A stretch of DNA of 64,000 nt from Beijerinckiaceae bacterium (GTDB lineage: Bacteria > Pseudomonadota > Alphaproteobacteria > Rhizobiales > Beijerinckiaceae). Made by a program: the position numbers and the translations under genes. The stretch is taken from NCBI GenBank assembly GCA_947478405.1, contig CANJVX010000005.1, positions 2,255 to 66,254 on the forward strand. Direction: 5' to 3'. Of the stretch, positions 1-64,000 are shown in pieces. Every line of letters begins with the position of its first letter. Positions within the stretch are counted from its first letter, which is position 1. Below the pieces are notes generated by a model. It saw only the letters and a list, made by a program, of their open reading frames with translations, ran no database searches and had not been told where the DNA came from.

Positions 1-621
1 GCGGGCATTGGCGTGCCTTTCGTCACTGCGATTGAAGGCTTCCGCCGCGCGGGCATGCCGAAAGGGGGCGATACTGTTCTCGTCATGGGCGTGAATGGCA
101 AAGTAGGGCAGGCGGCGGCTCAAATTGCCACTTGGCAAGGTGCACACGTGATTGGTGTTGTGCGCAAGACCGAGCCATATGCGGGTTTCTCGTCTGCGCC
201 TATCGAAATCGTCGACAAGTCGAAAGGCGATGTCGCCACACAAGTGCGCGACATGACCGGCGGCAAGGGTGCTGATATTGTCTACAACACAGTCGGCGAC
301 CCCTATTTTCAGGACGCGCATAAGGCGCTGGCCATTCTTGGCCGCCAAATCCTGATCGCAGCTATCGAAAAGATCGTTCAATTCAACATTTTCGAATTTT
401 ATCGCGGCCGCCACACTTATGTGGGCATCGACTCGCTCGCACTGAATTCAGTGGCAACAGGTGCCGTGCTTCGCGAACTCGGTCCCGGCTTTGCCGCCGG
501 CAAACTGAAGCCCTTCCCGATTGAAGAGCGCGCCATCTATGCACTCAATGATGCGGCATCGGCCTATGTCGCTGTCATGGGGTCGGCGCGCGATCGCGTG
601 ATTTTCGATCCGACGCGCTAA
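1..621 (+). CDS. MDR-family NAD(P)H:quinone oxidoreductase / Zn-alcohol-dehydrogenase-like protein, C-terminal part (5' end outside window)
   Basis: Frame is open from nt 1 (the listed start at 13 is an internal GTG). Nucleotide-binding fold GDTVLVMGVNGKVGQAAAQIATWQGAHVIGV is typical of MDR quinone reductases. TAA at 619-621. Confidence 0.7.
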   Translation, partial: AGIGVPFVTAIEGFRRAGMPKGGDTVLVMGVNGKVGQAAAQIATWQGAHVIGVVRKTEPYAGFSSAPIEIVDKSKGDVATQVRDMTGGKGADIVYNTVGDPYFQDAHKALAILGRQILIAAIEKIVQFNIFEFYRGRHTYVGIDSLALNSVATGAVLRELGPGFAAGKLKPFPIEERAIYALNDAASAYVAVMGSARDRVIFDPTR

Positions 622-633
622 GGAGGCTGCCCA

Positions 634-984
634 ATGCATGTGACGCGCTTTTCGGAAGCTCCCGCTTATTATCCCGCCGCCCATTACGACATGCGCTGCC
701 TGCGCTTGCAGGGGCGTGAGGCGGGCCCGTCTTCGCAAATGTGGCTCGGCATGTCGCAAATCCTGCCCGGCGGACACACGGATCCCGATGCCTCGCCCAT
801 GGAGAAAATCTATTTTATCGTGGAAGGTGAACTCACGATTGAAACACCGGAGGGCGAAGTGGCTCTGCAACCGCATGATTCCTGCCGGATTGCACCCGGT
901 GAATCGCGCACTTTGAAGAACAAAACCAATAGACCGGTCATGGTTGTGCTCGCCATGGCCTTAGAGCCAGCCAAGGCGGCATGA
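634..984 (+). CDS. cupin domain-containing protein
   Basis: ATG 634 lies about 8 nt after AGGAGG (621-626). Single cupin barrel pattern KIYFIVEGELTIETPEGEVALQPHDSCRIAPGESRTLKN. 116 aa. Confidence 0.65.
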   Translation: MHVTRFSEAPAYYPAAHYDMRCLRLQGREAGPSSQMWLGMSQILPGGHTDPDASPMEKIYFIVEGELTIETPEGEVALQPHDSCRIAPGESRTLKNKTNRPVMVVLAMALEPAKAA

Positions 985-1017
985 GCCAGATGAAACGTCA
1001 CAAGGGGAAGAAACGTC

Positions 1018-2022
1018 ATGATACGTAAGATCGCTACAGCACTCGGCCTGGCTGCCGCCCTGCTCGCCGCCCCACAGGCTGCGCATGCACAAAGTGAAAC
1101 CAAGATCGGCATCGGCTTTGGCATTGGCTTTCTGCCGATGTTCATCGTCGATGACATGAAGCTCCTTGAAAAACACGCGAAAGCTGCAGGCATCGACACG
1201 AAAGCGACCTACCAGCGCTTCTCGGGCTCGGCCGCCATGCAGGATGCTGTATTGTCGGGCTCGGTGGATGTCGGCGTCTATGGCATCGCCGCCATGCTGA
1301 TCGCTTGGGACAAGGCGCGCAATTCGCCGCAACAGATCTTCGGGATTGCAGGAGTAAATTCCTCGCCGCTCGTGCTGGTATCAAACAAGCTTGATGCCAA
1401 GTCGGTTGAAGATCTCGCACCGACCGACAAGATCGCCATGCCGGCACTCGTCTCACCGCAAATGTATGCGCTGCAGATGATCGCCGAAAAGCGCTTTGGC
1501 AAAGGCAATCAGGACAAGATGAAGCCGCAGGTTGTGGCCCTGCCTCATCCTGAAGCCCTCAATGCCATGCTGACGGGTGGCACAGAAGTGAAAGCCTATT
1601 TCGCCACACCGCCCTTCACGCAACTCGTGCTGGATAGCGGCAAGGCGAAGGTGCTCACCTCGTCTGAAGAAGCCTTTGGTGGTCGCTCGACCTTCTTGGC
1701 CGCCGGCGCCACGAAGAAATGGATCGATGCCAATCCGAAAATGGCGGGCGTACTGATCAAGGCAATCGAAGAAGCCAATGACGTGATCCGCAAAGACCCC
1801 GCCAAGGCAGCCGCGATCTACCTCAAGGTTGAGCCCTCCAAACTGCTGGATGAGGCCAAGGTCACCGCCATGCTGAAAGCCATGCCCAATGATTTCGGCG
1901 TCGCGCTGCATGGTGTGAAGACGCTATCCGATTTCATGGGCCGCACGGGTGGTCTCAAAAACATTCCTGCCAAATGGCAGGATGTAGTGGTGCCGGAACT
2001 CGCCAATTCAGCGAGTAACTAA
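1018..2022 (+). CDS. ABC transporter substrate-binding protein, NitT/TauT (NMT1/SsuA-like) family
   Basis: Signal peptide MIRKIATALGLAAALLAAPQAAHA. Type-2 periplasmic binding protein pattern. Followed by the cognate ATPase and permease. Confidence 0.75.
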   Translation: MIRKIATALGLAAALLAAPQAAHAQSETKIGIGFGIGFLPMFIVDDMKLLEKHAKAAGIDTKATYQRFSGSAAMQDAVLSGSVDVGVYGIAAMLIAWDKARNSPQQIFGIAGVNSSPLVLVSNKLDAKSVEDLAPTDKIAMPALVSPQMYALQMIAEKRFGKGNQDKMKPQVVALPHPEALNAMLTGGTEVKAYFATPPFTQLVLDSGKAKVLTSSEEAFGGRSTFLAAGATKKWIDANPKMAGVLIKAIEEANDVIRKDPAKAAAIYLKVEPSKLLDEAKVTAMLKAMPNDFGVALHGVKTLSDFMGRTGGLKNIPAKWQDVVVPELANSASN

Positions 2023-2029
2023 AACAAAG

Positions 2030-2061
2030 GGCCGCCCCTGACACTGGGGCGGCCTTATTTT
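2030..2061 (+). terminator. intra-operon hairpin plus U-tract after the binding-protein gene (partial terminator/attenuator)
   Basis: Perfect 9-bp GC stem GGCCGCCCC (2030-2038) / GGGGCGGCC (2046-2054) with a 7-nt loop, followed by TTATTTT. Lies between the SBP stop and the ATPase start. Confidence 0.45.
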
Positions 2062-2070
2062 GAGAATGAA

Positions 2071-2880
2071 ATGGCTCTCATGATGGATCAAGCTTTGGCC
2101 CAAACCACATCCAGCTCGCCGCTGCTGAGTGTTGATGGCGTGACACTGCAATATAAAACGCCAGACCATCTGGTAACGGCGACCTATCGCATCAGCTTCG
2201 ATATTCAACGCCATGAGCGTTTTGTTTTGCTGGGCCCCTCGGGCTGTGGCAAATCCACCATTCTCAAAGCTATGGCTGGCTTTCTGTACCCCGTGGAAGG
2301 GTGCATCACGCTAAAGAATCACGTGGTGGATGGCCCCGGCCCCGACCGCATGATGGTCTTTCAGGAATTTGATCAATTGCTGCCGTGGAAAACGGTTGAA
2401 CAAAATGTGGCCTATCCGATGCGCGTCAATGGCATTGGCGCACAAGATGCCAAAGCACGCGCGCTCGATGCGCTGGCCAAAGTAAACCTGTCGAAATTTG
2501 CCGACGCCTATCCGCATATGCTGTCGGGCGGCATGAAGCAGCGCGTCGCCATCGCGCGCGCCATGGCGATGAAACCCGATGTGCTGTTGATGGATGAGCC
2601 CTATGCCGCGCTTGATGCGCTCACCCGCCGCAAAATGCAGGAAGAGCTGCTGCAACTCTGGGAGGACATTGGCTTTACATTGGTTTTTGTCACCCATTCC
2701 ATCGAAGAGGCCGTGGTGATTGGCTCGCGCATTGTGCTGCTCTCGCCCCATCCGGGCCAAGTGCGCGCGGAGATCAATTGCGCACATCTGGGCCTAAATG
2801 AACGTGCAAGTCCTGAATTTGCAGAGCTTACGGGGCGCATTTCGCATATGCTCTTCGATGGCCAAAATGTTGCGCATTGA
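2071..2880 (+). CDS. ABC transporter ATP-binding protein (NitT/TauT family)
   Basis: Walker A GPSGCGKST, signature LSGGMKQRVAIARA, Walker B LLMDEP. Confidence 0.9.
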   Translation: MALMMDQALAQTTSSSPLLSVDGVTLQYKTPDHLVTATYRISFDIQRHERFVLLGPSGCGKSTILKAMAGFLYPVEGCITLKNHVVDGPGPDRMMVFQEFDQLLPWKTVEQNVAYPMRVNGIGAQDAKARALDALAKVNLSKFADAYPHMLSGGMKQRVAIARAMAMKPDVLLMDEPYAALDALTRRKMQEELLQLWEDIGFTLVFVTHSIEEAVVIGSRIVLLSPHPGQVRAEINCAHLGLNERASPEFAELTGRISHMLFDGQNVAH

Positions 2881-2890
2881 GGGGCATGAG

Positions 2891-3772
2891 ATGAGCCAGA
2901 CACGTTTCCCCCTGCCACTGCGCCCCGAAGTCGAATTTGACGTCAAAGCGCCCAAAGAGCTCGGAGATGTCGCCAAGCCACTCTCCTTCTTTGAAAAACT
3001 CGCAGCCAATGGCGCGGTGCGGCACGGCGTGATTTTGATTGTCGTGGCGCTGATCTGGGAGATTTACGCGCGCTACCTTGATCGCCCATTGTCTTTCCCG
3101 ACCTTCCTAGACACGCTGGAAGCCCTGCGTGATGGCTTTGCCTCCGGCGTCATCCCCGCACGCCTGTCTGTCACCTTGCAGACTTTGGTGATTGGCTATT
3201 TCATCGGCCTCACCATTGCAGCTGTCCTCACCACTGTTGCTGTGACCAGCCGCATCGGCACCGATCTGCTTTCGACCTTTACCGCCATGTTCAATCCACT
3301 GCCCGCTATTGCGCTTCTGCCGCTGGCGCTGTTGTGGTTTGGCCTTGGTCGCCCTTCGCTTGTTTTCGTCATCGTCCATTCCGTGCTCTGGGCGGTTGCG
3401 CTCAACATGCATTCGGGTTTTCTCTCTGTGTCCGAGACTTTGCGCATGGCGGGGCGCACCTTTGGCCTAAAGGGCTTACGCTTTGTGTTTGGTATTCTGA
3501 TTCCGGCTGCATTCCCTGCCATTCTGGCGGGTCTTAAAATCGGCTGGGCCTTTGCCTGGCGTACATTGATTGCAGCCGAACTCGTCTTTGGCGTGTCGTC
3601 GGGCCAGGGCGGCCTAGGATGGTATATTTTTGAAAAGCGCAACACGCTCGATACGGCATCGGTCTTTGCAGGCCTGCTCACCGTCATGGCGGTCGGCCTC
3701 ATTATTGAAGCGGTGATCTTCCGTCTCATCGAAGCCAAAACCGTGCGGCGCTGGGGCATGCAGCGGGGCTGA
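2891..3772 (+). CDS. ABC transporter permease (NitT/TauT family)
   Basis: ATG 2891 follows the ATPase stop (2878-2880). Multi-TM protein with an EAA-type loop SETLRMAGRTFGLKGLRFVFGILIPAAFPAILAGLKIG. The listed start at 2798 would overlap the ATPase by about 80 nt. Confidence 0.85.
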   Translation: MSQTRFPLPLRPEVEFDVKAPKELGDVAKPLSFFEKLAANGAVRHGVILIVVALIWEIYARYLDRPLSFPTFLDTLEALRDGFASGVIPARLSVTLQTLVIGYFIGLTIAAVLTTVAVTSRIGTDLLSTFTAMFNPLPAIALLPLALLWFGLGRPSLVFVIVHSVLWAVALNMHSGFLSVSETLRMAGRTFGLKGLRFVFGILIPAAFPAILAGLKIGWAFAWRTLIAAELVFGVSSGQGGLGWYIFEKRNTLDTASVFAGLLTVMAVGLIIEAVIFRLIEAKTVRRWGMQRG

Positions 3773-3821
3773 AAGATCAATCATAAAAACGAGCTCAAAA
3801 GAGCCGTCACCTTCGGAGGAG

Positions 3822-4823
3822 ATGAACATGGTGAGCATGAAACTTCTGCGTTCAACACTGGTGGCGGGCTTCGCGCTCTCCACCTGTATTTCGGCATCCG
3901 CCGCTGAATTCAAAGTGGTCGCCTTTGCAGGCGCATCAAACTGGCCGTTCTGGATTGGTCAGGAAAAGGGCTTTTTCAAAAACAACAATGTCGAGCCTGT
4001 TCTCGACATCACGCCCAATTCGGTCGAAATGGCGAAGAACCTCTACAATGGCAAATATGATCTGGCCTTAACGGCCATCGACAATATCATTGCGTATAAT
4101 GAGGGCCAGGGCGAGACGACGGATGTGCCTGCCAATGCAGGCTTTGTTGCGCTCTTTGGCATCGACAACGGCATGCTGAGCGTCATGGCCAAATCTGACA
4201 TCACCTCGCTCAACGAGCTCAAAGGCAAAACCTTTTCGGTGGATGCCATGACCACCGGCTTTGCATTCGTGCAGCGCGAAATGCTGAAGAAAAACGGCAT
4301 GACCGACGCTGATGTGAAATGGGTGAAGGTTGGCGGCGGGGCCCAGCGTCTCGAGGCATTGCTGAAAGGCGAGCAGGACGCCACATTGCTCAACGCGCCG
4401 CTTGATCTCGTCGCAGAAGCCAAGGGCTTCAAACGCCTGATCCGCGCGACCGAGGAATTGGGTGCCTATCAAGGCATTGTCGGCGCAGCCAAGCGCGACA
4501 ATGCCGAAAAAAATCGCACCCAGATCATCGCCTTCATCAAGGGCTTTAAAGAATCCGTAGGCTGGCTGGTTGACCCCGCCAATAAAGAAGAAGCGCTGAC
4601 CCTTTTCCTCGCTCGCATGAAAGGCATGGAACGCCCGGCTGCTGAAAAAGCCTATGCCGTGCTGACTGATTCCAAAGGCGGCATTTATCGCGACCTCAAA
4701 ATCAATGCAGACGGCTTGAAAATGGTTATGCGACTGCGCTCTGATTATGCGGAGCCTAAAAAGAGCCTTACGGATGCCTCCCGGTATATGGACGGCAGCT
4801 ATCTGATGGAAGCCAATCAATAA
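3822..4823 (+). CDS. second NMT1/SsuA-like ABC substrate-binding protein
   Basis: Signal peptide ...LVAGFALSTCISASA, then a PBP2 pattern (FKVVAFAGASNWPFWIGQEKGFFKNNNVEPVLD). GGAGGAG sits directly before ATG 3822, so ATG 3828 is an equally good start. Confidence 0.75.
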   Translation: MNMVSMKLLRSTLVAGFALSTCISASAAEFKVVAFAGASNWPFWIGQEKGFFKNNNVEPVLDITPNSVEMAKNLYNGKYDLALTAIDNIIAYNEGQGETTDVPANAGFVALFGIDNGMLSVMAKSDITSLNELKGKTFSVDAMTTGFAFVQREMLKKNGMTDADVKWVKVGGGAQRLEALLKGEQDATLLNAPLDLVAEAKGFKRLIRATEELGAYQGIVGAAKRDNAEKNRTQIIAFIKGFKESVGWLVDPANKEEALTLFLARMKGMERPAAEKAYAVLTDSKGGIYRDLKINADGLKMVMRLRSDYAEPKKSLTDASRYMDGSYLMEANQ

Positions 4824-5254
4824 CCAAGGCTCCGTGTACAAATCAGACGGCACGCCAGAGATAAGTCTCTGGAGTGCTGCTCTTTTTATCACTTCCTGAT
4901 GGACAAGGTTTCTTCCAATGCTAGCGCCAGAACGGAATCGTTCATGTCGATAATTAAGCGGGTTGCGCTGCATTCAAAAGTGCCCGAAAAAAGCTTAGAA
5001 CTCGAGGTTTATGGCAAGCTCGCCAACACTCTGAGTGCATGCGAGGGCGCGCAAAAGCAAAAAATGCCCCGCGCATTTCTCCATCGGGACGCTTCTGAGT
5101 GGTTGCAGGGAGGCGCCATCTCCCCTACCCAAACTTTTTGAGTTCTGAGAAAGATCCGCACGCACCTTCGGTCAAGCGGCTTCATGACCGCTGAGATCTA
5201 ACATCGGTCTTGCATCACCAAACCCAAGCGCCTCAAAAGCTCGCAAGCCCTACA

Positions 5255-5890
5255 CTAGGGATGATCAGTTTTCAGGGGGCAGTGAAGGCCCGACAAACAT
5301 TCACGGACATTGCCCCCGACATTATCCCCACAAATAATGGCGCCCATAAGCGCCACCCCTGATGCGCCGGCGTTTAAAACTCGCTGAATATTTTCTGGTT
5401 GAATGCCCCCCAGCGCCAAGATCGGAATATCGAGCGCAGTGGCGGCTGAAAGTGCCGACAATCCAAGCTCTGGGCCATAACCAGGCTTACTTTGTGTTGC
5501 AAAGATAGGGCTCAGAGTGACATAATTCGCGCCGAAGCTTTTTGCTGCAAGCACATCAGCGAGTGAATGAGCGGATAGTCCAATTAGCGACTCCGCTCCG
5601 AGCTTTTCGCGCGCTGCCTTAACATCAGCCGACATCGAAAGATGAACTGAGCTCACGCCAACATCACATGCCAAATCCACATCTGCACCGATGCTGAGAA
5701 CCGCTCGGTTTCCAATCATCTTCTGAATTCGACGCGCGAGTTCAAACCGCTCCGCCCGCTCAAGATCCTTGTCACGAAACCAGACCCAGCCCGCACCTGC
5801 ATTTACTGCCTCATCAATCACATCGAGCAAATCGCGATGAGTGAGATGACGATTTGTAACAATCAGAAGAGGGCTTGGCAGCGGCGTCAT
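5255..5890 (-). CDS. thiE: thiamine-phosphate synthase
   Basis: 211 aa with a TMP-synthase pattern ([33 protein letters not shown]). 4-nt overlap with thiG. Last gene of thiO-S-G-E. Confidence 0.85.
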
Positions 5891-6654
5891 GAACCCACCA
5901 ATCCCATTTGTGGGCTTGAGGGCTCTGCACGCCCGCGCCGCGGTATGCGCCCAGCTCGATAGGCCAAGCGTCCGGACTGCACTGCATGTTTCATAGCACC
6001 CGCCATCAGTACAGGATCATCAGATTTGGCGACTGCCGTATTGAGCAAAACGGCCGATGCGCCAAGCTCCATTGCAATCACAGCATCTGATGCGGTTCCG
6101 ATACCAGCATCTACGATGACAGGGACCGGTGAGCGCTTGCAAATATGTTCGATGTTTGCGGGATTGGCGACGCCTAGCCCCGATCCGATCATCGAGCCCA
6201 TCGGCATGACGGCTGCAGCCCCGGCATCTGCCAGCCGCATGCACAAAACCGGATCATCATTGCAATAAGGCAAAACAACAAAACCCATATCAACGAGTTT
6301 TCTTGTGGCTTGTAGCAATTCACTGGTGTCGGGATAAAGTGTCTCACGATCACCAATCACCTCCAGCTTGATCCAGTTTGTCTCCAGGGCCTCTCGTGCA
6401 AGTTCAGCTGTGAGAATGGCATCACGGGCTGTTTCGCAACCTGCTGTATTTGGCAACAATCGATATTTCGACAGAAGGTCAACGGTATCTGTGCCATGCC
6501 CTTCCAGGGAAATCCGTCGGATCGAGACTGTGACCACCTCACATCCACTCACTTGAACTGCGTCACGCAGAATTGTTTGGCTTGGATAACCAGCTGTTCC
6601 GAGAAATAAACGTGAGTTCAGGGTCACGCCAGCAATCACAAATTCATCTTTCAT
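5887..6654 (-). CDS. thiG: thiazole synthase
   Basis: Hallmark motifs LLPNTAGC and [12 protein letters not shown]. 255 aa. Confidence 0.95.
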
Positions 6655-6655
6655 A

Positions 6656-6868
6656 TCAACCTCCCGACATCGCTCGCACGATTTCTATTTTATCGTTGGT
6701 GTTAATGGATGTTGTTGACCATTCACGCTTTGGGACGAGAGCACCATTTCGGGCGATGGCAAACCCTCGTGATGATTCAAGTTCACGCTCTGCCTGTTCC
6801 CAGCTCCAGAGATCCTGTATTGTTAGACAATCAATCTCTGTCTCTCTGCCGTTTAGATAGATTCTCAT
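6656..6868 (-). CDS. thiS: sulfur-carrier protein ThiS
   Basis: 70 aa ending in ...VRAMSGG (C-terminal GG). Lies between thiO and thiG. Start overlaps the thiO stop (TAATG). Confidence 0.85.
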
Positions 6869-8094
6869 TACGCGCTCCTGAAACGCTGAAGATTGAGATT
6901 TTGTGCAGATTGGGGTACGTCTTGCCCTAAGGCGTAAGCAACAAGAGCATCGGCAGTCGATGGTGCCAGCAAAATGCCATTGCGATGGTGACCAACCGCC
7001 AGCAGCAAGCCGGGCACTCCAGAGGCTCCGAGAATTGGTGCATCATCCTGTGATGTTGGACGAAAGCCAGACCAGACAGCCTCGAGCGCAATATCTTCGA
7101 GTGCCGGCAAGGCGCGACGCGACGCCTCCAGCAGGGCAAAGAGGCCACCAACGGTCACATCAGGATTAAAGCCTGCTTCCTCGACCGTCGCACCTACAAT
7201 CAATCGACCACCTGATTTTTGGGCCATATGCACCTGCTCCGTCCAGATAACGTGCTGCAGCAAGGGAGGATGTCTCTCAGGTATACGCAGGCAGATAGAC
7301 TGGCCGCGCAGGGGGCGAATTGGAATTTTAAGTGATTGAGGAAGAAATGATCTGCGGCCAGCGTCGGCGCCCGTTGTCACAATGACGAGAGGTGCACGAC
7401 ACTCACGCTTCCCTGAAATAATGCCATCAACAGCACCTGCTTGCATCACGAGACTATCGACTGACGCTTCTTCAATAATCGCTACACCAGCCCCACGCGC
7501 CGCCTTCTCAAGCGCTGGAATGAGACGCCGAGGATCAATCTGAAAATCGAGCGGACAAAAAATCCCAGCATTAACGGAGGGCCGTAGCCCATCCTCGAGC
7601 TCGCGCACAGCCTCTCCGCTCAGCCACTGCACTGACAGACCCGCTTTAGCCTGCATTTCAAAACGACTGCGTAGGCGCGCTGTTTCATCACGCGTCAAAG
7701 CGACGAGGAGTGTACCGCTCTTGTCAAAATCCAAATCCATTCCTGAGCCCTGCTCTAGCTCAGTCGAAAAGGTCTCCCAGCGCCGCTGGCTCTCAAGGGC
7801 AAATGCAATAAGGATTTCCCCACCAGCCTCATATTCAGCTGCAGCTGCCAACATGCCTGTGGCTGCAAGGCTGGCACCTGAGCCAATCCTGGCCTTTTCG
7901 ATCACCACAACTTTTTGCCCCACAAGCGCCAGTCGCCAGGCAATCGAGAGGCCTATGATTCCACCCCCCACTATGATGACATCCGCGCGGACGGGCAGAT
8001 CTTGTCCGGCCACCGGCACTGTGGTCGAACGCAACTCTTCAGGCGAAGACAGTCGCTGGCCAGCCAAGATTTCAATGGAGGTGTTCTGATACAT
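6868..8094 (-). CDS. thiO: FAD-dependent glycine oxidase ThiO
   Basis: FAD fold VIIVGGGIIGLSIAWRLA; DAO-family protein upstream of thiSGE. ATG 8094 is chosen because the listed TTG 8121 would fall at or within the riboswitch terminator. Confidence 0.8.
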   Translation of the reverse strand: MYQNTSIEILAGQRLSSPEELRSTTVPVAGQDLPVRADVIIVGGGIIGLSIAWRLALVGQKVVVIEKARIGSGASLAATGMLAAAAEYEAGGEILIAFALESQRRWETFSTELEQGSGMDLDFDKSGTLLVALTRDETARLRSRFEMQAKAGLSVQWLSGEAVRELEDGLRPSVNAGIFCPLDFQIDPRRLIPALEKAARGAGVAIIEEASVDSLVMQAGAVDGIISGKRECRAPLVIVTTGADAGRRSFLPQSLKIPIRPLRGQSICLRIPERHPPLLQHVIWTEQVHMAQKSGGRLIVGATVEEAGFNPDVTVGGLFALLEASRRALPALEDIALEAVWSGFRPTSQDDAPILGASGVPGLLLAVGHHRNGILLAPSTADALVAYALGQDVPQSAQNLNLQRFRSA

Positions 8095-8104
8095 GCCAAA
8101 GCTG

Positions 8105-8252
8105 CCAAAAAAAAGGCGCAACGGTCGCAGGTATCGAGAAAGGCTCCGATCCCTACGCCGGTGCTAACCGGGTCAGGTTCGAAGGATTTCCGCGCTGACA
8201 ATCTCGTTAAAAAGACTGTCCAGCGGTTTCTCAGCCTCTTGTCGAGGATCTC
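8105..8252 (-). promoter_or_regulatory. TPP (THI-box) riboswitch with intrinsic-terminator expression platform
   Basis: The minus-strand RNA reads GAUCCUCGACAAGAGGCUGAGAAA...GAACCUGACCCGGUUAGCACCGGCGUAGGGAUC. This matches the conserved CUGAGA and ACCUGA..GG.UA.U.CC.GCGUAGGGA cores. P1 is GAUCCU/AGGGAUC. It is followed by stem AGGGAUCG/CGAUACCU and U8 (A-run 8107-8114 on the + strand). Confidence 0.85.
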
Positions 8253-8813
8253 CCTGGAACACAATCTTGTTGGGCGAGGACATCCAACAAGTCAACCCCC
8301 CGAGACCTCTAATGCGGAAGCCCCCATTGCAGCTCAAAGCTCAATGACAGCCCGAATAATATACTTATCAATACTGATTAGGTCTGCGATAACTGCTTGC
8401 CAGCGCAGCTATGCGAAATCGCGATCTTGCAGAGCGCTTGATTTCTGAACCCGGCTTATGAATATTCTCACGATCTAAAGATCGCGCTTGAGGCTAGCGT
8501 AAGCGAAATTGACCCGCCGACTTTGTCTGTGGAGCATAGCTTCCCGAAGAAACCCGTGACACAATTCATGATCGAAACCTACACCAACATGACTTCCAAA
8601 GAGGCCCCCACCCCGTAGCCTTTCGCATACTTTCAAGTCAGCTGCACGCCTGATTAAATCAGCGATCCAGTTTTAATTACTTCATTCTATATTGACTTCG
8701 CCCGAACCACGGCCTCACACGCATTGAAAGTGGAGCCAGAGTACCAAACTATCTTGAGTGCTTCCCTCTACATAAGTGGGCGGCTAGTCCTAAAAAATGG
8801 AGAATGAGATACT

Positions 8814-10562
8814 ATGGCCGCCAAGGAAAATCGACAAACCGCTGAGGCTGCTGGCTGGGGTAGCGATATTATTGCTGATCTCTTGCGCGCTCTGGAGTTG
8901 CCTTATGCTGTGATTGTTCCCGGTGCGAGCTTTCGCGGCCTGCACGATTCAATCGTCAATCGGCTTGGCAATCATGACCCGAAACTTGTCACATGCCTTC
9001 ATGAAAATCATGCCGTCTCGATTGCTGACGGTTATTCACGCGTCACCGAAACGCCATTGCTTGTCATTTTGCATTCCAATGTCGGCCTGATGAATGGCGC
9101 TATGGGAATTTACAATGCTTGGTGCGACCGCCGCCCGATGCTAATACTCGGCGCCACAGGCCCTGTTGATGCTCATCAACGCCGACCCTGGATCGATTGG
9201 GTCCACACATCTAAAGATCAAGGCGCAATGGTTCGCAATTTCGTAAAATGGGACGACCAGCCCGCCTCAGCTGAGGCGGCCATTGAATCAATTTTACGCG
9301 CCAATCAGATCACACGCACAGCGCCGCAAGCGCCGGTCTATATTTGCCTCGATGCCCATATGCAGGAAGCCGCTCTTGATCGCCGCGTCGACATTCCATC
9401 CGTCGAGCGCTTCAAGCCACCCGCTCCGATTGGTGTAGATCAACGCACCCTTACCTCCATTGGCGAAGCTCTGCGCAATGCGAAACACCCGCTGCTATTG
9501 GCGGGTCGCGTCTCGCGCAGGATGGAAGACTGGAACAAGCGCATCGCCCTGGCTGATGCCTATGGACTGACGGTTCTCTCATCGGCCAATAATCCGCCTG
9601 CCTTTCCAGTCTCACATCCGCTACATATTCTGCCCCCCGCGGGTGACAAACCGACAAAAGAGGAGAGCGATCTGATTACTCAAAGCGATTTGATCCTGTC
9701 TCTCGATTGGCTTGATCTTGCGGGTTTCCTGCGAGCTCGAGGCGCAGGTTCGCAAACGCAAACACCGACAACCGCGAAGATAATTCATTGCTCGCTTGAC
9801 GGTCTGCTGGCAAATGGCTGGAGCATGGATCACCAAGCCTTGGCCGCCATCGACATTGCCGTCACAGCGCACCCGGATGCACTTGTAAGGGATCTTATGG
9901 AGATCGCACCAAAGTCAACAAAACCCACTACCAATCAAGCACATTGGCAGGCATCACTGACAGCACCTAGAGCCAGCAAGCGCTTCGACCTCTTGCAACT
10001 GGCGGCGGGCGTCACGACCTGGAGCGAAAAGAAGAATGACGTTTCGTTTGCTCGCCTGCCGATTGGTTGGCCAACCAAAGCCTGCCTGTTCAACCATCCG
10101 CTTGATTTTCTGGGTAAAGATGGTGGCGGAACCGTAGGCACAGGACCCGCACATACGGTTGGTGTAGCGCTAGCGCTGAAAGGCAGCAAACGCTCTGTTG
10201 TTGGAATTATTGGTGATGGTGATTTCCTGATGGGCATGAATGCTCTTTGGACGGCATCAAATCAGGATTTATCGATGTTGCTCATCATCGCCAACAACCA
10301 GTCCTACTATAACGACGAAGTACATCAGGAACGTGTGGCTATCGAGCGTGGTCGCCCAGTTGAAAACAAGGGCATTGGGCAAAAACTCGAAAATCCTGCA
10401 GTGGATCTCAATGCCATTGCTGCTGCACAAGGCTTTGAGACTGCACCTACCGTCCACAGCCTTGAAGAATTGGAAGCAGCCTTGCTGCAAGCAAGCAAAG
10501 TGCTCGACAACGGTGGACGCTATTTCATCAACGCGCGGATTGCACCGGGCTACGCGAGCTAA
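8814..10562 (+). CDS. thiamine-pyrophosphate-dependent enzyme (acetolactate synthase / benzoylformate decarboxylase-like)
   Basis: 582 aa. N-terminal Pyr-domain pattern and C-terminal TPP-binding motif IIGDGDFLMGMNALWTASNQDLSMLLIIANNQSY. GGAGA RBS before ATG 8814. Confidence 0.8.
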   Translation: MAAKENRQTAEAAGWGSDIIADLLRALELPYAVIVPGASFRGLHDSIVNRLGNHDPKLVTCLHENHAVSIADGYSRVTETPLLVILHSNVGLMNGAMGIYNAWCDRRPMLILGATGPVDAHQRRPWIDWVHTSKDQGAMVRNFVKWDDQPASAEAAIESILRANQITRTAPQAPVYICLDAHMQEAALDRRVDIPSVERFKPPAPIGVDQRTLTSIGEALRNAKHPLLLAGRVSRRMEDWNKRIALADAYGLTVLSSANNPPAFPVSHPLHILPPAGDKPTKEESDLITQSDLILSLDWLDLAGFLRARGAGSQTQTPTTAKIIHCSLDGLLANGWSMDHQALAAIDIAVTAHPDALVRDLMEIAPKSTKPTTNQAHWQASLTAPRASKRFDLLQLAAGVTTWSEKKNDVSFARLPIGWPTKACLFNHPLDFLGKDGGGTVGTGPAHTVGVALALKGSKRSVVGIIGDGDFLMGMNALWTASNQDLSMLLIIANNQSYYNDEVHQERVAIERGRPVENKGIGQKLENPAVDLNAIAAAQGFETAPTVHSLEELEAALLQASKVLDNGGRYFINARIAPGYAS

Positions 10563-10598
10563 AGTCAGATCAAAAAACAACGATCAGGGGTGAGCGCC

Positions 10599-11594
10599 AT
10601 GCAGAAATACTTTTGTTTGATCACCGTCTCAATGAGTTTGAACATTGCGCTCGCAACAGGCTCTGCTTTTGCAGCAGATGCAGAAGCTTGGCCCAGCAAA
10701 AGAGTTTCGGTTGTCGTTGGTTATGCTAGTGGAGGATTTGCCGACAATGTCGCGCGCGTTGTTGGACGTAAGCTTGGTGAAACATGGAACCAGCCTGTCG
10801 TCATCCAAAACATGGCGGGAGCTGGCGGTAACATTGCCGCCCGCTCCGTTGCTGCCGCGTCCGCTGATGGCTATACGCTACTGGCGACAACAACCTCACT
10901 GGCGATCAATGACACACTCTATCGCGACAAAGGTTTTCGCACCGATGGTCTAACGGCTGTGGCCATTCCTGTCGAGGCACCAGAGTTATTGGTCGCCAAT
11001 CCAAAGTCAGGAATCAAATCTTTTGCTGATTTGCTGACCAAAGCTAAAACCGAGCAGATTTATCTCGGCAGCTCCGGCATCGGCAGCGGCTCACATATTT
11101 CTGCCGAATATGCGCTGCGGATTATGGCCAAAGTGAATGTGAAACACATTCCCTTTTCAGGCGGAAATCCGGCTATGTTGGCTCTGATGACAGGCGAGAT
11201 CACCGTTCTGGCGAGCACAGCGACAGCTATTCCAGCCATTCAAAGTGGCGAGCTGGTTGGCCTTGGTGTGGGAAGCCTGGACCGCAGCACTATTTTACCG
11301 GATGTAAAAACCTATTCAGAAAATGGCCTGAAAGGCTTCACTGCCAGTTCATGGACAGGCCTGTTCGCGCCAGCTGGCACTCCTGATGCAACGCTGAAAA
11401 CCATCAATGCTGCGGTCAATATAGCGACCCAAGATCCGGGAGTGATCAGCCAACTAAAAAATTTAGGCGTGACGCCGAGCCAAAGGTCACAACCCGACGC
11501 TGTCAAATTTTTCCAGGACGAAATTCTAAACTGGCAGAAAATGGTCAAATCAATCGATCTGTCGGCTGAATATGGCCTGCCCCCTGAAAAGTGA
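10599..11594 (+). CDS. Bug/TctC-family tripartite tricarboxylate transporter substrate-binding protein
   Basis: Signal peptide, then VVVGYASGGFADNVARVVGRKLGETWNQPVVIQNMAGAGGNIAA. ATG 10599 is preferred over the listed GTG 10590. Confidence 0.85.
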   Translation: MQKYFCLITVSMSLNIALATGSAFAADAEAWPSKRVSVVVGYASGGFADNVARVVGRKLGETWNQPVVIQNMAGAGGNIAARSVAAASADGYTLLATTTSLAINDTLYRDKGFRTDGLTAVAIPVEAPELLVANPKSGIKSFADLLTKAKTEQIYLGSSGIGSGSHISAEYALRIMAKVNVKHIPFSGGNPAMLALMTGEITVLASTATAIPAIQSGELVGLGVGSLDRSTILPDVKTYSENGLKGFTASSWTGLFAPAGTPDATLKTINAAVNIATQDPGVISQLKNLGVTPSQRSQPDAVKFFQDEILNWQKMVKSIDLSAEYGLPPEK

Positions 11595-11631
11595 TCCTCC
11601 CTGATGTATGGCTTATGAGCCTTGAGGAGGA

Positions 11632-11916
11632 ATGGGAATGGCTAGGAAAAGGCATAAGGCGGAAGAGATTGTCGCCAAACTTCGGCAGGTTGAAGCTCTG
11701 ACAGCACAAGGGCGGCCATTTACAGAGGCTAGAAGGCCGATAAGCGTAACGGCAGTTACCTATTATCGCTGGCGGTCGGAATATAATGATCGAAAAGGCG
11801 ATAAGGTTAAGCGCCTTAAAGAGCTCGAGGCAGAGAAGAATTTCTTTCGCCGAGCAGTCTCAGATCTCACCATTAAGACGCGGATTTTAAAAGAGGCCGC
11901 AGGAAAGAGCTTCTAA
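11632..11916 (+). pseudogene. IS3-family transposase OrfA-like HTH protein, degenerate
   Basis: ARKRHKAEEIVAKLRQVEAL...YYRWRSEY...VKRLKELEAEKNFFRRAVSDLTIKTRILKEAAGKSF resembles IS3-group OrfA (HTH plus leucine zipper). No intact OrfB follows. Confidence 0.55.
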
Positions 11917-12030
11917 GCCCCGCACGACGCCTTGCGTGCGTCGAGCTTCCACTTGACAAGCGTGGCATCCCTAAGCGGCTTGGTTGCTGCATTAAGGAGC
12001 ATTTCCAACTTAACCAAACTATTGAGATTT
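11632..12030 (+). mobile_element. truncated IS3-family insertion-sequence remnant
   Basis: The OrfA-like ORF is followed (about 11917-12030) by a frame with several stops that still resembles the start of IS3 OrfB (P-R-x-x-x-C-V-R-R ... A-A-W-L-L). No DDE domain and no terminal inverted repeats seen. Locally lower GC. Confidence 0.5.
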
Positions 12031-12118
12031 TCCAAGCCACCTCCATTTCATCATCCAAGCCGTCTTATAATTCAACCCTCTAACGGAAATATAAGAAGCC
12101 AAAAGTCAGGTTCCGGAA

Positions 12119-12379
12119 ATGAATAAGATTCCCCTCGCATTCTTATGGTTGCTTGGATTGACAGCCCAATCCCTGCCGGCGGGTGACCCGCGCCTGTGTG
12201 ACATGCAGGCGCGTGACTACGCCAATATCATGGCGCCGCGGACCGGCGCGCCCGCACTGAAACAGCCGCCCGGGCTTCCAACCCCCAACCAGCGCGAAAG
12301 CCGGCCAGAAACCATGCGTATGGCGCCCAACGGTGAGGCCTATAGGCGGGCCTATGACGCCTGCATGGGGCAGGGATGA
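12119..12379 (+). CDS. hypothetical small secreted protein
   Basis: 86-aa ORF with signal-peptide-like N-terminus MNKIPLAFLWLLGLTAQSLPA and two Cys. Weak RBS and no recognised family. Confidence 0.35.
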   Translation: MNKIPLAFLWLLGLTAQSLPAGDPRLCDMQARDYANIMAPRTGAPALKQPPGLPTPNQRESRPETMRMAPNGEAYRRAYDACMGQG

Positions 12380-12570
12380 AACACTAAGGGCACCAGAATC
12401 TATTTTTTCTGATCAAATTGTCTAGAGTTCCGCCTCCAGCCCCGCTTATGTTAGCTAAAGCATAACCAATTGCAGCCGTTTATAGACGGGAAGGCTTCCC
12501 CGCTTAATCAGGCGGATAGCTTCTGTCTGGCCAGAGCCAGGCATGTGTTGCGTTTCGGGTTCCTTGCGTC

Positions 12571-13404
12571 ATGGCTCATCCGCTTGTCGGTAAATACGAA
12601 TCGACCGACCTCACGGCGCTGGCGCCAGAGGACCGCGCCTTCGCGCGCACCGAGATCAAGGATGTACTATCTGGCAAGGGCAAGGGAAAGCTGAGCCCTG
12701 AAGACCGGGTCATTCTCCTGCGTCTTTGGATGGAAACTTTCGAGCGTCCGTCCCAACCCGCAACTGCCACTGAAATCGCCAATGGGCCAGCCCCATCCCT
12801 GCCGAAGGCAAAGGCGGCCCCTAAGCAGGCCAGACGCATTCCCAGCCTGTCAATGCCGAAATTCACGGCGATCCGCGCCATCTTCAGCGCACTTGCCATT
12901 TTACGACTTTCTGACCTCGCCTTTCTCTGCTGCTGCATCGGCATATCAGCCGCTGTGATTTCAGCAGGTGCCCACTCAATGCGCGAATCGCTTCGCATCG
13001 AAGATGTGAAGCGCGACGCGGAAGCGGTTGTCGCCTGGATCAAGGAAAATGGCGGCGATAAACGCGCGGAAGAAAGTTTCCAGCCTGCGGTCTGCAACAA
13101 GGCCAGTACGGATACATGGAAAGGATGCATTGCAGCCTTGAGCGCGGACGGCGGACCATTTGTAGACAAGAAGAGCCGCTTTGATCCCTCACGTGATTTC
13201 TTTACTGTAAAATGCGACATGAGCAATCCCGACTCAGTCGGGACGATCATCCTTGAAAAAGGCGCTGTTCCGCTTGGTGGCTCCTCTATTGCCTACACCG
13301 CCCTTGATGGATCGGAAGGCCTCACCAAAGACTTGATGCTGCGCGTCATTGTCTGCGGCCGCGGCTTTCACCTGATCAAAGTCGCCACCGATTTGACCTT
13401 CTGA
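12571..13404 (+). CDS. hypothetical membrane-anchored protein (unknown family)
   Basis: 277 aa. Charged N-terminal part, a hydrophobic segment AIRAIFSALAILRLSDLAFLCCCIGISAAVISAGA, then a Cys-containing ~140-aa C-terminal domain. Ordinary protein composition, unlike its S/R-rich antisense ORF. Stop lies 13 nt before the channel gene. Confidence 0.55.
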   Translation: MAHPLVGKYESTDLTALAPEDRAFARTEIKDVLSGKGKGKLSPEDRVILLRLWMETFERPSQPATATEIANGPAPSLPKAKAAPKQARRIPSLSMPKFTAIRAIFSALAILRLSDLAFLCCCIGISAAVISAGAHSMRESLRIEDVKRDAEAVVAWIKENGGDKRAEESFQPAVCNKASTDTWKGCIAALSADGGPFVDKKSRFDPSRDFFTVKCDMSNPDSVGTIILEKGAVPLGGSSIAYTALDGSEGLTKDLMLRVIVCGRGFHLIKVATDLTF

Positions 13405-13417
13405 AGGATGTGACGAA

Positions 13418-15130
13418 ATGAGCACCCCGACGAAGGATCCCGCGACAGACGCACCCGGAGCTGCCCCCGCTGCGGCAAAAAATGCTTCTGTCAAAGCGAA
13501 AGCGCCTGCCCGCAAACCATTTCGCCGCATCATCTATGATTGGCTTTACAAGCCAGAAAACGGTGTGCCAACCAATAAGAATTTCGAGAATTGGTTGTCG
13601 GCTCTGATCATCGCGAATATCGCAAGCATGATCCTCGAAACGATTCCCTCACTCGCTCCTTATGAGCACTTGCTTCGTTATTTCGAGTTATTCTCGATCT
13701 TCATTTTTACCGGTGAATATCTGATTCGCCTCTTGATCGCGCCGGAAGATCCGGATTTCAAGGAAGCGACAAGCCCACGGCTGAAATATCTTTTCTCATT
13801 CTTTGCAATCATCGACGCCCTTGTGATCGTACCCTTCTATTTGGGGTCTCTAGGGACATTCGATCTGCGCTTTCTGCGTATTTTGCGTCTTCTGAAATTG
13901 CTGCGCATCCTGTTGCCTGCATTTGAAGAGTTCCGTAAACTCAATGAGGGTAGAACCTTCCGCCAACGCATCCACGCGCTTGTCTTTCCAAGCCCTTATG
14001 GGGGACAGATCCACAATATTTACGACCTCTTCATTGTCTTTTGGGTGCTAATCTCGGTTCTGGCTGTCATTCTGGAATCGGTCGATTCAATCTATTATAA
14101 TGTAGCCGTCGAATTCGTCGTCCTTGATGCCGTCGCAGTGCTCGTCTTCTCTTTCGAATATTTGATGCGCGCCTATTCCTGCGTGGAGGAACCGCGATTC
14201 AAGAGGCTGATCGTCGGTCGCCTGAGTTATCTTACAAAGCCTGGGGCGATTATCGACTTTCTCGCGATAAGCCCCTTCTTTTTAGAATATTTTCTGCATC
14301 ACCTCGTAGACTTGCGTTTCCTGCGGTCGTTCCGCTTGATGCGCTTGTTCAAGCTCGCCCGCTATACAGGATCAACCGGTACGCTCTTCACTATCATCCG
14401 CCGTGAGGCGCCGGTTCTGGCAACCTCCGCCTTCACGCTTATGCTCCTTGTCGTCTTGGTGGCGAGCCTTGGCTACCTGTTTGAGCATGAAGCCCAGCCT
14501 GAGAAATTCGAAAACATTCCAACAGCGATCTATTGGGCTGTGATCACTCTCGCCTCGGTCGGCTACGGCGATATCTCGCCCATCACACCGATGGGTCGTT
14601 TTATGACCACTCTCATGGCACTCATCGGCTTGGGCCTCTTTGCTATCCCTGCCTCAATTCTCTCATCCGCATTTACGCAAGAGCTGCAGTCACAACGTCA
14701 GGCAGTCGAAAATCAACTATTTGAAATGCTGGATGACGGAGTTCTCTCGCCGGAAGAAGAAGTAGAAGCTCGCAAGCTTGCGCGCAAAATGAATTTGTCA
14801 GACGAGCAGATGGATATTCTGATCGAAAAAGCCAAGCGCGAGACCGAAGAGCGGGCGCGCAATGATATTTTCATTCCTGTCGACTATCTCGCGGAACATT
14901 CCAGTATTGCGGCGGCACAATTCCGGGTCCTGTTCGAACAGCTCAAACGCATCGCGCATCTGCCAAATGCTTCCGATGTTTCGCAACATCTCTTCTCCGG
15001 CCATAACATGGGCGAGGTAGAGCGCGATCTTTGGAACAGGCTTCACCAGGGCGAAAAGAAACCGCCAGCGAAACCCGCACAGGCAAAGAGCAAGAAAAAA
15101 CCGCCTGAGCCCAAGCCATCCACGAGCTGA
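13418..15130 (+). CDS. voltage-gated K+ channel-like protein with two tandem S1-S4 voltage-sensor modules and one pore
   Basis: Two S4 segments with basic residues every third position: LRFLRILRLLKLLRIL (13868-13906) and LRFLRSFRLMRLFKLAR (14315-14365). One S5-P-S6 pore with K+ filter TLASVGYGD (14546-14572). Confidence 0.8.
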   Translation: MSTPTKDPATDAPGAAPAAAKNASVKAKAPARKPFRRIIYDWLYKPENGVPTNKNFENWLSALIIANIASMILETIPSLAPYEHLLRYFELFSIFIFTGEYLIRLLIAPEDPDFKEATSPRLKYLFSFFAIIDALVIVPFYLGSLGTFDLRFLRILRLLKLLRILLPAFEEFRKLNEGRTFRQRIHALVFPSPYGGQIHNIYDLFIVFWVLISVLAVILESVDSIYYNVAVEFVVLDAVAVLVFSFEYLMRAYSCVEEPRFKRLIVGRLSYLTKPGAIIDFLAISPFFLEYFLHHLVDLRFLRSFRLMRLFKLARYTGSTGTLFTIIRREAPVLATSAFTLMLLVVLVASLGYLFEHEAQPEKFENIPTAIYWAVITLASVGYGDISPITPMGRFMTTLMALIGLGLFAIPASILSSAFTQELQSQRQAVENQLFEMLDDGVLSPEEEVEARKLARKMNLSDEQMDILIEKAKRETEERARNDIFIPVDYLAEHSSIAAAQFRVLFEQLKRIAHLPNASDVSQHLFSGHNMGEVERDLWNRLHQGEKKPPAKPAQAKSKKKPPEPKPSTS

Positions 15131-15161
15131 TCGGCGCGATCAGTTAGGCACTGATCCGTGT

Positions 15162-15545
15162 CTAATTCCGACAGGTGTCCTCGACGACGCTGCCGTTGCC
15201 ATAAAAATAGCGAACCCATTTTTTCTGGCGCCCAAAAAAAGCGACGCCATCACGATCACCATAATGAACGCGCACGGATGCCCAGACCAAAGCGCCGTCT
15301 TCATCTACCTGGCTTCGTTTGATGGTCCATGGCGGAGCAAATTGGGGATTTGAATTGCTCAGAGCATTCCGCGTGCTGTCGAACACAACCAGATAGACGC
15401 CCTGCTCGCCGCGGCAGGTCATGCGAAATTCTTCCGCATGCGCACTTGCGCATGCGACCACCAGCATCGCCGCCGAAAAAAAGAAGGGTCTCACTGGGCT
15501 GTCCAAACAAATCGCATGGGAAACACTTTGCTGTTTCGCCTGCAC
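15162..15545 (-). CDS. hypothetical secreted protein
   Basis: 127-aa ORF (GTG start) with hydrophobic leader ...FFFSAAMLVVACASAHA/EEF and two Cys. No recognised family; start uncertain. Confidence 0.4.
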   Translation of the reverse strand: MQAKQQSVSHAICLDSPVRPFFFSAAMLVVACASAHAEEFRMTCRGEQGVYLVVFDSTRNALSNSNPQFAPPWTIKRSQVDEDGALVWASVRVHYGDRDGVAFFGRQKKWVRYFYGNGSVVEDTCRN

Positions 15546-15787
15546 CCCGTCAATCCTGAGAGTGTCAAAGGCCTACACTCATCCGTGACATGCCCCACAT
15601 GCCGTGGCGGTCATGGGAAAATGACAAGCGCTATACTTGCCTGATTTAGCTAAAAGATCGATTTGAATAAGCATCTACTGAAATTGGATTATGCCTCAAA
15701 GGCGAAATTATTGTTAAGTCATTCACAATTGCGATGATCTCGATCCAGATGGCATTGAGGCCAGCACGGGCTTGAGGAGGAACATAA

Positions 15788-16996
15788 ATGTTGGGTTGCA
15801 GGATTGCCATTATCGGCGGTGGGCTCGCGGGCCTGGCGGCTGCCAACGCCCTTCGTACCCATGGAATTCAGGCCGAAGTTTTTGAGGCGGCCTCGGAATT
15901 GGGCGAAATCGGCGCCTCGGTCAATTGCAGCCCGCAGGCAGTGAAGGCTCTACATGCCGTGGGCGTTGGCCCTCAAGTGGATGCCATTGGCCATAAATCG
16001 CCGGGCCCCGTCACGCGCAATATGATCACGGGCGAGTTCCTCGAATATAGCAATCGCTTCGAGCTCGCTGGGCGCTATGGCATGCCCTATTATTGCTTCC
16101 ACCGCGCTGATCTCATCGATGCGCTCGCCGAGCCACTCGACCGAAGCCACATTCATCTTGGCCACCGCCTGCAAAAAGCGGATGTGCATAAGGATGGGGT
16201 CACTCTGCATTTCACCAATGGCAAGTCGGTAGATGCAGACTTTGTGATCGCTGCTGATGGCGTGAAATCAGTGATGCGCCAAACACTCTATGGCAATGAC
16301 AACCCGACCTTTACCGGACAAATGGTCTGGCGCGCGCTTCTCAAGGCAGAAGATGTTCCTGCCGAATGCCTTGAACCGCATGGCCATGTGCAATGGGTCG
16401 GCCCCGGCCGCCATTTGATTGCCTATTACATTCGCCAGAACCGGCTCGTGAATGTCGTCTCGCAAGTCGATAGCGATGTGTGGGAAGAAGAAGGCTGGGC
16501 GATCAAGGGCGATCCTGATCTGATGCGCGCCAGCTACCCCAATGCTGAGCCGCGTCTCGTGAAACTGCTCGAAACCGTCAAAGAATGTTCCAAATGGGGC
16601 CTGTTTACGCGCCCCATCACCAACAATTGGGGCTTTGGCCGCATTCAGCTGATTGGCGATGCCGCTCATGCCATGGTGCCGAGTGTCGGCCAAGGGGCAT
16701 GCATGGCATTTGAGGATTCCTACATTCTCGGTCGCTGGATGGAAAAATGCGCTGATCCCGTCGAAGCCTTTGAAAATTTCCGCAAGGTGCGGATTCCTCG
16801 CGTTCACGGCGTGCAGAACCTCTCAAACTCGGCCAACAAATTTAAGCATATGGCCGATCAGGACAAGCAGAAGAAAGAAATCAAATCTGGCAATGGCACA
16901 CATGGCAAGATTGACTGGGTCTGGGGCTTTGAACCAGCACAGGATTGGGACAAAGTGCCCACCAATGTGCCAGCGGCCTATGCCACTCCTGCCTGA
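15788..16996 (+). CDS. FAD-dependent aromatic-ring monooxygenase (salicylate / 3-hydroxybenzoate hydroxylase-like)
   Basis: GAGGAGG RBS. GxGxxG motif IAIIGGGLAGLAAANAL and GDAAHAMVPSVGQGACMAFED motif. Confidence 0.85.
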   Translation: MLGCRIAIIGGGLAGLAAANALRTHGIQAEVFEAASELGEIGASVNCSPQAVKALHAVGVGPQVDAIGHKSPGPVTRNMITGEFLEYSNRFELAGRYGMPYYCFHRADLIDALAEPLDRSHIHLGHRLQKADVHKDGVTLHFTNGKSVDADFVIAADGVKSVMRQTLYGNDNPTFTGQMVWRALLKAEDVPAECLEPHGHVQWVGPGRHLIAYYIRQNRLVNVVSQVDSDVWEEEGWAIKGDPDLMRASYPNAEPRLVKLLETVKECSKWGLFTRPITNNWGFGRIQLIGDAAHAMVPSVGQGACMAFEDSYILGRWMEKCADPVEAFENFRKVRIPRVHGVQNLSNSANKFKHMADQDKQKKEIKSGNGTHGKIDWVWGFEPAQDWDKVPTNVPAAYATPA

Positions 16997-17010
16997 CATC
17001 ACGCATCAGC

Positions 17011-17048
17011 AAAAAGAATGGGCCGGGATTTCTCCCGGCCCATTTTTT
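17011..17048. terminator. bidirectional rho-independent terminator between convergent genes
   Basis: AAAAAGA-ATGGGCCGGGA-TTTC-TCCCGGCCCAT-TTTTTT: an 11-bp stem flanked by an A-run and a T-run. Confidence 0.7.
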
Positions 17049-17065
17049 GTGCCTGCAGCGCAGAC

Positions 17066-18085
17066 TTATTCGGAAACGCGCTTCACTTCTTCATAGAAGC
17101 TCTTCGGCTTCTTCGACAACCCGACCATCGTCGCCTGGATATCATCCGCAGAGACAGGGCTGATCGACATGCCGATCTTTTCGGCCTCAACAAGGAAATC
17201 TTTGTCTTTCAGCGTTTCTGGCAAAGCCTTGCGCAGAGCTGCCAACCGATCAGCTGGGACGCCGGCGGGGGCTGCAATCGGGCGACCAATCGCCAGATCC
17301 TTGAAGAAGAATTCCAGCATGTCCTTGGTCTTCTGATCCTTGGCATAATCAAAGACACTCGGCATTTTTCCGAACTCTTCTGTCGTTGAGCGGCCCATCT
17401 GGATGATCAGATTGATCTTCTTCGACTTGTAGGCTTCCGACAGATTGGTGCGTAGAATCATTTCTGATACGCCGCATACGCCAGACACTTCGCCGCCTTC
17501 CATCGCCAAGCGAATGGCGGGCATGCCGGGATAACCGGACACGAGTTTCATCTTCGCGCCCAGCAGATTTTTGATCACCGCACTGAAACGGAAAATGTCT
17601 GTCGCGGGCGCACTCGAGCCGAAAGTAACTTCCTTCTGGATGAGCTGATCGAAATTTTTCACGCCATTGGCGTCACCCTGCAACATGCAGAATTGGCGAT
17701 CCTGCGACATGCTGCCGATCCATGACAATTTGGTCGGGTCAAACATGGCGGCCGTATTGCCCAGATAGGGTTCAATTGCCGCTTGCGATGTGAACATGGA
17801 AATCACCGTGCCGTCGGCAGGCGCCTTGAACAGATGATTGGCGGCAAGCAACGTGCCAGCACCTGGCATATTGGACATCATGGTCTGCGGATTGCCCGGC
17901 AGATATTTGCCGATATAGCGACCGAGCAAGCGCAACTGAATGTCATTCTCGCCATTGGGCGTGAAGCCCGAGACGAGCGTCAGCGTCTTGCCTTTGTAGA
18001 AATCCGAAACAGCATCAGCCTGAGCTGCAGTGGCTGAGAGCAAGGCGGCTGCAGCAACCGCCAAAGTTTTCACGAACATGCGCAT
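17066..18085 (-). CDS. Bug/TctC-family substrate-binding protein
   Basis: AGAGGAG RBS 7 nt before ATG 18085. Signal peptide MRMFVKTLAVAAAALLSATAAQA. Motifs FYKGKTLTLVSGF...NMPGAGTLLAANHLF. Confidence 0.85.
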   Translation of the reverse strand: MRMFVKTLAVAAAALLSATAAQADAVSDFYKGKTLTLVSGFTPNGENDIQLRLLGRYIGKYLPGNPQTMMSNMPGAGTLLAANHLFKAPADGTVISMFTSQAAIEPYLGNTAAMFDPTKLSWIGSMSQDRQFCMLQGDANGVKNFDQLIQKEVTFGSSAPATDIFRFSAVIKNLLGAKMKLVSGYPGMPAIRLAMEGGEVSGVCGVSEMILRTNLSEAYKSKKINLIIQMGRSTTEEFGKMPSVFDYAKDQKTKDMLEFFFKDLAIGRPIAAPAGVPADRLAALRKALPETLKDKDFLVEAEKIGMSISPVSADDIQATMVGLSKKPKSFYEEVKRVSE

Positions 18086-18128
18086 GGACGCGCTCCTCTT
18101 GTTTGAATGGTCAACCAAGCCTTGTGGC

Positions 18129-18965
18129 TCAGCGCTTTTCTTGTGTTTGGGTCAGGCCAAATTGCGAGCGATCAATGGCGGCCTTGGCGGCGGGATCGAG
18201 CGTCTTCTGGCGGAAATGTTCCCATGGGCGATTGATATCGAATTCATCTTCCGTGAACAGCTCAGGCGTGTTCATGGTTTTGACATTCTTGGACAGATAG
18301 AGCGCCTGCGTCTGCATTTTCGCATTGATGTCGATATAAACGGCAAAGACCACCGCCTGTTTGATCGACTTGCCAACGACCGTCTCACCATGTCCGCGCA
18401 TCAGCGCGACGGGATTGGGGCCAAGCGTCTTGGCAAGCGCAGCACCACGCTTGCTATCGGTGATCTGCATGCCGCGCCCACCAGGCTCACGCGCATCGCG
18501 GATTTCAAAGGTGGGGGATTCCAGCGGCAAGAAACCTGCTTGCGCCACAACCGGCTTGAGCTTGATCGGCGTCAGGCTGAGCGGAATCACGCCCATGGAA
18601 TGAGAATGAATGACCGACTTCACATCCGGCCGCGCCTTGTAAATTTCACCGTGAATATAGCGCTCGCCATTGACGCGCCGCCCCTTGGGATCAATCGGCT
18701 GGCTGTCAGACACGCGCACTTCAAGAATATCAGCTTTGGTGACCAGCGCGGGCGGCATGGCTTGCGGCATCAGAAAAATATTTGGATCCTTGTTGGACCG
18801 CGCCGTGACATGGCCGAAGGAATCGAGAATGCCTTCATTGACCAGAATTTTGTAGGCCGTGACGATATCCTCTTTCAAGGCGTCATCGGGATCCGACGGT
18901 GTCTGCGCAACCGCACTGCTTGCGAGGCCGATACAAAGCGCAAGCGCCATAAATCTCTTCGACAT
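18129..18965 (-). CDS. class II aldolase/adducin-family protein with N-terminal signal peptide
   Basis: Leader MSKRFMALALCIGLASSAVA/QT. Aldolase_II pattern ILDSFGHVTARS, metal motif VIHSHS, MRGHGETVVG. Confidence 0.75.
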   Translation of the reverse strand: MSKRFMALALCIGLASSAVAQTPSDPDDALKEDIVTAYKILVNEGILDSFGHVTARSNKDPNIFLMPQAMPPALVTKADILEVRVSDSQPIDPKGRRVNGERYIHGEIYKARPDVKSVIHSHSMGVIPLSLTPIKLKPVVAQAGFLPLESPTFEIRDAREPGGRGMQITDSKRGAALAKTLGPNPVALMRGHGETVVGKSIKQAVVFAVYIDINAKMQTQALYLSKNVKTMNTPELFTEDEFDINRPWEHFRQKTLDPAAKAAIDRSQFGLTQTQEKR

Positions 18966-19126
18966 GACGTCCCCCCTTTTATTTTATGGGCAAATTAGAC
19001 GCGGCTTCGCGCTGCAGCGCAATGGATGCGGGAGGGAATTGAATGAGTGCAACCACAATTGGATTGGCGAGACGGTCCCCCGACGATCAGGCTGGTCGGA
19101 AAGTCTCAACATATGGGAGAAACGCC

Positions 19127-19924
19127 ATGTTGCGCCGTCATCTGGCAACCTGTCTTGCCACTGCACTGATCGCTTTTTCCGTCCCGGCTTTGGCTCAAAC
19201 CACGCCCGCTCCCCTTGTCAAAGAAGCCAAGGTCGCCGCGCCCAAGCGCATTCTCTTCATCGGCAACAGCCTGATGTATTACAGCGGCGGCCTGCAGACG
19301 CATCTGCACCGCATGGCTGGCGCAGGCAGCCCGCCGATCGACCTCAAGGATGGCTACAAGTCTGTTCACATCACCGGGGCCAATCTCACCAACTACCCGA
19401 TCGATTTTCTGGTGAAGCCAGGCAATGTTGGCGTGAAAGAGCCCTTTGAGCTGGTCGTCTTTGCTTCAAACTCGCTCGATGCGAGCTCAGAACAAGGCAA
19501 AACGACTTACCTCCAGAAAACCGCCGAATGGGTGAAAATCATCCGCGCGGTTGGCGCTGAACCGGTGCTCTATTGGTTGCCTGCAACAGTCAAGCCACAC
19601 CCGCTGGCTGGCAGCGACCTGGGCGCCAAGACCGAAGAGATGATGCTGAAGGCAGCCAATGAAAATAATGTTCTGGTGGTGCCTGTGGCCCTCGCGTTCC
19701 GCGAAGCCTATCGCCAGCGCCCGGACATCAAATTGCAAGTCTATGATGGCAACCATCCGACAGTTGCTGGACAATATCTGGCAGCAGCGACCGCCTATGC
19801 CACGTTCTACAAGCAGTCTCCCGTTGGAAACCCCTATGATTATTTCGGCGCGCTTGATGCCGACACGAAAGCCTTCGTGCAGAAGATTGCCAATGACACT
19901 GTGAAAAGCTTCTTCGGGCGCTGA
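19127..19924 (+). CDS. secreted SGNH/GDSL-like hydrolase family protein
   Basis: GGGAGA RBS before ATG 19127. Signal peptide MLRRHLATCLATALIAFSVPALA. Block I-like ILFIGNSL and block V-like DGNHPT. Confidence 0.5.
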   Translation: MLRRHLATCLATALIAFSVPALAQTTPAPLVKEAKVAAPKRILFIGNSLMYYSGGLQTHLHRMAGAGSPPIDLKDGYKSVHITGANLTNYPIDFLVKPGNVGVKEPFELVVFASNSLDASSEQGKTTYLQKTAEWVKIIRAVGAEPVLYWLPATVKPHPLAGSDLGAKTEEMMLKAANENNVLVVPVALAFREAYRQRPDIKLQVYDGNHPTVAGQYLAAATAYATFYKQSPVGNPYDYFGALDADTKAFVQKIANDTVKSFFGR

Positions 19925-19936
19925 ACCGCGCCCTTT

Positions 19937-20953
19937 TCACGGACTACCCAAAAGCTCCTTCGCCAGGTCAATCACATCTGGTGGCGAATTGATAATCTCG
20001 CGGGCGATGCGATCCAGCGTCGCCCCATCGGTTGGCTCGATTTCCATCTTCAATTTGACGGCTTCCTGCAAGAAAGCCTTGTCGGTCATCGTGGCGTCAA
20101 AAGCCTTGCGTAAAATTGCGACACGTTCACTCGGCGTGCCCGGGGGCACAAAAAAGGCGCGCGCAAATTGACCAGAGGCTGAAATCAGTCGGACCGCTGC
20201 TTTTTCTTTCTCGCCTTGTGCAAGCTCGAGCAAAGTTGGTACGTCAGGCAAAGTGGGATCACGCGTCAAACCATCGACAACAAGAACCTTGAACGACTTG
20301 TTCTCAATATATTGGGGCGCGGAAATAACGACGCTGATCCAATTGGCGCCGCGGCCATGAATCTCACCACGCTCCATGGCCAGATTGAGATCCGCCGTTC
20401 CGTTATAGCCTAAGACAATCTTGTATTTTGTACCCAATAATTGGTTGAGCGTGGCTGGCACCGTATAGGTCGGCGAATTGCGCCCTGTCGCCCCAATGAT
20501 TGTTTCAACTTTCTTGGCCTCTTCCAAAGTCTGAGACGGCGCATTGCGCCAGACGCCGAGCATATTGCGCAGCGGCGCCATATTGCCGATCCAATGCCAT
20601 TTGGTGACATCATAACGGCCCTTCACATCCGCCTCTGTGATTTGGCTTGTCACATTCGTTTGCTGAACAATCCCGATGGTGAGGCCATCTTTGGCAACTG
20701 AATGTTCCATTTGCACAGCAGTGGCCACGCCACCGCCAACACCGCCGGCAATTTTGACGACCATGCCAGGTTGCCCCGGAATGAAACGAGGCATGTGATT
20801 GGCGAGTGTGCGCGCATAAACATCATAAGAACCGCCAGCGCCCGCGCCGACCAGAACAGAGATGCTCTTGCCCGCATAAAAATCCTCCGCCGCAACGGGT
20901 GCTGCGAAGGCCATTGCTGCAACGCCCAGAAGGAAAGAAAGCCTCTTTGACAT
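19937..20953 (-). CDS. Bug/TctC-family substrate-binding protein
   Basis: GAGGAGGA RBS, signal peptide, and FYAGKSISVLVGAGAGGSYDVYARTLANHMPRFIPGQPGMVVKIAGGVGG. Confidence 0.85.
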   Translation of the reverse strand: MSKRLSFLLGVAAMAFAAPVAAEDFYAGKSISVLVGAGAGGSYDVYARTLANHMPRFIPGQPGMVVKIAGGVGGGVATAVQMEHSVAKDGLTIGIVQQTNVTSQITEADVKGRYDVTKWHWIGNMAPLRNMLGVWRNAPSQTLEEAKKVETIIGATGRNSPTYTVPATLNQLLGTKYKIVLGYNGTADLNLAMERGEIHGRGANWISVVISAPQYIENKSFKVLVVDGLTRDPTLPDVPTLLELAQGEKEKAAVRLISASGQFARAFFVPPGTPSERVAILRKAFDATMTDKAFLQEAVKLKMEIEPTDGATLDRIAREIINSPPDVIDLAKELLGSP

Positions 20954-20977
20954 GTCGTCTCCTCCTCGTTGGCGCGA

Positions 20978-21778
20978 TCAGTTAAAGCGCTTACACCAAT
21001 CAATGACGATTCTGTTGAACCCGTCCGGATCTTCAATATTGGGCAGATGGCGCGCTTTGGGAATGGCGAGGAATTCCCCTCGCTGTACCGTCTGCGCGAT
21101 CATCCGGTTCTCTTCCGGATTGGCGCCTGGATCGTCTTCACCACACAACACATAGGTCGGTGCTGAAATTTTGGCGAGCTGATCCGTCCATTTGAAATTC
21201 TGGATCGCTGCCGCACAACCGATATAGCCCGACGGTGTACACGAAGCGACCGTCTCACGAATCTGCTTCCAGCGACCCGGATTGCGCGCCTTGAACTCTG
21301 GCGAGAGCCAACGCCCCAGCGTGGTGTCAGCGATTGGTTCCAGTGAATTGTCGCGGCGAATATGGATGATGCGATCACCCCAGCGCTTCTGTGCGTCTGC
21401 TGGCGACTGACTTTGCGTATCACATAGGACAAGCGAGCGTAGCCGCTCGGGATGATTGATCCCGAGGCCTTGCCCGATCATGCCACCAATCGACAGGCCA
21501 CAGAAATGGACCTTCTCGATTTCCAACCGGTCCATAACTTCGACCGCGTCATTGACGAGATCATCCATCAGATAAAGACCGGGCGCTGCATCACTCCCGC
21601 CATGACCACGCAAATCCACCCGCAGCACACGGAAACCGGCGGCTGTAAAAGCAGCCACCTGTTCCGCCCACATACCCATGTCCGAGGCGAGCGCGTGACC
21701 AAAATAAACGACCGGCGCTTTTTCATCACCAACCAGATCATAGGCGATGCGCAAGCCATTTGCTTTTCTGTAAAGCAT
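20978..21778 (-). CDS. alpha/beta hydrolase (3-oxoadipate enol-lactonase-like)
   Basis: Nucleophile elbow GLSIGG, HG box LRGHGGSD. ATG 21778 lies 10 nt after the upstream stop with an AAGGGG RBS. Confidence 0.8.
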   Translation of the reverse strand: MLYRKANGLRIAYDLVGDEKAPVVYFGHALASDMGMWAEQVAAFTAAGFRVLRVDLRGHGGSDAAPGLYLMDDLVNDAVEVMDRLEIEKVHFCGLSIGGMIGQGLGINHPERLRSLVLCDTQSQSPADAQKRWGDRIIHIRRDNSLEPIADTTLGRWLSPEFKARNPGRWKQIRETVASCTPSGYIGCAAAIQNFKWTDQLAKISAPTYVLCGEDDPGANPEENRMIAQTVQRGEFLAIPKARHLPNIEDPDGFNRIVIDWCKRFN

Positions 21779-21788
21779 GTCGCGCCCC

Positions 21789-22652
21789 TTAGGCTTGATG
21801 CGCCCGAACCGGCACATCCATGCGGCCGATCAGCGGGCTTTCGAGCGTGATGACATCACCCGGCTTGACTGGCCCCACGCCCGAGCATGTGCCCGTGTAA
21901 ATCACATCGCCCGGATAGAGCGTGTAGAATGACGTGGCAAATTCGATCAGACGACGCACATCGTAGATCAGATAAGCGGAATTTGTTTTCTGGCGTGTCT
22001 CGCCATTCACTTTCAGCTCCAGTGGCACATCGGTGGGATCTGGCACTTCATCGGCTGTCACCATCCACGGGCCAAGCACCGCATAACCATCCGGAGACTT
22101 GCGGAAAGAACGATCTTCCGGACCACGAATGGTCATGTCGAGCCCGAGTGAATAGCCGGCGACGTAATTCAACGCATCTTCTTGGGTTACATTCGTGCAT
22201 TGCTTGCCGATAACGACCACGAGCTCAAGCTCATGATCGGTGCGGCGCTCCGGGAAACGCACAGGCACACCAGCAGCGGGGCCCACCAAAGAGGTTGGCG
22301 CCTTCAAAAAGAGTCCATCGGTGCCGATCTTGGCGGTATGTTTCGAGCCGCCGGCCTGACGTGCCGCTTCCATCTCAATAATATGATCCTGATAGTTCGT
22401 CGGTGCAGCAACGATCTTGGGCACGCGCGCAACAGGCGAGAGCAGCTTCACGCTCGACACATCAACGCCCGGCACTTTTTTCGCAGCTTCAGCCAGACGA
22501 TCCTTGATCTGCGGCAGCGCCGCGATCACAGCATCATACATAGCCGTGTAGGGCGCCTTGGCGCGCACCTCAGTCTGGATCTCTGTGACATCATGAATTT
22601 TGTCGCCAATGACAACACCGAGGCGATCATCTCCGAAACGGCAAATACGCAT
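21789..22652 (-). CDS. fumarylacetoacetate hydrolase (FAH) family protein
   Basis: FAH C-terminal domain pattern (DHELELVVVIGK, GDVIYTGTCSGVGPVKPGD). Confidence 0.85.
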   Translation of the reverse strand: MRICRFGDDRLGVVIGDKIHDVTEIQTEVRAKAPYTAMYDAVIAALPQIKDRLAEAAKKVPGVDVSSVKLLSPVARVPKIVAAPTNYQDHIIEMEAARQAGGSKHTAKIGTDGLFLKAPTSLVGPAAGVPVRFPERRTDHELELVVVIGKQCTNVTQEDALNYVAGYSLGLDMTIRGPEDRSFRKSPDGYAVLGPWMVTADEVPDPTDVPLELKVNGETRQKTNSAYLIYDVRRLIEFATSFYTLYPGDVIYTGTCSGVGPVKPGDVITLESPLIGRMDVPVRAHQA

Positions 22653-22679
22653 AGTCTTAGTCCTTTCGTGATCTTGGGC

Positions 22680-24077
22680 TCAGGCCTGGAGGGCCTTAGA
22701 AATATCTTGTGCGCTCGACAAGCGCTCAGCATTCATGACGAGATCAATGATCTTGTCGGTTTTTTCACGTGAGAATTGGGTTTCCGCGAGCTTGTGGAAC
22801 TTGGCGATCACATCCGCTTCAGTGGCGAATTTATGCTCACTGCCGCGCGGTGATTCGACGGTTTCTTCCTGCACATCGCCATTCTTGAAACGGATTTCGA
22901 CGCGCACCTTGTGACGGAAGCGCGAGCCAAGCGCCGTGATGGCGGGATCTTCCACCACATCAACGATCTTCGACACTTCCATGCGCTGCGGATCAGCAAC
23001 CTTGTCTTCTGTGAACTGCGCCACGAAGGCATCACCTTCAATCAGATAAGTGGCGATGCAATAGGGCAGGTTGAGCTGGGCCGAGGTGAGACCCTGTGGC
23101 TTGTAGGGCCAGCCGACATGATCAGCCGTGACGCGTGAGCCATGCACGATGATTTTTTCAATGTCATTCAGCGTGAAGGGGCGGCGCGCCTGAATCTCGC
23201 GGATACCATCGAGTGTCGTATGGTTTGAGCCCACGCAGGAATAGAATTTCAGCGCGATCTGCATCGTCTCGAAACGTTCACCCAGACCATCGGAAAGAGC
23301 GGCGAGATTGAAGCGGTCGGTCGAGCGCGAGAACGTCGTGCAGAAGCCGCCATATTCGCTCTCCAGCACGTCTTGAATGCCGGTGAAGCCCTTCTTGGCC
23401 AAGAGCGCGCCGTAATAACCCGATTGCGCCGAGCGTCCCGCATGCATGCGCTTGACCATCGAACCATATTGCGCGGCCATCAGGCCCGCAGCCTGCGTGC
23501 CACCAATCCCCAAAGCATTCACGGTCTGGCCGACATCAAGCCGCATGGCGCGTGCTGAACCAGCAGCAGCTGAGAAGACGCCCAAGGTGGCGCCTGAGTG
23601 CCAGCCTTGGCCGATATGTTCTTGCCCCATGCAAATGCCCACACGCGGGCCAATTTCATAGCCAGCAACGGTTGAGGCCAAAAAGTCCTTGCCGGAAATC
23701 GATGCGTCTTTTTCTAGAACTGCCAGAACGCCAGGCAGGGTTACCGCGCCCACATGCAACACGCCAACGCGATGCACATCGTCCAGCTCAAAGCTCTGCA
23801 CCAGCGAGCCGTTGATGAGAACAGCATGGGGAGAGGAAAGCTTGTCCTTTGTGCCCCAGACGGAAGAATCAGCTGTCTTGTCCACTTCCCCCAATGTCTC
23901 GCGCAGAATGCGGCTCCAAGGGAGATTGATGCCGTAAATAGCGCAGCCCAGCGAATCCAGCGTCAGCAATTTGATCCGCTTCAACACGTCGGCGGGAATG
24001 CGTTCGAAGGTGAAGCCACTGACAAATTCAGCAATGGCATGTGTATGGGGATTTTCGCCGTTATGAGACTTGGCCAT
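22680..24077 (-). CDS. MmgE/PrpD-family protein (2-methylcitrate dehydratase-like)
   Basis: 465 aa. Typical N-terminus IAEFVSGFTFERIPADVLKRIKLLTLDSLGCAIYG and GWHSGATLGVF core. Confidence 0.85.
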   Translation of the reverse strand: MAKSHNGENPHTHAIAEFVSGFTFERIPADVLKRIKLLTLDSLGCAIYGINLPWSRILRETLGEVDKTADSSVWGTKDKLSSPHAVLINGSLVQSFELDDVHRVGVLHVGAVTLPGVLAVLEKDASISGKDFLASTVAGYEIGPRVGICMGQEHIGQGWHSGATLGVFSAAAGSARAMRLDVGQTVNALGIGGTQAAGLMAAQYGSMVKRMHAGRSAQSGYYGALLAKKGFTGIQDVLESEYGGFCTTFSRSTDRFNLAALSDGLGERFETMQIALKFYSCVGSNHTTLDGIREIQARRPFTLNDIEKIIVHGSRVTADHVGWPYKPQGLTSAQLNLPYCIATYLIEGDAFVAQFTEDKVADPQRMEVSKIVDVVEDPAITALGSRFRHKVRVEIRFKNGDVQEETVESPRGSEHKFATEADVIAKFHKLAETQFSREKTDKIIDLVMNAERLSSAQDISKALQA

Positions 24078-24097
24078 GGTTTTTCCTTTTTCTTGTT

Positions 24098-25432
24098 TCA
24101 GCAGAGCCAGTCTATCTGGCGTTCATTTTCGATGGACAGAAGGCGGGTGAACAAAGCTGCGCTGTCGCCTTCATAATCGCGTGTCATAATATCAAAGCGC
24201 TCGCGCAATTGGCGCGCATCCAGCGGCATGCCCGGCGTTCCGGGAAATTCCGCTACCTCCATGTCGAGGACGCGACCATCTTCCAGTGTGAGCACACTGC
24301 GTGTCATCCAGTCTGAATGGCTTTCGCGGCCATCGCTAACAACATCAATCTTGCTAGCCAACGCGCGGACCTGTGGGTCGCTGAGTTTTGAGGGATCAAA
24401 ACTTGCTGGATCAGCAGCACTGCCCGTCAAGGCGCAGGCCAGCGAGAAGGGGATCGAATAATTGGCAAGGGCAGGATCCGTGGGCGCCTGATTGCCATTG
24501 AGTTCAGCCATACGGCTCGTGCCATGCACGACAATATGCTTCACCTGTTCCGGCTTCAATCCAATCTCGCGCTGCCAGCATTCGGCAGCATAGATCGCTG
24601 TATGCGCCGTGATATGACAAGGATAGCGCTTCAGGCAGATTTTCAGCGTCTCGTAATCACGGCCCAAACCACCCGTCAGTTTTTCAAGATCTTGCTTGCC
24701 GCAGAAGGTGGCTAGAAAACCGCGCTTGCCTTCGAGCACCTGATGAGGGCCCTCATAACCCCGCTCTGCCATTTGCGCGGCAAAGATTCCATTTTGCGCC
24801 GCGCGACCAATATGCAGGCGCTTCACCATCGCACCCTGCCCTTCATACGCAAATTGCATGATGCCAGCCGACATGGATGCTGCCAATCCAAAAGCGGAAT
24901 TCATACGAGACGCATCCAGCCCGTAAATCTTGCCTGCGGCAGCGGCTGCTCCAAACGGCCCCGTCAATCCCGGCGCGTGGAACCCGCGCGGCTCAGCGGA
25001 ATGGAGGGTCGCGGCACCAATGCGCATCATCACCTCAAAGCCCGCGATAATGGCTTCCAGCAAAGCACGCCCACTTGCACAACGCTCCTGTGCAGCTGCT
25101 AGTGCTGCTGCAATGACAATGGCGCCGGGATGAACGCCAGCACCAGGCTTGCGCAAGGAATCCAGTTCCAATGCATGCGCAAGCAAGCCGTTGGCAAATG
25201 CAGCTTGCTCGGCCGAAAGCATCGCGCCCGGGACCCCGATCAGACGACAAGGGCCTACCGCCTGGCGCACCTGCGCGATAGCCATTTTCCCCCACGGCGT
25301 TTTGCGGCCGCGCACAGCAATGGCAAATGTATCGATAAGACATTCACGCGCTCGCGCAACCACGTCGGCAGGAACCATGTCGATGGAAAAGCTCGACGCA
25401 AATTCGGCAAGGACAGAACTTGGACCCATCAT
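24098..25432 (-). CDS. MmgE/PrpD-family protein, second divergent paralog
   Basis: 444 aa. LAEFASSFSIDMVPADVVARARECLIDTFAIAV, GFHAPGLTGPFGAAAAAG. Only distantly similar to the neighbouring paralog by eye. Confidence 0.85.
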   Translation of the reverse strand: MMGPSSVLAEFASSFSIDMVPADVVARARECLIDTFAIAVRGRKTPWGKMAIAQVRQAVGPCRLIGVPGAMLSAEQAAFANGLLAHALELDSLRKPGAGVHPGAIVIAAALAAAQERCASGRALLEAIIAGFEVMMRIGAATLHSAEPRGFHAPGLTGPFGAAAAAGKIYGLDASRMNSAFGLAASMSAGIMQFAYEGQGAMVKRLHIGRAAQNGIFAAQMAERGYEGPHQVLEGKRGFLATFCGKQDLEKLTGGLGRDYETLKICLKRYPCHITAHTAIYAAECWQREIGLKPEQVKHIVVHGTSRMAELNGNQAPTDPALANYSIPFSLACALTGSAADPASFDPSKLSDPQVRALASKIDVVSDGRESHSDWMTRSVLTLEDGRVLDMEVAEFPGTPGMPLDARQLRERFDIMTRDYEGDSAALFTRLLSIENERQIDWLC

Positions 25433-25438
25433 AAACTT

Positions 25439-26482
25439 TCAACCAATCTTCAAAACGATTTCATTGCCCTCACGCATGAGCCTTGTGCCCATATCGCGCG
25501 AACGGTTTTCGAGATCTTTGAATTCCTCTTCCTCATGCGAGAGGTCGCAGACATAGGTCTCATTATCATGATTATGACGCGCGAATTCGAAGCTCGCGCG
25601 CTCAACTCCACCCGCACCAAATTGCACTTTGGCCAACATGCCGATCCAGTCACCATGCGTGACGCCACCATGCCCAGTGTGGAAGGAGAAAGAACCCAGC
25701 CCGTAATAAATGGGCTTGCCCTTATAGACTTCGACGCCAAGTGAATAATGCGGCCCATGTCCGATCACGACATCTGCGCCCGCATCAACAGCCGCATGCG
25801 CGATTTCTTTCATATAATCCAGCACTTCCTTGTGCAGGCCCCAATGGAAAGAGCAGACAACGATATCTGCCTGTTTACGAGCCTCTGCGAGATCGGCCTG
25901 GAATTTTTCGAGATAGGCCTTGTCCGCCCAGGTCAAAATATAGGGCGGAATACCCGGTCGGTTCATCGGCGGAATTTCGCGCTTCATCTTGTACATCGGC
26001 ACTTGATAGGCCGTATGTCCGCGAATGACGGCAATGCCTGCTGAATGTTTCGTCGCTTCGTGGTTGGTAGCCCAATAGACGGAACTACGCTGCAAAAAGG
26101 CGATTTTCTTGCCGTTGCGCTCGATGAGCGCCGGCGCATGCGCAGCCGCTGCATCAGAACCTGCTCCGGTATGCAGAAATCCTGCGCGATCAAGATGTGC
26201 AATCGATTCATTGATCGTCTGTTCGCCATAATTCACATTATTGGCGAGACCCACGACTTCGATGTGAGCCTGTTTCAGCGCGGTTGCGGTCACGTGCGGA
26301 TCGGAGAAGAAGCCCTCCACGCTGGTTGATCCTTCATTCAGGCGATCTGTGAGGCAGCATTCAAGATTGGAGAAAACCAGATCAGCTTGTTCGAATGTGC
26401 CCCGCACTTTGCGAAACGGCACATCCGGATCAGTGACGTTCATCAGATTGACGTCACCAGTCAGCATGAGGGTGAAGGTCAT
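25439..26482 (-). CDS. CapA-family (PGA_cap metallophosphatase-like) protein, no signal peptide
   Basis: MLTGDVNL...FEQADLVFSNLEC, SFHWGLH, VIGHGPH motifs. AAGGAAG RBS. Confidence 0.7.
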   Translation of the reverse strand: MTFTLMLTGDVNLMNVTDPDVPFRKVRGTFEQADLVFSNLECCLTDRLNEGSTSVEGFFSDPHVTATALKQAHIEVVGLANNVNYGEQTINESIAHLDRAGFLHTGAGSDAAAAHAPALIERNGKKIAFLQRSSVYWATNHEATKHSAGIAVIRGHTAYQVPMYKMKREIPPMNRPGIPPYILTWADKAYLEKFQADLAEARKQADIVVCSFHWGLHKEVLDYMKEIAHAAVDAGADVVIGHGPHYSLGVEVYKGKPIYYGLGSFSFHTGHGGVTHGDWIGMLAKVQFGAGGVERASFEFARHNHDNETYVCDLSHEEEEFKDLENRSRDMGTRLMREGNEIVLKIG

Positions 26483-26497
26483 TCTTTTCTTCCTTTT

Positions 26498-27499
26498 TTA
26501 ATCAGCAATTTCGTTGAGGCCGGGAACGACGAGCGCGGAAATGGGGATCATTTTTTCCATATCCTTGATCGCCACCATATCTTTCATCATGTTTTCGAGC
26601 GGCTTACGGTGAATGACGCTGGTGCGTGCGAAAAATTCAATGCGGCGGAGGAAGTCATAGGAATCGGCCACTTCCTTACGATCGCCTTTTGAGGCTTCGG
26701 TCAGAATGTCGATGGATTCTTCGCGGTTCGTGTCATCATAGAACCAAGACACAGCCTCATCTATCGCGGCATTGATCTCTTTTGCTTCTTTCATATTGGC
26801 CTTTGCCCAACGCTGCGATACTTGCATACCTGTCTGGGGCAGATCGGGCGCGTAATCGCGCACAAGACCAAGATCATTGAAGCCATTTTTGGTGGCGGTA
26901 AAATTAAACGGCGGCACCAGCATTGTGGCGTCGACCGAACCTGATTGCATGGCGGCAAAGCGGGCGCCCGTTGCACCAATCACGATAATATCGACGTCAG
27001 AATCTTTTAGCCCTGTGTGAGCCATGACGCGATCAAAATAGATTTTATTGATATCGCGCAAACCGCCCAGGGCTACTTTCTTGCCCTTGAGATCAGAAAG
27101 CGACTTGATCGATTTACCGCCGATCATGACGTAGTTGGGAGTTTGCCCCATGATGCGCATAATGGCGACCGGTGCGCCTTTTTCGACAGCATGCAACGGC
27201 TCAGCCAGACCATTCAAGGCGATCATATCAATCGAACCAGCCGTCAATTGCTGAACAAGGCCCGGCGCGGTCGGCACGAAGACAATGTCGTGCTTGATAC
27301 CATGCCGCGAGAAGAGACCCTTCTTCTGCGCAATCAGAAAAGGCCAGAGGCCTGATGTCCAAGACCCGAGGACGCCAGTGATAACCTCTTTCTCAGCCGC
27401 AAGAGCCGGCGCAGAGGCCAAGGGCGCTATTGAAAGAGTTAGGGCACACAGAACAGCGACGGTGGATTTTTGGAAAGCCTTCCGAGTGGTCCAAGCCAT
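26498..27499 (-). CDS. ABC transporter substrate-binding protein (NMT1/SsuA-like)
   Basis: GGAGGAG lies 7 nt before ATG 27499. Signal peptide ...VLCALTLSIAPLASAPALA. PBP2 pattern. Confidence 0.75.
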   Translation of the reverse strand: MAWTTRKAFQKSTVAVLCALTLSIAPLASAPALAAEKEVITGVLGSWTSGLWPFLIAQKKGLFSRHGIKHDIVFVPTAPGLVQQLTAGSIDMIALNGLAEPLHAVEKGAPVAIMRIMGQTPNYVMIGGKSIKSLSDLKGKKVALGGLRDINKIYFDRVMAHTGLKDSDVDIIVIGATGARFAAMQSGSVDATMLVPPFNFTATKNGFNDLGLVRDYAPDLPQTGMQVSQRWAKANMKEAKEINAAIDEAVSWFYDDTNREESIDILTEASKGDRKEVADSYDFLRRIEFFARTSVIHRKPLENMMKDMVAIKDMEKMIPISALVVPGLNEIAD

Positions 27500-27550
27500 T
27501 GTCATTCTCCTCCCCAAATATATCATCAAGTCAATCTTCGTCACGGGTCT

Positions 27551-28324
27551 TTAGGACTTTTCGACGAGCACGCTCTCGCGAACGTCTTTTTCAATCAATT
27601 GCCAGATGCGATCAACCAAAGCCACGAATTCCGGCCCCCGTTTTGTGGCAATATTGCGCGGGCGCGGCAGATTGATCCGGATGTCTTCTAGAATTCGGCC
27701 CGGACGGCGCGCAAAGACCAGAACGCGGTCAGCAAGAAATACGGCCTCATCAATCTGATGCGTGACAAAGAGCACGGTCTTTCGGCCCTCTTCCCAGACA
27801 CGCTGTAATTCTGTCTGCATGATTTCGCGCGTCTGCGCGTCGAGCGCCGAGAAGGGCTCATCCATCAACAAAACTTTGGGGTCGATTGCCAGAGCGCGCG
27901 CGAGATTGACGCGCTGGCGCATACCGCCCGAAAGCTGACGTGGATAATAATTTTCAAAGCCGCCAAGGCCAACAAGATTCAGCAATTGACGCACGCGTTG
28001 AGCCTCACTTGGATCCAGCCGTCCGGCCAATTCGAGGCCAACGACCGTGTTCTCCATCACTGTGCGCCATGGCAATAGACTATCTTGCTGAAAGACAAAG
28101 CCGCGATCCCGCCCCGGCCCCTCGATTTTCTTATCGGAGAGAAAGACCGCGCCTTCGTCGGTCTGCTCCAGCCCGGCAACCGTCCTCAGAAAGGTTGTCT
28201 TCCCGCACCCTGATGGTCCAACCAACGCAACAAATTCTCCATCTTCGACGGTCAGATCGACGTCTGCCAGAACATGCAGGTCGCCAAACCATTTTGATAG
28301 TCCCTTTGAAACAAGCTTGGACAT
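27551..28324 (-). CDS. ABC transporter ATP-binding protein (NitT/TauT family)
   Basis: GPSGCGKTT, LSGGMRQRVNLARA, LLMDEPF. ATG 28324 lies 7 nt after the permease stop. Confidence 0.9.
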   Translation of the reverse strand: MSKLVSKGLSKWFGDLHVLADVDLTVEDGEFVALVGPSGCGKTTFLRTVAGLEQTDEGAVFLSDKKIEGPGRDRGFVFQQDSLLPWRTVMENTVVGLELAGRLDPSEAQRVRQLLNLVGLGGFENYYPRQLSGGMRQRVNLARALAIDPKVLLMDEPFSALDAQTREIMQTELQRVWEEGRKTVLFVTHQIDEAVFLADRVLVFARRPGRILEDIRINLPRPRNIATKRGPEFVALVDRIWQLIEKDVRESVLVEKS

Positions 28325-28331
28325 TGCAGCT

Positions 28332-29120
28332 TCAATCCTTGGTCCAGGGAACGAGCCTTGCTTCCAGCAAAGCAAAGGCGCTGTTCATCGCAATGCCGCT
28401 CGCTGCAAGAATACTCACTGCAGCAAATAATTCAGGCATGTTGAAACTGTCAGCTGAAGCACCGATGAGGCGACCTAACCCCATGCGCGAACCAAAGAGT
28501 TCCGCCACAACAACACCTATCAATCCGCGGCCTATACCCAGCTTCAGGCCAGCTAGGATGAAAGGCGTAGCGGAGGGCAAAGACACTTTGAAAAAAAGCT
28601 GAGTAGGCGTGGCACCAAAAGAACGCATCATCTCCAGATAGCGCTCACTGGTAGAACGAATGCCCGCCTCCGTGTTGATGATAACAGCAAATACTACCAA
28701 CAAAACAACGACAACAATCTTTGACCAGACGCCAATGCCAAGCCAGAGAATAAAGAGCGGCCCAAGTGCAACTGTGGGCGTGGCATAAAAGCCAGAAATC
28801 CACGGCTGGAGCCAGTTTTTTGCAAAAGAATTTGTGGCGATCAAGAGTCCTACACAAATACCAATGACTGCAGCTATCGCATAACCTGCGAGAAACTCGA
28901 CGCCGCTGGTGGCGACGTGGCGCCAAAGCTCACCCGTTTCAAAAAGATGCAGAAGCGCTTTCATCACTTGGTAGGGTGAGGCCAGAAAGAGCGGATTTGC
29001 GATGACATAGTCCGAAATCATCTGCCACACAAAAAGTCCGCTCACGACAGAGAGAAGCGAAATCTGCCAAGGGGCAAATCGGGCTCTATGATCCGCAGGC
29101 GTTTTGGGTGCAGCACTCAT
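28332..29120 (-). CDS. ABC transporter permease (NitT/TauT family)
   Basis: Multi-TM protein with EAA-type loop RYLEMMRSFGATPTQLFFKVSLPSATPFILAGLKLG. ATG 29120 overlaps the upstream stop (ATGA). Confidence 0.85.
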   Translation of the reverse strand: MSAAPKTPADHRARFAPWQISLLSVVSGLFVWQMISDYVIANPLFLASPYQVMKALLHLFETGELWRHVATSGVEFLAGYAIAAVIGICVGLLIATNSFAKNWLQPWISGFYATPTVALGPLFILWLGIGVWSKIVVVVLLVVFAVIINTEAGIRSTSERYLEMMRSFGATPTQLFFKVSLPSATPFILAGLKLGIGRGLIGVVVAELFGSRMGLGRLIGASADSFNMPELFAAVSILAASGIAMNSAFALLEARLVPWTKD

Positions 29121-30040
29121 TGCGCATGACCACGCAGGAGTTTCATGGCGTCTTCGTGCCATGAAAGATCATAATAATCTTCCGGCGCGCCGCAGCGGCT
29201 TTCGGGTGCAAAGAAACGGCGCAGGGCGAGTGTATTTTCAACTGCTTTTCGATCCATCGCAGCGATGGGGTCGAGGCCGTATTTGGGTACGCGCAAGAGA
29301 CGCACAGCCTCATCGGCCATTGACGGGTCGATTTTTAATTTGGCTACAGCAAGGTCTGCGCAGGCCGCCTGATGCACGGGGTCGAGCACATAAGCAAGAC
29401 ATTCCACAAAGGCAGCAATATAGCGGATTGTCAGATCGCCATTGTCCCGAAACCAAGAGCGCAAGCCGAAGGCGGAGCCTGCCTGATAGGGGCCGATATA
29501 ATCGGTCGTGTCACCTAAAGATCGCATGCCAAGGGCTTTGGTCTCCAGCGAATATGGCACATTGAGAACAGCTGACGAGCGGGTGGGATGATCACGCAAA
29601 GCTTGTACTCGCAGCTCCCCGCGACCGACCGCAACGACCTCATAATCGCGATCGCGAACCAATCCCTCGTCCGCAAAAATACGATAGGCCTGCAACGCAA
29701 AGGCCGTATCAGGCGCATCTACAAAGAGGCGCCCGCCGCGTATATCCTCGACCTTTTCAATATCCGGTGTGACGATCAGCTCATTCATGCCGGGATCGCC
29801 GCCCATAATAGCCACGACATCCACACCATCGTCGTCACGCATAGAGACCGCATTGTCGATGGCGACATGCACGATCTGGAAATCGCCATTGGCAATGCCG
29901 TCACGCTGGGCGCGAGAAGAATTGGTCGAGACGAGCTCCAGGGCAATGCCCCGGCGCTCGAAGATGCCCTGGGCCAATCCCGCGTGAAAGGGGAGCGCCT
30001 TGGCTGTCGGATTACAATTGATGATCAGACGGTCGGCCAT
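29117..30040 (-). CDS. leaderless NMT1/THI5/SsuA-like binding-protein-fold protein (predicted cytoplasmic)
   Basis: 307 aa. PBP2-like alternation (LPFHAGLAQGIFERRGIALELV..., DFQIVHVAIDNAV, VAIMGG) but no signal peptide. First gene of the operon. Confidence 0.5.
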   Translation of the reverse strand: MADRLIINCNPTAKALPFHAGLAQGIFERRGIALELVSTNSSRAQRDGIANGDFQIVHVAIDNAVSMRDDDGVDVVAIMGGDPGMNELIVTPDIEKVEDIRGGRLFVDAPDTAFALQAYRIFADEGLVRDRDYEVVAVGRGELRVQALRDHPTRSSAVLNVPYSLETKALGMRSLGDTTDYIGPYQAGSAFGLRSWFRDNGDLTIRYIAAFVECLAYVLDPVHQAACADLAVAKLKIDPSMADEAVRLLRVPKYGLDPIAAMDRKAVENTLALRRFFAPESRCGAPEDYYDLSWHEDAMKLLRGHAQ

Positions 30041-30286
30041 ATTGCCTCAGCCCCAAATTGCGCGTGTGTGCACTGCACAATGGCGCTGCAGGATAGTTTC
30101 GGGAGGCACATCGTGCATGGACTTCATCTTTCCTCCCGCTACTTTCATGATGGACAGCGCCTTTGGTGCCACCTAATTTATTCGACAGGGAGAAGTCTCG
30201 CCTTTTCAGGGGCAACAAGCCAATCTGAAACGGACGCGATCTCATAAAATTTCTGCACCGGGCAACAAAAAGAACCGTGTCCTGCC

Positions 30287-31540
30287 ATGAATGACAGAAT
30301 TCCAAGTTTTCGGCATTTGCGCGTCTTTGACGCAATTGCGAAATGCAAGAATTTCAGCCGCGGCGCGGCGGCTGTTCATCTGTCCCAACCGGCGGCGACG
30401 CAGGCCATCATTAATCTCGAAAAATGGGCGACGGCCTCCCTATTTTATCGCAACAAAGGCGGCACTTATCTGACTGAGGAAGGCGCCGTCCTGCAGGAGG
30501 CCGTCCAGAAAATGTTTGATCGCGTTGAAAAAACTCTCGCGAGCGAAGTTTTCGACGGAACGAGCGAGAAGGCCCGTTTTGCCTCTTCACGAATCAAATC
30601 TTCACATGTGAAAGTGTTGCGTGCGATATCGGAATTTTCATCTCTGGAGCTGGCCGCCAATTGTCTGAAATTGTCACGTCCCGCTGTGCAACGCATCGCG
30701 CGTGACTTTGAAATGAGCCTTGGAATCCAGTTGTTCGAGCGCACCCCACGCGGCGTCTACGCCACGCCGATCGGCGCGCGGATCAGCCAATCTTTCCAGC
30801 AGGCGACGTTTGAACTTTCGGCTGCGCTTGATGAAATAGCCCTGCTGCAGCAACGTTTTTCGATGCAGCTGTTTATTGGCGCACAGCCTTTGTGCTCGAC
30901 ATCCCTGCTAGCCGCCAGCATTAATGATCTGCTCACTATCTATCCGCAGACGCAGGTTCGCATCATCGAGGGCTCGTATCATTATTTGCTGGATGAACTG
31001 CAAAACGGCCGGATCGAACTGATGTTTGGCGCCTTGAAGCGCCCCGACACGATCGACAATGTGCGCGAAGTTCCCCTCTTCAAGGAACCCTATTGTGTCG
31101 CCGCCCGTATTGACCACCCCCTGATGAGCAAGCCCAAAGTGACCTTGAAAGATATTGCCAACTGCGATTGGGTTTTGTCCGGACCCAGCACGCAGCGCCG
31201 CCGCACTTTCGAGATGATGTTCAAAAACTCGCCGGTGTGCCCTACAACGCAGATCGAGGCGACATCTGTTTCCGTCCAGATTGCCTTTCTGGCCTCCAGC
31301 AACAGGCTGGCGCTGCTCACGCCGCTCGAACTCGAATTCGATCCGCATATGGGCAAAATCGGCAAACTGGATTATGACACCGGCATTACTCGGATTCCCG
31401 ACGGCCTGACGGTGCGGACGGAATGGAAACCAAATATCGTCCAGAGCCGCTTTCTGTCCTGCTTGCGCAGCCGCATCATCGACATGCAGCGCATGCCAGA
31501 AGACCTGCCTGCGGATTTGCAGCTCCTGCTGACAGATTGA
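30287..31540 (+). CDS. LysR-family transcriptional regulator with duplicated N-terminal HTH domain
   Basis: Two LysR-type HTH segments (residues about 8-66 and about 106-163), then a LysR substrate-binding domain. 417 aa. Divergent from the 30040 operon. Confidence 0.85.
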   Translation: MNDRIPSFRHLRVFDAIAKCKNFSRGAAAVHLSQPAATQAIINLEKWATASLFYRNKGGTYLTEEGAVLQEAVQKMFDRVEKTLASEVFDGTSEKARFASSRIKSSHVKVLRAISEFSSLELAANCLKLSRPAVQRIARDFEMSLGIQLFERTPRGVYATPIGARISQSFQQATFELSAALDEIALLQQRFSMQLFIGAQPLCSTSLLAASINDLLTIYPQTQVRIIEGSYHYLLDELQNGRIELMFGALKRPDTIDNVREVPLFKEPYCVAARIDHPLMSKPKVTLKDIANCDWVLSGPSTQRRRTFEMMFKNSPVCPTTQIEATSVSVQIAFLASSNRLALLTPLELEFDPHMGKIGKLDYDTGITRIPDGLTVRTEWKPNIVQSRFLSCLRSRIIDMQRMPEDLPADLQLLLTD

Positions 31541-31680
31541 TAGAAGGCCACCCGTCCGATATCAATTTGGAATAGGCTTTCACTTATCGACTTTTCGTCC
31601 CGACATCTCGCTTTTCGGGACATCAGCGGCCATGTTAAAAGCTGACGATATAGACGGGCTTCGCCCCAATGGAGGACATC

Positions 31681-32628
31681 ATGACCGAGATCCGCGTCAA
31701 CGGCCTGCGTGGCGTTGAACTTTCTGTCTTCAACCTGAAGGACACGGCGGATTTCTACGCCAACGCTTGGGGGCTGTCCGAAGTCGCCGCCGCCAATGGC
31801 GCAGCCTATCTGCGCGCCGCCGGCAACGAGCACCATGTGCTCACTCTGCATGAGCGCCCGCGCGCTGGCCTTGTGGCCATCAATTTCTCCGCTCCCTCGC
31901 GCATTGCCGTTGATGGCTTGCATGCCAAAGCAAAAGCGATGGGCTGCGAGATCGTCAGTGCGCCTGCCGAGCTTTCCGCAATTGCCGGTGGCGGCTATGG
32001 CTTTTCGGTGAAGTCACCTGAAGGCCAGACGCTCAACATTTCAGCCGATGTCGTCCAACATGGCGGCGGCGCTTTTCACGATCATTCGCGCCCGATGAAA
32101 ATGTCACATGCCGTGCTCAATGTTGCCGATGTCGACAAGCAACGCGCTTTCTTCATCGACGTGTTGGGCTTCCGCCTGACCGATTCCACAGCACGAATGG
32201 ATTTCGTCCGTTGCTCTTCCTACCATCATTCCATCGCACTCGCCCGCGCGCAGGGTGCTGGCCTCAATCACATGGCTTATGAAATCGAAAATTTCGATGG
32301 CCTGATGCGTGGTGCTGGCCGCATGAAGAAACATGGCTTCAAGATCGGCTGGGGCGTCGGTCGTCACGGACCGGGCAATAATCTCTTTTCCTATTTCATC
32401 GAACCAAACGGTTTCGTCACCGAATATACGGCCGAGGTCGATTATATTGATGAGGCCACGCATATTGTCGGCACGCCCGACTATTGGGCCAAAATTATGA
32501 ATGGTCCTGACCGCTTCGGTCTGGCAGACCCCTCGCCTGAATTGCGCGATGCCATGGCCGGGAAAATTCTGGAAGAACGCAATAAGGCCTGCGAAGAGAT
32601 CATCTCACAAAAACTTGCGACCGCTTGA
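31681..32628 (+). CDS. two-domain VOC-family extradiol dioxygenase-like protein
   Basis: Two glyoxalase/VOC modules (GLRGVELSVFNLKDTADFY...; MSHAVLNVADVDKQRAFFIDVLGFRL...HHSIAL...NHMAYEIEN). GGAGGA precedes ATG 31681; ATG 31669 is the alternative. Confidence 0.7.
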   Translation: MTEIRVNGLRGVELSVFNLKDTADFYANAWGLSEVAAANGAAYLRAAGNEHHVLTLHERPRAGLVAINFSAPSRIAVDGLHAKAKAMGCEIVSAPAELSAIAGGGYGFSVKSPEGQTLNISADVVQHGGGAFHDHSRPMKMSHAVLNVADVDKQRAFFIDVLGFRLTDSTARMDFVRCSSYHHSIALARAQGAGLNHMAYEIENFDGLMRGAGRMKKHGFKIGWGVGRHGPGNNLFSYFIEPNGFVTEYTAEVDYIDEATHIVGTPDYWAKIMNGPDRFGLADPSPELRDAMAGKILEERNKACEEIISQKLATA

Positions 32629-32651
32629 TCCTAAGATTAACAGGAAAAGAC

Positions 32652-33548
32652 ATGTATCTTCTGGGCGAATCTCATGCGCAGGCGCCAGCAGGCGAGCGCT
32701 TCCGTGCCATGATCCGCAAAGGTGAAATTCTCGGCATTCCAGGCACACATAACGGGCTCTGCTCTTTGCAAGCCAAGCGCGCCGGCTTCAAGGCGGTTTA
32801 TCTCTCGGGCGCTGCAGTTTCAGCCTCCATGGGCTTGCCTGATCTTGGCATTCTCACCATTGAAGACATGGCTTTTTACATCCGCCAGGTCTCGCGCGCC
32901 TCGGGATTGCCTGTGCTGGTGGATGGCGACACAGGCTATGGCGAAGCGCTCAATGTCATGAACATGGTGCGCTGCTTTGAGGATGCAGGAGCCGGCGCTG
33001 TTCATCTTGAAGACCAGATTTTGCCTAAAAAATGTGGCCATCTCAGTGACAAGAAGCTGGCAAGTCGCGATGATATGGCAGCGAAAGTCGCAGCTGCTGC
33101 GCGTGCGCGCCGCCATCTCTTCATCATTGCCCGAACAGATGCAGCCGCCAGCGAAGGTCTCGATGGTGCAGTTGAGCGCGCTAAAGCCTATCTGGCCGCG
33201 GGTGCAGATGCGATCTTTCCCGAGGCTTTGACGGATGAGGGCATGTTCCGGGAATTTGCGCGCCGGATCGATGCGCCTCTTCTCGCCAATATGACGGAAT
33301 TCGGCCGTACCCCGTTTTTCACTGCCGAGCAATTCAAGGAAATGGGCTATCGCATGGTCATATGGCCTGTCAGCTCGCTGCGTGTCTCGGCCAAGGCTTC
33401 TGAGTGCCTCTACGCCAATATTCGCGACGCAGGCTCGACCGAGGCGCTTCTGGCGCAGATGCAAACACGCGCTGAGCTTTATGATCTGATCGGCTATCAC
33501 CATTTCGAGGCCTTGGACCAATCGATTGCAAGATCGATCATTCCCTGA
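32652..33548 (+). CDS. isocitrate lyase/PEP mutase family protein (methylisocitrate lyase-like)
   Basis: VLVDGDTGYG and HLEDQILPKKCGHL motifs. AGGAAAAG RBS before ATG 32652; the listed 32625 is a TTG overlapping the upstream stop. Confidence 0.8.
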   Translation: MYLLGESHAQAPAGERFRAMIRKGEILGIPGTHNGLCSLQAKRAGFKAVYLSGAAVSASMGLPDLGILTIEDMAFYIRQVSRASGLPVLVDGDTGYGEALNVMNMVRCFEDAGAGAVHLEDQILPKKCGHLSDKKLASRDDMAAKVAAAARARRHLFIIARTDAAASEGLDGAVERAKAYLAAGADAIFPEALTDEGMFREFARRIDAPLLANMTEFGRTPFFTAEQFKEMGYRMVIWPVSSLRVSAKASECLYANIRDAGSTEALLAQMQTRAELYDLIGYHHFEALDQSIARSIIP

Positions 33549-33583
33549 ACTGTCGCAAGGCGCGCCACCTTTAGAGACGACAA

Positions 33584-33611
33584 CGCCCAGTCGCCGACTG
33601 GGTGTTTTTTA
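33584..33611 (+). terminator. rho-independent terminator
   Basis: Stem CGCCCAGTC (33584-33592) / GACTGGGTG (33596-33604) with a 3-nt loop, followed by TTTTTT. Confidence 0.65.
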
Positions 33612-33732
33612 TTCATTTTTCTGAGGCATTGCGACATCTCACGCCACTCGTTGCATTGGCAATCTTTTAAAAGGGGGATTAAACTGGATTTCAGGCGTCA
33701 TCGAAGAACGCCGTCATGGGGAGTGGAAAGCC

Positions 33733-34845
33733 ATGGTCGCGACAAACCGCGATGAAACGCGCATTTACAATAAGAACAAATTCAAGCTTGGCCTGTTTGG
33801 TATGAATTGCTCGGGCGGCCTCAGCCTGACGCTCGCACCCGAGCGCTGGGATGCGACTTGGGACAATAATGTTAAAGCGGCGCAGATGGCCGACGAGGCT
33901 GGCCTCGAATTTCTGCTGCCCATCGGTCGCTGGCATGGCTATCAAGGCCAGAGCGACACACAAGGCACGACCTTCGAAACTCTCACCTGGGCATGCGGCC
34001 TGCTCGCGCTCACCAAAGAGATCACCACATTCGGCACGCTGCATGTGGCCTTCTGCAATCCTGTTTTCTCGGCTAAGCAAATGGTCACGGCAGACCATAT
34101 CGGCCATGGCCGCTTCGGCCTGAATATTGTCTCGGGCTGGAACCCGGTTGAGTTCGGCATGATGGGCGTCGAGCTCAAAGAGCATGACGACCGGTATGCC
34201 TACAGCCAGGAATGGATCGAAATCGTCAAGCGCGTCTGGTCCGAGAGCGAACCATTTGATCACGATGGGCAGATGTTCAAACTGAGGGGTGTGCTCGGAA
34301 AGCCCAAGCCCTATTGGGGCTCGCGGCCAATTCTGGTTAGCGCCGGCAACTCAAATGTTGGCCGTGAATTTGCCGCGGGCAACGCTGATTGCCTTTTTAC
34401 CTCTATCCCCAAACTCGATGATCTGAAGCCAAAAATCGACGGCTTCCGCGCTGCGGCACCTCCCGGCCAGCTGCGCAATATTTTTGCCAGCTGTCACCTG
34501 ATGGTGCGCAAGACCCGCAAGGAAGCGCAGGATTATCATCATTACGTCGTCTACGAAAAAGGCGATTGGGAAGCAGCTGCCTATGCGGCTGATTTCCGCG
34601 GCAATCGCCTCAACACCTGGATGAAAGAACAGACCGATCTGAAAGCGCGTCTCATCAGCGGCGCAGGCTATCCGATGGTGGGATCATATGACGATGCGGT
34701 CGAGACATTCCTCAAGCTCCATGAAATGGGGCTCGATGGCCTAGCTTGTGGCATGATCAATTATATCGATGACTTCGCCCATATTCGTGACGAACTCCTT
34801 CCCCGCATGGAGCGGGCGGGATTGCGCGAGCCAGTAAAGCGCTAA
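33733..34845 (+). CDS. LLM-class (luciferase-like) flavin-dependent monooxygenase
   Basis: 370 aa. FKLGLFGMNCSGG...LLPIGRWHGY...GRFGLNIVSGWN is typical of RutA/SfnG-like LLM oxidoreductases. Confidence 0.8.
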   Translation: MVATNRDETRIYNKNKFKLGLFGMNCSGGLSLTLAPERWDATWDNNVKAAQMADEAGLEFLLPIGRWHGYQGQSDTQGTTFETLTWACGLLALTKEITTFGTLHVAFCNPVFSAKQMVTADHIGHGRFGLNIVSGWNPVEFGMMGVELKEHDDRYAYSQEWIEIVKRVWSESEPFDHDGQMFKLRGVLGKPKPYWGSRPILVSAGNSNVGREFAAGNADCLFTSIPKLDDLKPKIDGFRAAAPPGQLRNIFASCHLMVRKTRKEAQDYHHYVVYEKGDWEAAAYAADFRGNRLNTWMKEQTDLKARLISGAGYPMVGSYDDAVETFLKLHEMGLDGLACGMINYIDDFAHIRDELLPRMERAGLREPVKR

Positions 34846-34860
34846 AAAGACAGCGGCGCC

Positions 34861-36597
34861 TCAGACAGAGAACTGATGGCGCCGCGTCAACATATGAAAA
34901 GTCACGCTGACACAGGTCATCAGCGCAATCCACAGAATGCCCATAGCGGCGAGTTCTGTGACCTGACCATTCTGCCACAATTCAAACAGCGTCACCGCCA
35001 TCACTTCCGAGCCCGGCCCGACCAGTAAGAGCGGCAGAGACACGGCCTGCACCGAGAGCAGGAAGATCATCAGCCAGGAACTAACGAGCGTGGCGGCCAG
35101 AAGCGGCATCAGAATTCGTATAAAAATACGCGCTTTGCTGGCGCCTGAAATGGTTGCCGCCTCTTCCAGATCAGAATGAATCTGCATCGTGCCCGCGAAT
35201 GCGTAGCGCATGCCATAGGGCAAGTAGCGCACGGATGACGCCAAAATCACCGACAGCAAGGTGCCGTAGAGTGGCAGCGACATATTCACGAAGACATCAA
35301 GAAAAGCCACACTGAGAATGATGGCTGGAAAGACAAGCGGCACCGAGGCAATCTGGTCGAGCAACCAAGCACCCGACGCGCGGCGAACGACAAGCCATGC
35401 ACAAAGCGCCGTAAAGGGCACCACCAAAGTTGCCGTCATCGTTCCCAGCATGAGTGTGTTGAGAATTGAATCTCGGAAAGAGCCCGGCTTCAGCAGAGCT
35501 TCGTAGTTTTCCAGTGATAAACGCGAAAAAGCCTCAAGTGAAACACCGCCATAAAACGGCTGGAAGGATGTAAACGCCAACATCAAAACCGGGACGACTG
35601 TGACGATAAGAAAAAGCGATACAAGAATTGCGGTTGCACCATACCGCCATGCGCCTAGATCGATCACGCGCGGACGGAAACCTTTTCCCGTGATGGTCTG
35701 GTAGCGCTTTGCATTCTTTGACAATTGGCTCTGCCACAGCATGAGCCCCAGAAGAATGACAACAAGGCACACAGAATAAGCGCCGGCCTCACCATAATTG
35801 GCAGCCCCTGCCTGTCGTGAACTTTGGTAAATCATCGTCGTGATGACACTGACATTGCCCGCAAGGCCAACCAATGCTGGCACTTCAAATGATTCAAAAG
35901 CTTTCACAAAGATCAGGAGCGTCAGGCCAGCCAGAGCCGGCAAAGCCATACGCAGACTGATACGCATAAAAGCCTTTACGGGGCTCGCACCCGACATCAT
36001 GGCTGCTTCTTCAAAGGACGCATCAGTGGAGCGCAAGACAGCTGACATCAGCAAGAAGGTCAGAGGGACAAATCCCACACCTTCAATCAGCATCATACCC
36101 CAGAGCGAATAAACATCGAGCATTTGCGATTTTTGAAAGACAAAACTGAGAAGGTCATTGACCGGGCCTGAACGTCCAAGCAGGAGCAACCACGCCACTG
36201 TGTAGAGAATATGTGGGACACCCAAAGAAATGATCGCCGCCAGAAACGCCAGCCTGCGCCCAGGTGCATTGGTCCGCTCAACAATCAGCGCCTGCAGAGT
36301 GCCGATGAAAATGGCGATCAGGGCTGACCCGCAGGCATAAATCACCGTGTTAATCAGGCTTGGGAGAAAGAGTTTGCCCTCAACAAGCTTCTGGTAAAAT
36401 CGCAAGGTAAAAGCGCCTGACGACCCATCCGGCAAGGTCTCATGGAAACTTGCATTCACAAGAAAAAGCGTCGGCGGCACTATTACGAAGAGCAAGATTC
36501 CTATCAAGATCAATACGACGGGTGAAATTCGCCATTGATCGAACCATGCGACTGCATGCTGTGCGGGAAGCGCCGTCTTATTCACCTGTGTCGTCAC
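34861..36597 (-). CDS. two-domain ABC importer permease (FbpB/ThiP-like, Fe3+/thiamine-type)
   Basis: 578 aa, about 12 TM, with two EAA loops (FEEAAMMSGASPVKAFMRISLRMALPAL and LEEAATISGASKARIFIRILMPLL). GTG start. Confidence 0.8.
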   Translation of the reverse strand: MTTQVNKTALPAQHAVAWFDQWRISPVVLILIGILLFVIVPPTLFLVNASFHETLPDGSSGAFTLRFYQKLVEGKLFLPSLINTVIYACGSALIAIFIGTLQALIVERTNAPGRRLAFLAAIISLGVPHILYTVAWLLLLGRSGPVNDLLSFVFQKSQMLDVYSLWGMMLIEGVGFVPLTFLLMSAVLRSTDASFEEAAMMSGASPVKAFMRISLRMALPALAGLTLLIFVKAFESFEVPALVGLAGNVSVITTMIYQSSRQAGAANYGEAGAYSVCLVVILLGLMLWQSQLSKNAKRYQTITGKGFRPRVIDLGAWRYGATAILVSLFLIVTVVPVLMLAFTSFQPFYGGVSLEAFSRLSLENYEALLKPGSFRDSILNTLMLGTMTATLVVPFTALCAWLVVRRASGAWLLDQIASVPLVFPAIILSVAFLDVFVNMSLPLYGTLLSVILASSVRYLPYGMRYAFAGTMQIHSDLEEAATISGASKARIFIRILMPLLAATLVSSWLMIFLLSVQAVSLPLLLVGPGSEVMAVTLFELWQNGQVTELAAMGILWIALMTCVSVTFHMLTRRHQFSV

Positions 36598-36611
36598 GAT
36601 AATGCTTCACC

Positions 36612-37724
36612 TTACCTGAAACGCTCTTCCCAGATTTTCTGGGAGGATTCGTAATAGCGATTGAGTTTTTCTGAGCCGACAAACAATTCCTGCACGCCTG
36701 CCTTCTTCGGCACAACGGGCGCTAAAGTTTCCAGCGGAGCAACGTCGGGCCTAACTGGGAAATATTCCGCCTTGGCAAAAATTTCTTGCCCCTCCTTCGA
36801 GAGAATGAAATCAGCAAGCAACATAGCTGCATGCGGATGGCGCACGCCCTTGGGCACAACCATCGTCCCTGCCGTAGACGGCACAGGCTCAAGAAGAACA
36901 GTATTGACGGGCGCACCCTTGGCTTTGCTGATCAGCGGATGATGCGCGAAAATATTCAGTGCAATGGGAATCTCGCCTGCAATCACGCGATCAACCAGGG
37001 TGCGGGCACTGCCTGAACCAAAATTAATGATCTGTTGCTCAGCAAGCTTGCTAAAATATTCCGCTGCCTTTTCCTCGCCGCGAACGATCCGCTGCGTGGT
37101 GATGAACAAAGGCGTACCGCTCGATGTATTGATGCGCCAAGCAATCTTGCCCTTCCACTTTGGATCGAGCAGATCGTCATAAGTCTTGGGCACCTGATCG
37201 GGCGGAACGAGCTTGGTGTTATAGGCCATGCCAAAATAGCTGATACGCGAGCTGGCCCAATTGCCGCGCGGATCGCGATAGATTTCCGGAAGTTCGTCAG
37301 TCGCAGGTGTGGTGAAAGGCACGGTGAGCCCCGATTCCACAGCAAGCTCGCCAACGCCGGTTCCCTCAACCAGATCAGCCACAACATTCTTGGCGCGCAC
37401 TTCGGCTGAAAGTTTTGCGATAATCTCTTCAGTATCGGCACGCCAATAGGTGAGCTTCACGAATGGGTATTTCTTCATGAAGGCTTCGGCTATCGGACGC
37501 AAAGCCTGATTGACGATGGCAGCTGAATAAATCACCACCAGTCCTTCTTTGCGCGCGCCCTCAATCAGAAGACGCTCGCGATCAGCCGAGCGATGAGTGA
37601 GAATCGAGAGATCCTGCGCATACGTAGGACCGGCACACAGCAAACTTGCAAAAAGGCCCGCAAGGATAAAATGTGTTTTCCGAGGCGCTTGCATGACAGA
37701 CCCCTTGATTATCGAACTGCTCAT
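36612..37724 (-). CDS. ABC substrate-binding protein (Fe3+/family-1 extracellular solute-binding type)
   Basis: Signal peptide MQAPRKTHFILAGLFASLLCAGPTYA within the N-terminus. ATG 37724 overlaps the stop of the upstream enolase-superfamily gene (ATGA). Paralog of 38882-39991. Confidence 0.75.
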   Translation of the reverse strand: MSSSIIKGSVMQAPRKTHFILAGLFASLLCAGPTYAQDLSILTHRSADRERLLIEGARKEGLVVIYSAAIVNQALRPIAEAFMKKYPFVKLTYWRADTEEIIAKLSAEVRAKNVVADLVEGTGVGELAVESGLTVPFTTPATDELPEIYRDPRGNWASSRISYFGMAYNTKLVPPDQVPKTYDDLLDPKWKGKIAWRINTSSGTPLFITTQRIVRGEEKAAEYFSKLAEQQIINFGSGSARTLVDRVIAGEIPIALNIFAHHPLISKAKGAPVNTVLLEPVPSTAGTMVVPKGVRHPHAAMLLADFILSKEGQEIFAKAEYFPVRPDVAPLETLAPVVPKKAGVQELFVGSEKLNRYYESSQKIWEERFR

Positions 37725-38803
37725 GGGCCGATCCAGCGCGCGCCAGATCCGGGCCCCGTCGTCAAATGTAGGACGCCATTTTCGATCTCGATTCCATCGA
37801 AGGGATCATCGAGCAGGCGTGCAAATTCACCCAGCTCGCAGGCATAATCGACGCCAGGCAGCGCACAAGCCAGATGAAGGGCATGAGCTGACAGCAAGCG
37901 CGATCCGACAGCTGCGCCCATGCGGTAAGAAACACCCGCCTGTTCACACAGACGCGCCGCCGCAATCGTATTGCGCAAGCCGCCAAGCTTTGGGATTTTG
38001 AGCGAGACTGCATCAACTGCCCGTTTGGTGACCAGTTGATAAATCTCGGCCAGAGAACCTGCTGCCTCATCCGCCTCGACCTTCACTGGCACGGTGCGTG
38101 TCACGAGTGCAAGGCCTTCGAAATCATCGGCAGAAACGGGCTGTTCGACCAAATCAATGTTGTAGTCAGCCATGCGATTGATCGCGATGATCGCATTTTT
38201 GGTCGTATAGGATTGATTGGCGTCGATGGTGAGATGCACATCATCCCCCACTTGTTTGCGAATGGCGGCTACACGCTTCACATCGAGATCAACTTCGCCA
38301 TGCACCTTGATCTTAAGGTAGCGATAGCCCTCATTGACGAGTTTTTGCGCTTGCGCTGCCATTTCGTCGGGTGTCTTGATCGCCAGAATGCGCAGGATTG
38401 GAACCTGATTGCGGACTTGGCCACCGAACAATTGGCACAAAGGTACATTGAGCCGCCGCGCGAGCAATTCATGCAAGGCGCAATCAATTGCAGCCTTGGC
38501 TTGCGGCGCGCCCCGCATGGCACGATCCAGCGCGGCCCCAATAGCCTCGATATGACCTCCATCCTTCCCCACAACATGGGGTTTGAAATATGCCAGCTCG
38601 GCTTCGAGCGTTGCGGCAATCGCACCCATATGGGGCGTTGCAGACGCGTAGCCGTAACCTTCGTTTCCGGCTTCATCCGCAATGCGCAGAATTGAGCCTT
38701 CTGTCACAGGGCTTGCGCCAAGTGCGAATTTCCAACTCGGATCTTCCTTACGCATCACGTTGGGATGCGAGGTAAAGTCGCGGATAATCAAGGCACCCTC
38801 CAC
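37721..38803 (-). CDS. enolase-superfamily enzyme (mandelate racemase/muconate lactonizing, dipeptide-epimerase-like)
   Basis: KIKVHG (KxK), TIDANQ, VEQP, EADE and SLKIPKLGG catalytic/metal blocks. GTG start. Confidence 0.8.
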   Translation of the reverse strand: MEGALIIRDFTSHPNVMRKEDPSWKFALGASPVTEGSILRIADEAGNEGYGYASATPHMGAIAATLEAELAYFKPHVVGKDGGHIEAIGAALDRAMRGAPQAKAAIDCALHELLARRLNVPLCQLFGGQVRNQVPILRILAIKTPDEMAAQAQKLVNEGYRYLKIKVHGEVDLDVKRVAAIRKQVGDDVHLTIDANQSYTTKNAIIAINRMADYNIDLVEQPVSADDFEGLALVTRTVPVKVEADEAAGSLAEIYQLVTKRAVDAVSLKIPKLGGLRNTIAAARLCEQAGVSYRMGAAVGSRLLSAHALHLACALPGVDYACELGEFARLLDDPFDGIEIENGVLHLTTGPGSGARWIGP

Positions 38804-38881
38804 AAATCACGCTTTTCTAGCGTTTTTTCTATTATTCGACGGACATGTGTAGCTGGCAAGCGGAAGCTTGCTCATGTCACA

Positions 38882-39991
38882 TCACGGTTGCTTGGTCATG
38901 ACGGCCTGGATCATATCTTCGGAGCTGGCCGTATATTGGTTGAGAGCCTCTGGCGAGACAAATTGCTCCGTCACGCGCGACAAAGCGTCGATGATGGGCA
39001 TGACATCAGCGCGCGCCGGCACATCGGTTCGGCTTGGGAAGTAGCCTGCCTCCGACAAGATTTGCTGGCCTTCACGCGACAGCACAAAATCAACCATCAG
39101 CATGGCGGCGTGGGGGTGACGCGCGCCCTTGGGCACAATCATCGTGCCCACAGTGCTTGCCACAGGATCAAGCAGAACTGTGCTCACCGGCGCACCCTTC
39201 GAGGCGCTGATCAGCGGATGATGGGCAAAAATATTAAGCGCCAAACCCAATTCACCTGCAATCACACGATCAACAAGACCACGCGCGCTCGCACCACTGA
39301 GCGAAATGACATTCTGGCTTGAAAGTCGACGCAGATAAGCGTGGGCTGCCTCTTCGCCCCATTTCATCCGCAGGTTGGTGACAAACAAATCCGCACCACT
39401 GGCGCTGCCTGCATGCCAGGCCATGCGGCCTTGCCACCGCGGATCGAGAAGATCTTCATATGTCTTGGGCAAATCGGCAGATGATGTTGCTTTGGTGTTA
39501 TAGCCAATACCGAAGAAACTGCGGCGCGTCGGGGTCCAGAGGCCGTTGCGGTCACGATATCTTTCTGGAATTTCGGCGATGATCGGTGTGGCATAGGGCT
39601 GCGCAAAACCAGCCTGAACCACTGCCTCGCCAACACCTGTGCCCTCAACCAGATCGGCCACAACCTTACCCGCGCGCACTTCTGCCGAAAGCTTGGTGAA
39701 AATGCCCGCCGATTCCGCGCGCCAGTAATTCACCTTGATGAAGGGATATTTCTTCATGAAGGCTTCTGAGATGGGTCGCAGGGCCTGATTGACGATCATG
39801 GCCGAATAGAAAACCACCTCGGCTTCCGCCTTGGCGCCCACAATCAGCTTCGCCTGCCGATCCGGCCCGGCATAGGTCAGCGGATCGGCCCGGCCAGTCG
39901 CGGGCAATGCCAATGAAGCGGCCAGGATGAATGCTGTAATCGGCTGGCTCCAGCACGGCCGACAGTTTGTCCGGATCACCGGCCCCTCCAT
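38882..39991 (-). CDS. ABC substrate-binding protein (Fe3+/family-1 type), paralog
   Basis: Shares long identical stretches with 36612-37724 (VNQALRPI.EAFMKKYPF.K..YWRA...KLSAEVRA..VVADLVEGTGVGE). Hydrophobic leader. Confidence 0.75.
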   Translation of the reverse strand: MEGPVIRTNCRPCWSQPITAFILAASLALPATGRADPLTYAGPDRQAKLIVGAKAEAEVVFYSAMIVNQALRPISEAFMKKYPFIKVNYWRAESAGIFTKLSAEVRAGKVVADLVEGTGVGEAVVQAGFAQPYATPIIAEIPERYRDRNGLWTPTRRSFFGIGYNTKATSSADLPKTYEDLLDPRWQGRMAWHAGSASGADLFVTNLRMKWGEEAAHAYLRRLSSQNVISLSGASARGLVDRVIAGELGLALNIFAHHPLISASKGAPVSTVLLDPVASTVGTMIVPKGARHPHAAMLMVDFVLSREGQQILSEAGYFPSRTDVPARADVMPIIDALSRVTEQFVSPEALNQYTASSEDMIQAVMTKQP

Positions 39992-40095
39992 TATGACGAC
40001 GCCCTTGTTGTCCGGCGCTTATCTGTCAGGTAATTCTAGTCCGAAGGTCGGGACCTTGTCACCCGTCTAGCCAAAGAAACCATGGAGAATCAAGA

Positions 40096-41208
40096 ATGAG
40101 CGACGAAGTCGCCGCCCCGCGCTATGGCATCGATGCCTATCTAGACTGGGTCAATGCCGAGGGCATGCCCGTGGTCGAGGGGGATTATGCCATCGACCTT
40201 TTTCAGGTTGAGACCGGCCCATGGGCCCGGGTAGGATGCAAGGGCGCAGCTGTTCACCTCAAGGGTCGGGGTGATTTCTGCAACATGTTCCTCTTTGAAC
40301 TGGCCCCGGGCGCGTCAAGCGCACCCCTTCGCCATATCTATGAAGATATCTATTATGTCCTCGAAGGCCATGGCTCGACGCAGGTGGAGCTGCCAGATGG
40401 CACGAAGCGCAGCTTCGAATGGTCGCCCAAATCCATGTTCTCGATTCCCATCAACATGCCGCATCGCCATTTCAATGCCGGCGGGCGTGAGCGTGCGCTT
40501 TTTGTGACAACCACAAACATGCCGCTTCTGATGAACACTTTCCACAACGACACGTTCATATTCGACAATACATTCAGCTTCCGCGACCGTATTGGCAAAG
40601 AAAACTACTGGTCGGGAGAGGGTGACTTCATCCCCATTCGTCCGGGCAATCATTTGTGGGAAACAAATTTCGTTCCTGATATGGCTAATATCAAGCTGCA
40701 TGAATATGCTGATCGGGGCGGCGGCTCCAGCAACATCAAGTTTGTTCTGGCCGATGGCATTATGTCCGGCCACATGTCTGAAATGCCTTCAGGCACCTAC
40801 AAGAAAGCCCATAGGCACGGGCCCGGGACGCATGTGATCTGCGTGACAGGCCACGGCTATTCTCTGCTTTGGTATGAAGGCGACAGTGATTTTACGCGGA
40901 TCGAATGGCAGCACGGCGTTGTCTTTCCACCATGCCAGAGCCAGATTCATCAGCACTTCAACACAAGCCTGGAGCCGGCGCGCTATCTCGCCATGGGCAT
41001 TGGTAATGTGCGCTATCCCTTCACCTTGCAGAAGCGCCAGACAATGATTGGCGAGAAAGGTGCCAAACAGCGCTCATCGGTCTCGATCAAGCAAGGCGGC
41101 AATCAGATTGAATTTGAAGATCAGGATCCGCGCGTTCACGCGCTTTGGCTCGACGAGATGCGCAAAGCGAAGATCACGCCGCGCATGGAAAAATATTTTC
41201 CGGAATAA
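40096..41208 (+). CDS. bicupin protein (gentisate-dioxygenase-like architecture)
   Basis: Two cupin barrels. The second carries AHRHGPGTHVICVTGHG and IHQHFN metal-type motifs. GGAGA RBS. Confidence 0.7.
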   Translation: MSDEVAAPRYGIDAYLDWVNAEGMPVVEGDYAIDLFQVETGPWARVGCKGAAVHLKGRGDFCNMFLFELAPGASSAPLRHIYEDIYYVLEGHGSTQVELPDGTKRSFEWSPKSMFSIPINMPHRHFNAGGRERALFVTTTNMPLLMNTFHNDTFIFDNTFSFRDRIGKENYWSGEGDFIPIRPGNHLWETNFVPDMANIKLHEYADRGGGSSNIKFVLADGIMSGHMSEMPSGTYKKAHRHGPGTHVICVTGHGYSLLWYEGDSDFTRIEWQHGVVFPPCQSQIHQHFNTSLEPARYLAMGIGNVRYPFTLQKRQTMIGEKGAKQRSSVSIKQGGNQIEFEDQDPRVHALWLDEMRKAKITPRMEKYFPE

Positions 41209-41242
41209 AAAAAGGGCCGGATCAATCCGGCCCTTTCTTTTT
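41207..41242. terminator. bidirectional rho-independent terminator shared by convergent bicupin genes
   Basis: AAAAAAA-GGGCCGGA-TCAA-TCCGGCCC-TTTCTTTTT. Confidence 0.75.
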
Positions 41243-41243
41243 G

Positions 41244-42473
41244 TCAGAAGAGATCTTTCGGCTGATCAATGCCTGCCGTTGCCTCATCATACCAGCGCGA
41301 ATCCATTCGCGAGGGTGCGCCCTCGACAGCAAGTGTCCGCTCGAATTCAGCGCGCAGAAATGCATCTTCCTCATGATAGGGAATGGCGCCGCCACCCTTC
41401 TTGATATCGATTGCACCACGATCAGTAATTTGCTCGCCAGGGCGACCAGGCTTGCGCGAGGTCGAATTATTGGGCCCAAACCAAGCGCTCAGGCGCAGCG
41501 GATCTTTGCTGACGCCAAAGTGTTGATGGAACCAGTCGCCTGCCATAGGCGCAGCTGAAACCAGACCACCAAATTCATAATCCTGTCGGCGAACCTGATC
41601 AGCCTTTCCTGCCTCCCATGGCTTCAAACCAAGCGTTTCAGGCCAAGTGAAAGTATAGCCCTTGCCTTTGAGGCAGACGAGGACAGCGGCGGACCCATGC
41701 TTATGAGCCTTTGAATAGCGGCCCGTCTCATGCTGGCCAACCCAGAGATAAAAGCGATTGCCCGCCATATGCGGTTCAATGCGCCGATAGCCAGGCGACC
41801 GGCGATTATCGAGCGGCAATTCGCAATTGATCACGTCAGGCACGATATTCGTCTTCTTCATCGCCAGCCCGCGCACCGGATCGGGTGCAATATCATCTTG
41901 CGGCGTGAAATAATCGCTTGCACCTGAATAGCGATCGGTAAAGTCGAACGGGCATTCGAAAATGAACTTCGGATTGTCCAGCAGGTTGAACATATTCGGC
42001 GCGCTGGTTCCGCAGAGCAGAATGGCCGGACTGTTCGTGGCATTGACGAAGCGATGGTAGGCATTGATCGGAATGGAGAAGAGAGAGCCCTTCTGCCACT
42101 CAAAATGCTGCTTCTTGGAATTGCTTTCCTGCCAGACTTCCGTTGAACCCCGACCTTCAATCACCATGACAATCTTTTCATAGACATGATGATCAATATT
42201 CAATGCACCACCTGGCGGGACTTCCACCACATACATGCCCCAGAGGCCTTCAGTGCCGTAAAGCTGAACATAAGTGCCGCGTCCACCAAGCCGCTTCCAC
42301 GGCTTCATCGGCAGATCGAGAACCGTCCGAACGCCAATGTCGCGATAGACCGGAACGCCTTCCGATTCCATGAACTGATCATAAGGCATGGAGGGGCGAG
42401 CAAATTTACCCAGGCCCGCCATTTTATCAGCGGTTGGTTCGTGCCAATGTGAACCTTTATCGTCATGGGGCAT
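41244..42473 (-). CDS. bicupin protein, paralog of 40096-41208
   Basis: Same two-barrel layout (SLFSIPINAYHRFVN; AHKHGSAAVLVCLKGKG; WFHQHFG). GGAGGAG RBS. No signal peptide. Confidence 0.7.
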   Translation of the reverse strand: MPHDDKGSHWHEPTADKMAGLGKFARPSMPYDQFMESEGVPVYRDIGVRTVLDLPMKPWKRLGGRGTYVQLYGTEGLWGMYVVEVPPGGALNIDHHVYEKIVMVIEGRGSTEVWQESNSKKQHFEWQKGSLFSIPINAYHRFVNATNSPAILLCGTSAPNMFNLLDNPKFIFECPFDFTDRYSGASDYFTPQDDIAPDPVRGLAMKKTNIVPDVINCELPLDNRRSPGYRRIEPHMAGNRFYLWVGQHETGRYSKAHKHGSAAVLVCLKGKGYTFTWPETLGLKPWEAGKADQVRRQDYEFGGLVSAAPMAGDWFHQHFGVSKDPLRLSAWFGPNNSTSRKPGRPGEQITDRGAIDIKKGGGAIPYHEEDAFLRAEFERTLAVEGAPSRMDSRWYDEATAGIDQPKDLF

Positions 42474-42571
42474 TTTAGTCTCCTCCCTGTTTTCTTTGCT
42501 TGTTATCGCCAGTCTATAGAGGCTGCTTATTTATTTCCAGTGTCGCACTCAAGATCATTTCGTCTCGATCC

Positions 42572-45500
42572 TCACTGGCCATCCGATATGCCTTCGCGCG
42601 CTGTCTTGTTGAAAACGAACCGCCCGAAGGCAAGTCCTATCCCGCAGACCAGCGTGATTAAAATAGCAGCAACGGCACCCGTCTCAACTGAGACTGACAA
42701 TTGGGTCGGCAAATAATTCATCACCGTTTGTAATTGTCTCATGTCCCACACCACTTTAGTGATGCCAAAACCGACGGCCAGACTGACAAGGGCGCCAATG
42801 GCAAAACCTGCGAGCGAGGGGCCGATGACATTGGGCAAGAAGAATCGCACGACAGCGCCGGGACCAGCGCCGCGGATCCGCAAGAGACCAAGCGTACGTC
42901 TATCCTCGACGTAATTGGCGTAGGCGACCGCAAAGATGCCGATAAAGGCGAGGATCAACCCGCCCAGCAGATAGATCTGCACATTCTGCCTTGCGAGGAA
43001 AATATACATGTCGGAACCAAGCCGCGCTACTTCAGTGGGCGTGTCACGCATATCCAGCGGAACGGTCCCGAGCGTGTCTCGGACATTCTGCCGTAATCTT
43101 TCAGTCGGCACGCCTGCATCTGCCTTAATCATCAACACGACGCGCGGCAAAAGAACGTCAAGCTGATCAAAGCGCGGATTGCTGGCAGACGCCACGAGAT
43201 AGGGACTCGAAGAAAAGAGATGGTTCAGATAATCTACGCGCGCACTGATGAAGCCTTCGCGGTCATTAACTGTCTTGAGCGGCAAGCCCGGCAAAAAACG
43301 CAGCGAACCGCCAAATGGCGCCCGCTCCATTTGTTGGGCCACGTTACGCCCAATCGGCATCGGCCCACCAATCGCGCGACGATAGAATTTCGTCACCGAG
43401 GACGAGCTGAGAACATCGTCACCTGACAATCGATTGATGAGTGCATCAAATGGCTCGGATTCTCCAAGCCCCTGTTCGGCATGAACAGCCGCACGATAGG
43501 CAAGCGGATCGCCTATGAGATAAATAGGCAGACCTGAAAAACCCCGATCAGGCATATAGACGCCCTCGGTAATGCCCTCGACGATAAAATCGACACTTGT
43601 AATTCCCGGCTGTGCTTTCAGCTTTGACATAAGCGGCACAAGCCGCTCTTTCAAAATATCAAGACGCTGCTTCATGCCGCCGCGCGCTTGCGCCTCGGCG
43701 GGCATCAGATCCAGCGCATTCAATGTGACTTGCAAATCGGAGCCCAATTGCGCACGTGCACCGCGCTGCGTCTTATTGTCGAACACCGCCGTCATGACGG
43801 TGGGATAAAGTGCCAGCGTCGACAACATAGCCACAATGAGCAGGAAGGACGCTGCGCGATGGCGGCGGATGCTCATATGTTTTAGTGAAGCGACCCGTAA
43901 TGGTCCAGCAAGCATAAAGGCTGCTGGTGCCATGAGCTTTGTCATCACGCTCTCGCGAGAAGCGATCAGGCTGACAAAGCCATAGACGAGTAACGGGAAT
44001 GCGATGAAGTCCAGCGCGCGATCAACTTCAAATACCCAAGGCCCGGGCACAATATCGCTGATCGACCAGCTCCCGATCCAGCCCGCAAGTTTGATCAGAC
44101 CGATAGCCAAAGCCAGCGCCTGTGAAAACCCGAAGCGTGTACCCGATGCATTGGCCTCAAATGTTGCGACACGACGTGAGGCTTCGAGCGGTGAGACACG
44201 AGACGCTTCTTGCACAAGACGCCAGCCGCTCAGCAACGCAATCAGAATGCCAATGGTCAGGAATGCGACCAGATAAAGGGGCTCCTGAATTTTCAAGGCC
44301 AAATCAAACGACGGAAGACGCCCCATGTAGAGCCACATGGGCAAGAGCGAGCCAAGGATTGCACCCGCCAAGCCGCCTAAGATGCCGCCTGCCCCAATAG
44401 CTGTGAGCATAGTGCGCGCGATATCCGCGCTTTTCACGCCACGTAATCGCAAAAGACCCAGCTTGCGACGCTCATTAAGCAAAAGCAGGCTTGCCAGATT
44501 GCCGAGCAAAATACCCGCAATGATCAGCAAGGGCAGCGAGACCAAAAGCGCAATCAGGGCAATCTTGCGGGCGATATCAGCCATACGAATAAACATCGCG
44601 CCAAGACTATGATCAACAGCGGCACTTTGCGTCATATCCTGCACACTATCGGCAATCAGCGCGCCCGTGCGGATGATGCGTGTCAGCGAACTATCAATAT
44701 CCCAACCTGAGACAAGCTTTTCACGATCAATACGAGCCAGATGTATAACCTCCGGAAAATATTTCCCGGGGTCGCCGTGCACATCGGCATGATCATGCAC
44801 ATGAATAATGCCGCGCGAAATAGCATCGAAATCATCGAGCCGTTTGAAATTATAGGGTGTCACCAGAATGAGGCCCAGCTCGGGAACAAGTGTCGGCGAA
44901 GATGTCTGCTCCATATACCAACGATTGATCTCGTTGGAATCAACGCGGATCACACGCTCAATCGGCGTCTCGACGATGATATATCCTTTTTTCTTTTGGG
45001 AGTGACTATGCGAATGACCCTCGGCGCCATGTGCATCATCGCTATCGTGATGATCATCTTCTTCGCCATCTTCCGACAGATCTTTGCGATCAACAACGAG
45101 GCGAAATTGTTTCTTGCCTTGGAGACGCAGATAGGCGTCTCCCATTTGCGCTTTTGAACCCACCAGCACCAGAACGGCACCGCCGCCCGAGGGCCGGATG
45201 TCAGGCGGCAACATGGACGGGTCGGTGGGCGACAGAAATGAAACCCATGGCGATCGGATTTGCTCGCCATCTATTTCAGGCTTTGTTGTATAGGGCAGGA
45301 TCGTACGCAGGAAATAAAGGCGTTGCGTCTTCGTAACACCTTCAACCGTTGAAATGGCATCAGCCAGCTTTGCGGAAAGACCAATTTCAGCTGTTTGGTA
45401 AACAGATATATCCCATGGCACCCGCTCGATCTGATCGGCTACATAACGCTGCATGGCATGACGCGACGTGACTGTGATCGCAGCGAGCAAAAAGACGATC

Positions 45501-45574
45501 AGCCCCGTGACCAGCGCAAAAACCGCAAAAGGACGTCGACCAAGAACGGCGTGAAGCAAGCGCGCGGGCGACAT
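42572..45574 (-). CDS. large double-FtsX-domain ABC permease (MacB/YbbP-like, type VII) with His/Asp-rich periplasmic tracts
   Basis: About 1000 aa. N-terminal TM, a ~300-aa extracytoplasmic domain, an FtsX 3-TM bundle, further TMs, a second extracytoplasmic domain and a second FtsX bundle. ATG 45574 lies 2 nt after the ATPase stop; the listed 45616 is a TTG. Confidence 0.8.
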   Translation of the reverse strand: MSPARLLHAVLGRRPFAVFALVTGLIVFLLAAITVTSRHAMQRYVADQIERVPWDISVYQTAEIGLSAKLADAISTVEGVTKTQRLYFLRTILPYTTKPEIDGEQIRSPWVSFLSPTDPSMLPPDIRPSGGGAVLVLVGSKAQMGDAYLRLQGKKQFRLVVDRKDLSEDGEEDDHHDSDDAHGAEGHSHSHSQKKKGYIIVETPIERVIRVDSNEINRWYMEQTSSPTLVPELGLILVTPYNFKRLDDFDAISRGIIHVHDHADVHGDPGKYFPEVIHLARIDREKLVSGWDIDSSLTRIIRTGALIADSVQDMTQSAAVDHSLGAMFIRMADIARKIALIALLVSLPLLIIAGILLGNLASLLLLNERRKLGLLRLRGVKSADIARTMLTAIGAGGILGGLAGAILGSLLPMWLYMGRLPSFDLALKIQEPLYLVAFLTIGILIALLSGWRLVQEASRVSPLEASRRVATFEANASGTRFGFSQALALAIGLIKLAGWIGSWSISDIVPGPWVFEVDRALDFIAFPLLVYGFVSLIASRESVMTKLMAPAAFMLAGPLRVASLKHMSIRRHRAASFLLIVAMLSTLALYPTVMTAVFDNKTQRGARAQLGSDLQVTLNALDLMPAEAQARGGMKQRLDILKERLVPLMSKLKAQPGITSVDFIVEGITEGVYMPDRGFSGLPIYLIGDPLAYRAAVHAEQGLGESEPFDALINRLSGDDVLSSSSVTKFYRRAIGGPMPIGRNVAQQMERAPFGGSLRFLPGLPLKTVNDREGFISARVDYLNHLFSSSPYLVASASNPRFDQLDVLLPRVVLMIKADAGVPTERLRQNVRDTLGTVPLDMRDTPTEVARLGSDMYIFLARQNVQIYLLGGLILAFIGIFAVAYANYVEDRRTLGLLRIRGAGPGAVVRFFLPNVIGPSLAGFAIGALVSLAVGFGITKVVWDMRQLQTVMNYLPTQLSVSVETGAVAAILITLVCGIGLAFGRFVFNKTAREGISDGQ

Positions 45575-45576
45575 GG

Positions 45577-46278
45577 TCACGACACGCGCTCGACAATTCC
45601 GTCGCGCATGTAGCAAACGCGCGGAAAGACTTCGACAACTTTTGGATCGTGCGATGCGACAATCACCGTCTTGTTGCGCTGGGTAGCCAGATCGATCAGA
45701 ATTTTGGTGATGATCTGCGCATTATGGCTGTCAAGATTACCCGTTGGCTCATCTGCCAAAATAATCGGCGGGTCATTCACAAGTGCCAGACACACGGCCA
45801 CACGCTGCTGCTCGCCGCCAGACAATTCCTCAGGCCGCTTGAACCCCTTGGCCTTGAGACCGACACTATCGAGTAGATCCTCAGCGCGATGCTTGCGCTC
45901 CTCAGCTGGAAGCCCCGCCATCAACATGGGTAGTTCAAGATTTTCAAAAGCTGAAAGGCTTGGAATGAGATTGAAGAACTGGAAGACGAAGCCGATATTA
46001 TGAAGCCTATAATTTTCGAGCTGGCGTTCATTCATGGTCGCAACATTGAGCCCGCCGGCAAAAACATCGCCCTTGGTCGGGCGATCCATTCCACCCAGGA
46101 GATTGAGGATTGTTGACTTCCCGCAACCCGACGGACCCATCAAAGCAACCGCCTCACCCGGATTTACGCTCCACGAAAGATTTTCCAGCGCTGTGACGCG
46201 CTGCGCGGTCGTCTCATAATATTTGGACACATTTTCCAGCCGAACGCTGGCCTTGTCTTGATGACTCATTGTCAGCAT
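45577..46278 (-). CDS. ABC ATP-binding protein, LolD/MacB/FtsE type
   Basis: GPSGCGKST, LSGGEQQRV, ILADEPTGNLD, ASHD. ATG 46278 lies 4 nt after the upstream stop (ATG 46269 is the alternative). Confidence 0.9.
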   Translation of the reverse strand: MLTMSHQDKASVRLENVSKYYETTAQRVTALENLSWSVNPGEAVALMGPSGCGKSTILNLLGGMDRPTKGDVFAGGLNVATMNERQLENYRLHNIGFVFQFFNLIPSLSAFENLELPMLMAGLPAEERKHRAEDLLDSVGLKAKGFKRPEELSGGEQQRVAVCLALVNDPPIILADEPTGNLDSHNAQIITKILIDLATQRNKTVIVASHDPKVVEVFPRVCYMRDGIVERVS

Positions 46279-46282
46279 CCGA

Positions 46283-48091
46283 TCAGGGCTTGAAATATTC
46301 ATAAGTGCCATTGTTGATTTTGTTGGCCCATTGCGTCCAATAGGCACCGGGATTGCGTGCATAATCCTCATATTTGCCAGGCGCATTAATGCCGGGAAGC
46401 GCGGGGATATAATCACGGCGCAAGATCACATCAGGATTGCCATAGCGCGAAGCCAGAGCCCGCACGCCGACATCGCTCAACGCGGACAAGCCACCATGCT
46501 CAACAAGTGTCGCCCATTGATCAAGGTCACGCAGACGCAATTGATAGGTGGGCAGAATATTATGCTGATGCATGGAATGGCCACGCGGCACATTATTCTT
46601 GATCGCAAATTCATTGGTCTCTTTCGACCATTCACGCGTGTCATTGGGACCTTGCGCGGCTTCTGCACCAAAGGCCCAGTGAATCACACCCGCCGCGTTG
46701 CGTTCTGACAAATTATTGCCTTCGAGAACTTCTCCGGGGTGTTTAAAATATTTCGGATTGGTTCCCATCCCAGCTTCAAACAACCACCAATATCCAGGCT
46801 TGGGTGCATAGGGCCATTGCAGATTCTGAGTGCCGGGATAGGACTGGAAGAGGTTCAAGCCTTCGCCATACAGGCCGCCACCTTTAATATCGGCTATTTT
46901 ACCGCCCCTGATTTTCACTTCAATGCGCGGATAGGTCGCTGCATGGCTTGATGTGGACGCAACCACGCCATTCACTTCTGGCAAAATGAGCGGCTGATAA
47001 TTGTCGATAACGGCCGGAAATTCGACAAGCGAATAGGGAAAACGTCCAGACGCCTGTGCCGGGAACATGTAGAGATGGCCCTGATTGTAAATACCGGCAG
47101 CCCAGCTCTTGGCTTCTTTCTCAGACACATCATAGCCGAAGGCTGTGCCTTCGGGATCGGTGACTTCGGCGCGGTCGGCAAAACCAATCGGCTCAATGGT
47201 TTTCGTTTCAATCATGCGCCAGACGTCTGAGGGAAAGTCCGGCACCTGGCTCATCAGATCGTAAAGATCAAGATAGGTGTAATTGCCCAGAAGCTTTTCG
47301 CCATGATGGCGCACAAATTTACGCGTATTGGTGCGACCACCCGAGCGCCAGACAATCCAATCAATTTCCGGGTGCTTGTCGAGCCAAGCCACCAACCGAT
47401 CGGGGACTTCTTTCACATAATCTTTTGCAAGTTGCGCATAATGCGCATTGTCATATTTTGGCGTCGTCCATGTCGCCTCAAAGAGTTCACGATCCTGTTC
47501 GCGCACCCATTCGCGGCCTTTTTCGGGGTCGGGCATAATGCCGGTAAAATTGAAGAAATATTCCAGCTCGCGCTGACCATCGCTGATCGTATAGGTGCGA
47601 ATGCCGACGCGGAAATCGAGATATTGTTCTTCGCTCATTCCGAGCAAATCCCAGATGGTCAGCACAGTTGTCTTGACACCGCGCTCTTCCATCGCTCGCT
47701 TGATTGCAGTCTGCACCATCATATTGGGCCGTGTGTCACGGATTTCACCGACCACAATGAGCAAATGCTTGCCTGCATCGACAAGACCCAGCGGCGCGCG
47801 ACCCTGACTTTGGCGGGAAGCCGCCCGTGCGGCCGGCATCAATTGGTCTACGGTATCGGGGCGCTTGAGATAAGACGGAAAAACGGGCGCTGGCACAGGG
47901 CTTTTTGCACCTGGACCAATCAATCCATACTCCTTGCGACGCGCGGCCATATCCGCTGGATCCCATGGCGCATACGCCTGTTTGCGCTCTCCAATCGGCT
48001 GACCCTTTTCAGCGCGGACGAGATCGACGGAAGCCAGCGTCGCCAGTAAGCTGGCGGAAGTGAGAAGTTGAAGGATCCTGCTGCGAAACAT
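46283..48091 (-). CDS. secreted ~600-aa protein, M29-aminopeptidase/NicX-like fold inferred (paralog B)
   Basis: GGAGA RBS 7 nt before ATG 48091. Signal peptide MFRSRILQLLTSASLLATLASVDLVRA. Motifs WLFEAGMGTNPKY, GVIHWAFG, HSMHQHN. The gene is certain; the function is inferred. Confidence 0.6.
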   Translation of the reverse strand: MFRSRILQLLTSASLLATLASVDLVRAEKGQPIGERKQAYAPWDPADMAARRKEYGLIGPGAKSPVPAPVFPSYLKRPDTVDQLMPAARAASRQSQGRAPLGLVDAGKHLLIVVGEIRDTRPNMMVQTAIKRAMEERGVKTTVLTIWDLLGMSEEQYLDFRVGIRTYTISDGQRELEYFFNFTGIMPDPEKGREWVREQDRELFEATWTTPKYDNAHYAQLAKDYVKEVPDRLVAWLDKHPEIDWIVWRSGGRTNTRKFVRHHGEKLLGNYTYLDLYDLMSQVPDFPSDVWRMIETKTIEPIGFADRAEVTDPEGTAFGYDVSEKEAKSWAAGIYNQGHLYMFPAQASGRFPYSLVEFPAVIDNYQPLILPEVNGVVASTSSHAATYPRIEVKIRGGKIADIKGGGLYGEGLNLFQSYPGTQNLQWPYAPKPGYWWLFEAGMGTNPKYFKHPGEVLEGNNLSERNAAGVIHWAFGAEAAQGPNDTREWSKETNEFAIKNNVPRGHSMHQHNILPTYQLRLRDLDQWATLVEHGGLSALSDVGVRALASRYGNPDVILRRDYIPALPGINAPGKYEDYARNPGAYWTQWANKINNGTYEYFKP

Positions 48092-48105
48092 CTGTCCATC
48101 TCCGC

Positions 48106-49908
48106 TCAAGGCTTGAAGTAAGTGTTCTTGCCGCCCTCAATGCTGGCAGCCCATTTTGTCCAATATGCGCCAGGATCGCGCGCATATTGATCGTAAGTGC
48201 CCGGTGCATTGATGCCCGGAATTTCGGGCACATAATCGCGGTTCAACACGCGATCGGGATTGCCATAGCGAGAGGCCAGCGCGCGCACATAAGTATCTTT
48301 CAGAGACGTCAACCCGCCATGCTCAAGCAACGTGATCCATTGATCGAGATCGCGCACGCGCACCTGATAGGTCGGCAGGAGATTATGCTGATGCATGGAA
48401 TGCCCCTTCGGGACATTGTGCTTGGTGGCAAAATCTTCTGTCTCTTGCGCCCAAGGCCCGACCACGTCCGGCCCCATCGCAACCTCGGCGCCAAAGGCCC
48501 AATGAATCACGCCAGCGACATTACGCTCTGAGAGATTATTGCCCTCATTCACTTCACCCGGATGTTTGAAATATTTCGGGTTAGTCCCCATGCCGGCTTC
48601 ATAAAGCCACCAATAACCGGGCTTTTTCTGCATTGGCCACGTAAGCTCTTTCGTGCCAGGATAATTCTGGAAGAGCTTCAAGCCCTCGCCATAAAGGCCG
48701 CCACCCTTGATATCGGCAATCAATCCGTCCTTCACGCGCACTTCAATGCGCGGATAAGTAGCTGCATGGCTAGAGGTGGAGGCAATAATGCCCTGCACTT
48801 CCGCCTGAACCGGTGGAATGTAACGGCCATTCATGACCGGATATTCCACCATAGAATAGGGCGTGCGCCCCGTTGCCTGCGGCGGGAACATGTAAAGATG
48901 CCCTTGGTTGTAGACACCTTCAGCCCAACCCTTGGCTGCTTCTTCGGAAATGTCATAACCGAAAGCTGTACCCTCAGGATCGGTGACCTCTGCGCGATCG
49001 ACATACGCCAGTGGTTCGATTGTTTTCGATTCCACCAACCGCCAAACATCCGCCGGGAAATCGGGTACCTGGCCCATCAGATCAAACAGGTCGACATAGG
49101 TGTAATTGCCCAAAAACCGCTCGCCATGCTGCTTCAGCATTTTGCGCGTATTGGGGCGATTACCTGAGCGCCAGACGATCCATGTGATTTCGGGATGCTT
49201 ATCAAGCCAAGCGTTGAGTTTGGCTGGAACAAGCTCGTTATAATCCTTGGCGAGCTGCGAAAAACGCGGGTCTTCAAATTTCGGCGCGGCCCAGGTTGCC
49301 TGATACAGCTCAGGGTCTTGCTGGCGCACCCAGTCACGCCCCTTGGGGGGATCGGGTACAAAGCCCGTAAAGTTGAAGAAATATTCGAGCTCGCGCTGAC
49401 CATCTGCAATGGAATAGGTGCGGATGCCATCGCGATAATTCTGAAATTCAACTTCCGTCAGTCCCAACAAGTCCCAAATGGTGAGAACAGTGGTCTTGAC
49501 GCCGCGCTCTTCCATGGCGCGCTTGATCGCTTCCTGCACCATCATATTGGGCTTGGAATCACGCACCTCACCCACAACAATCAGCAATTGCTTGCCAGCT
49601 TCAACAAGGCCAAGCGGCGTCCGTCCACCCGTCTGGCGTGAGGCCGAGCGAGCAGACGGCATCAGCTTGTCGAGGGAATCTGGCTTCTTCAAATAAGAAG
49701 GAAAGGAGGGCGCCGGGAAAGCTGCCGTTGTGCCTGGACCGATCAAGCCCTGCTCTTGCCGCCGCTTGACCATATCGGCTGGGTTCCAGGGGGCATAAAG
49801 CGCCCTGCGCTCGGCCAGAGGTTGACCTTTTTCGGCCAAAGCCACACCCGAAAGTGCAAAAAAAGCAGAAAAAACAGCCGTAAAAAGCGCGCGCGGACGT
49901 GCTGTCAT
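48106..49908 (-). CDS. secreted ~600-aa protein, M29-aminopeptidase/NicX-like fold inferred (paralog A)
   Basis: Signal peptide MTARPRALFTAVFSAFFALSGVALA. Roughly 70 percent identical by eye to 46283-48091 over the full length, with the same three motifs. Confidence 0.6.
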   Translation of the reverse strand: MTARPRALFTAVFSAFFALSGVALAEKGQPLAERRALYAPWNPADMVKRRQEQGLIGPGTTAAFPAPSFPSYLKKPDSLDKLMPSARSASRQTGGRTPLGLVEAGKQLLIVVGEVRDSKPNMMVQEAIKRAMEERGVKTTVLTIWDLLGLTEVEFQNYRDGIRTYSIADGQRELEYFFNFTGFVPDPPKGRDWVRQQDPELYQATWAAPKFEDPRFSQLAKDYNELVPAKLNAWLDKHPEITWIVWRSGNRPNTRKMLKQHGERFLGNYTYVDLFDLMGQVPDFPADVWRLVESKTIEPLAYVDRAEVTDPEGTAFGYDISEEAAKGWAEGVYNQGHLYMFPPQATGRTPYSMVEYPVMNGRYIPPVQAEVQGIIASTSSHAATYPRIEVRVKDGLIADIKGGGLYGEGLKLFQNYPGTKELTWPMQKKPGYWWLYEAGMGTNPKYFKHPGEVNEGNNLSERNVAGVIHWAFGAEVAMGPDVVGPWAQETEDFATKHNVPKGHSMHQHNLLPTYQVRVRDLDQWITLLEHGGLTSLKDTYVRALASRYGNPDRVLNRDYVPEIPGINAPGTYDQYARDPGAYWTKWAASIEGGKNTYFKP

Positions 49909-50192
49909 GGAAAAAATCTCCCCAGATGCCAGCGTCTCAAGGCGCTGTTTGCACTCATTATAGCAAGGCTGGAGCAGGAGTCAGGCCCTGATCGCAAGGT
50001 CTGCTGCACCGCAGCAACGCTTCCCCATTTTGGGGAAAGGGGGGCGGGGGCGCGGATAGCTCTTTAGCTAGATGCGGAGACATACCCATGTTAGCGTTTG
50101 AAAAAAGGGTATGGGGGGTGCCTTTCGTTGCTGGCGTCAAGAGCCGCGACAATCCAGCCCCAGATCCCAGAACATCAAGAAGAGGAAGAAAA

Positions 50193-50933
50193 ATGAATCT
50201 CCCGCCCAACCGCATGTATGGCCATCGCGCTCGTATCGGCTACACATCCCCGCCCCTGACGACGGAAGTCTTTCCGTACGAATTCTACAAGATCGTCCCC
50301 GATGGCGTGTCGCTAGTGGTGACGAGCCTGGCCATTGTTGTGCGATCGAAAGAAGAGATTGATCGCTCCTATGACATCAGCATGCAGGCCGCGCGCGAAA
50401 TGGCGGCCTCCAAATGCGATCTCATCATGCTTGGCGGCGTTCCGATCAACCTGTCACGCGGCACAAAGAATGCCGAGCAAATGGTGGATGATCTGGAAGC
50501 CGAGCTTGGTGTGAAGGTCTCGACCAGCCAGACAGCGCAAATCAAAGCCGCGCGTGCGCTGGGCGCGAAGAAAATGGTTGTCGCTCATCCTTATGCGGAA
50601 GGCGATACGACGCGCATCTCGTCTTACAATGAACATATGCATTGCGAGACGCTAGGCGCTATGGCCTTCGGCTCCGCCTTCAATCAGATTGGCCGCATTC
50701 CGCGCGATGGTGCCCTGCAGCTTGGCCGCGCCTTGATGAAGAAATATCCTGATGCGGATACAATCATCATGCCCTCTCCCCATTGGCCCACGATTGAAAG
50801 TATCGAGCCGCTTGAGCGCGAGTTCGGGGTGAACGTGATGACCGCGCTGCAGGTGATTGTCTGGGATGCCCTGCGACGTTGCGGCATCAATGACAAAATC
50901 GAAGGCTATGGTCGCCTGTTCAGCGAATTCTGA
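50193..50933 (+). CDS. Asp/Glu-racemase-superfamily protein (arylmalonate decarboxylase / maleate isomerase-like), paralog 1
   Basis: AGAGGAAG RBS before ATG 50193. YGHRARIGYTSPP N-terminus and C-terminal EGYGRLF, as in AMDase/maleate isomerases. Confidence 0.75.
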   Translation: MNLPPNRMYGHRARIGYTSPPLTTEVFPYEFYKIVPDGVSLVVTSLAIVVRSKEEIDRSYDISMQAAREMAASKCDLIMLGGVPINLSRGTKNAEQMVDDLEAELGVKVSTSQTAQIKAARALGAKKMVVAHPYAEGDTTRISSYNEHMHCETLGAMAFGSAFNQIGRIPRDGALQLGRALMKKYPDADTIIMPSPHWPTIESIEPLEREFGVNVMTALQVIVWDALRRCGINDKIEGYGRLFSEF

Positions 50934-50969
50934 AAATCAGCGACACCAATCAAGGCAAAGAGGTGAAGG

Positions 50970-51998
50970 ATGAAACGTATTGCAACAGCCCTTATGGTCT
51001 GCGTCACATCTTCGCCTGTTCTCGCCGATCCTGTTGCAGACTTCTATCGCGGAAAATCGATCACCATGCTCGTCGCCAGCGGTGTTGGCGGCGGGTATGA
51101 CACTTATGCGCGAGTATTTGCACGCTTTGCCATCAAACATATTCCGGGCAATCCAAACATCATTGCCAAAAACATGCCTGCAGCCGGTGGGCTTGCTGCC
51201 GCCAGCGCGCTTTACAACAATGCTGATCGGGACGGTTTGAGCATTGGAGCCTTTGCCAATGTCTCGACGCTCGATCCATTGTTCGGTAATCCCGGTGCGC
51301 GTTACGATTCACGCAAATTCGGCTGGATCGGATCCATCGGCAAATTGCAAAATGTCTGTGCCACATGGCACACGAGCCCGGTCAAGACGATTGATGATGC
51401 CAAAAAACGCGAAGTAATTGTCGCGGGCGCTGGCGCCTCATCAAACACGGCGGTCGTCCCGCGCATCGTCAACGAACTTCTGGGAACGCGATTCAAGATC
51501 GTCTCGGGCTATGATCCAGCAGGCGGCCTTACAATGGCTGTCGAGAGTGGCGAGGCCGAGGGCATTTGCGGACTCTCTTGGTCCACGATGAAAGCTTCTC
51601 GTCCGGATTGGATTTCAGGCAAGAAACTCAATGTGATTGTGCAGATGAGTATGGAGCGGCTACCCGAATTGCCTGATGTACCAAGTGTGCTCGATCTCAT
51701 CACTGATCCTGAACGCAAGCGCGTTCTAGAGTTAATTCTCATCCGCCAAGAAACCGGCCGCCCCTTCGCCAGCGCCCCAGATACGCCCAAAGAACGGCTG
51801 GCTGCTCTGCGCACAGCTTTCGATCAAACGATGAAAGATACGGAATTTCTGGCTGAAGCAGAGCGCAATCAAATGGAAATCGAGCCGCTAACCGGCACCC
51901 AAATCGAAGATTTTCTGACTAAGGCCTATGCGTCTGCGCCCGAAGTCATCGCAAAAGCCGCTGCATTGGTCGAGCCAACCGGCGCAAAAACACGCTGA
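50970..51998 (+). CDS. Bug/TctC-family substrate-binding protein
   Basis: Signal peptide, then FYRGKSITMLVASGVGGGYDTYARVFARFAIKHIPGNPNIIAKNMPAAGG. Confidence 0.85.
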   Translation: MKRIATALMVCVTSSPVLADPVADFYRGKSITMLVASGVGGGYDTYARVFARFAIKHIPGNPNIIAKNMPAAGGLAAASALYNNADRDGLSIGAFANVSTLDPLFGNPGARYDSRKFGWIGSIGKLQNVCATWHTSPVKTIDDAKKREVIVAGAGASSNTAVVPRIVNELLGTRFKIVSGYDPAGGLTMAVESGEAEGICGLSWSTMKASRPDWISGKKLNVIVQMSMERLPELPDVPSVLDLITDPERKRVLELILIRQETGRPFASAPDTPKERLAALRTAFDQTMKDTEFLAEAERNQMEIEPLTGTQIEDFLTKAYASAPEVIAKAAALVEPTGAKTR

Positions 51999-52006
51999 GG
52001 AGAAAC

Positions 52007-52738
52007 TCAGCCCTTCGGCAATTGGGAGAGAAGTTGCCCATAGCCTTCGCGCGGCGCGTGGACACGCAAACGCTGCAAAATTTCCCATGCTGTTGCGACA
52101 CCCGGATGAAGGACGGGGATGCCTAGATCCCGTTCCAGCGTTTCCACAATATCCAGCATGCGCAATTTGCCACCCTGAATGTAAATACCCTCTGCCTGAG
52201 GATGTTTCAAAACAGCTTGCTTGATGAGCCGATAGATCTCCTGCGAAGATAAGAGCCCGACATCTTCCCATCGACCAGGCATGCACTCGAGGGCTAAAAT
52301 ATCAAAGCCAGCATTCGTGAAATAGCGATGGACGGGTGCGGGATCTTCAAAATCGTAACCAATGCCAACAAAGCGCTTTACATGAAGCGCCTTCAACGCG
52401 CGCACCTGATTGGAGCCTGAGGTAAAAATAGGAATGCCCCAGCGTTTTTCCCACGCCTCGATCAATGCACATTCTGCCCGATAACCAATCAACATGAAGG
52501 GCGGCGTTCCAGCTGGGTGAATGAGATCCACACCATCTTCTGCAAGTTCGGCAATCTTCTCTTCATAGGAGGGAATCGCCCCACCAAATTCTTGCAGTGT
52601 TCCATGACGAATATTGTTGAACAGCGGCAAAATGCCGATGCCCTCAGGCAGCATGCGGATCAATTCTTCGAGAGAACCAGACCCCTTTGTCGGCTTGACC
52701 GTGCCAACCATTCCCCGCCATGCGCCACCAAATCCCAT
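52007..52738 (-). CDS. Asp/Glu-racemase-superfamily protein (AMDase/maleate isomerase-like), paralog 2
   Basis: GGAGAG before ATG 52738. C-terminal REGYGQLL and GIPVLHPGVATAWEILQRL align with the family. The listed longer start adds a non-homologous extension. Confidence 0.7.
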   Translation of the reverse strand: MGFGGAWRGMVGTVKPTKGSGSLEELIRMLPEGIGILPLFNNIRHGTLQEFGGAIPSYEEKIAELAEDGVDLIHPAGTPPFMLIGYRAECALIEAWEKRWGIPIFTSGSNQVRALKALHVKRFVGIGYDFEDPAPVHRYFTNAGFDILALECMPGRWEDVGLLSSQEIYRLIKQAVLKHPQAEGIYIQGGKLRMLDIVETLERDLGIPVLHPGVATAWEILQRLRVHAPREGYGQLLSQLPKG

Positions 52739-52834
52739 TTCACTCTCCAGAACTCGCACCACATGCTTGCCAGCCACGATACTCTCGCACCATAATTCGG
52801 AGACCAGCAAGATTCCACAAGACTGGAGACAAAG

Positions 52835-53863
52835 ATGAGCCCTCACCTCAAACGCTATCTGAGCGGCGCCCTCGTACTAACAGCGCTCACAAGCCCAGTC
52901 TTTGCCGAGCCCCTTGCAGATTTCTATTCCGGCAAAATGCTGTCGCTGGTGATCGGCTATCCACCAGGCGGCGGATTTGATTCATCCGCACGTATATTGA
53001 TGCGCCATATGGGAAAACACATTCCAGGACAGCCCGGCATGGTCCCCCGAAATATGCCGGGTGCGGGCAGTCTTGTGGCAACCAACCATCTCTATAATCT
53101 TGCTGCAAAGGACGGGACCGAATTTGGCATTATCGGCGGATCAGTTCCATTTGGCCCATTATGGAGCCGCGATGGCGTCAAATTTGAAGCCACCAAATTC
53201 AATTGGCTTGGCAGCATGGACCGGTGGACAGGCATTGCCTTGATGTGGGGGCAAGCACCGATCACAAGCTTCGACAAGGCGCTGACACAAGAGGTTACTG
53301 TCGGGGCAACCGGCAGCGGCGATGTGACCAGCATCTATCCACGCGTGCTCAATGCCTTGATCAAGACGCGCTTCAAGGTAGTTGGTGGATATCAGGGTAC
53401 GTCTGACCTCAGTCTCGCTATGGAGCGGGGTGAAATTCATGGACGTCTTGGTTGGTGCTGGGATTGCGTGAAAGCTGAAAAGCCGGACTGGATTGCAAGC
53501 GACAAGATAAAGATCATGATTCAACTTGGCATGGTGAAGGATCCTGAATTGCCGGGCGTTCCCCATATTTTCGATCTCGTCAAAACGGATGAGGACCGCC
53601 AAATCGTGAAGCTGGTCTTCGGTAGCCAAGATATGGCACGCCCCTTTGTCGCGCCCCCTGGTGTCCCCCATGATCGCGTCGTCGCATTGCGCAAGGCTTT
53701 TGAAGCCACGCTCAGCGACAAAGACTTTTTGGCAGAGGCCCAGCGTTTGAACATGCCCATTAAACTTACATCTGCCGCTGAAATCGAAAAACTGATTGCC
53801 GATGTCTATGCCACACCGCAACCTGTGATTGATCGCGCCGCCGCCGTCATCGGGAGCAACTGA
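52835..53863 (+). CDS. Bug/TctC-family substrate-binding protein
   Basis: Signal peptide, then FYSGKMLSLVIGYPPGGGFDSSARILMRHMGKHIPGQPGMVPRNMPGAGS. Confidence 0.85.
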   Translation: MSPHLKRYLSGALVLTALTSPVFAEPLADFYSGKMLSLVIGYPPGGGFDSSARILMRHMGKHIPGQPGMVPRNMPGAGSLVATNHLYNLAAKDGTEFGIIGGSVPFGPLWSRDGVKFEATKFNWLGSMDRWTGIALMWGQAPITSFDKALTQEVTVGATGSGDVTSIYPRVLNALIKTRFKVVGGYQGTSDLSLAMERGEIHGRLGWCWDCVKAEKPDWIASDKIKIMIQLGMVKDPELPGVPHIFDLVKTDEDRQIVKLVFGSQDMARPFVAPPGVPHDRVVALRKAFEATLSDKDFLAEAQRLNMPIKLTSAAEIEKLIADVYATPQPVIDRAAAVIGSN

Positions 53864-53864
53864 A

Positions 53865-54581
53865 GTGTATGGTCATCGCGCACGCATCGGCTACACGTCT
53901 GTCGCATTTGTGACAGAGGTCTTCCCCTACACCTTTTATAAAATGGCGCCCGACGGCGTAGCTTTGGCGCTTGTCACTGTGCAGCAATCCGAATTTTCGA
54001 AGAATGAAATGGATCGTCTCTATGAAGAGACGATGATTGCGGCTCAATCGCTCGCACGTTCAGGCGTTGATCTCCTCGTGCTCGGCGGTCGCCCGGTCTT
54101 GCTGTCACGCGGAGGAACTCTGGCTGATATCGAACAATCTGTGAGCGACAAGCTTGGTGTGCGCGTCACGACAGATGCCAGCGCCCAATTAGCCGCCTTT
54201 CATGCGTTGGGCAGCAAGAAAGTAGCAACGGTTCATCCCTTTGCCGAAGGTGACAATAATCGCCACGACAAGATGATCGAACAATTGGGCTTGTACCCCG
54301 CAGGCTCATTGGGCGGCGGTTGCGATCTCGTCGGCCTACCAAAGATCCCCGTTGGCAAAGCATTGGAATGGGGACGTGAGATGAAAAAGCGCAGCCCAGA
54401 TGCCGATACTCTGCTTTTTCCTTGTCCGCATTGGGCGGTCATTGAAGCCATTGATCCGCTGGAGCAAGAGCTCGGTGTCACTGTTGTGACCAATCTTCAA
54501 GCAACGCTCTGGCACGCCCTTCGTGTTTTAGGAATCAAGGACAAAGTGGAAGGCTATGGACGCCTGCTGCGCGAGCTGTAA
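53865..54581 (+). CDS. Asp/Glu-racemase-superfamily protein (AMDase/maleate isomerase-like), paralog 3
   Basis: GTG 53865 lies 1 nt after the TctC stop and gives VYGHRARIGYTS, matching the paralog 1 N-terminus. C-terminal EGYGRLL. The listed ATG 53829 would overlap TctC. Confidence 0.7.
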   Translation: MYGHRARIGYTSVAFVTEVFPYTFYKMAPDGVALALVTVQQSEFSKNEMDRLYEETMIAAQSLARSGVDLLVLGGRPVLLSRGGTLADIEQSVSDKLGVRVTTDASAQLAAFHALGSKKVATVHPFAEGDNNRHDKMIEQLGLYPAGSLGGGCDLVGLPKIPVGKALEWGREMKKRSPDADTLLFPCPHWAVIEAIDPLEQELGVTVVTNLQATLWHALRVLGIKDKVEGYGRLLREL

Positions 54582-54588
54582 GCGCGCG

Positions 54589-55596
54589 CTAAGGCTGCAT
54601 CAACACCTGCGCCCTTTTCAGCACATCATCAGGTGTCGCCATAAGATCTTTGACGAGAGCTTCCAGTGTCTCGCCTTTGACGAGAGATAGGTCGACCCGC
54701 AGCCTTTCTGCCTCTGTGATGAGATCGGGATCTTTTATCACCCGCTCAAAACTTATGCGCAGAAGTTGAACCCGATCGGGTGGGGTCTCAGGTGGTGCAA
54801 CAATCGGGCGCCCCAGCTCGACACTTGAAGAAAAGAGCAGGAGCAATTGCTTTTGTTCTGACGTCTTTGCGAAATCAAAAACCGATGGCGCATGGAATTC
54901 GGCAATCGGTGCGCGTTCAAGATTGAACAGAACACGCATCCGGCCATTTTCCAGCCAGCCCGGACGCCACGATCGCAGAGCGCCGACCGTCTGACAAATT
55001 CCCTCGATCTCGCCACGCTCCATGGCCAGCTGCGCGGCGCTCGCGCTGCCATAGCCTTCAACAAGCTTGAGGCGCATGCCAAGCAAAATGGATATCAGTC
55101 GCGGCGTTGTCGAGACGGCTGTGCCCGCACCCGCTCCACCCACGATCAGGTCTTTTGAAAACAGATCTTCTGCTTTCTGAACACCTGCACCCTCCATTGC
55201 CACACAGACCCGATTGGAGACTTCGGGACTACCAATCCAATTGAACTTCAGCGGGTCGAAGCGGATACCGTCTTCTTTCATCAAGGCCTGATAGGCGAGA
55301 TTGCGGCCGATCATGGCAATGGTCGAACCGTCACGCGGTGCTGTGTGATAAAAGGAATTGGCCGCAACAATACCACCGGCACCGGGCATATTCTGAACCA
55401 GAATATTCGGATTTCCCGGAATATGCTTCGTCCAATGGCGCGTGATCAGTCGCATCCACGTATCATAATCGCCACCGACAACAGTGCTGACAATCGCGCG
55501 CATCTGCCGGCCACGGTAAAATTCCGAAGCCTCTTGCGCTTGCGCTGATGCCGGTAGGCTCAAAACGAGCGCGAGAATGAACCGTGGAAAATTCAT
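54589..55596 (-). CDS. Bug/TctC-family substrate-binding protein
   Basis: GGAG lies 7 nt before ATG 55596. Signal peptide MNFPRFILALVLSLPASAQA. FYRGRQMRAIVST...NMPGAGG. Confidence 0.85.
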   Translation of the reverse strand: MNFPRFILALVLSLPASAQAQEASEFYRGRQMRAIVSTVVGGDYDTWMRLITRHWTKHIPGNPNILVQNMPGAGGIVAANSFYHTAPRDGSTIAMIGRNLAYQALMKEDGIRFDPLKFNWIGSPEVSNRVCVAMEGAGVQKAEDLFSKDLIVGGAGAGTAVSTTPRLISILLGMRLKLVEGYGSASAAQLAMERGEIEGICQTVGALRSWRPGWLENGRMRVLFNLERAPIAEFHAPSVFDFAKTSEQKQLLLLFSSSVELGRPIVAPPETPPDRVQLLRISFERVIKDPDLITEAERLRVDLSLVKGETLEALVKDLMATPDDVLKRAQVLMQP

Positions 55597-55631
55597 GCGA
55601 TTACTCCGCCGCAGGACGCCATGCACCCGCT

Positions 55632-56012
55632 TCAGCCAGCGCCATATCCCTGAACCGCGAGATCGATATTATTGCCATCCGGATCGGTCGTGCGCGTCTC
55701 GGCATAAGGCCTATCAGCCGGGCGCTTGGTTGATTCAAGGCCGAATTTGGTCAGCTTCGCGCTGGTCTCATCCTGATTGTCGATCTGAAAGCCGAAATGA
55801 TTGAGGCCGGGCGCCTTGCCTTCTGCCTTGTTGTGCAAAAGCGCCAAGGTCAAATAGCCATCGGTCATGAAAACCGCCTTGCTCTCTTTGTTTGGTCGGT
55901 CTGCAGGCCGTTGCAGGCGTGTCATCCCAAAAACGTCTTCGTAATATTTGGCGAGCCGTTCGGGATCCAAAGTAATAATAGCGAGATGTTTGATTTTGGG
56001 TGTTTTACTCAT
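55632..56012 (-). CDS. VOC-family (glyoxalase/bleomycin-resistance/dioxygenase) protein
   Basis: 126 aa, single VOC module (IKHLAIITLDPERLAKYYEDVFGM ... LNHFGFQIDN). Confidence 0.75.
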   Translation of the reverse strand: MSKTPKIKHLAIITLDPERLAKYYEDVFGMTRLQRPADRPNKESKAVFMTDGYLTLALLHNKAEGKAPGLNHFGFQIDNQDETSAKLTKFGLESTKRPADRPYAETRTTDPDGNNIDLAVQGYGAG

Positions 56013-56049
56013 GCTCTTATTCCTTTGTCAGAAATGGTATCTGTCTTTC

Positions 56050-57069
56050 TCAATCGCCGCGCGCTGCCTTGGCGAGTGCAACAACCGAGGGCGGTGTTTT
56101 CATGGTTTCTTCAACGAGCGCTTTCAGCTCGTCACCAGTCAAGATTGGCCCCACGTCGATCTTCTTTTCTTGCGTGAATGCCAAGAGTTCCGGATCGCGC
56201 ATAGCGACAATGAAAGCCGATTGAAGTGCCGATAATCGATCCTGCGGGATGCCGGGGGTTGCCATAATGGAGCGACCCATCGCATTGCCCATGGCAAAAA
56301 GATTCAAGGCCCGTCGTTCATCATCCGTCCGCCCAAGCTCCATCATTAAGGGGACGTCAGGCAAATCAGCATCGCGTGCGGTGGCATATTGAACAAGAAT
56401 ATTGACTTTTTTCTCGCGTAGCCAATCGCCATTATCAACTTTCATCGAGGCCCAGGCCTTGCTGCCGCCTTCCACTTCCCCGCGCTGCATCGCGAGATTT
56501 GTCTCGGCATTACTCGGATAGGCGGGGATGATTTTGAACTTGGTTCCAGCAAGCTGATTGAGCGCTTTCAGATAGAAAACTGTCGGAGACGCGGCACCCG
56601 AGCCGCCCATCACAGTTTCACGTGCTTGCGCGTCAACCAAGCTGCGTGTCGGGGATGTGTGCCATGTGTAAGTCACTTCAACGACGGGCGCGACACGACC
56701 AATCCAGGTGAATTGCAGCGCATCATATTGTACGCCGTCTGTGCCTAACAATTGTTCGATGGCAACAGATTGTGGCGCAGTCGCCATCACCGTGCCATCG
56801 CGCGCCGCTGCCCCATAGACCCAATTGGCCATGCGCAAATGCCCCGCGCCCGGCATATTTTTCACAATAATCGTGGGGCTCCCGGGCACATGCTTGCCCA
56901 TGTAGCGCGCGACCAAGCGGCCATAGAGATCATAACCTCCACCGGGATCCGTGCCGACATAAAGTTCGATTGTCTTTGCGCGGTAGAAAGACTCGGGGTT
57001 TTGCGCCCAAGCGCTTGTCGCGCAAAGAACCGCAAAAGCAGATGCCATGGCTATTTTGTAAAAGCGCAT
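56050..57069 (-). CDS. Bug/TctC-family substrate-binding protein
   Basis: AGGAGGGGA RBS before ATG 57069. Signal peptide MRFYKIAMASAFAVLCATSAWA. FYRAKTIELYVGTDPGGGYDLYGRL...NMPGAGH. Confidence 0.85.
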   Translation of the reverse strand: MRFYKIAMASAFAVLCATSAWAQNPESFYRAKTIELYVGTDPGGGYDLYGRLVARYMGKHVPGSPTIIVKNMPGAGHLRMANWVYGAAARDGTVMATAPQSVAIEQLLGTDGVQYDALQFTWIGRVAPVVEVTYTWHTSPTRSLVDAQARETVMGGSGAASPTVFYLKALNQLAGTKFKIIPAYPSNAETNLAMQRGEVEGGSKAWASMKVDNGDWLREKKVNILVQYATARDADLPDVPLMMELGRTDDERRALNLFAMGNAMGRSIMATPGIPQDRLSALQSAFIVAMRDPELLAFTQEKKIDVGPILTGDELKALVEETMKTPPSVVALAKAARGD

Positions 57070-57100
57070 GTTTTGCCTCCCCTCCTGCTGACGTCGCACG

Positions 57101-57841
57101 TCAAGCAGGCGCTTGAAAATCGAGCAACCGGTCTTGTGGAAAATCGTAGAGCCTACCGTTCTGCGTCCATGATGGCAGGCACATTGCAGCGACTTTCGGC
57201 GCCATGTCGTTCGGCGTCAGCAAGATCATCGGATCCTCATCGGGCGCTGCTTGCGCGCGCAAAGAGGTGCGGATGGGACCGGGATTGCACAGCATCACGC
57301 GCATCGCCATGCCATCAACTTCGGAGGCATAGGTGCGGATCAAAGCGTCGAGCGCTGTCTTGGAAATGGCATAGGCACCGCGACCTGCCGCCATGCGCGC
57401 GCGCGAGCCTGCACCTGACGTCATAAACACGGCACGCCCATGCGGTGCCTTGCGCAAAAGCTGATCAAAATTGCGGATCAGCCGCCAATTGGCCTCGACA
57501 TTCGTACCAATGACGGAATGCCAGTCTTCTTCCGCCAATTCAGCCAAAGGCACGCGACGACCCATAATGGCCGCATTCCCAACGAGAATATCGAGCCGGC
57601 CCATGGTCTCTTCGATACGTTGCCGCAGACAGGCAACATCTTCGGCAGACCCGAGATCACAGGCCATCGCGGTGCAATTGGCTCCAATTTCGGCCTGAAC
57701 CTGGGAAAGCTTCGCCTGATCGCGTGCTACAGCGACAACATGAGCGCCTCTAGCTGCCAGCGCCGCCGCAATCGCCGCACCAATGCCCCGCGAAGCCCCC
57801 GTGACCAGCGCAACAGACCCCGACAAATTCTCGCTATCCAT
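57101..57841 (-). CDS. SDR-family oxidoreductase
   Basis: TGASRGIGAAIA (TGxxxGxG) and YAISKTAL (YxxxK). Confidence 0.9.
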   Translation of the reverse strand: MDSENLSGSVALVTGASRGIGAAIAAALAARGAHVVAVARDQAKLSQVQAEIGANCTAMACDLGSAEDVACLRQRIEETMGRLDILVGNAAIMGRRVPLAELAEEDWHSVIGTNVEANWRLIRNFDQLLRKAPHGRAVFMTSGAGSRARMAAGRGAYAISKTALDALIRTYASEVDGMAMRVMLCNPGPIRTSLRAQAAPDEDPMILLTPNDMAPKVAAMCLPSWTQNGRLYDFPQDRLLDFQAPA

Positions 57842-58364
57842 TCGTCCGCCTCCCGCGCATTTCGTTGTGCCGAATTGCGACCCAAAGCCCTAGCCGCACG
57901 CATGGTTGACCTGCGCACGCAAAGAGAGATACGCGGGTGTCATCAGGCTGATGCATATGGAAACGGTTCATGGCGCGAGACAGCGACATGGCAATTCCCC
58001 CCAGAGTGTACCCCCGCGACGTTTTCTTTTTATGCGTCCGGTTGGCTGTGCCTAGGCCCTTGGGCCCGCTGTCCCGGAGTTTGACAGAATCGAAACAGCC
58101 GTCAAATCAGCTGAAGGTATTTAGGTTGCAGTGCAGCATAGGGGTACCTAGTGTGACAAGCAATTCAGCCGATTTGCCCTTCCCTTTCCCCGCCTCACTC
58201 ACTTAATCTTTGATCAACAGTGGCGCCAACAGAATGCCGCGACAAAGGGAGAGAAAGATACGGGGGGTCCCGCGTGCAAATTGCGCGCACTGCTCCCGAT
58301 CAAGAATTCCATGCAGCTCGCGGCCACGACGCCACAACACCATACCCAAGCAAAGGACAAGAAA

Positions 58365-59558
58365 ATGACATTCATCCCCCCGAGCTATGATGACATTGTG
58401 GCCTCGCCCTATGCGACAGCGCTGCCGTCCAATTGGGTCTCGCCCTCGACAGAAACCCGAAATTATTTTCAAGCCATCGAGAACATGATCAAGGTCTTCG
58501 CCGTGCAACCCGGCGAGGAAATGCTCTTTCTCACTGACCCGCTTCTCGACCGGCGTGTTATTGATGCAATCACAGGCGTTGCCAATGCGCGCGGTGTGTT
58601 CCCGCGTGAATATATGGCACCTACAACTCAGATCATGGACTGCCCGGATGAATGCCGCGCGATGGTTGAGAAAGCCGACTTCGTCGTCTCATCCTGGTTC
58701 TGCTCGGTCAATGCCCCGCTCTTCAACAAGTTGCGCAAAGAAAAGGGCCAGCGTTGGGTAAAGATCACCTATTTCCGCAATCTCGATCTTCTGCACACGC
58801 CGCAAGCGCGCTTCCCTGTTGAGCTTGTGGGCGAGATCATCCGCGCTACCGCGCGCATGTATCCGAAGGATGAAAATTTCACCATGGCTTTCTCCGATCC
58901 GCGTGGAACGGACCTGACCATTAAATTCACGCCAGAAATGGTGAAAAACCTGCATCAAGGCAATCGCTGGCGCGGCAAGGATATTGCCGATGAGGCAGGC
59001 TGCTATGTGCATTATCTGCCTACCCATGGCCCCAATATTTACGACCGTACCTGCTTCAAGCGTGAGCCCGGTGCGCATGCTGACATGCAAGGCGTGGTTT
59101 TCCCGCAATGGGCGGTTGGTTTCAAAAAACCGTTCACCGAGAAGATCGCCATCGAATATAAGGACGATCTTGTTGTGAAGGTACACGGCAAGTCGATGGA
59201 TGCAGAAATCCTGCGCGACATGCTGGTGGGCGTGAATGCGCATCTGCATGAGCTTGGTTGCGGCTTCAACCCCAAATACCCCCGTTTCAAAGCCTATCCC
59301 GCCGGATCAAATGCGCCAGGTTGCCTGCATTTCGGCACGGACAGTGACAAGCGCAGCGATTTCATGAACCGCATGGTACCGCGCTGGGAAGAGCCCCACA
59401 CGCATCAGGATTGTGTGGCCTTCGACATGACGGTGAAACTTGGCAAGACCACGTTGATCGACAATGGCTTCCTGATGGCCTTGCGCGATTCGCAAGTGGT
59501 TGAAGCGGCAACCCGCCATGGTGATCCGGTCGAATTGCTTGAGGCCTTTGTCGAATAA
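58365..59558 (+). CDS. cytosolic M29/NicX-like (2,5-dihydroxypyridine dioxygenase / aminopeptidase T-like) protein
   Basis: ATG 58365 (MTFIPPSYDD). Motifs HELGCGFNPKY, GCLHFGTD, PHTHQD line up with NicX SHIGWGLQP / ... / CHLD as recalled from memory. No signal peptide. Confidence 0.5.
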   Translation: MTFIPPSYDDIVASPYATALPSNWVSPSTETRNYFQAIENMIKVFAVQPGEEMLFLTDPLLDRRVIDAITGVANARGVFPREYMAPTTQIMDCPDECRAMVEKADFVVSSWFCSVNAPLFNKLRKEKGQRWVKITYFRNLDLLHTPQARFPVELVGEIIRATARMYPKDENFTMAFSDPRGTDLTIKFTPEMVKNLHQGNRWRGKDIADEAGCYVHYLPTHGPNIYDRTCFKREPGAHADMQGVVFPQWAVGFKKPFTEKIAIEYKDDLVVKVHGKSMDAEILRDMLVGVNAHLHELGCGFNPKYPRFKAYPAGSNAPGCLHFGTDSDKRSDFMNRMVPRWEEPHTHQDCVAFDMTVKLGKTTLIDNGFLMALRDSQVVEAATRHGDPVELLEAFVE

Positions 59559-59570
59559 ATCAAGAAGAAG

Positions 59571-60662
59571 ATGGGGAAGAATATGAGACTGAAAAGTTTC
59601 CTGCTGGCAGGCCTACTTGCAGCCTACACCATGCCCGGACTCGCACAGGCCCCCTTTTATCAGGGAAAAGTTCTCACCCTTCTCATCAATTACGGTGTCG
59701 GCGGCAATGCCGACACCGAAGCGCGAGTCTATCAACGCCATTTCGCAAAACATATTCCCGGCAAGCCCGACATCATCATTCAGAACGCACCTGGCGCTGG
59801 CGGCTTTACCGCCATGAATATATTGGGTCTGGGCATTAATGTGAAAGCTGATGGCCTCACCGCCGGCTATTTTACAACCAGTGCCATTGCGCCGTTGATT
59901 GACGATCCTGCACTCAAAGTAAAGATGAAAGACTTCGCCATCATTGGCGGTGCGCGTGGCTGGAATATGGTCTATGCGCGAAAGGATCTCATTCCTGGTG
60001 GGCTCGCCAAGCCTGAAGATTTCATCAAGGCCAAATCAATCTATCTCGCGGGCTATAGCCGCGCATCTTCTCATGACACGCGCCTGCGCCTTGCGATGGA
60101 GATTTTTGAAATGCCCTATACGGTTGTGACCGGATTCCCCGGCACAGCCCAAATCAACAAAGCCATGCTGCAAAACGAAATCAACGTCACGGGCTCATCG
60201 CTGCCAGGCTATATGACGCAAGTCATGCCTCAGATCATGCAAACCGGAGTCGGCATTCCGCTCTTCCAATATCCGGTCATCGGCAAAGATGGTAAGGCGA
60301 CCGGGAATGCCGCACTCGAAAAATTCGGCATGGAATCGATGGATAAAGTCTATGCCCGCGCCTTCGGTAAACCGCCATCAGGACCAAAATGGGAAGCGCT
60401 CCTGCTTATGAGCGATATAGGCACACAGATGCAACGCGGGCTCATGCTCCCCAAGGGTGCGCCCAAAGAATCCGTAGACGCTCTGCGACTGGCTTTTAGT
60501 AGTCTCATGAAAGACGAGGCTTTCATCGAAGATTACAAGAAAGTCACGAGTGAGGAACCCGATCTCGTGCGCGGCGAAGATCTTCTACCTCTCTTTGAGC
60601 GCATGGATAAGGTCGATCCTGCCGTCAAAAAAGTGCTGCGCGATTCAATCGGTACTGAGTGA
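59571..60662 (+). CDS. Bug/TctC-family substrate-binding protein (divergent member)
   Basis: Signal peptide MRLKSFLLAGLLAAYTMPGLAQA (ATG 59583 is an alternative start). FYQGKVLTLLINYGVGGNADTEARVYQRHFAKHIPGKPDIIIQNAPGAGG. Confidence 0.8.
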   Translation: MGKNMRLKSFLLAGLLAAYTMPGLAQAPFYQGKVLTLLINYGVGGNADTEARVYQRHFAKHIPGKPDIIIQNAPGAGGFTAMNILGLGINVKADGLTAGYFTTSAIAPLIDDPALKVKMKDFAIIGGARGWNMVYARKDLIPGGLAKPEDFIKAKSIYLAGYSRASSHDTRLRLAMEIFEMPYTVVTGFPGTAQINKAMLQNEINVTGSSLPGYMTQVMPQIMQTGVGIPLFQYPVIGKDGKATGNAALEKFGMESMDKVYARAFGKPPSGPKWEALLLMSDIGTQMQRGLMLPKGAPKESVDALRLAFSSLMKDEAFIEDYKKVTSEEPDLVRGEDLLPLFERMDKVDPAVKKVLRDSIGTE

Positions 60663-60673
60663 GGAGGAAGCTG

Positions 60674-61720
60674 ATGCACAAGATCCTGACCTGTGCCGCA
60701 TTCACTCTTCTTGCTGTCGCAACGGCAAGCGCCCAATCTCTCGATGAGTTCTACAAGGGCAAGCAACTCACAGTGATTGTGGGTTATGGGCCAGGCGGCG
60801 GCTACGACCTCTATGCTCGGCTCGTGGCGCGCCACATCACTCGCCACATGCCCGGTGCGCCCAGTGCTGTCGTCCAAAATATGCCGGGCGCTGGCAGCCT
60901 TCGAGCTGCAAATCATATTTATAATACTGCCCCACGCGATGGCACGGCTTTTGGGATTTTTGCGCGCAACGTTCCACTGATGGGACTGTCGGGACACAAT
61001 TCCGCGGTCCAGTTCGATCCCCGTAAATTCAACTGGATTGGATCATCGTCGAGCTTTGCCGATGACGCCTATCTGTTATTTCTGCGCAAAGATGCCAAAA
61101 ATGGAACAATCGAAGCTGCGCAACAAAGCCAAGGGCCGCCACTCATACTGGGATCAACGGGTGAAGGTTCTCCTGGCTATGATGTGCCCAACCTCCTGCG
61201 CGACATTCTTCAACTCAATCTCAAACTCATTGCAGGCTTTCCCGATGGCGGTTCGGTAAATCTTGCAGCTGATCGTGGCGAGGTTGACGGACGCATGGTC
61301 GATTATTCATCCATCCTCGCAGGAAAGCCCGATTGGTTGAAGCCTGACGGGCAGATGAAAGTGTTGTTGCAATTTGGCCGCAGCACGCGCCATCCCGCGT
61401 TTCCTGATGTGCCAACAGCGCGGGAATTGGCGGGCGATGCCCGCGTCCGGCAAATCATCGAGCTGGCAGAAGTGCCTTGGCATTTGTCCCGCTGCTTCAC
61501 AGCACCCCCCGGTGTTGCTCCCGAACGTGTTGAGGCTCTTCGAAAGGCCTTTGCCGCGACCCATCGAGATCCCCTGCTGCTTGAAGATGCCGAGCGTATG
61601 AAACTCGAAATTCATCCCGGCACGGCAGACGATATTATCGAACAGATTGATCTTGTCGCCAAAGCGCCACCGGAAATGTTGAAGCAGCTGCAGAAATTGT
61701 TTGAGGCCAGCAAAGGCTGA
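60674..61720 (+). CDS. Bug/TctC-family substrate-binding protein
   Basis: GAGGAGGAAG RBS before ATG 60674. Signal peptide MHKILTCAAFTLLAVATASA. FYKGKQLTVIVGYGPGGGYDLYARL...NMPGAGS. Confidence 0.85.
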   Translation: MHKILTCAAFTLLAVATASAQSLDEFYKGKQLTVIVGYGPGGGYDLYARLVARHITRHMPGAPSAVVQNMPGAGSLRAANHIYNTAPRDGTAFGIFARNVPLMGLSGHNSAVQFDPRKFNWIGSSSSFADDAYLLFLRKDAKNGTIEAAQQSQGPPLILGSTGEGSPGYDVPNLLRDILQLNLKLIAGFPDGGSVNLAADRGEVDGRMVDYSSILAGKPDWLKPDGQMKVLLQFGRSTRHPAFPDVPTARELAGDARVRQIIELAEVPWHLSRCFTAPPGVAPERVEALRKAFAATHRDPLLLEDAERMKLEIHPGTADDIIEQIDLVAKAPPEMLKQLQKLFEASKG

Positions 61721-61733
61721 AACGGGAGTGGTT

Positions 61734-62798
61734 ATGTCGCGCATCGGGATGATTTTTCGCCTTCTGACATCGGGCCTTACACTTGCCAGCCTGCTATATC
61801 CGGCCCAAGCACAAACCTCGCTTGAAAAGCTCTCGGCCTTGAAAGGCCCCGAGCGCGAAAAAGTTCTGCTCGAGGGCGCGCGGAATGAGGGCTTCCTGAT
61901 GCTCTATTCCTCGATGCAAATTCCCAGCATCATTGTCATTCAGGCCGCGTTTGAAGAAAAATACGGTGTCAAATTACGTTTTTGGCGCGGCGGCAGTGAA
62001 GATATTCTGCGCCGCTCGGCACTTGAGAAGAAAGCCGGGCGTGAAGATGTTGACGTTTTCGAAAGCGACGGACCGGTGCTCGAAACGATGCATCGGGAAG
62101 AACTTTTGGGGAAAACTAGCTCGCCTTTTTGGGATGATTTGATTCCACAAGCGCAACGGTCGCATAAGGAATGGGTCGCTACACGCGTTAATATTTTTGC
62201 CGCTGTCTACAATACCAAATTGATCGCCAGGACCGATGTGCCTTCTTCCTATGAGGATCTGACTGATCCAAAATGGAAGGGACAACTAGGCATTGAAGCA
62301 GATGATTATGATTGGTTTGGCTCCATCGCACATGTGGTTGGCGAGGCGCAGGCGCGTGCCACCTTTGCGCGCATTGCGACAACCAACGGATTTTCGCTGC
62401 GCAAGGGGCATACACTGATCACTAACCTCGTGGCAGCCGGTGACGTCCCTATGGGATTGACTGTTTATCTGCAGAATATCGATGTTGCGAAAAAAGCCGG
62501 GGCACCTGTTGAAGCCCTGCTTCTTGATCCCATTATCGCCCGCCCGAATGGTATTGCCTTGTCGCGTAATCCACCACATCCCCATGCGGCTTTGCTGTTC
62601 TATGATTTTGTTATTTCGCCACAAGGCCAGAATGTTTTGCGAAGCCGTGAATTCATTCCAACCAGTACGAAAGTGGAATCAGCCCTCAAGGGCCTCAATA
62701 TTCATTTCGAAGATCCGGCTATACAGCTCGATGAAGGCGACAAGTGGCAAAAAGCTTTTCGCGAAGTGATTGGTGGGCGGGCCGCCAAATCACGATAG
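61734..62798 (+). CDS. ABC substrate-binding protein (Fe3+/family-1 type), orphan
   Basis: GGGAG RBS before ATG 61734. Signal peptide MSRIGMIFRLLTSGLTLASLLYPAQA. Same family as 36612 and 38882 (EGARNEGFLMLYSS...). No permease or ATPase adjacent. Confidence 0.7.
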   Translation: MSRIGMIFRLLTSGLTLASLLYPAQAQTSLEKLSALKGPEREKVLLEGARNEGFLMLYSSMQIPSIIVIQAAFEEKYGVKLRFWRGGSEDILRRSALEKKAGREDVDVFESDGPVLETMHREELLGKTSSPFWDDLIPQAQRSHKEWVATRVNIFAAVYNTKLIARTDVPSSYEDLTDPKWKGQLGIEADDYDWFGSIAHVVGEAQARATFARIATTNGFSLRKGHTLITNLVAAGDVPMGLTVYLQNIDVAKKAGAPVEALLLDPIIARPNGIALSRNPPHPHAALLFYDFVISPQGQNVLRSREFIPTSTKVESALKGLNIHFEDPAIQLDEGDKWQKAFREVIGGRAAKSR

Positions 62799-62805
62799 GT
62801 AAGGT

Positions 62806-63897
62806 TCAGGGCTTGGATGTGCCGGGCTTGGGTGCATTCGCGAGTTCTGAACTTGCCGATTGCGCAATCTCGGTGGCCCGATCAACCACGCGCTTGGGCG
62901 AGGCATAGACTTTGCGCAACAAAGCCTCAATCGCCAAGCCGTCAATCGGATCAAGGTCCACATCCTGATCCTTCGTCGCTTCAATAAACTCAGGGTCATA
63001 AGCTGTCTTCATGAAAGCCCGACGCAGGGCATTCAGCCGATCCACCGGAACATCTGGGCTTGTCAGAAAAGGGCGACTCATTTCCTGACGCGCGAAGAAA
63101 AATTCCATGATCTGTCGGTCTTCCTCATTCCGCGCAAAGTCGATGGCAAGCGGAACCTCGGGGAGATCACGATGCTTCGACAAAGACAATTGCCAAAGCG
63201 GGATGATTTTATGATCCCGCAGCCAGTCAGGTCGGGCGATTCGCATGGAGGTCCATGACGGCGAAGGACGCCCCTCAATCTCACCACGCTCCATCGCCAG
63301 ATTGACATCATTGGCGCCCGGATAGCCCGCAATAAGATGAATCTTTGCACCAAGCAGCTTGTTCATTAAAGCAGGATAAATCGCGCTGTCAGCGCCCGAT
63401 CCAGTACCACCGGCAATCAGACCGCGCGTGAAAAGATCTTCCGCTTTTTTGGTGGGAGAAAGATGCCAGGCAAGGGTGACGTTGACCTCTTTGCCCAGAG
63501 AACCAAGCCAGCCGAACTTCAACGGCTCAAACTGTGCGCCCTGTCCACCAGTGAGCGGCTCAAAAGCAATCCCGCGATTGATTGCAACAATGACAGTGCC
63601 GTCGCGCGGGGCAGCATTATAGAGCCAATTGGTGGCCAGCAGCGATCCGGCTCCCGGCATATTCTGAGCCACAAGCGTCGGCTCACCGGGAATATGCCGC
63701 CCCATAAATCGCGCCAACATGCGGGCGAAGGCATCATAACCACCGCCCGAAGAATAGCCGATGATCATGCGCATCGACTTGCCCCGGTAAAACGCCTCCA
63801 CCGGATCAGGTGCTGAAAATGCGGATGCAGAGCCTGCCACTAGAAAGAAAAAAAACAAAGTAACCCTTACGGAAGACATGCGCATTGCAAACCCCAT
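62806..63897 (-). CDS. Bug/TctC-family substrate-binding protein
   Basis: Hydrophobic leader, then FYRGKSMRMIIGYSSGGGYDAFARMLARFMGRHIPGEPTLVAQNMPGAGS. Several in-frame ATGs (63897, 63885, 63879). Confidence 0.85.
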   Translation of the reverse strand: MGFAMRMSSVRVTLFFFFLVAGSASAFSAPDPVEAFYRGKSMRMIIGYSSGGGYDAFARMLARFMGRHIPGEPTLVAQNMPGAGSLLATNWLYNAAPRDGTVIVAINRGIAFEPLTGGQGAQFEPLKFGWLGSLGKEVNVTLAWHLSPTKKAEDLFTRGLIAGGTGSGADSAIYPALMNKLLGAKIHLIAGYPGANDVNLAMERGEIEGRPSPSWTSMRIARPDWLRDHKIIPLWQLSLSKHRDLPEVPLAIDFARNEEDRQIMEFFFARQEMSRPFLTSPDVPVDRLNALRRAFMKTAYDPEFIEATKDQDVDLDPIDGLAIEALLRKVYASPKRVVDRATEIAQSASSELANAPKPGTSKP

Positions 63898-63914
63898 CAG
63901 GTAAAAGACCTGTT

Positions 63915-64000
63915 CTATTTGCGTTGTTCAGGCAGGCTTTCGAGTTCAAGCGCATAGACGGGATCCATTCGCGGATCGACGCCATGATTGGCCAGAGCAT
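63915..64000 (-). CDS. 3' end of an unidentified gene (start outside window)
   Basis: The minus-strand frame entering from the window edge reads ...ALANHGVDPRMDPVYALELESLPEQRK and stops at TAG (63915-63917). Too short to classify. Confidence 0.3.
   Translation of the reverse strand, partial: ALANHGVDPRMDPVYALELESLPEQRK

What the first reader, a model, noticed from the sequence alone, without database searches (positions are those of the whole stretch)
13418..15130. K+ channel subunit with two tandem voltage-sensor modules before a single pore
The 570-aa product has two complete S1-S4-like modules. Each ends in a textbook S4 with Arg/Lys at every third position: LRFLRILRLLKLLRIL (13868-13906) and LRFLRSFRLMRLFKLAR (14315-14365). 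There is only one S5-P-S6 pore, with a canonical filter TLASVGYGD (14546-14572).

KvAP-type channels have one sensor per pore subunit, and two-pore channels duplicate the whole sensor-plus-pore unit. A VSD-VSD-pore subunit would place eight sensors around a tetrameric pore. I am not aware of this having been characterised. The cytoplasmic tail shows no RCK or cyclic-nucleotide-binding pattern and ends in a Lys/Pro-rich tract.
Basis: partly seen in the sequence, partly recalled or inferred. Interest (0 to 1): 0.65.

Follow-up and report, generated by a model that had tools for sequence, protein, structure and literature searches.

The report
Potassium channel with two voltage sensors
This is a real, expressed and widely conserved bacterial gene for a potassium channel subunit with two complete voltage sensors ahead of a single pore, always paired with an unknown membrane protein; I found no description of this layout, and it offers a natural test of what extra voltage sensors do.

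Summary
ORF 13418-15130 (+) encodes 570 aa. Residues 52-166 and 198-317 are each a complete S1-S4 voltage sensor, followed by one S5-P-S6 pore with filter TLASVGYGD. Sensor 1 alone passes Pfam Ion_trans (54.5 bits). Its family profile hits Kv4, BacNav and KCNQ sensors in the PDB (E to 7e-10). The two sensors are 35% identical (E 2e-14).

It is not an artefact. Independent assemblies show no indel. At least 565 species-level genomes, mostly freshwater Burkholderiales and Hyphomicrobiales, carry full-length orthologs. In 79 orthologs the S4 charges and charge-transfer residues of both sensors are near-invariant. dN/dS is about 0.06 for each sensor.

New findings:
- A 277-aa single-pass membrane protein of unknown fold, with four invariant cysteines, lies immediately upstream in 76 of 80 loci (median gap 8 nt).
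- 31 of 78 loci add two single-sensor channel genes with altered filters.
- Relatives with three and four sensors before one pore exist.

Eight literature searches and the PDB hold no description of this layout. Best reading: a tetrameric Kv-type K+ channel with eight sensors. Sensor 2 gates the pore; sensor 1 is an accessory sensor, possibly acting with the partner. The mechanism is inferred. Verdict: new variant of a known kind.

The parts
12571..13404 (+). Conserved partner gene (277 aa). Cytoplasmic N-domain, disordered linker, one TM helix continuing as a long stalk helix (about residues 113-160), and a C-terminal beta-sheet domain with four invariant cysteines (C175, C186, C215, C262). 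Predicted N-in / C-out.
   Evidence: ORF; a homolog lies immediately 5' of the channel on the same strand in 76/80 loci, with a median gap of 8 nt; alignment and invariant Cys. AF2 model at pLDDT 78; no Pfam family; no PDB fold match. Topology is inferred from the positive charges before the TM helix and from the conserved cysteines.
13418..15130 (+). Channel ORF, 570 aa plus stop: sensor 1, linker, sensor 2, pore, tail.
13418..13570 (+). N-terminal cytoplasmic segment (residues 1-51). Poorly conserved and basic, with a short pre-S1 helix at residues 35-44.
   Evidence: pLDDT below 50 for residues 1-29; mean pairwise identity 0.35; dN/dS 0.15-0.35.
13571..13915 (+). Voltage sensor 1 (S1-S4, residues 52-166). 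Key residues: E74 (S1); E90, F97, E100 and R104 (S2); D133 (S3).
   Evidence: Ion_trans profile 2-109, 54.5 bits; family profile against the PDB; conservation in 79 orthologs; dN/dS about 0.06. AF2 helices 52-74, 77-110, 120-145 and 150-175.
13865..13912 (+). S4 of sensor 1: LRFLRILRLLKLLRIL, with charges R151, R154, R157, K160 and R163. The window's clade lacks one helical turn (3 aa, one Arg) that most relatives have.
13916..14008 (+). Inter-sensor cytoplasmic linker (residues 167-197), with the highly conserved motif PAxxEFxxLNxGRTFRQxxHALVFPSxYGG.
   Evidence: invariant columns; identity 0.66, higher than either sensor; dN/dS about 0.035.
14009..14368 (+). Voltage sensor 2 (S1-S4, residues 198-317). 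Key residues: E220; D237, F244, E247 and R251; D280.
   Evidence: all of these are 78-79/79; dN/dS 0.05-0.07.
14312..14362 (+). S4 of sensor 2: LRFLRSFRLMRLFKLAR, with charges R300, R303, R306, R309, K312 and R315.
   Evidence: 79/79 at every charge.
14369..14692 (+). S4-S5 linker, S5, pore helix, selectivity filter and S6 (residues 318-425). S6 carries G404 and an 'IPAS' motif that aligns with the 'LPAG' of KCNQ S6.
   Evidence: Ion_trans_2; alignment to KCNQ4/5; identity 0.76; dN/dS 0.02-0.03.
14546..14572 (+). Selectivity filter region TLASVGYGD.
   Evidence: 79/79 at 8 of 9 positions.
14693..15052 (+). Helical cytoplasmic tail (residues 426-545) with the conserved motif LxxMLxDGxxSxxE. No recognised domain.
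   Evidence: helices; only sub-threshold TerB-like hits, E 0.004-0.07.
15053..15127 (+). Lys/Pro-rich, unconserved C-terminal end (residues 546-570).
   Evidence: pLDDT below 50.

Best explanation
The gene encodes a K+-selective, Kv-type voltage-gated channel subunit with 10 transmembrane helices plus a P-loop. An old internal duplication gave it two diverged voltage sensors, both intact and facing the same way, ahead of one pore.

Four subunits must combine to make the pore, so the channel would carry eight sensors (inferred). Sensor 2 is the canonical gating sensor. It joins S5 through a Kv1/Kv7-length S4-S5 linker, and S6 has a Gly hinge and a Pro-containing gate motif (shown by sequence).

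Sensor 1 is most likely a second, working voltage sensor. It would modulate gating allosterically through the very conserved cytoplasmic linker that ties its S4 to S1 of sensor 2. That could steepen or shift the voltage dependence, or add a separate process such as inactivation, much as the unlike sensors of Nav, Cav and TPC channels divide their work (inferred).

The channel is made from a two-gene operon with a single-pass membrane protein whose cysteine-rich domain probably faces the periplasm. That protein most likely acts as an auxiliary subunit, in the manner of DPP6, KCNE or BK-beta (inferred from synteny only).
For: - Architecture.
- Sensor 1 is a true sensor homolog.
- Both sensors keep the full Kv charge-transfer set (outer acid, then Phe 7 residues on, then Glu 3 further on, S3 Asp, 5-6 S4 charges) in 79 orthologs.
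- Purifying selection on both sensors (dN/dS about 0.06) and on the linker (about 0.035).
- K+ filter invariant.
- Closest solved relatives over residues 198-428 are KCNQ4/5/2, Kv1.x and Kv4.x.
- No indels in independent assemblies.
- At least 565 species-level genomes carry it.
- Transcribed in freshwater metatranscriptomes, with one contig spanning the partner stop and the channel start.
- Partner adjacent in 76/80 loci, median gap 8 nt.
- Sensor-1 copies and sensor-2 copies form separate groups, indicating one old duplication.
Against: - No functional data exist.
- The AF2 monomer is only moderate (mean pLDDT 65.6, pTM 0.44, pore below 50). It gives no reliable placement of sensor 1 relative to the pore, and no multimer model could be run.
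- Sensor 1 has no pore domain of its own to act on, so its coupling route is conjecture.
- Conserved charges could also serve folding or partner binding.
- R151 is His in 7 of 79 orthologs, and the window's clade has lost one S4-1 charge, so sensor 1 tolerates more change than sensor 2.
- Physical association of the partner with the channel is not shown.
- Polarity of gating (opened by depolarisation or hyperpolarisation) cannot be read from sequence.
Confidence: 0.6

Rival explanations
1. Sensor 1 is mainly a membrane scaffold, not a working sensor. It would have been retained as the docking site for the conserved single-pass partner, or for assembly and localisation. Only sensor 2 would respond to voltage.
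For: - The partner is strictly linked to this family. It is absent beside the independently duplicated multi-sensor channels.
- Sensor 1 is somewhat less conserved than sensor 2 (0.59 against 0.65 mean identity). It tolerates R151H and the loss of one S4 turn.
- In Kv4-DPP6, a known case, a single-pass partner binds the sensor periphery (established knowledge; not tested here).
Against: A pure scaffold would not need F97, E100, D133, R157, K160 and R163 to stay at 78-79/79 in exact Kv register. Nor would it need dN/dS as low as sensor 2's. The triple-sensor relative keeps six charges in every S4 without a partner nearby.
Confidence: 0.2
2. Sensor 1 has an output of its own, independent of the K+ pore. 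It might conduct protons or ions like Hv1. Or it might pass voltage to the partner's periplasmic domain, as the sensor of a voltage-sensing phosphatase drives its enzyme. The subunit would then be bifunctional.
For: - Sensors that work without a pore domain are established (Hv1, Ci-VSP; established knowledge).
- Sensor 1 is not directly attached to a pore.
- S1 of sensor 1 has an invariant mid-helix polar residue, N67.
- A conserved partner of unknown fold is co-encoded.
Against: The hydrophobic plug residue F97 and the complete counter-charge set argue for a sealed, Kv-like sensor rather than a conducting one. No enzymatic domain is detected in the channel or the partner. This is speculative.
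Confidence: 0.1
3. The two-sensor reading frame is an artefact: a frameshift, a mis-assembly, or two adjacent genes fused by an error.
For: None found.
Against: - Contigs from independent runs cross the junction at nt 13916-14008 with no indel or joint.
- More than 100 protein clusters and at least 565 genome loci keep the same continuous frame at 47-82% identity.
- The linker is the second most conserved segment.
- There is no Met codon in residues 167-205 from which a second gene could start.
Confidence: 0.01

Closest known systems
Canonical 6TM voltage-gated K+ channels (KvAP, Kv1.2/Shaker, Kv4, Kv7/KCNQ)
   Same: Residues 198-428 align end to end with KCNQ4/5/2, Kv1.x and Kv4.x (E to 8e-24; Foldseek E about 1e-7). 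Shared features are the S4 with Arg/Lys every third residue, the S2 Phe-x-x-Glu charge-transfer centre, the S3 Asp, a long S4-S5 linker, an SVGYGD filter and an S6 Gly hinge with a Pro-containing gate motif.
   Different: A second complete sensor (residues 52-166) and a conserved 31-residue linker precede the canonical unit. There is no T1 domain and no calmodulin-binding helices. The cytoplasmic tail is unrelated to theirs. An unrelated single-pass partner is co-encoded.
Two-pore channels (TPC1-3) and four-domain Nav/Cav channels
   Same: One polypeptide carries more than one, non-identical voltage sensor, and in those channels the sensors have specialised roles (established knowledge). This is the model for how two unlike sensors may divide their work here.
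   Different: In TPC, Nav and Cav every sensor comes with its own pore domain: (sensor-pore) x2 or x4. Here there are two sensors and one pore domain, so the pore would have 8 sensors rather than 4.
Sensor-only proteins (Hv1 proton channel, Ci-VSP/TPTE voltage-sensing phosphatases, TMEM266)
   Same: A voltage sensor that is not followed by its own pore domain, as sensor 1 is here.
   Different: Sensor 1 is covalently followed by another sensor and a K+ pore. No phosphatase or coiled-coil is present, and it keeps the Kv-type hydrophobic plug Phe.
Single-pass auxiliary subunits of Kv-type channels (DPP6/DPP10 with Kv4, KCNE with Kv7, BK beta subunits)
   Same: The co-encoded partner is a membrane protein with one TM helix and a sizeable domain outside the cell, and it is genetically tied to the channel. 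This is an analogy by topology only.
   Different: There is no sequence or fold similarity to any of them. Physical association is untested.
E. coli Kch and MVP-type prokaryotic channels (the names given by annotation pipelines)
   Same: Prokaryotic 6TM K+ channel homologs. Some databases label this family 'Kch'.
   Different: The Kch model scores 38 bits against a cut-off of 425, and the MVP model 66 bits against 300. There is no RCK/TrkA domain. The label is a generic transfer, not a membership.

Membership tests
Voltage-gated ion channel superfamily (Pfam Ion_trans PF00520) | Match to the Ion_trans profile above the gathering score | tested here: met
   153.6 bits for the whole protein, in two stretches. 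The N-terminal part alone scores 54.5 bits (profile 2-109) and the C-terminal part 110 bits (profile 1-238), against a cut-off of 25.
K+-selective tetrameric channels | Pore helix plus signature filter T/S-V/I-G-Y/F-G-D between two TM helices | tested here: met
   TLASVGYGD at residues 377-385, and Ion_trans_2 at 61.6 bits. The filter is invariant in 79 orthologs.
K+-selective tetrameric channels | Assembly of four P-loops; measured K+ selectivity | not testable with these tools
   No multimer prediction or electrophysiology was available. The tetramer is inferred from established channel architecture.
Kv-type voltage-gated K+ channels | S4 with at least 4 basic residues at every third position, plus the charge-transfer centre (S2 outer acid, Phe, inner Glu; S3 Asp) | tested here: met
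   Met twice. Sensor 1: E/D90, F97, E100, D133 and R151/R154/R157/K160/R163. Sensor 2: D237, F244, E247, D280 and R300/R303/R306/R309/K312/R315.
Kv-type voltage-gated K+ channels | One sensor per pore-forming subunit (6TM topology) | tested here: not met
   Two sensors precede one pore, giving 10 TM helices plus a P-loop.
Kv-type voltage-gated K+ channels | Voltage-dependent opening | not testable with these tools
   Requires recording.
Two-pore channels (TPC) | Two sensor-plus-pore repeats in one chain | tested here: not met
   Only one Ion_trans_2 / pore match. True (sensor-pore) x2 proteins were seen among distant hits and look different.
Kch (NCBIfam PRK10537) | Score above the curated cut-off; RCK/TrkA-N domain | tested here: not met
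   38 bits against 425. No RCK domain in Pfam.
MVP-type hyperpolarisation-activated K+ channel (NCBIfam NF040645) | Score above the curated cut-off | tested here: not met
   66.3 bits against 300.
Cyclic-nucleotide-regulated K+ channels (MlotiK1/SthK type) | C-terminal cNMP-binding domain | tested here: not met
   No cNMP_binding hit in the window protein. The unrelated four-sensor relative P0150 does have one.
Type IV pilin-like proteins (considered for the partner) | Pilin fold: N-terminal helix packed on a beta-sheet, with similarity to solved pilins | tested here: not met
   Foldseek against the PDB gave no match with E below 1. No Pfam family either.

The most novel reading that the evidence does not exclude
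Bacteria hold a natural series of K+ channels in which each pore subunit carries two, three or four working voltage sensors in a row, giving 8 to 16 sensors per pore. The series arose several times independently. In the largest family, the window's, the extra sensor works with an obligatory periplasm-facing partner protein of a new fold. Such channels could have a voltage dependence steeper than, or of a different shape from, any known channel. Their coupling route would be sensor to sensor rather than sensor to pore, which has not been described.
Probability: 0.35. Interest if true: 0.85.

Novelty: new variant of a known kind. Interest (0 to 1): 0.62.

Why it matters
All characterised voltage-gated cation channels pair each sensor with a pore domain, giving four sensors per pore. 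How sensors couple to the gate, and how much charge a channel can move, are central questions in the field.

A natural, strongly conserved sensor-sensor-pore subunit, with three- and four-sensor relatives, would show that sensors can be stacked. It would make sensor-to-sensor coupling directly testable by deleting or neutralising one sensor. It could also supply parts for steeper or tunable voltage-responsive proteins.

The family is common in abundant freshwater bacteria such as Limnohabitans, Polaromonas and Beijerinckiaceae. Their use of membrane voltage is almost unexplored. The family also comes with an uncharacterised partner protein.

Tried and rejected
- **Frameshift or fusion artefact.** Rejected: contigs from four runs show no indel or joint, and the frame is conserved in hundreds of orthologs.
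- **Partner has a pilin-like fold.** Suggested by the AF2 secondary structure. Rejected: Foldseek against the PDB found nothing with E below 1, and there is no Pfam family.
- **Repeat unit includes the pre-S1 helix.** Not supported: local alignment z = 0.3.
- **Tail is a TerB-like domain.** Only sub-threshold hits in 3 of 6 tails tested (E 0.004-0.07). Left as inconclusive.
- **Sensor 1 against the PDB as a single sequence.** Gave only one weak hit, E 4e-4. The family profile was needed.
- **Partner accompanies all multi-sensor channels.** Rejected: it was not found beside P0125, P0139, P0170, P0150 or the P0128 type. Several of those contigs are short.
- **Literature.** The first search was swamped by the word 'prokaryotic'. 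Seven further searches with varied wording found no description of the architecture.
- **AF2 monomer.** It gave no usable pore model or inter-domain geometry (pore pLDDT below 50, pTM 0.44). I draw no conclusion about where sensor 1 sits.
- **dN/dS.** Values are rough because dS is saturated (above 1, some undefined).
- **Sensor tree.** It is a simple identity-based neighbour-joining tree without support values.
Full report
**1. The observation**

The window has an ATG-initiated ORF at 13418..15130 (+) of 570 aa. The quoted motifs are present:
- S4 of module 1, LRFLRILRLLKLLRIL, is residues 150-165 (nt 13865-13912).
- S4 of module 2, LRFLRSFRLMRLFKLAR, is residues 299-315 (nt 14312-14362), 3 nt off.
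- The filter TLASVGYGD is residues 377-385 (nt 14546-14572), exact.

Pfam finds Ion_trans in two stretches and Ion_trans_2 once. Scanned separately, residues 1-196 match Ion_trans profile positions 2-109, that is S1-S4 only, at 54.5 bits (E 1.2e-14, cut-off 25). The remainder matches the full profile 1-238 plus the pore model.

The two modules are 35% identical over about 105 residues (E 2e-14). The repeat units align globally at z = 16 over shuffles. No RCK or cyclic-nucleotide-binding domain is present, and the protein ends in a Lys/Pro-rich tract.

**2. Is module 1 a real voltage sensor?**

A profile built only from module-1 segments of 14 family members hits the S1-S4 sensors of several solved channels:
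- Kv4.3 and Kv4.2, E 7e-10
- a bacterial sodium channel (4bgn), E 2e-9
- KCNQ2
- Nav1.7 domain II
- the isolated KCNQ1 sensor (6mie)

In that alignment its F-x-x-E-Y-x-x-R lies on the Kv4 S2 motif, and its IID lies on S3.

AlphaFold2, given an 18-sequence alignment, models helices 52-74, 77-110, 120-145 and 150-175 at pLDDT about 70-87. Module 2 is modelled equally well. The pore scores below 50, as expected for a lone subunit.

Across 79 orthologs both modules keep the full Kv charge-transfer set in exact register:
- Module 1: acid at 90 in 79/79, F97 79/79, E100 79/79, R104 79/79, D133 79/79. The S4 charges are R151 70/79 (His in 7), R154 72 Arg plus 7 Lys, R157 79/79, K160 78/79 and R163 78/79.
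- Module 2: D237 78/79, and F244, E247, R251, D280 and all six S4 charges at 79/79.

The 7- and 3-residue spacing from outer acid to Phe to inner Glu equals that of Kv1.2 E226-F233-E236 (established knowledge).

Both sensors start and end on the cytoplasmic side, so they face the same way. I infer this from four helices each and a basic N-terminus.

**3. Not an artefact**

Contigs from four independent freshwater and lake metagenome runs cover the gene with no insertion, deletion or joint. Three of them cross the inter-module junction: X2 contig 13300-14245, X5 13838-14033 and X3 13929-14137.

A search of 5.8 billion clustered proteins lists more than 100 clusters of 530-590 aa covering over 90% of the query, down to 49% identity. 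The 80 loci retrieved cover nearly the whole protein at 47-82% identity.

Rough dN/dS against four close orthologs is as follows, with dS saturated:

| Segment | dN/dS |
|---|---|
| Sensor 1 | about 0.06 |
| Linker | about 0.035 |
| Sensor 2 | 0.05-0.07 |
| Pore | 0.02-0.03 |

Metatranscriptome contigs from two studies lie on the partner gene and on several parts of the channel gene. One starts at 13398, just before the partner's stop codon, and runs into the channel gene. That tool warns that DNA can be present in such runs.

**4. Who has it**

The window's closest relatives (79-82% identity) are Beijerinckiaceae and Hyphomicrobiales MAGs. The bulk of the family is in freshwater Burkholderiales: Limnohabitans, Polaromonas, Rhodoferax, Roseateles, Paucibacter and other Comamonadaceae.

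Database names are only 'ion transporter', 'voltage-gated potassium channel (Kch)' or 'hypothetical protein'. The curated Kch and MVP models are far below their cut-offs: 38 against 425 bits, and 66 against 300 bits.

**5. What surrounds it**

The ORF at 12571..13404 (+), 277 aa, stops 13 nt before the channel's ATG. A homolog lies immediately upstream on the same strand in 75 of 80 loci, and a fragment sits at the contig start in a 76th. The median gap is 8 nt, with several 4-nt overlaps. This is a tightly coupled two-gene operon conserved across Alpha- and Betaproteobacteria.

The partner has no Pfam family and is 'hypothetical' wherever it is named. Its alignment shows a conserved N-terminal segment, a variable low-complexity stretch, one hydrophobic helix and a C-terminal domain with four invariant cysteines.

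AF2 models it at pLDDT 78. The model has a long helix (113-160) and four beta-strands (226-276). Foldseek finds no similar solved fold, with best E about 1. My first impression of a pilin-like fold is therefore not supported.

From the positive charges before the helix and from the conserved cysteines, I infer an N-in / C-out topology with a disulfide-bonded periplasmic domain. The window contains no other channel or partner copy.

**6. Wider architecture series**

An exhaustive profile search of 1.84 billion representatives, annotated with sub-profiles for sensor, linker, pore and tail, shows the following:
- About 18 clusters at 50% identity have sensor-sensor-pore.
- One has three sensors before one pore: P0125, 691 aa, 17 cluster members, named from Beijerinckiaceae and Methylocystaceae MAGs. 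Each of its S4 helices keeps six charges.
- One has four sensors, one pore and a cyclic-nucleotide-binding domain: P0150, 848 aa, found in two independent assemblies.
- Ordinary (sensor-pore) x2 and x4 concatemers are also present.

A simple neighbour-joining tree of sensor segments groups the family's sensor-1 copies apart from its sensor-2 copies, indicating one old duplication. Sensors 1 and 2 of the triple are 60% identical, indicating a later duplication. The copies within P0150, within P0170 and within P0187/P0255 cluster with each other, indicating independent multiplications. The tree has no support values.

The partner gene was not found next to these other forms, though several of those contigs are short.

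In 31 of 78 loci, all Burkholderiales, two further single-sensor 6TM genes follow the double-sensor gene. Their filters are conserved but non-canonical: TSGYGN in the first and ISGWGN or AGWGN in the second. The window's lineage lacks them.

**7. How it most likely works**

Shown by sequence: residues 198-428 are a standard Kv unit. They include a K+ filter, a Kv1/Kv7-length S4-S5 linker, and an S6 with G404 and an 'IPAS' motif aligned to the 'LPAG' of KCNQ. The closest solved relatives are KCNQ4/5/2, Kv1.x and Kv4.x.

Inferred:
- Four subunits form the pore, so eight sensors surround it.
- Sensor 2 drives the gate in the canonical way.
- Sensor 1 moves in the same field.
- Sensor 1 acts on sensor 2 or the gate through the inter-sensor linker. 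That linker is more conserved than either sensor (identity 0.66; motif NxGRTFRQxxHALVFPSxYGG).
- The partner's TM helix may pack against sensor 1, as DPP6, KCNE or BK-beta subunits pack against Kv sensors.

Rival readings are given separately. In one, sensor 1 is mainly a docking scaffold. In another, it has its own output, Hv1- or VSP-like. The polarity of gating and the physiological role cannot be derived from sequence.

**8. Comparison with what is known, and novelty**

[quoted passage not shown] It fails the one-sensor-per-pore feature that defines 6TM Kv channels, and the two-pore feature that defines TPCs.

Eight full-text searches with varied phrasing found no paper describing a sensor-sensor-pore channel. 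The last used exact phrases such as 'eight VSDs', 'tandem VSDs' and 'VSD-VSD-PD'. No PDB chain has this layout.

The library lacks most subscription journals, and I could not query InterPro or TCDB. A brief mention elsewhere therefore cannot be excluded.

I rate it a new variant of a known kind. It is interesting to channel biophysicists because it offers a natural system for sensor stacking and sensor-to-sensor coupling. It also comes with an uncharacterised, strictly co-inherited partner.

Noticed in passing
window 12571-13404 (+): A 277-aa single-pass membrane protein of unknown family lies directly upstream of the channel gene. It has four invariant cysteines in its C-terminal domain. It is conserved in that position in 76/80 related loci (median gap 8 nt). 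It has no Pfam family and no PDB fold match.
   Followed up: yes
L030 7650-8555 and 8555-9508 (likewise in 31 of 78 related loci, all Burkholderiales): Two extra single-sensor 6TM channel genes follow the double-sensor gene. Their filters are conserved but non-canonical: TSGYGN in the first, ISGWGN/AGWGN in the second. Their C-terminal 'LADGxVxxxE' motif resembles the double-sensor channel's. They may form heteromers. The window lacks them.
   Followed up: partly
P0125 (L083 244-2319) and P0150 (L081 6001-8547): Relatives with three sensors before one pore (691 aa; Beijerinckiaceae and Methylocystaceae MAGs) and with four sensors, one pore and a cNMP-binding domain (848 aa; two independent assemblies). 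The copies within P0150 cluster together, so that multiplication looks independent.
   Followed up: partly
window 13865-13912 (S4 of sensor 1): The window's clade has a 3-residue (one helical turn) deletion in S4-1 relative to most orthologs (LRLL---KLLR against LRLLRxLKLFR). This leaves five charges instead of six. A subgroup of Burkholderiales has His in place of the first Arg.
   Followed up: partly
window 14693-15052 (tail, residues 426-545): The conserved helical tail carries the motif LxxMLxDGxxSxxE. It gives only sub-threshold TerB-like Pfam hits (E 0.004-0.07), and the single-sensor paralogs share the same motif. Its function is unknown.
   Followed up: partly
window 15162-15545 (-): A 127-aa ORF with a hydrophobic N-terminus lies convergent to the channel gene. 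It has a clear counterpart in the same place in L002 (6985-7362), followed in both by the same 402-aa ORF (window 15788-16996, L002 7555-8763). It has no Pfam family.
   Followed up: no
window 11632-11916 (+): A short 94-aa ORF that by eye resembles the N-terminal helix-turn-helix protein (OrfA) of an IS3-type insertion sequence. It lies about 650 nt upstream of the partner gene. Upstream synteny differs from L002 at this point. Not tested.
   Followed up: no
L046 11214-12806, L047 10415-12016, L077 12568-14028: Some Limnohabitans and Comamonadaceae loci carry a second double-sensor-sized channel ORF (486-533 aa) a few kb downstream of the first. Its match to the query spans both sensors and the pore.
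   Followed up: no
P0123 (1493 aa), P0136, P0154, P0160, P0222; P0146, P0147, P0158, P0163-P0173: Among the distant hits are (sensor-pore) x4 and x2 concatemers of unknown origin that score highly against this family's profile (P0123: 666 bits). Whether they are bacterial was not checked.
   Followed up: no

Follow-up and report, generated by a model that had tools for sequence, protein, structure and literature searches.

A conserved four-gene operon of an uncultured freshwater bacterium probably encodes a new enzyme-transporter machine

The window, a stretch of 64,000 nucleotides from a Beijerinckiaceae bacterium, contains four tightly packed genes, all on the minus strand, that encode two paralogous 600-aa proteins (P600a and P600b), an ABC ATPase and a permease. 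All four open reading frames were confirmed at the coordinates that a sequence-only reading of the DNA had given, and the junctions of the proposed operon were read directly. The features are:

49957 to 49984, minus strand: promoter-like site, CTGACT-16 nt-TATAAT with an extended TG, consensus match 10/12
48106 to 49908, minus strand: P600a, ORF of 600 aa
49834 to 49908, minus strand: predicted Sec signal peptide of P600a, aa 1-25, MTARPRALFTAVFSAFFALSGVALA/EK, by sequence reading
48385 to 48600, minus strand: putative catalytic-motif region of P600a, aa 437-508, with residues near-invariant in 124 superfamily sequences
46283 to 48091, minus strand: P600b, paralog of P600a, ORF of 602 aa counted from the ATG
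48011 to 48091, minus strand: predicted Sec signal peptide of P600b, aa 1-27, ...LASVDLVRA/EK, by sequence reading
46562 to 46777, minus strand: P600b equivalent of the catalytic-motif region, matched to P600a aa 437-508
45577 to 46278, minus strand: ABC ATPase, ORF of 233 aa
42572 to 45574, minus strand: permease, ORF of 1000 aa
44990 to 45076, minus strand: permease domain 1 loop A, aa 167-195, EDGEEDDHHDSDDAHGAEGHSHSHSQ, a disordered His/Asp/Glu-rich insert
44738 to 44818, minus strand: permease domain 1 loop B, aa 253-279, SRGIIHVHDHADVHGDPGKYFPEVIHL, a conserved His-rich beta-hairpin
41244 to 42473, minus strand: bicupin of 409 aa, 98 nt past the stop codon of the permease gene, own RBS present

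The TGA of P600a is followed by GCGGAGATGGACAG and the ATG of P600b, for which a GGAGA RBS is present; 4 nt separate the TGA of P600b from the ATG of the ATPase gene, and 2 nt the TGA of the latter from the ATG of the permease gene. Gaps of 13, 4 and 2 nt indicate translational coupling, which we count in favour of a joint machine. The mechanical ORF list starts P600b at a TTG (48109), whereas the ATG at 48091 is used here. Independent gene callers, applied to identical metagenome contigs, arrived at 600 aa for P600a, 602 aa for P600b and 1000 aa for the permease, and at 241 or 230 aa for the ATPase, as compared to 233 aa here. The promoter-like site, which precedes the P600a start codon by about 50 nt, is the best minus-strand match in 41000-50300 and, as a consensus match alone, is putative in function. 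The sole strong terminator (41211-41236) lies 3' of the bicupin gene, which is possibly co-transcribed with the operon in the source genome. The bicupin is nevertheless outside the conserved module; its linkage is retained in the closest relatives alone and is rearranged there.

The ATPase matches Pfam ABC_tran (3.5e-33), and its best NCBIfam matches are LolD, MacB, FtsE and YbbA, each under its equivalog cut-off. Walker A, Q-loop, signature, Walker B-Glu and H-loop are intact in the translation. By its sequence the protein appears to be of the LolD/MacB/FtsE/YbbA type, in agreement with the earlier LolD/MacB-type assignment. The permease, of which at least 347 homologs were found, features two Pfam FtsX stretches, 10 transmembrane helices (TM) by hydropathy and two periplasmic domains (approximately aa 36-337 and 596-864) that are conserved to the same degree as the TM core. 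The AF2 model (pLDDT 81, pTM 0.77) shows long stalk helices, and in a Foldseek search with this model E. coli YbbP (9ge7_A, E 2.5e-16) ranked first, followed by BceB, LolE/C and MacB. The two FtsX modules and two large extracytoplasmic domains expected from the letters were thus found again by Pfam, hydropathy and AF2, and the model suggests a YbbP-like type VII ABC transmembrane subunit of the duplicated FtsX type.

The earlier statement that no comparable system had been described is out of date. [quoted passage not shown] Both systems comprise a single permease polypeptide with 10 TM (4+2+4) and two periplasmic domains (TM1-2 and TM7-8), two copies of a LolD-like ATPase and a genetically linked secreted enzyme partner. 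However, our permease shares only 12% sequence identity with YbbP (TM-score 0.41-0.48), is 200 aa longer, and its periplasmic domain 1 carries His-rich loops. In place of a 20-kDa SGNH esterase, the partner is a NicX-like predicted metalloprotein of 600 aa that occurs in 1-5 paralogs, it is encoded in the same operon whereas TesA is divergently transcribed, and the system is, unlike YbbAP, found only in uncultured bacteria. The analogy to FtsEX drawn previously is poorer. FtsEX-EnvC/PcsB/RipC/CwlO systems are likewise type VII ABC systems that act by mechanotransmission on extracytoplasmic hydrolases and transport nothing, but FtsX is a single dimerising 4-TM module whose X-lobe/PLD domain is small and whose partners are coiled-coil adaptors, its function is cell division, and no FtsX structure was among the top 50 Foldseek matches of the permease model.

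P600a and P600b are 70% identical (84% positives, 0 gaps over 593 aa), and P600b sits in an orthologous clade of its own that is common to related MAGs, in agreement with the old tandem duplication, both copies intact, that had been proposed. Both N-termini have a positive n-region, a hydrophobic core and an AxA-type site (GVALA/EK; LVRA/EK), residues 1-24 of P600a have an AF2 pLDDT below 50, and relatives carry Sec, TAT or lipoprotein signals; we infer that both proteins are exported by the Sec system. At least 522 P600 homologs exist, every one named 'hypothetical', and together with the number of permease homologs this indicates that the genes are real. No Pfam, NCBIfam or PDB sequence match was found for the 600-aa proteins; P600 is an unannotated family.

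An M29/NicX-like fold had been suggested for these proteins, and the NicX half of this suggestion is favoured by the structure comparison. NicX chains (7cn3/7cup) were the sole significant Foldseek matches of the P600a model (pLDDT 84, pTM 0.85), with E 2.6e-7 to 3.8e-5 and probability 1.0, although the TM-scores of 0.30/0.44 are below 0.5. Profile-sequence alignment with NicX was not significant (hhalign probability 1.5-9%), the cytoplasmic sister branch of P600 has faint precomputed matches to Pfam PF26233 'NicX', and the motif blocks of P600 and NicX follow in equal order. The likeness, as judged from the model, thus appears modest and confined to the structural level. The M29 half, an assignment of P600 to the M29 aminopeptidases, is not supported: no M29 structure was in the top 50 Foldseek matches and no HMM match was found. 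The spacing of ExGxGxN, HxxxG and HxH in P600 is presumably M29-like (AmpS, AmpT, PepS; clan MQ), but the HxD of M29 enzymes is replaced by HxH.

NicX and Hpo are 2,5-dihydroxypyridine 5,6-dioxygenases (PDB 7CN3, 7CUP; PMC7910607, PMC3831237) that contain an AmpS-like domain and lack aminopeptidase activity (PMC3831237). This last property also bears on a scheme in which a MacB-like pump exports a bacteriocin- or RiPP-like peptide that is then shortened by periplasmic aminopeptidases of the M29 kind. We regard this scheme as highly improbable: good scores were obtained for the ATPase with models of bacteriocin- and darobactin-export ATPases and the M29 motif resemblance would fit, but these ATPase matches are generic and far under the cut-offs, the real structural neighbours are NicX/Hpo, and the loci lack a conserved neighbouring gene for a precursor peptide or a modifying enzyme.

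P600 shares with NicX/Hpo a two-domain architecture, the block order (GTD-like strand; beta-G-beta-GG; [H/E]xGxGx[Q/N]P; Arg...G; PxHx[D/H]) and an Arg beside the metal site (P600 R462, NicX R293). In contrast to NicX, a ring-cleaving cytoplasmic hexamer of 350 aa subunits with a mononuclear Fe(II) on His265/Ser302/His318/Asp320, P600 has 600 aa, is predicted to be secreted and contains about 250 extra residues; the NicX iron ligands are as such not conserved. The motifs EAGMGTNPKY, GVIHWAFG and HSMHQH, which had been noticed before, are present in both paralogs and in P600a form the series E437-A-G-M-G-T-N-P-K445, E461-R462, H469-W-A-F-G and H503-S-M-H506-Q-H508. Among 124 superfamily sequences E/D437 is conserved in 108, K445 in 110, E/D461 in 116, R462 in 112, H469 in 116, H503 in 120, H506 in 119 and H508 in 115, as are, further upstream, D310 (113), H337 (116) and H381 (119). 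This constellation of six near-invariant His with Asp, Glu, Lys and Arg looks catalytic, and its composition suggests a centre different from that of NicX, possibly binuclear. Since NicX is the sole significant structural neighbour and these residues are near-invariant, we take P600 to be an enzyme; its chemistry, given the different ligand set, is a guess.

Periplasmic domain 1 of the permease has two His-rich loops. Loop A, of variable length and with pLDDT below 50, contains at least three His in 57/110 homologs, loop B in 106/110, with H266 near-invariant and H278 invariant in A2. These conserved loops are unexplained by a hand-over of substrate and point to metal handling instead. The type VII motor could accordingly be a maturation factor of P600 rather than a supplier of substrate: the loops would pick up an ion of Fe, Cu, Ni or Zn, and ATP-driven motion would open the exported apo-P600 so that its six-His site is filled or the enzyme activated. 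A variable His/acidic insert such as loop A is typical of metal-handling proteins, the low-confidence AF2 loops around H337 and E437-K445 look as though they became ordered upon metal binding, and 1-5 linked plus solo paralogs per transporter resemble the behaviour of chaperone clients. CbbQ/NorQ-type AAA+ and VWA proteins are encoded directly after cytoplasmic P600 relatives in loci L039 and L074, and gene-fusion calls elsewhere point to the same adjacency, so that the motor could be a periplasmic counterpart of these MoxR-AAA+/VWA chaperones. NO reductase receives its non-heme FeB through NorQ/NorD (PMC9976466, PMC13036017), and NosL with NosDFY is a precedent for chaperone-mediated metal delivery in the periplasm (PMC8457098). 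NorQ/NorD, CbbQ/CbbO, CoxD/E and NosDFY-NosL all perform ATP-driven remodelling or metal delivery for a client metalloenzyme, but they belong to families unrelated to the type VII ABC fold and would be functional analogues only. In one Beijerinckiaceae clade (9 loci) YcnI, CopCD, DUF305 and DUF1007 genes flank the module. We nevertheless consider metal loading somewhat unlikely: no type VII ABC system is known for metal delivery, other clades are devoid of the copper genes, the CbbQ/VWA link is confined to one sub-branch and absent from more distant cytoplasmic relatives, and a substrate complexed with metal might just as well bind to such loops, which could also serve to regulate the motor.

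The periplasmic partner that had been proposed as genetically tied to the transporter is strongly backed by a survey of genomes. P600 adjoins the ATPase and permease genes in 57/73 loci, all from MAGs of several phyla (Alpha-, Beta- and Gammaproteobacteria, Binatia, Acidobacteriota), with 1-5 P600 copies and at least eight gene orders, for example PAM, PPAM, MAP, PMAP and PPMAPP. Conversely, the most distant permeases (41-43% identity), one of them from a Verrucomicrobiota MAG, again adjoin P600 genes. Nine solo P600 copies lie away from the transporter in the same genomes, and a one-to-many relation fits these numbers better than a fixed 1:1 complex. Several paralogs per transporter and orphan copies are also typical of substrate-binding proteins, and P600, periplasmic by prediction, might deliver a ligand or metal to the ABC system or signal through it. 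Such a receptor role is very unlikely, as no SBP fold was matched, the invariant residues look catalytic, the cytoplasmic relatives are located in ordinary catabolic operons and MacB-type permeases have no transmembrane import pathway (PMC5985334).

Tight linkage by itself is no proof of contact. The ABC system might extract or expel a compound alone, for example a toxic amphipathic intermediate as in HrtBA or BceAB, type VII systems without a soluble periplasmic partner that are both among the structural neighbours, while P600, of which solo copies exist, would act independently on the same compound class and be linked by co-regulation only. We judge this improbable: the permease has two large, highly conserved YbbP-like periplasmic domains, a kind that typically engages a partner (PMC12646458), and the loci share no conserved neighbour that could be another partner, such as an adaptor of the MacA/TolC type. 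P600 divergence moreover co-varies with that of the periplasmic domains when the TM core is controlled for (mirror-tree partial r 0.57, permutation p 0.0005; converse 0.12, p 0.06), a signal that might also arise without contact if periplasmic proteins evolve at similar rates. No other gene family is universal in the P600 loci, the neighbourhoods of which vary from clade to clade; in several clades they comprise catabolic genes for cupins, extradiol dioxygenases, amidohydrolases and TonB receptors, as well as a TAT-exported IorAB-type Mo-hydroxylase with a Rieske/LigXa oxygenase.

Our preferred explanation, to which we assign a probability of roughly 40%, is that the four genes encode an envelope machine that is complete in itself and works in the manner of YbbAP-TesA, with P600a and P600b as metalloenzyme partners of the motor; the YbbP-like permease model with its 10 TM and stalk helices and the complete ATPase motifs support it, as do the conserved linkage and the catabolic neighbourhoods of several clades. 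Two cytoplasmic copies of the ATPase would drive one pseudo-dimeric 10-TM type VII permease that lacks a transmembrane substrate channel, and binding and hydrolysis of ATP would be converted into large motions of the two periplasmic domains (mechanotransmission). The Sec-exported, His-rich P600 proteins with their NicX-like two-domain fold would be exchangeable partners that dock on the motor, receive a substrate from it and cleave or hydrolyse this molecule at a metal centre, presumably formed by H337, H381, H469, H503, H506 and H508 with D310, E437, E461, K445 and R462. A metalloenzyme as partner of a YbbAP-like motor would be novel, and because many uncultured lineages possess this set of genes, the operon of this uncultured freshwater bacterium probably represents a new enzyme-transporter machine.

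The four genes that a sequence-only reading had placed head to tail on the minus strand between 42572 and 49908 were borne out at these coordinates by the ORF list, with a bicupin gene as their next neighbour:

48106-49908, minus strand: P600a, 600 aa
46283-48091, minus strand: P600b, a 602-aa paralog of P600a
45577-46278, minus strand: ABC ATPase, 233 aa
42572-45574, minus strand: permease, 1000 aa
41244-42473, minus strand: bicupin

The junctions were read directly. The TGA of P600a is followed by a 13-nt spacer with GGAGA and by the ATG of P600b at 48091, which was taken as the start, the TTG at 48109 being merely the mechanical start of that ORF. Four nucleotides separate the TGA of P600b from the ATG of the ATPase, and two the TGA of the ATPase from the ATG of the permease. 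On identical contigs from two freshwater-lake metagenomes, gene callers had arrived at 600, 602 and 1000 aa for P600a, P600b and the permease; their ATPase has 241 or 230 aa, as against 233 aa here. A promoter-like site was found by consensus match ≈50 nt upstream of P600a. The sole strong terminator comes 3' of the bicupin, which may thus be co-transcribed with the operon in this genome. Both P600 proteins begin with Sec-like N-termini ending in ALA/EK and VRA/EK, in keeping with the signal peptides ascribed to them; from these we infer export, backed by relatives with Sec, TAT or lipoprotein signals. Their identity, put at roughly 70 percent by eye, amounts to 70% over 593 aa, gap-free.

The homologs of these two proteins (the P600 family) comprise at least 522 clusters at 90% identity, every one of them named "hypothetical", and an exhaustive HMM search assigned 605 clusters at 50% identity to the family. 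The wider superfamily includes secreted members and cytoplasmic members of ≈470-500 aa. P600a had no tblastn match in 72,556 plasmids. P600a and P600b gave no relevant Pfam match even at E-values up to 10, Peptidase_M29 (PF02073) included, and none in NCBIfam; Pfam likewise gave nothing for isolated catalytic domains and ten remote members of the superfamily, and the PDB yielded nothing relevant by single sequence or by profiles A1 and A3. The Pfam negatives are uninformative for NicX-like proteins, because the local Pfam-A copy misses verified NicX itself (neither PF26233 nor PF02073). Precomputed annotations, which use a newer release that includes PF26233 ("NicX"), held no match to this model among 120 P600 homologs and faint matches in some members of the cytoplasmic sister branch only.

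AlphaFold modelled P600a well (pLDDT 84, pTM 0.85); the model shows no long coiled coil, and its low-confidence loops fall exactly around H337 and E437-K445. Foldseek returned three significant PDB matches for it, all NicX (E 2.6e-7 to 3.8e-5, probability 1.0); the Foldseek alignment has TM 0.30/0.44 only and an rmsd of 9.5 Å over 500 columns. Three P600 profiles aligned collinearly by hhalign with NicX (reference verified by 100% identity to 7CN3), pairing vRitdPeGTD with vrSkaGSD, RIEVxVxxGxIxxIxGGG with RITLEIEKGFITGIHGG, GTNPK with GLQPR and ERxxaGviH with ARafyGnfl; the probability was only 1.5-9%, so that the alignment is unusable as proof of homology. On this evidence the P600 model is best described as NicX-like in fold, and membership in the NicX family or among M29 peptidases is not established. 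Of the proposed M29/NicX likeness, the NicX side has modest structural support, NicX being the sole significant structural neighbour; for the M29 side there is none, as no M29 aminopeptidase (AmpS, AmpT, PepS) is among the best 50 Foldseek matches. BTG13, a dioxygenase with four His and a carboxy-Lys that was considered in view of the His/Lys-rich site, was dropped because it was not among the Foldseek matches and its paper merely mentions NicX as a further example.

Twelve positions (P600a numbering) are near-invariant among 124 superfamily members: D310 (113), H337 (116), H381 (119), E/D437 (108), K445 (110), E/D461 (116), R462 (112), H469 (116), H503 (120), H506 (119), H508 (115) and D/E529 (112). 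NicX binds a single Fe(II) via His265, Ser302, His318 and Asp320, the last positioned by Arg293 (PMC7910607); in Hpo the motif reads H-X52-H-X-D, and both enzymes lack peptidase activity (PMC3831237). That motif is absent from P600. The blocks corresponding to the NicX ligand motifs hold E/D437, H469 and H503-x-x-H506-x-H508 in P600, although the residue-level alignment is statistically unreliable. The NicX arginine is kept as R462, whereas the ligand set differs and is far richer in His, which suggests a putative centre distinct from that of NicX and perhaps binuclear. In M29 enzymes the binuclear site is formed by Glu, Glu, His, His and Asp, to which E437/H469/H506-x-H508 may correspond by motif likeness. 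Peptide processing by P600 is regarded as one of the less likely functions; the nearest structural neighbour, NicX, is a non-peptidase.

The ATPase has a complete set of intact catalytic motifs and is nearest to the NCBIfam models for LolD (E 1.3e-65), MacB (1.1e-57), FtsE (4.3e-57) and YbbA (2.5e-50), staying under every equivalog cut-off. In the permease, two Pfam FtsX stretches mark a duplicated 4-TM module within one polypeptide, joined by a 2-TM linker, giving a topology of 4+2+4 = 10 TM by hydropathy and AF2 helices. Periplasmic domains extend over ≈aa 36-337 and 596-864, between TM1-2 and TM7-8. The permease model (pLDDT 81, pTM 0.77) shows long stalk helices typical of type VII systems (3-50, 293-367, 571-610 and 856-890). 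Its top Foldseek match is YbbP of E. coli (YbbAP, 9GE7/9GE6; 9ge7_A with E 2.5e-16, TM 0.41/0.48), followed by BceB (E 1e-11 to 1e-13), LolE/LolC, MacB, HrtB and YtrF; the probability was 1.0 throughout for YbbP, BceB, LolE/C, MacB and HrtB. By its model, the permease is a type VII ABC protein of the MacB/FtsX superfamily with YbbP-like architecture. It would presumably share the mechanotransmission of this class, in which ATP drives a change of periplasmic conformation and nothing is transported across the membrane. The designation "MacB/FtsEX-type" is correct for the superfamily but not for the specific architecture; in FtsEX, FtsX has just one 4-TM module and a small periplasmic domain, and its partner is a coiled-coil protein, either a hydrolase or an activator.

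Conservation of the linkage was surveyed in one genome per GTDB species, which gave 73 P600 loci, all from MAGs, in Beijerinckiaceae, Hyphomicrobiales, Xanthobacteraceae, several Gammaproteobacteria, Burkholderiales, Binatia/"delta" and Acidobacteriota. ATPase and permease genes adjoin P600 in 57 of the 73 (tblastn), in agreement with the coupling suspected from the operon; seven loci are cut by contig ends and nine are true solo copies, most of them in genomes that have a linked locus too. With P for P600, A for ATPase and M for permease, the orders PAM (15), PPAM (13), MAP (8), PMAP (7), MAPP (3) and PPMA (2) were found, up to PPPMAPP. Next to the most distant permease homologs (41-43% identity), one of which belongs to a Verrucomicrobiota MAG, ATPase and P600 genes are found once more. 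Since the linkage outlasts so much shuffling of gene order, it is strong evidence for functional coupling. Independent action of transporter and P600, for which the solo copies might speak, is less likely. In a neighbour-joining tree P600a and P600b fall into separate orthologous clades common to related MAGs, so the tandem duplication is old, as had been supposed; other clades have independent paralog sets, and solo copies form clades of their own. P600 divergence correlates with that of the periplasmic domains when the TM core is controlled for (partial r 0.57, p 0.0005), but not with the TM core when the periplasmic domains are controlled for (partial r 0.12, p 0.06), which would support a partnership of P600 and permease, although it is confounded by similarity of rates. 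A seat of P600 between the two periplasmic domains would have indirect support in this correlation and in the conserved linkage.

Clustering of all neighbouring ORFs found only P600, ATPase and permease to be universal, and no universal fourth gene for an adaptor, outer-membrane factor, precursor peptide, regulator or metallochaperone. TctC, TonB receptors, CopCD/YcnI/DUF305 and amidohydrolases are clade-limited, and neither a TesA-like gene nor nicC/nicD/nicF-like genes are conserved near P600. The cupin and SBP genes beside the operon were discarded as parts of the module, since none but the nearest relatives retain them, and these in a rearranged order.

It is the periplasmic partner that defines a type VII ABC system, and to our knowledge only a handful of these systems are understood, namely MacAB-TolC, LolCDE-LolA, FtsEX-EnvC and, since 2025, YbbAP-TesA. 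[quoted passage not shown] TesA is an SGNH-family esterase/thioesterase, whereas P600 has another fold and no SGNH or Lipase_GDSL match. Likewise, NicX and Hpo are cytoplasmic proteins of ≈350 aa from nic/hpo catabolic clusters, in contrast to the 600 aa and predicted signal peptide of P600; compared with FtsEX, the permease is a duplicated 10-TM protein and P600 lacks a long coiled coil. Neither the motor class nor the concept of an enzymatic partner is new; the P600 partner family, its His-rich site and a His-rich periplasmic domain are, and we found no description of such a system in the literature. We tentatively favour, at a probability of about 0.4, a YbbAP-TesA-like enzyme-transporter complex in which the ATP-driven motor would offer a compound from the membrane or periplasm to NicX-like metalloenzymes that are exchangeable. 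A receptor role of P600 is less likely.

The periplasmic domains of the permease are conserved to the same degree as its TM core. Domain 1 contains a conserved His-rich hairpin (SRGIIHVHDHADVHGD...IH; at least three His in 106 of 110 homologs) and a variable, disordered His/Asp/Glu-rich insert (at least three His in 57 of 110). We know of no type VII system with such a feature, and these loops point to metal handling. Alternatively, the motor may load or activate the metal site of the P600 enzymes. In its favour are the His-rich loops, the assignment of one transporter to many P600 paralogs and, among cytoplasmic relatives, the pairing with MoxR/VWA; we consider it a serious rival, of lower probability than the enzyme-transporter complex. 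The pairing occurs in L039 and L074 (L numbers denote surveyed loci), where genes for cytoplasmic P600 relatives are followed by those for a CbbQ/NorQ-type AAA+ and a VWA protein, a combination known for ATP-driven metal insertion (PMC9976466, PMC13036017). A general link of this kind was rejected, as it is limited to one sub-branch and more distant relatives are without both. In its boldest form, in which ATP hydrolysis in the cytoplasm would move the His-rich periplasmic domains and these would load or unlock a six-His, possibly binuclear, metal centre of Sec-exported NicX-like enzymes, the module would be the first trans-envelope metallation/activation machine on a type VII ABC motor. We deem this rather improbable; if true, it would be the periplasmic functional counterpart of the MoxR-AAA+/VWA chaperones (NorQD, CbbQO) of the cytoplasmic P600 branch.

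The operon at L039:570-6247, directly upstream of the permease-ATPase-P600 module (L039:6310-11710), and a similar one at L074:3550-12506 encode an SBP, a fused BPD_transp_1 permease, an ABC ATPase, the NicX-like protein (≈470-490 aa, 30% identical to P600, motifs GTNPK / GVIHFGFG / HxxHxHN), the AAA+ protein and a VWA protein of 720-730 aa, an uncharacterised importer-enzyme-chaperone cluster of Burkholderiales MAGs. More widely, the cytoplasmic branch also has matches named for Actinobacteria. Metal-handling genes bracket the module at L018:15477-16106, L019:6891-9700 and 7-9 related Beijerinckiaceae loci: upstream of P600 and divergent from it are the genes for YcnI (DUF1775) and a CopC-CopD fusion, which DUF1007 adjoins, and a DUF305 gene lies 6 nt past the permease stop. 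This may be a hint at copper or mere synteny of the clade. In a gammaproteobacterial clade (L081:5424-18769, L042:11975-14751) the module lies between TonB-dependent receptors, a PrmA-like methyltransferase and Amidohydro_3 proteins, with a CDF cation-efflux gene nearby; solo paralogs in genomes of this clade adjoin a 737-aa Amidohydro_3 protein (L037:11877-14090). In a Usitatibacter MAG (L084:3520-8575) genes for an SBP and a Rieske/LigXa_C oxygenase come after the module, as do those for a molybdenum hydroxylase of the IorAB type, which bears a twin-arginine signal (SRRAFLSASGALVV...LPGCA) on its large subunit; in L074, too, the Rieske/LigXa and SBP pair is present, there next to the cytoplasmic NicX-like gene. 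L079:1-11088, from a Verrucomicrobiota MAG, is a near-perfect inverted duplication with a permease-ATPase-P600 fragment on both arms and two central GFA-domain genes, probably an assembly artefact. The lake MAG records L021, L023, L027, L043, L053 and L055 bear implausible names, e.g. 'Klebsiella pneumoniae' or 'Rhizobium sp. Q54', while by P600 and permease they belong with Gamma- and Alphaproteobacteria from the environment; a taxonomy-label error at the source is likely.

P600 neighbourhoods are mostly catabolic. They include LigAB, the TAT-exported IorAB-type Mo-hydroxylase with its Rieske/LigXa oxygenase and SBP, and the amidohydrolases and TonB receptors; the window itself has an SBP importer, bicupins, an MR/MLE cycloisomerase and an extradiol dioxygenase. 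Its genes on either side of the operon and the bicupins include:

30287-31540: LysR regulator, 417 aa, of unusual length with two HTH_1 stretches
31669-32628: glyoxalase/extradiol-dioxygenase-type protein
33733-34845: luciferase-like monooxygenase
34861-36597, minus strand: fused double BPD_transp_1 permease
36612-37724, minus strand: SBP
37721-38803, minus strand: MR/MLE-type cycloisomerase
38882-39991, minus strand: second SBP
50088-50933, plus strand: Amdase-like (Asp/Glu-racemase superfamily)
50970-51998: 342-aa protein (Bug342 query), related by tblastn to TctC/Bug loci, below the Pfam TctC threshold
52007-52846, minus strand: Amdase-like (Asp/Glu-racemase superfamily)
52835-53863: 342-aa protein, below the Pfam TctC threshold
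53829-54581, plus strand: Amdase-like, named by similarity only
54589-55626 and 56050-57099: weak TctC matches

The genes at 30287-34845 are further signs of a catabolic island. Those at 34861-39991 make up a minus-strand importer cluster that depends on SBPs; such weakly PhnS-like SBPs are met again in the vicinity of P600 in several clades (L008, L038, L039, L067, L068, L084 and L085), and family models were uninformative as to specificity, giving weak PhnS-like matches far below the cut-offs. Two bicupin genes at 40096-42473, for proteins of 370 and 409 aa with weak likeness to gentisate / 5-aminosalicylate dioxygenases, converge on a strong bidirectional terminator hairpin at 41211-41236 (AAAGGGCCGGATCAATCCGGCCCTTT) that they have in common, and at 50088-57099 Amdase-like genes alternate with genes for binding proteins of 342-349 aa.

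P600 and its transporter thus represent a widespread, conserved three-component module, seen only in MAGs of freshwater, soil and wastewater lineages, whose partner family is wholly unannotated and lacks a usable Pfam or NCBIfam model. As a second enzyme-coupled YbbP-like system it would provide a test case for whether "extract and degrade" is general or such motors also mature periplasmic metalloenzymes. P600 would be a new His-rich branch, with secreted and cytoplasmic members, of the little-explored NicX fold, of relevance to how uncultured bacteria break down aromatic and N-heterocyclic compounds, and hundreds of "hypothetical proteins" gain names and testable roles.
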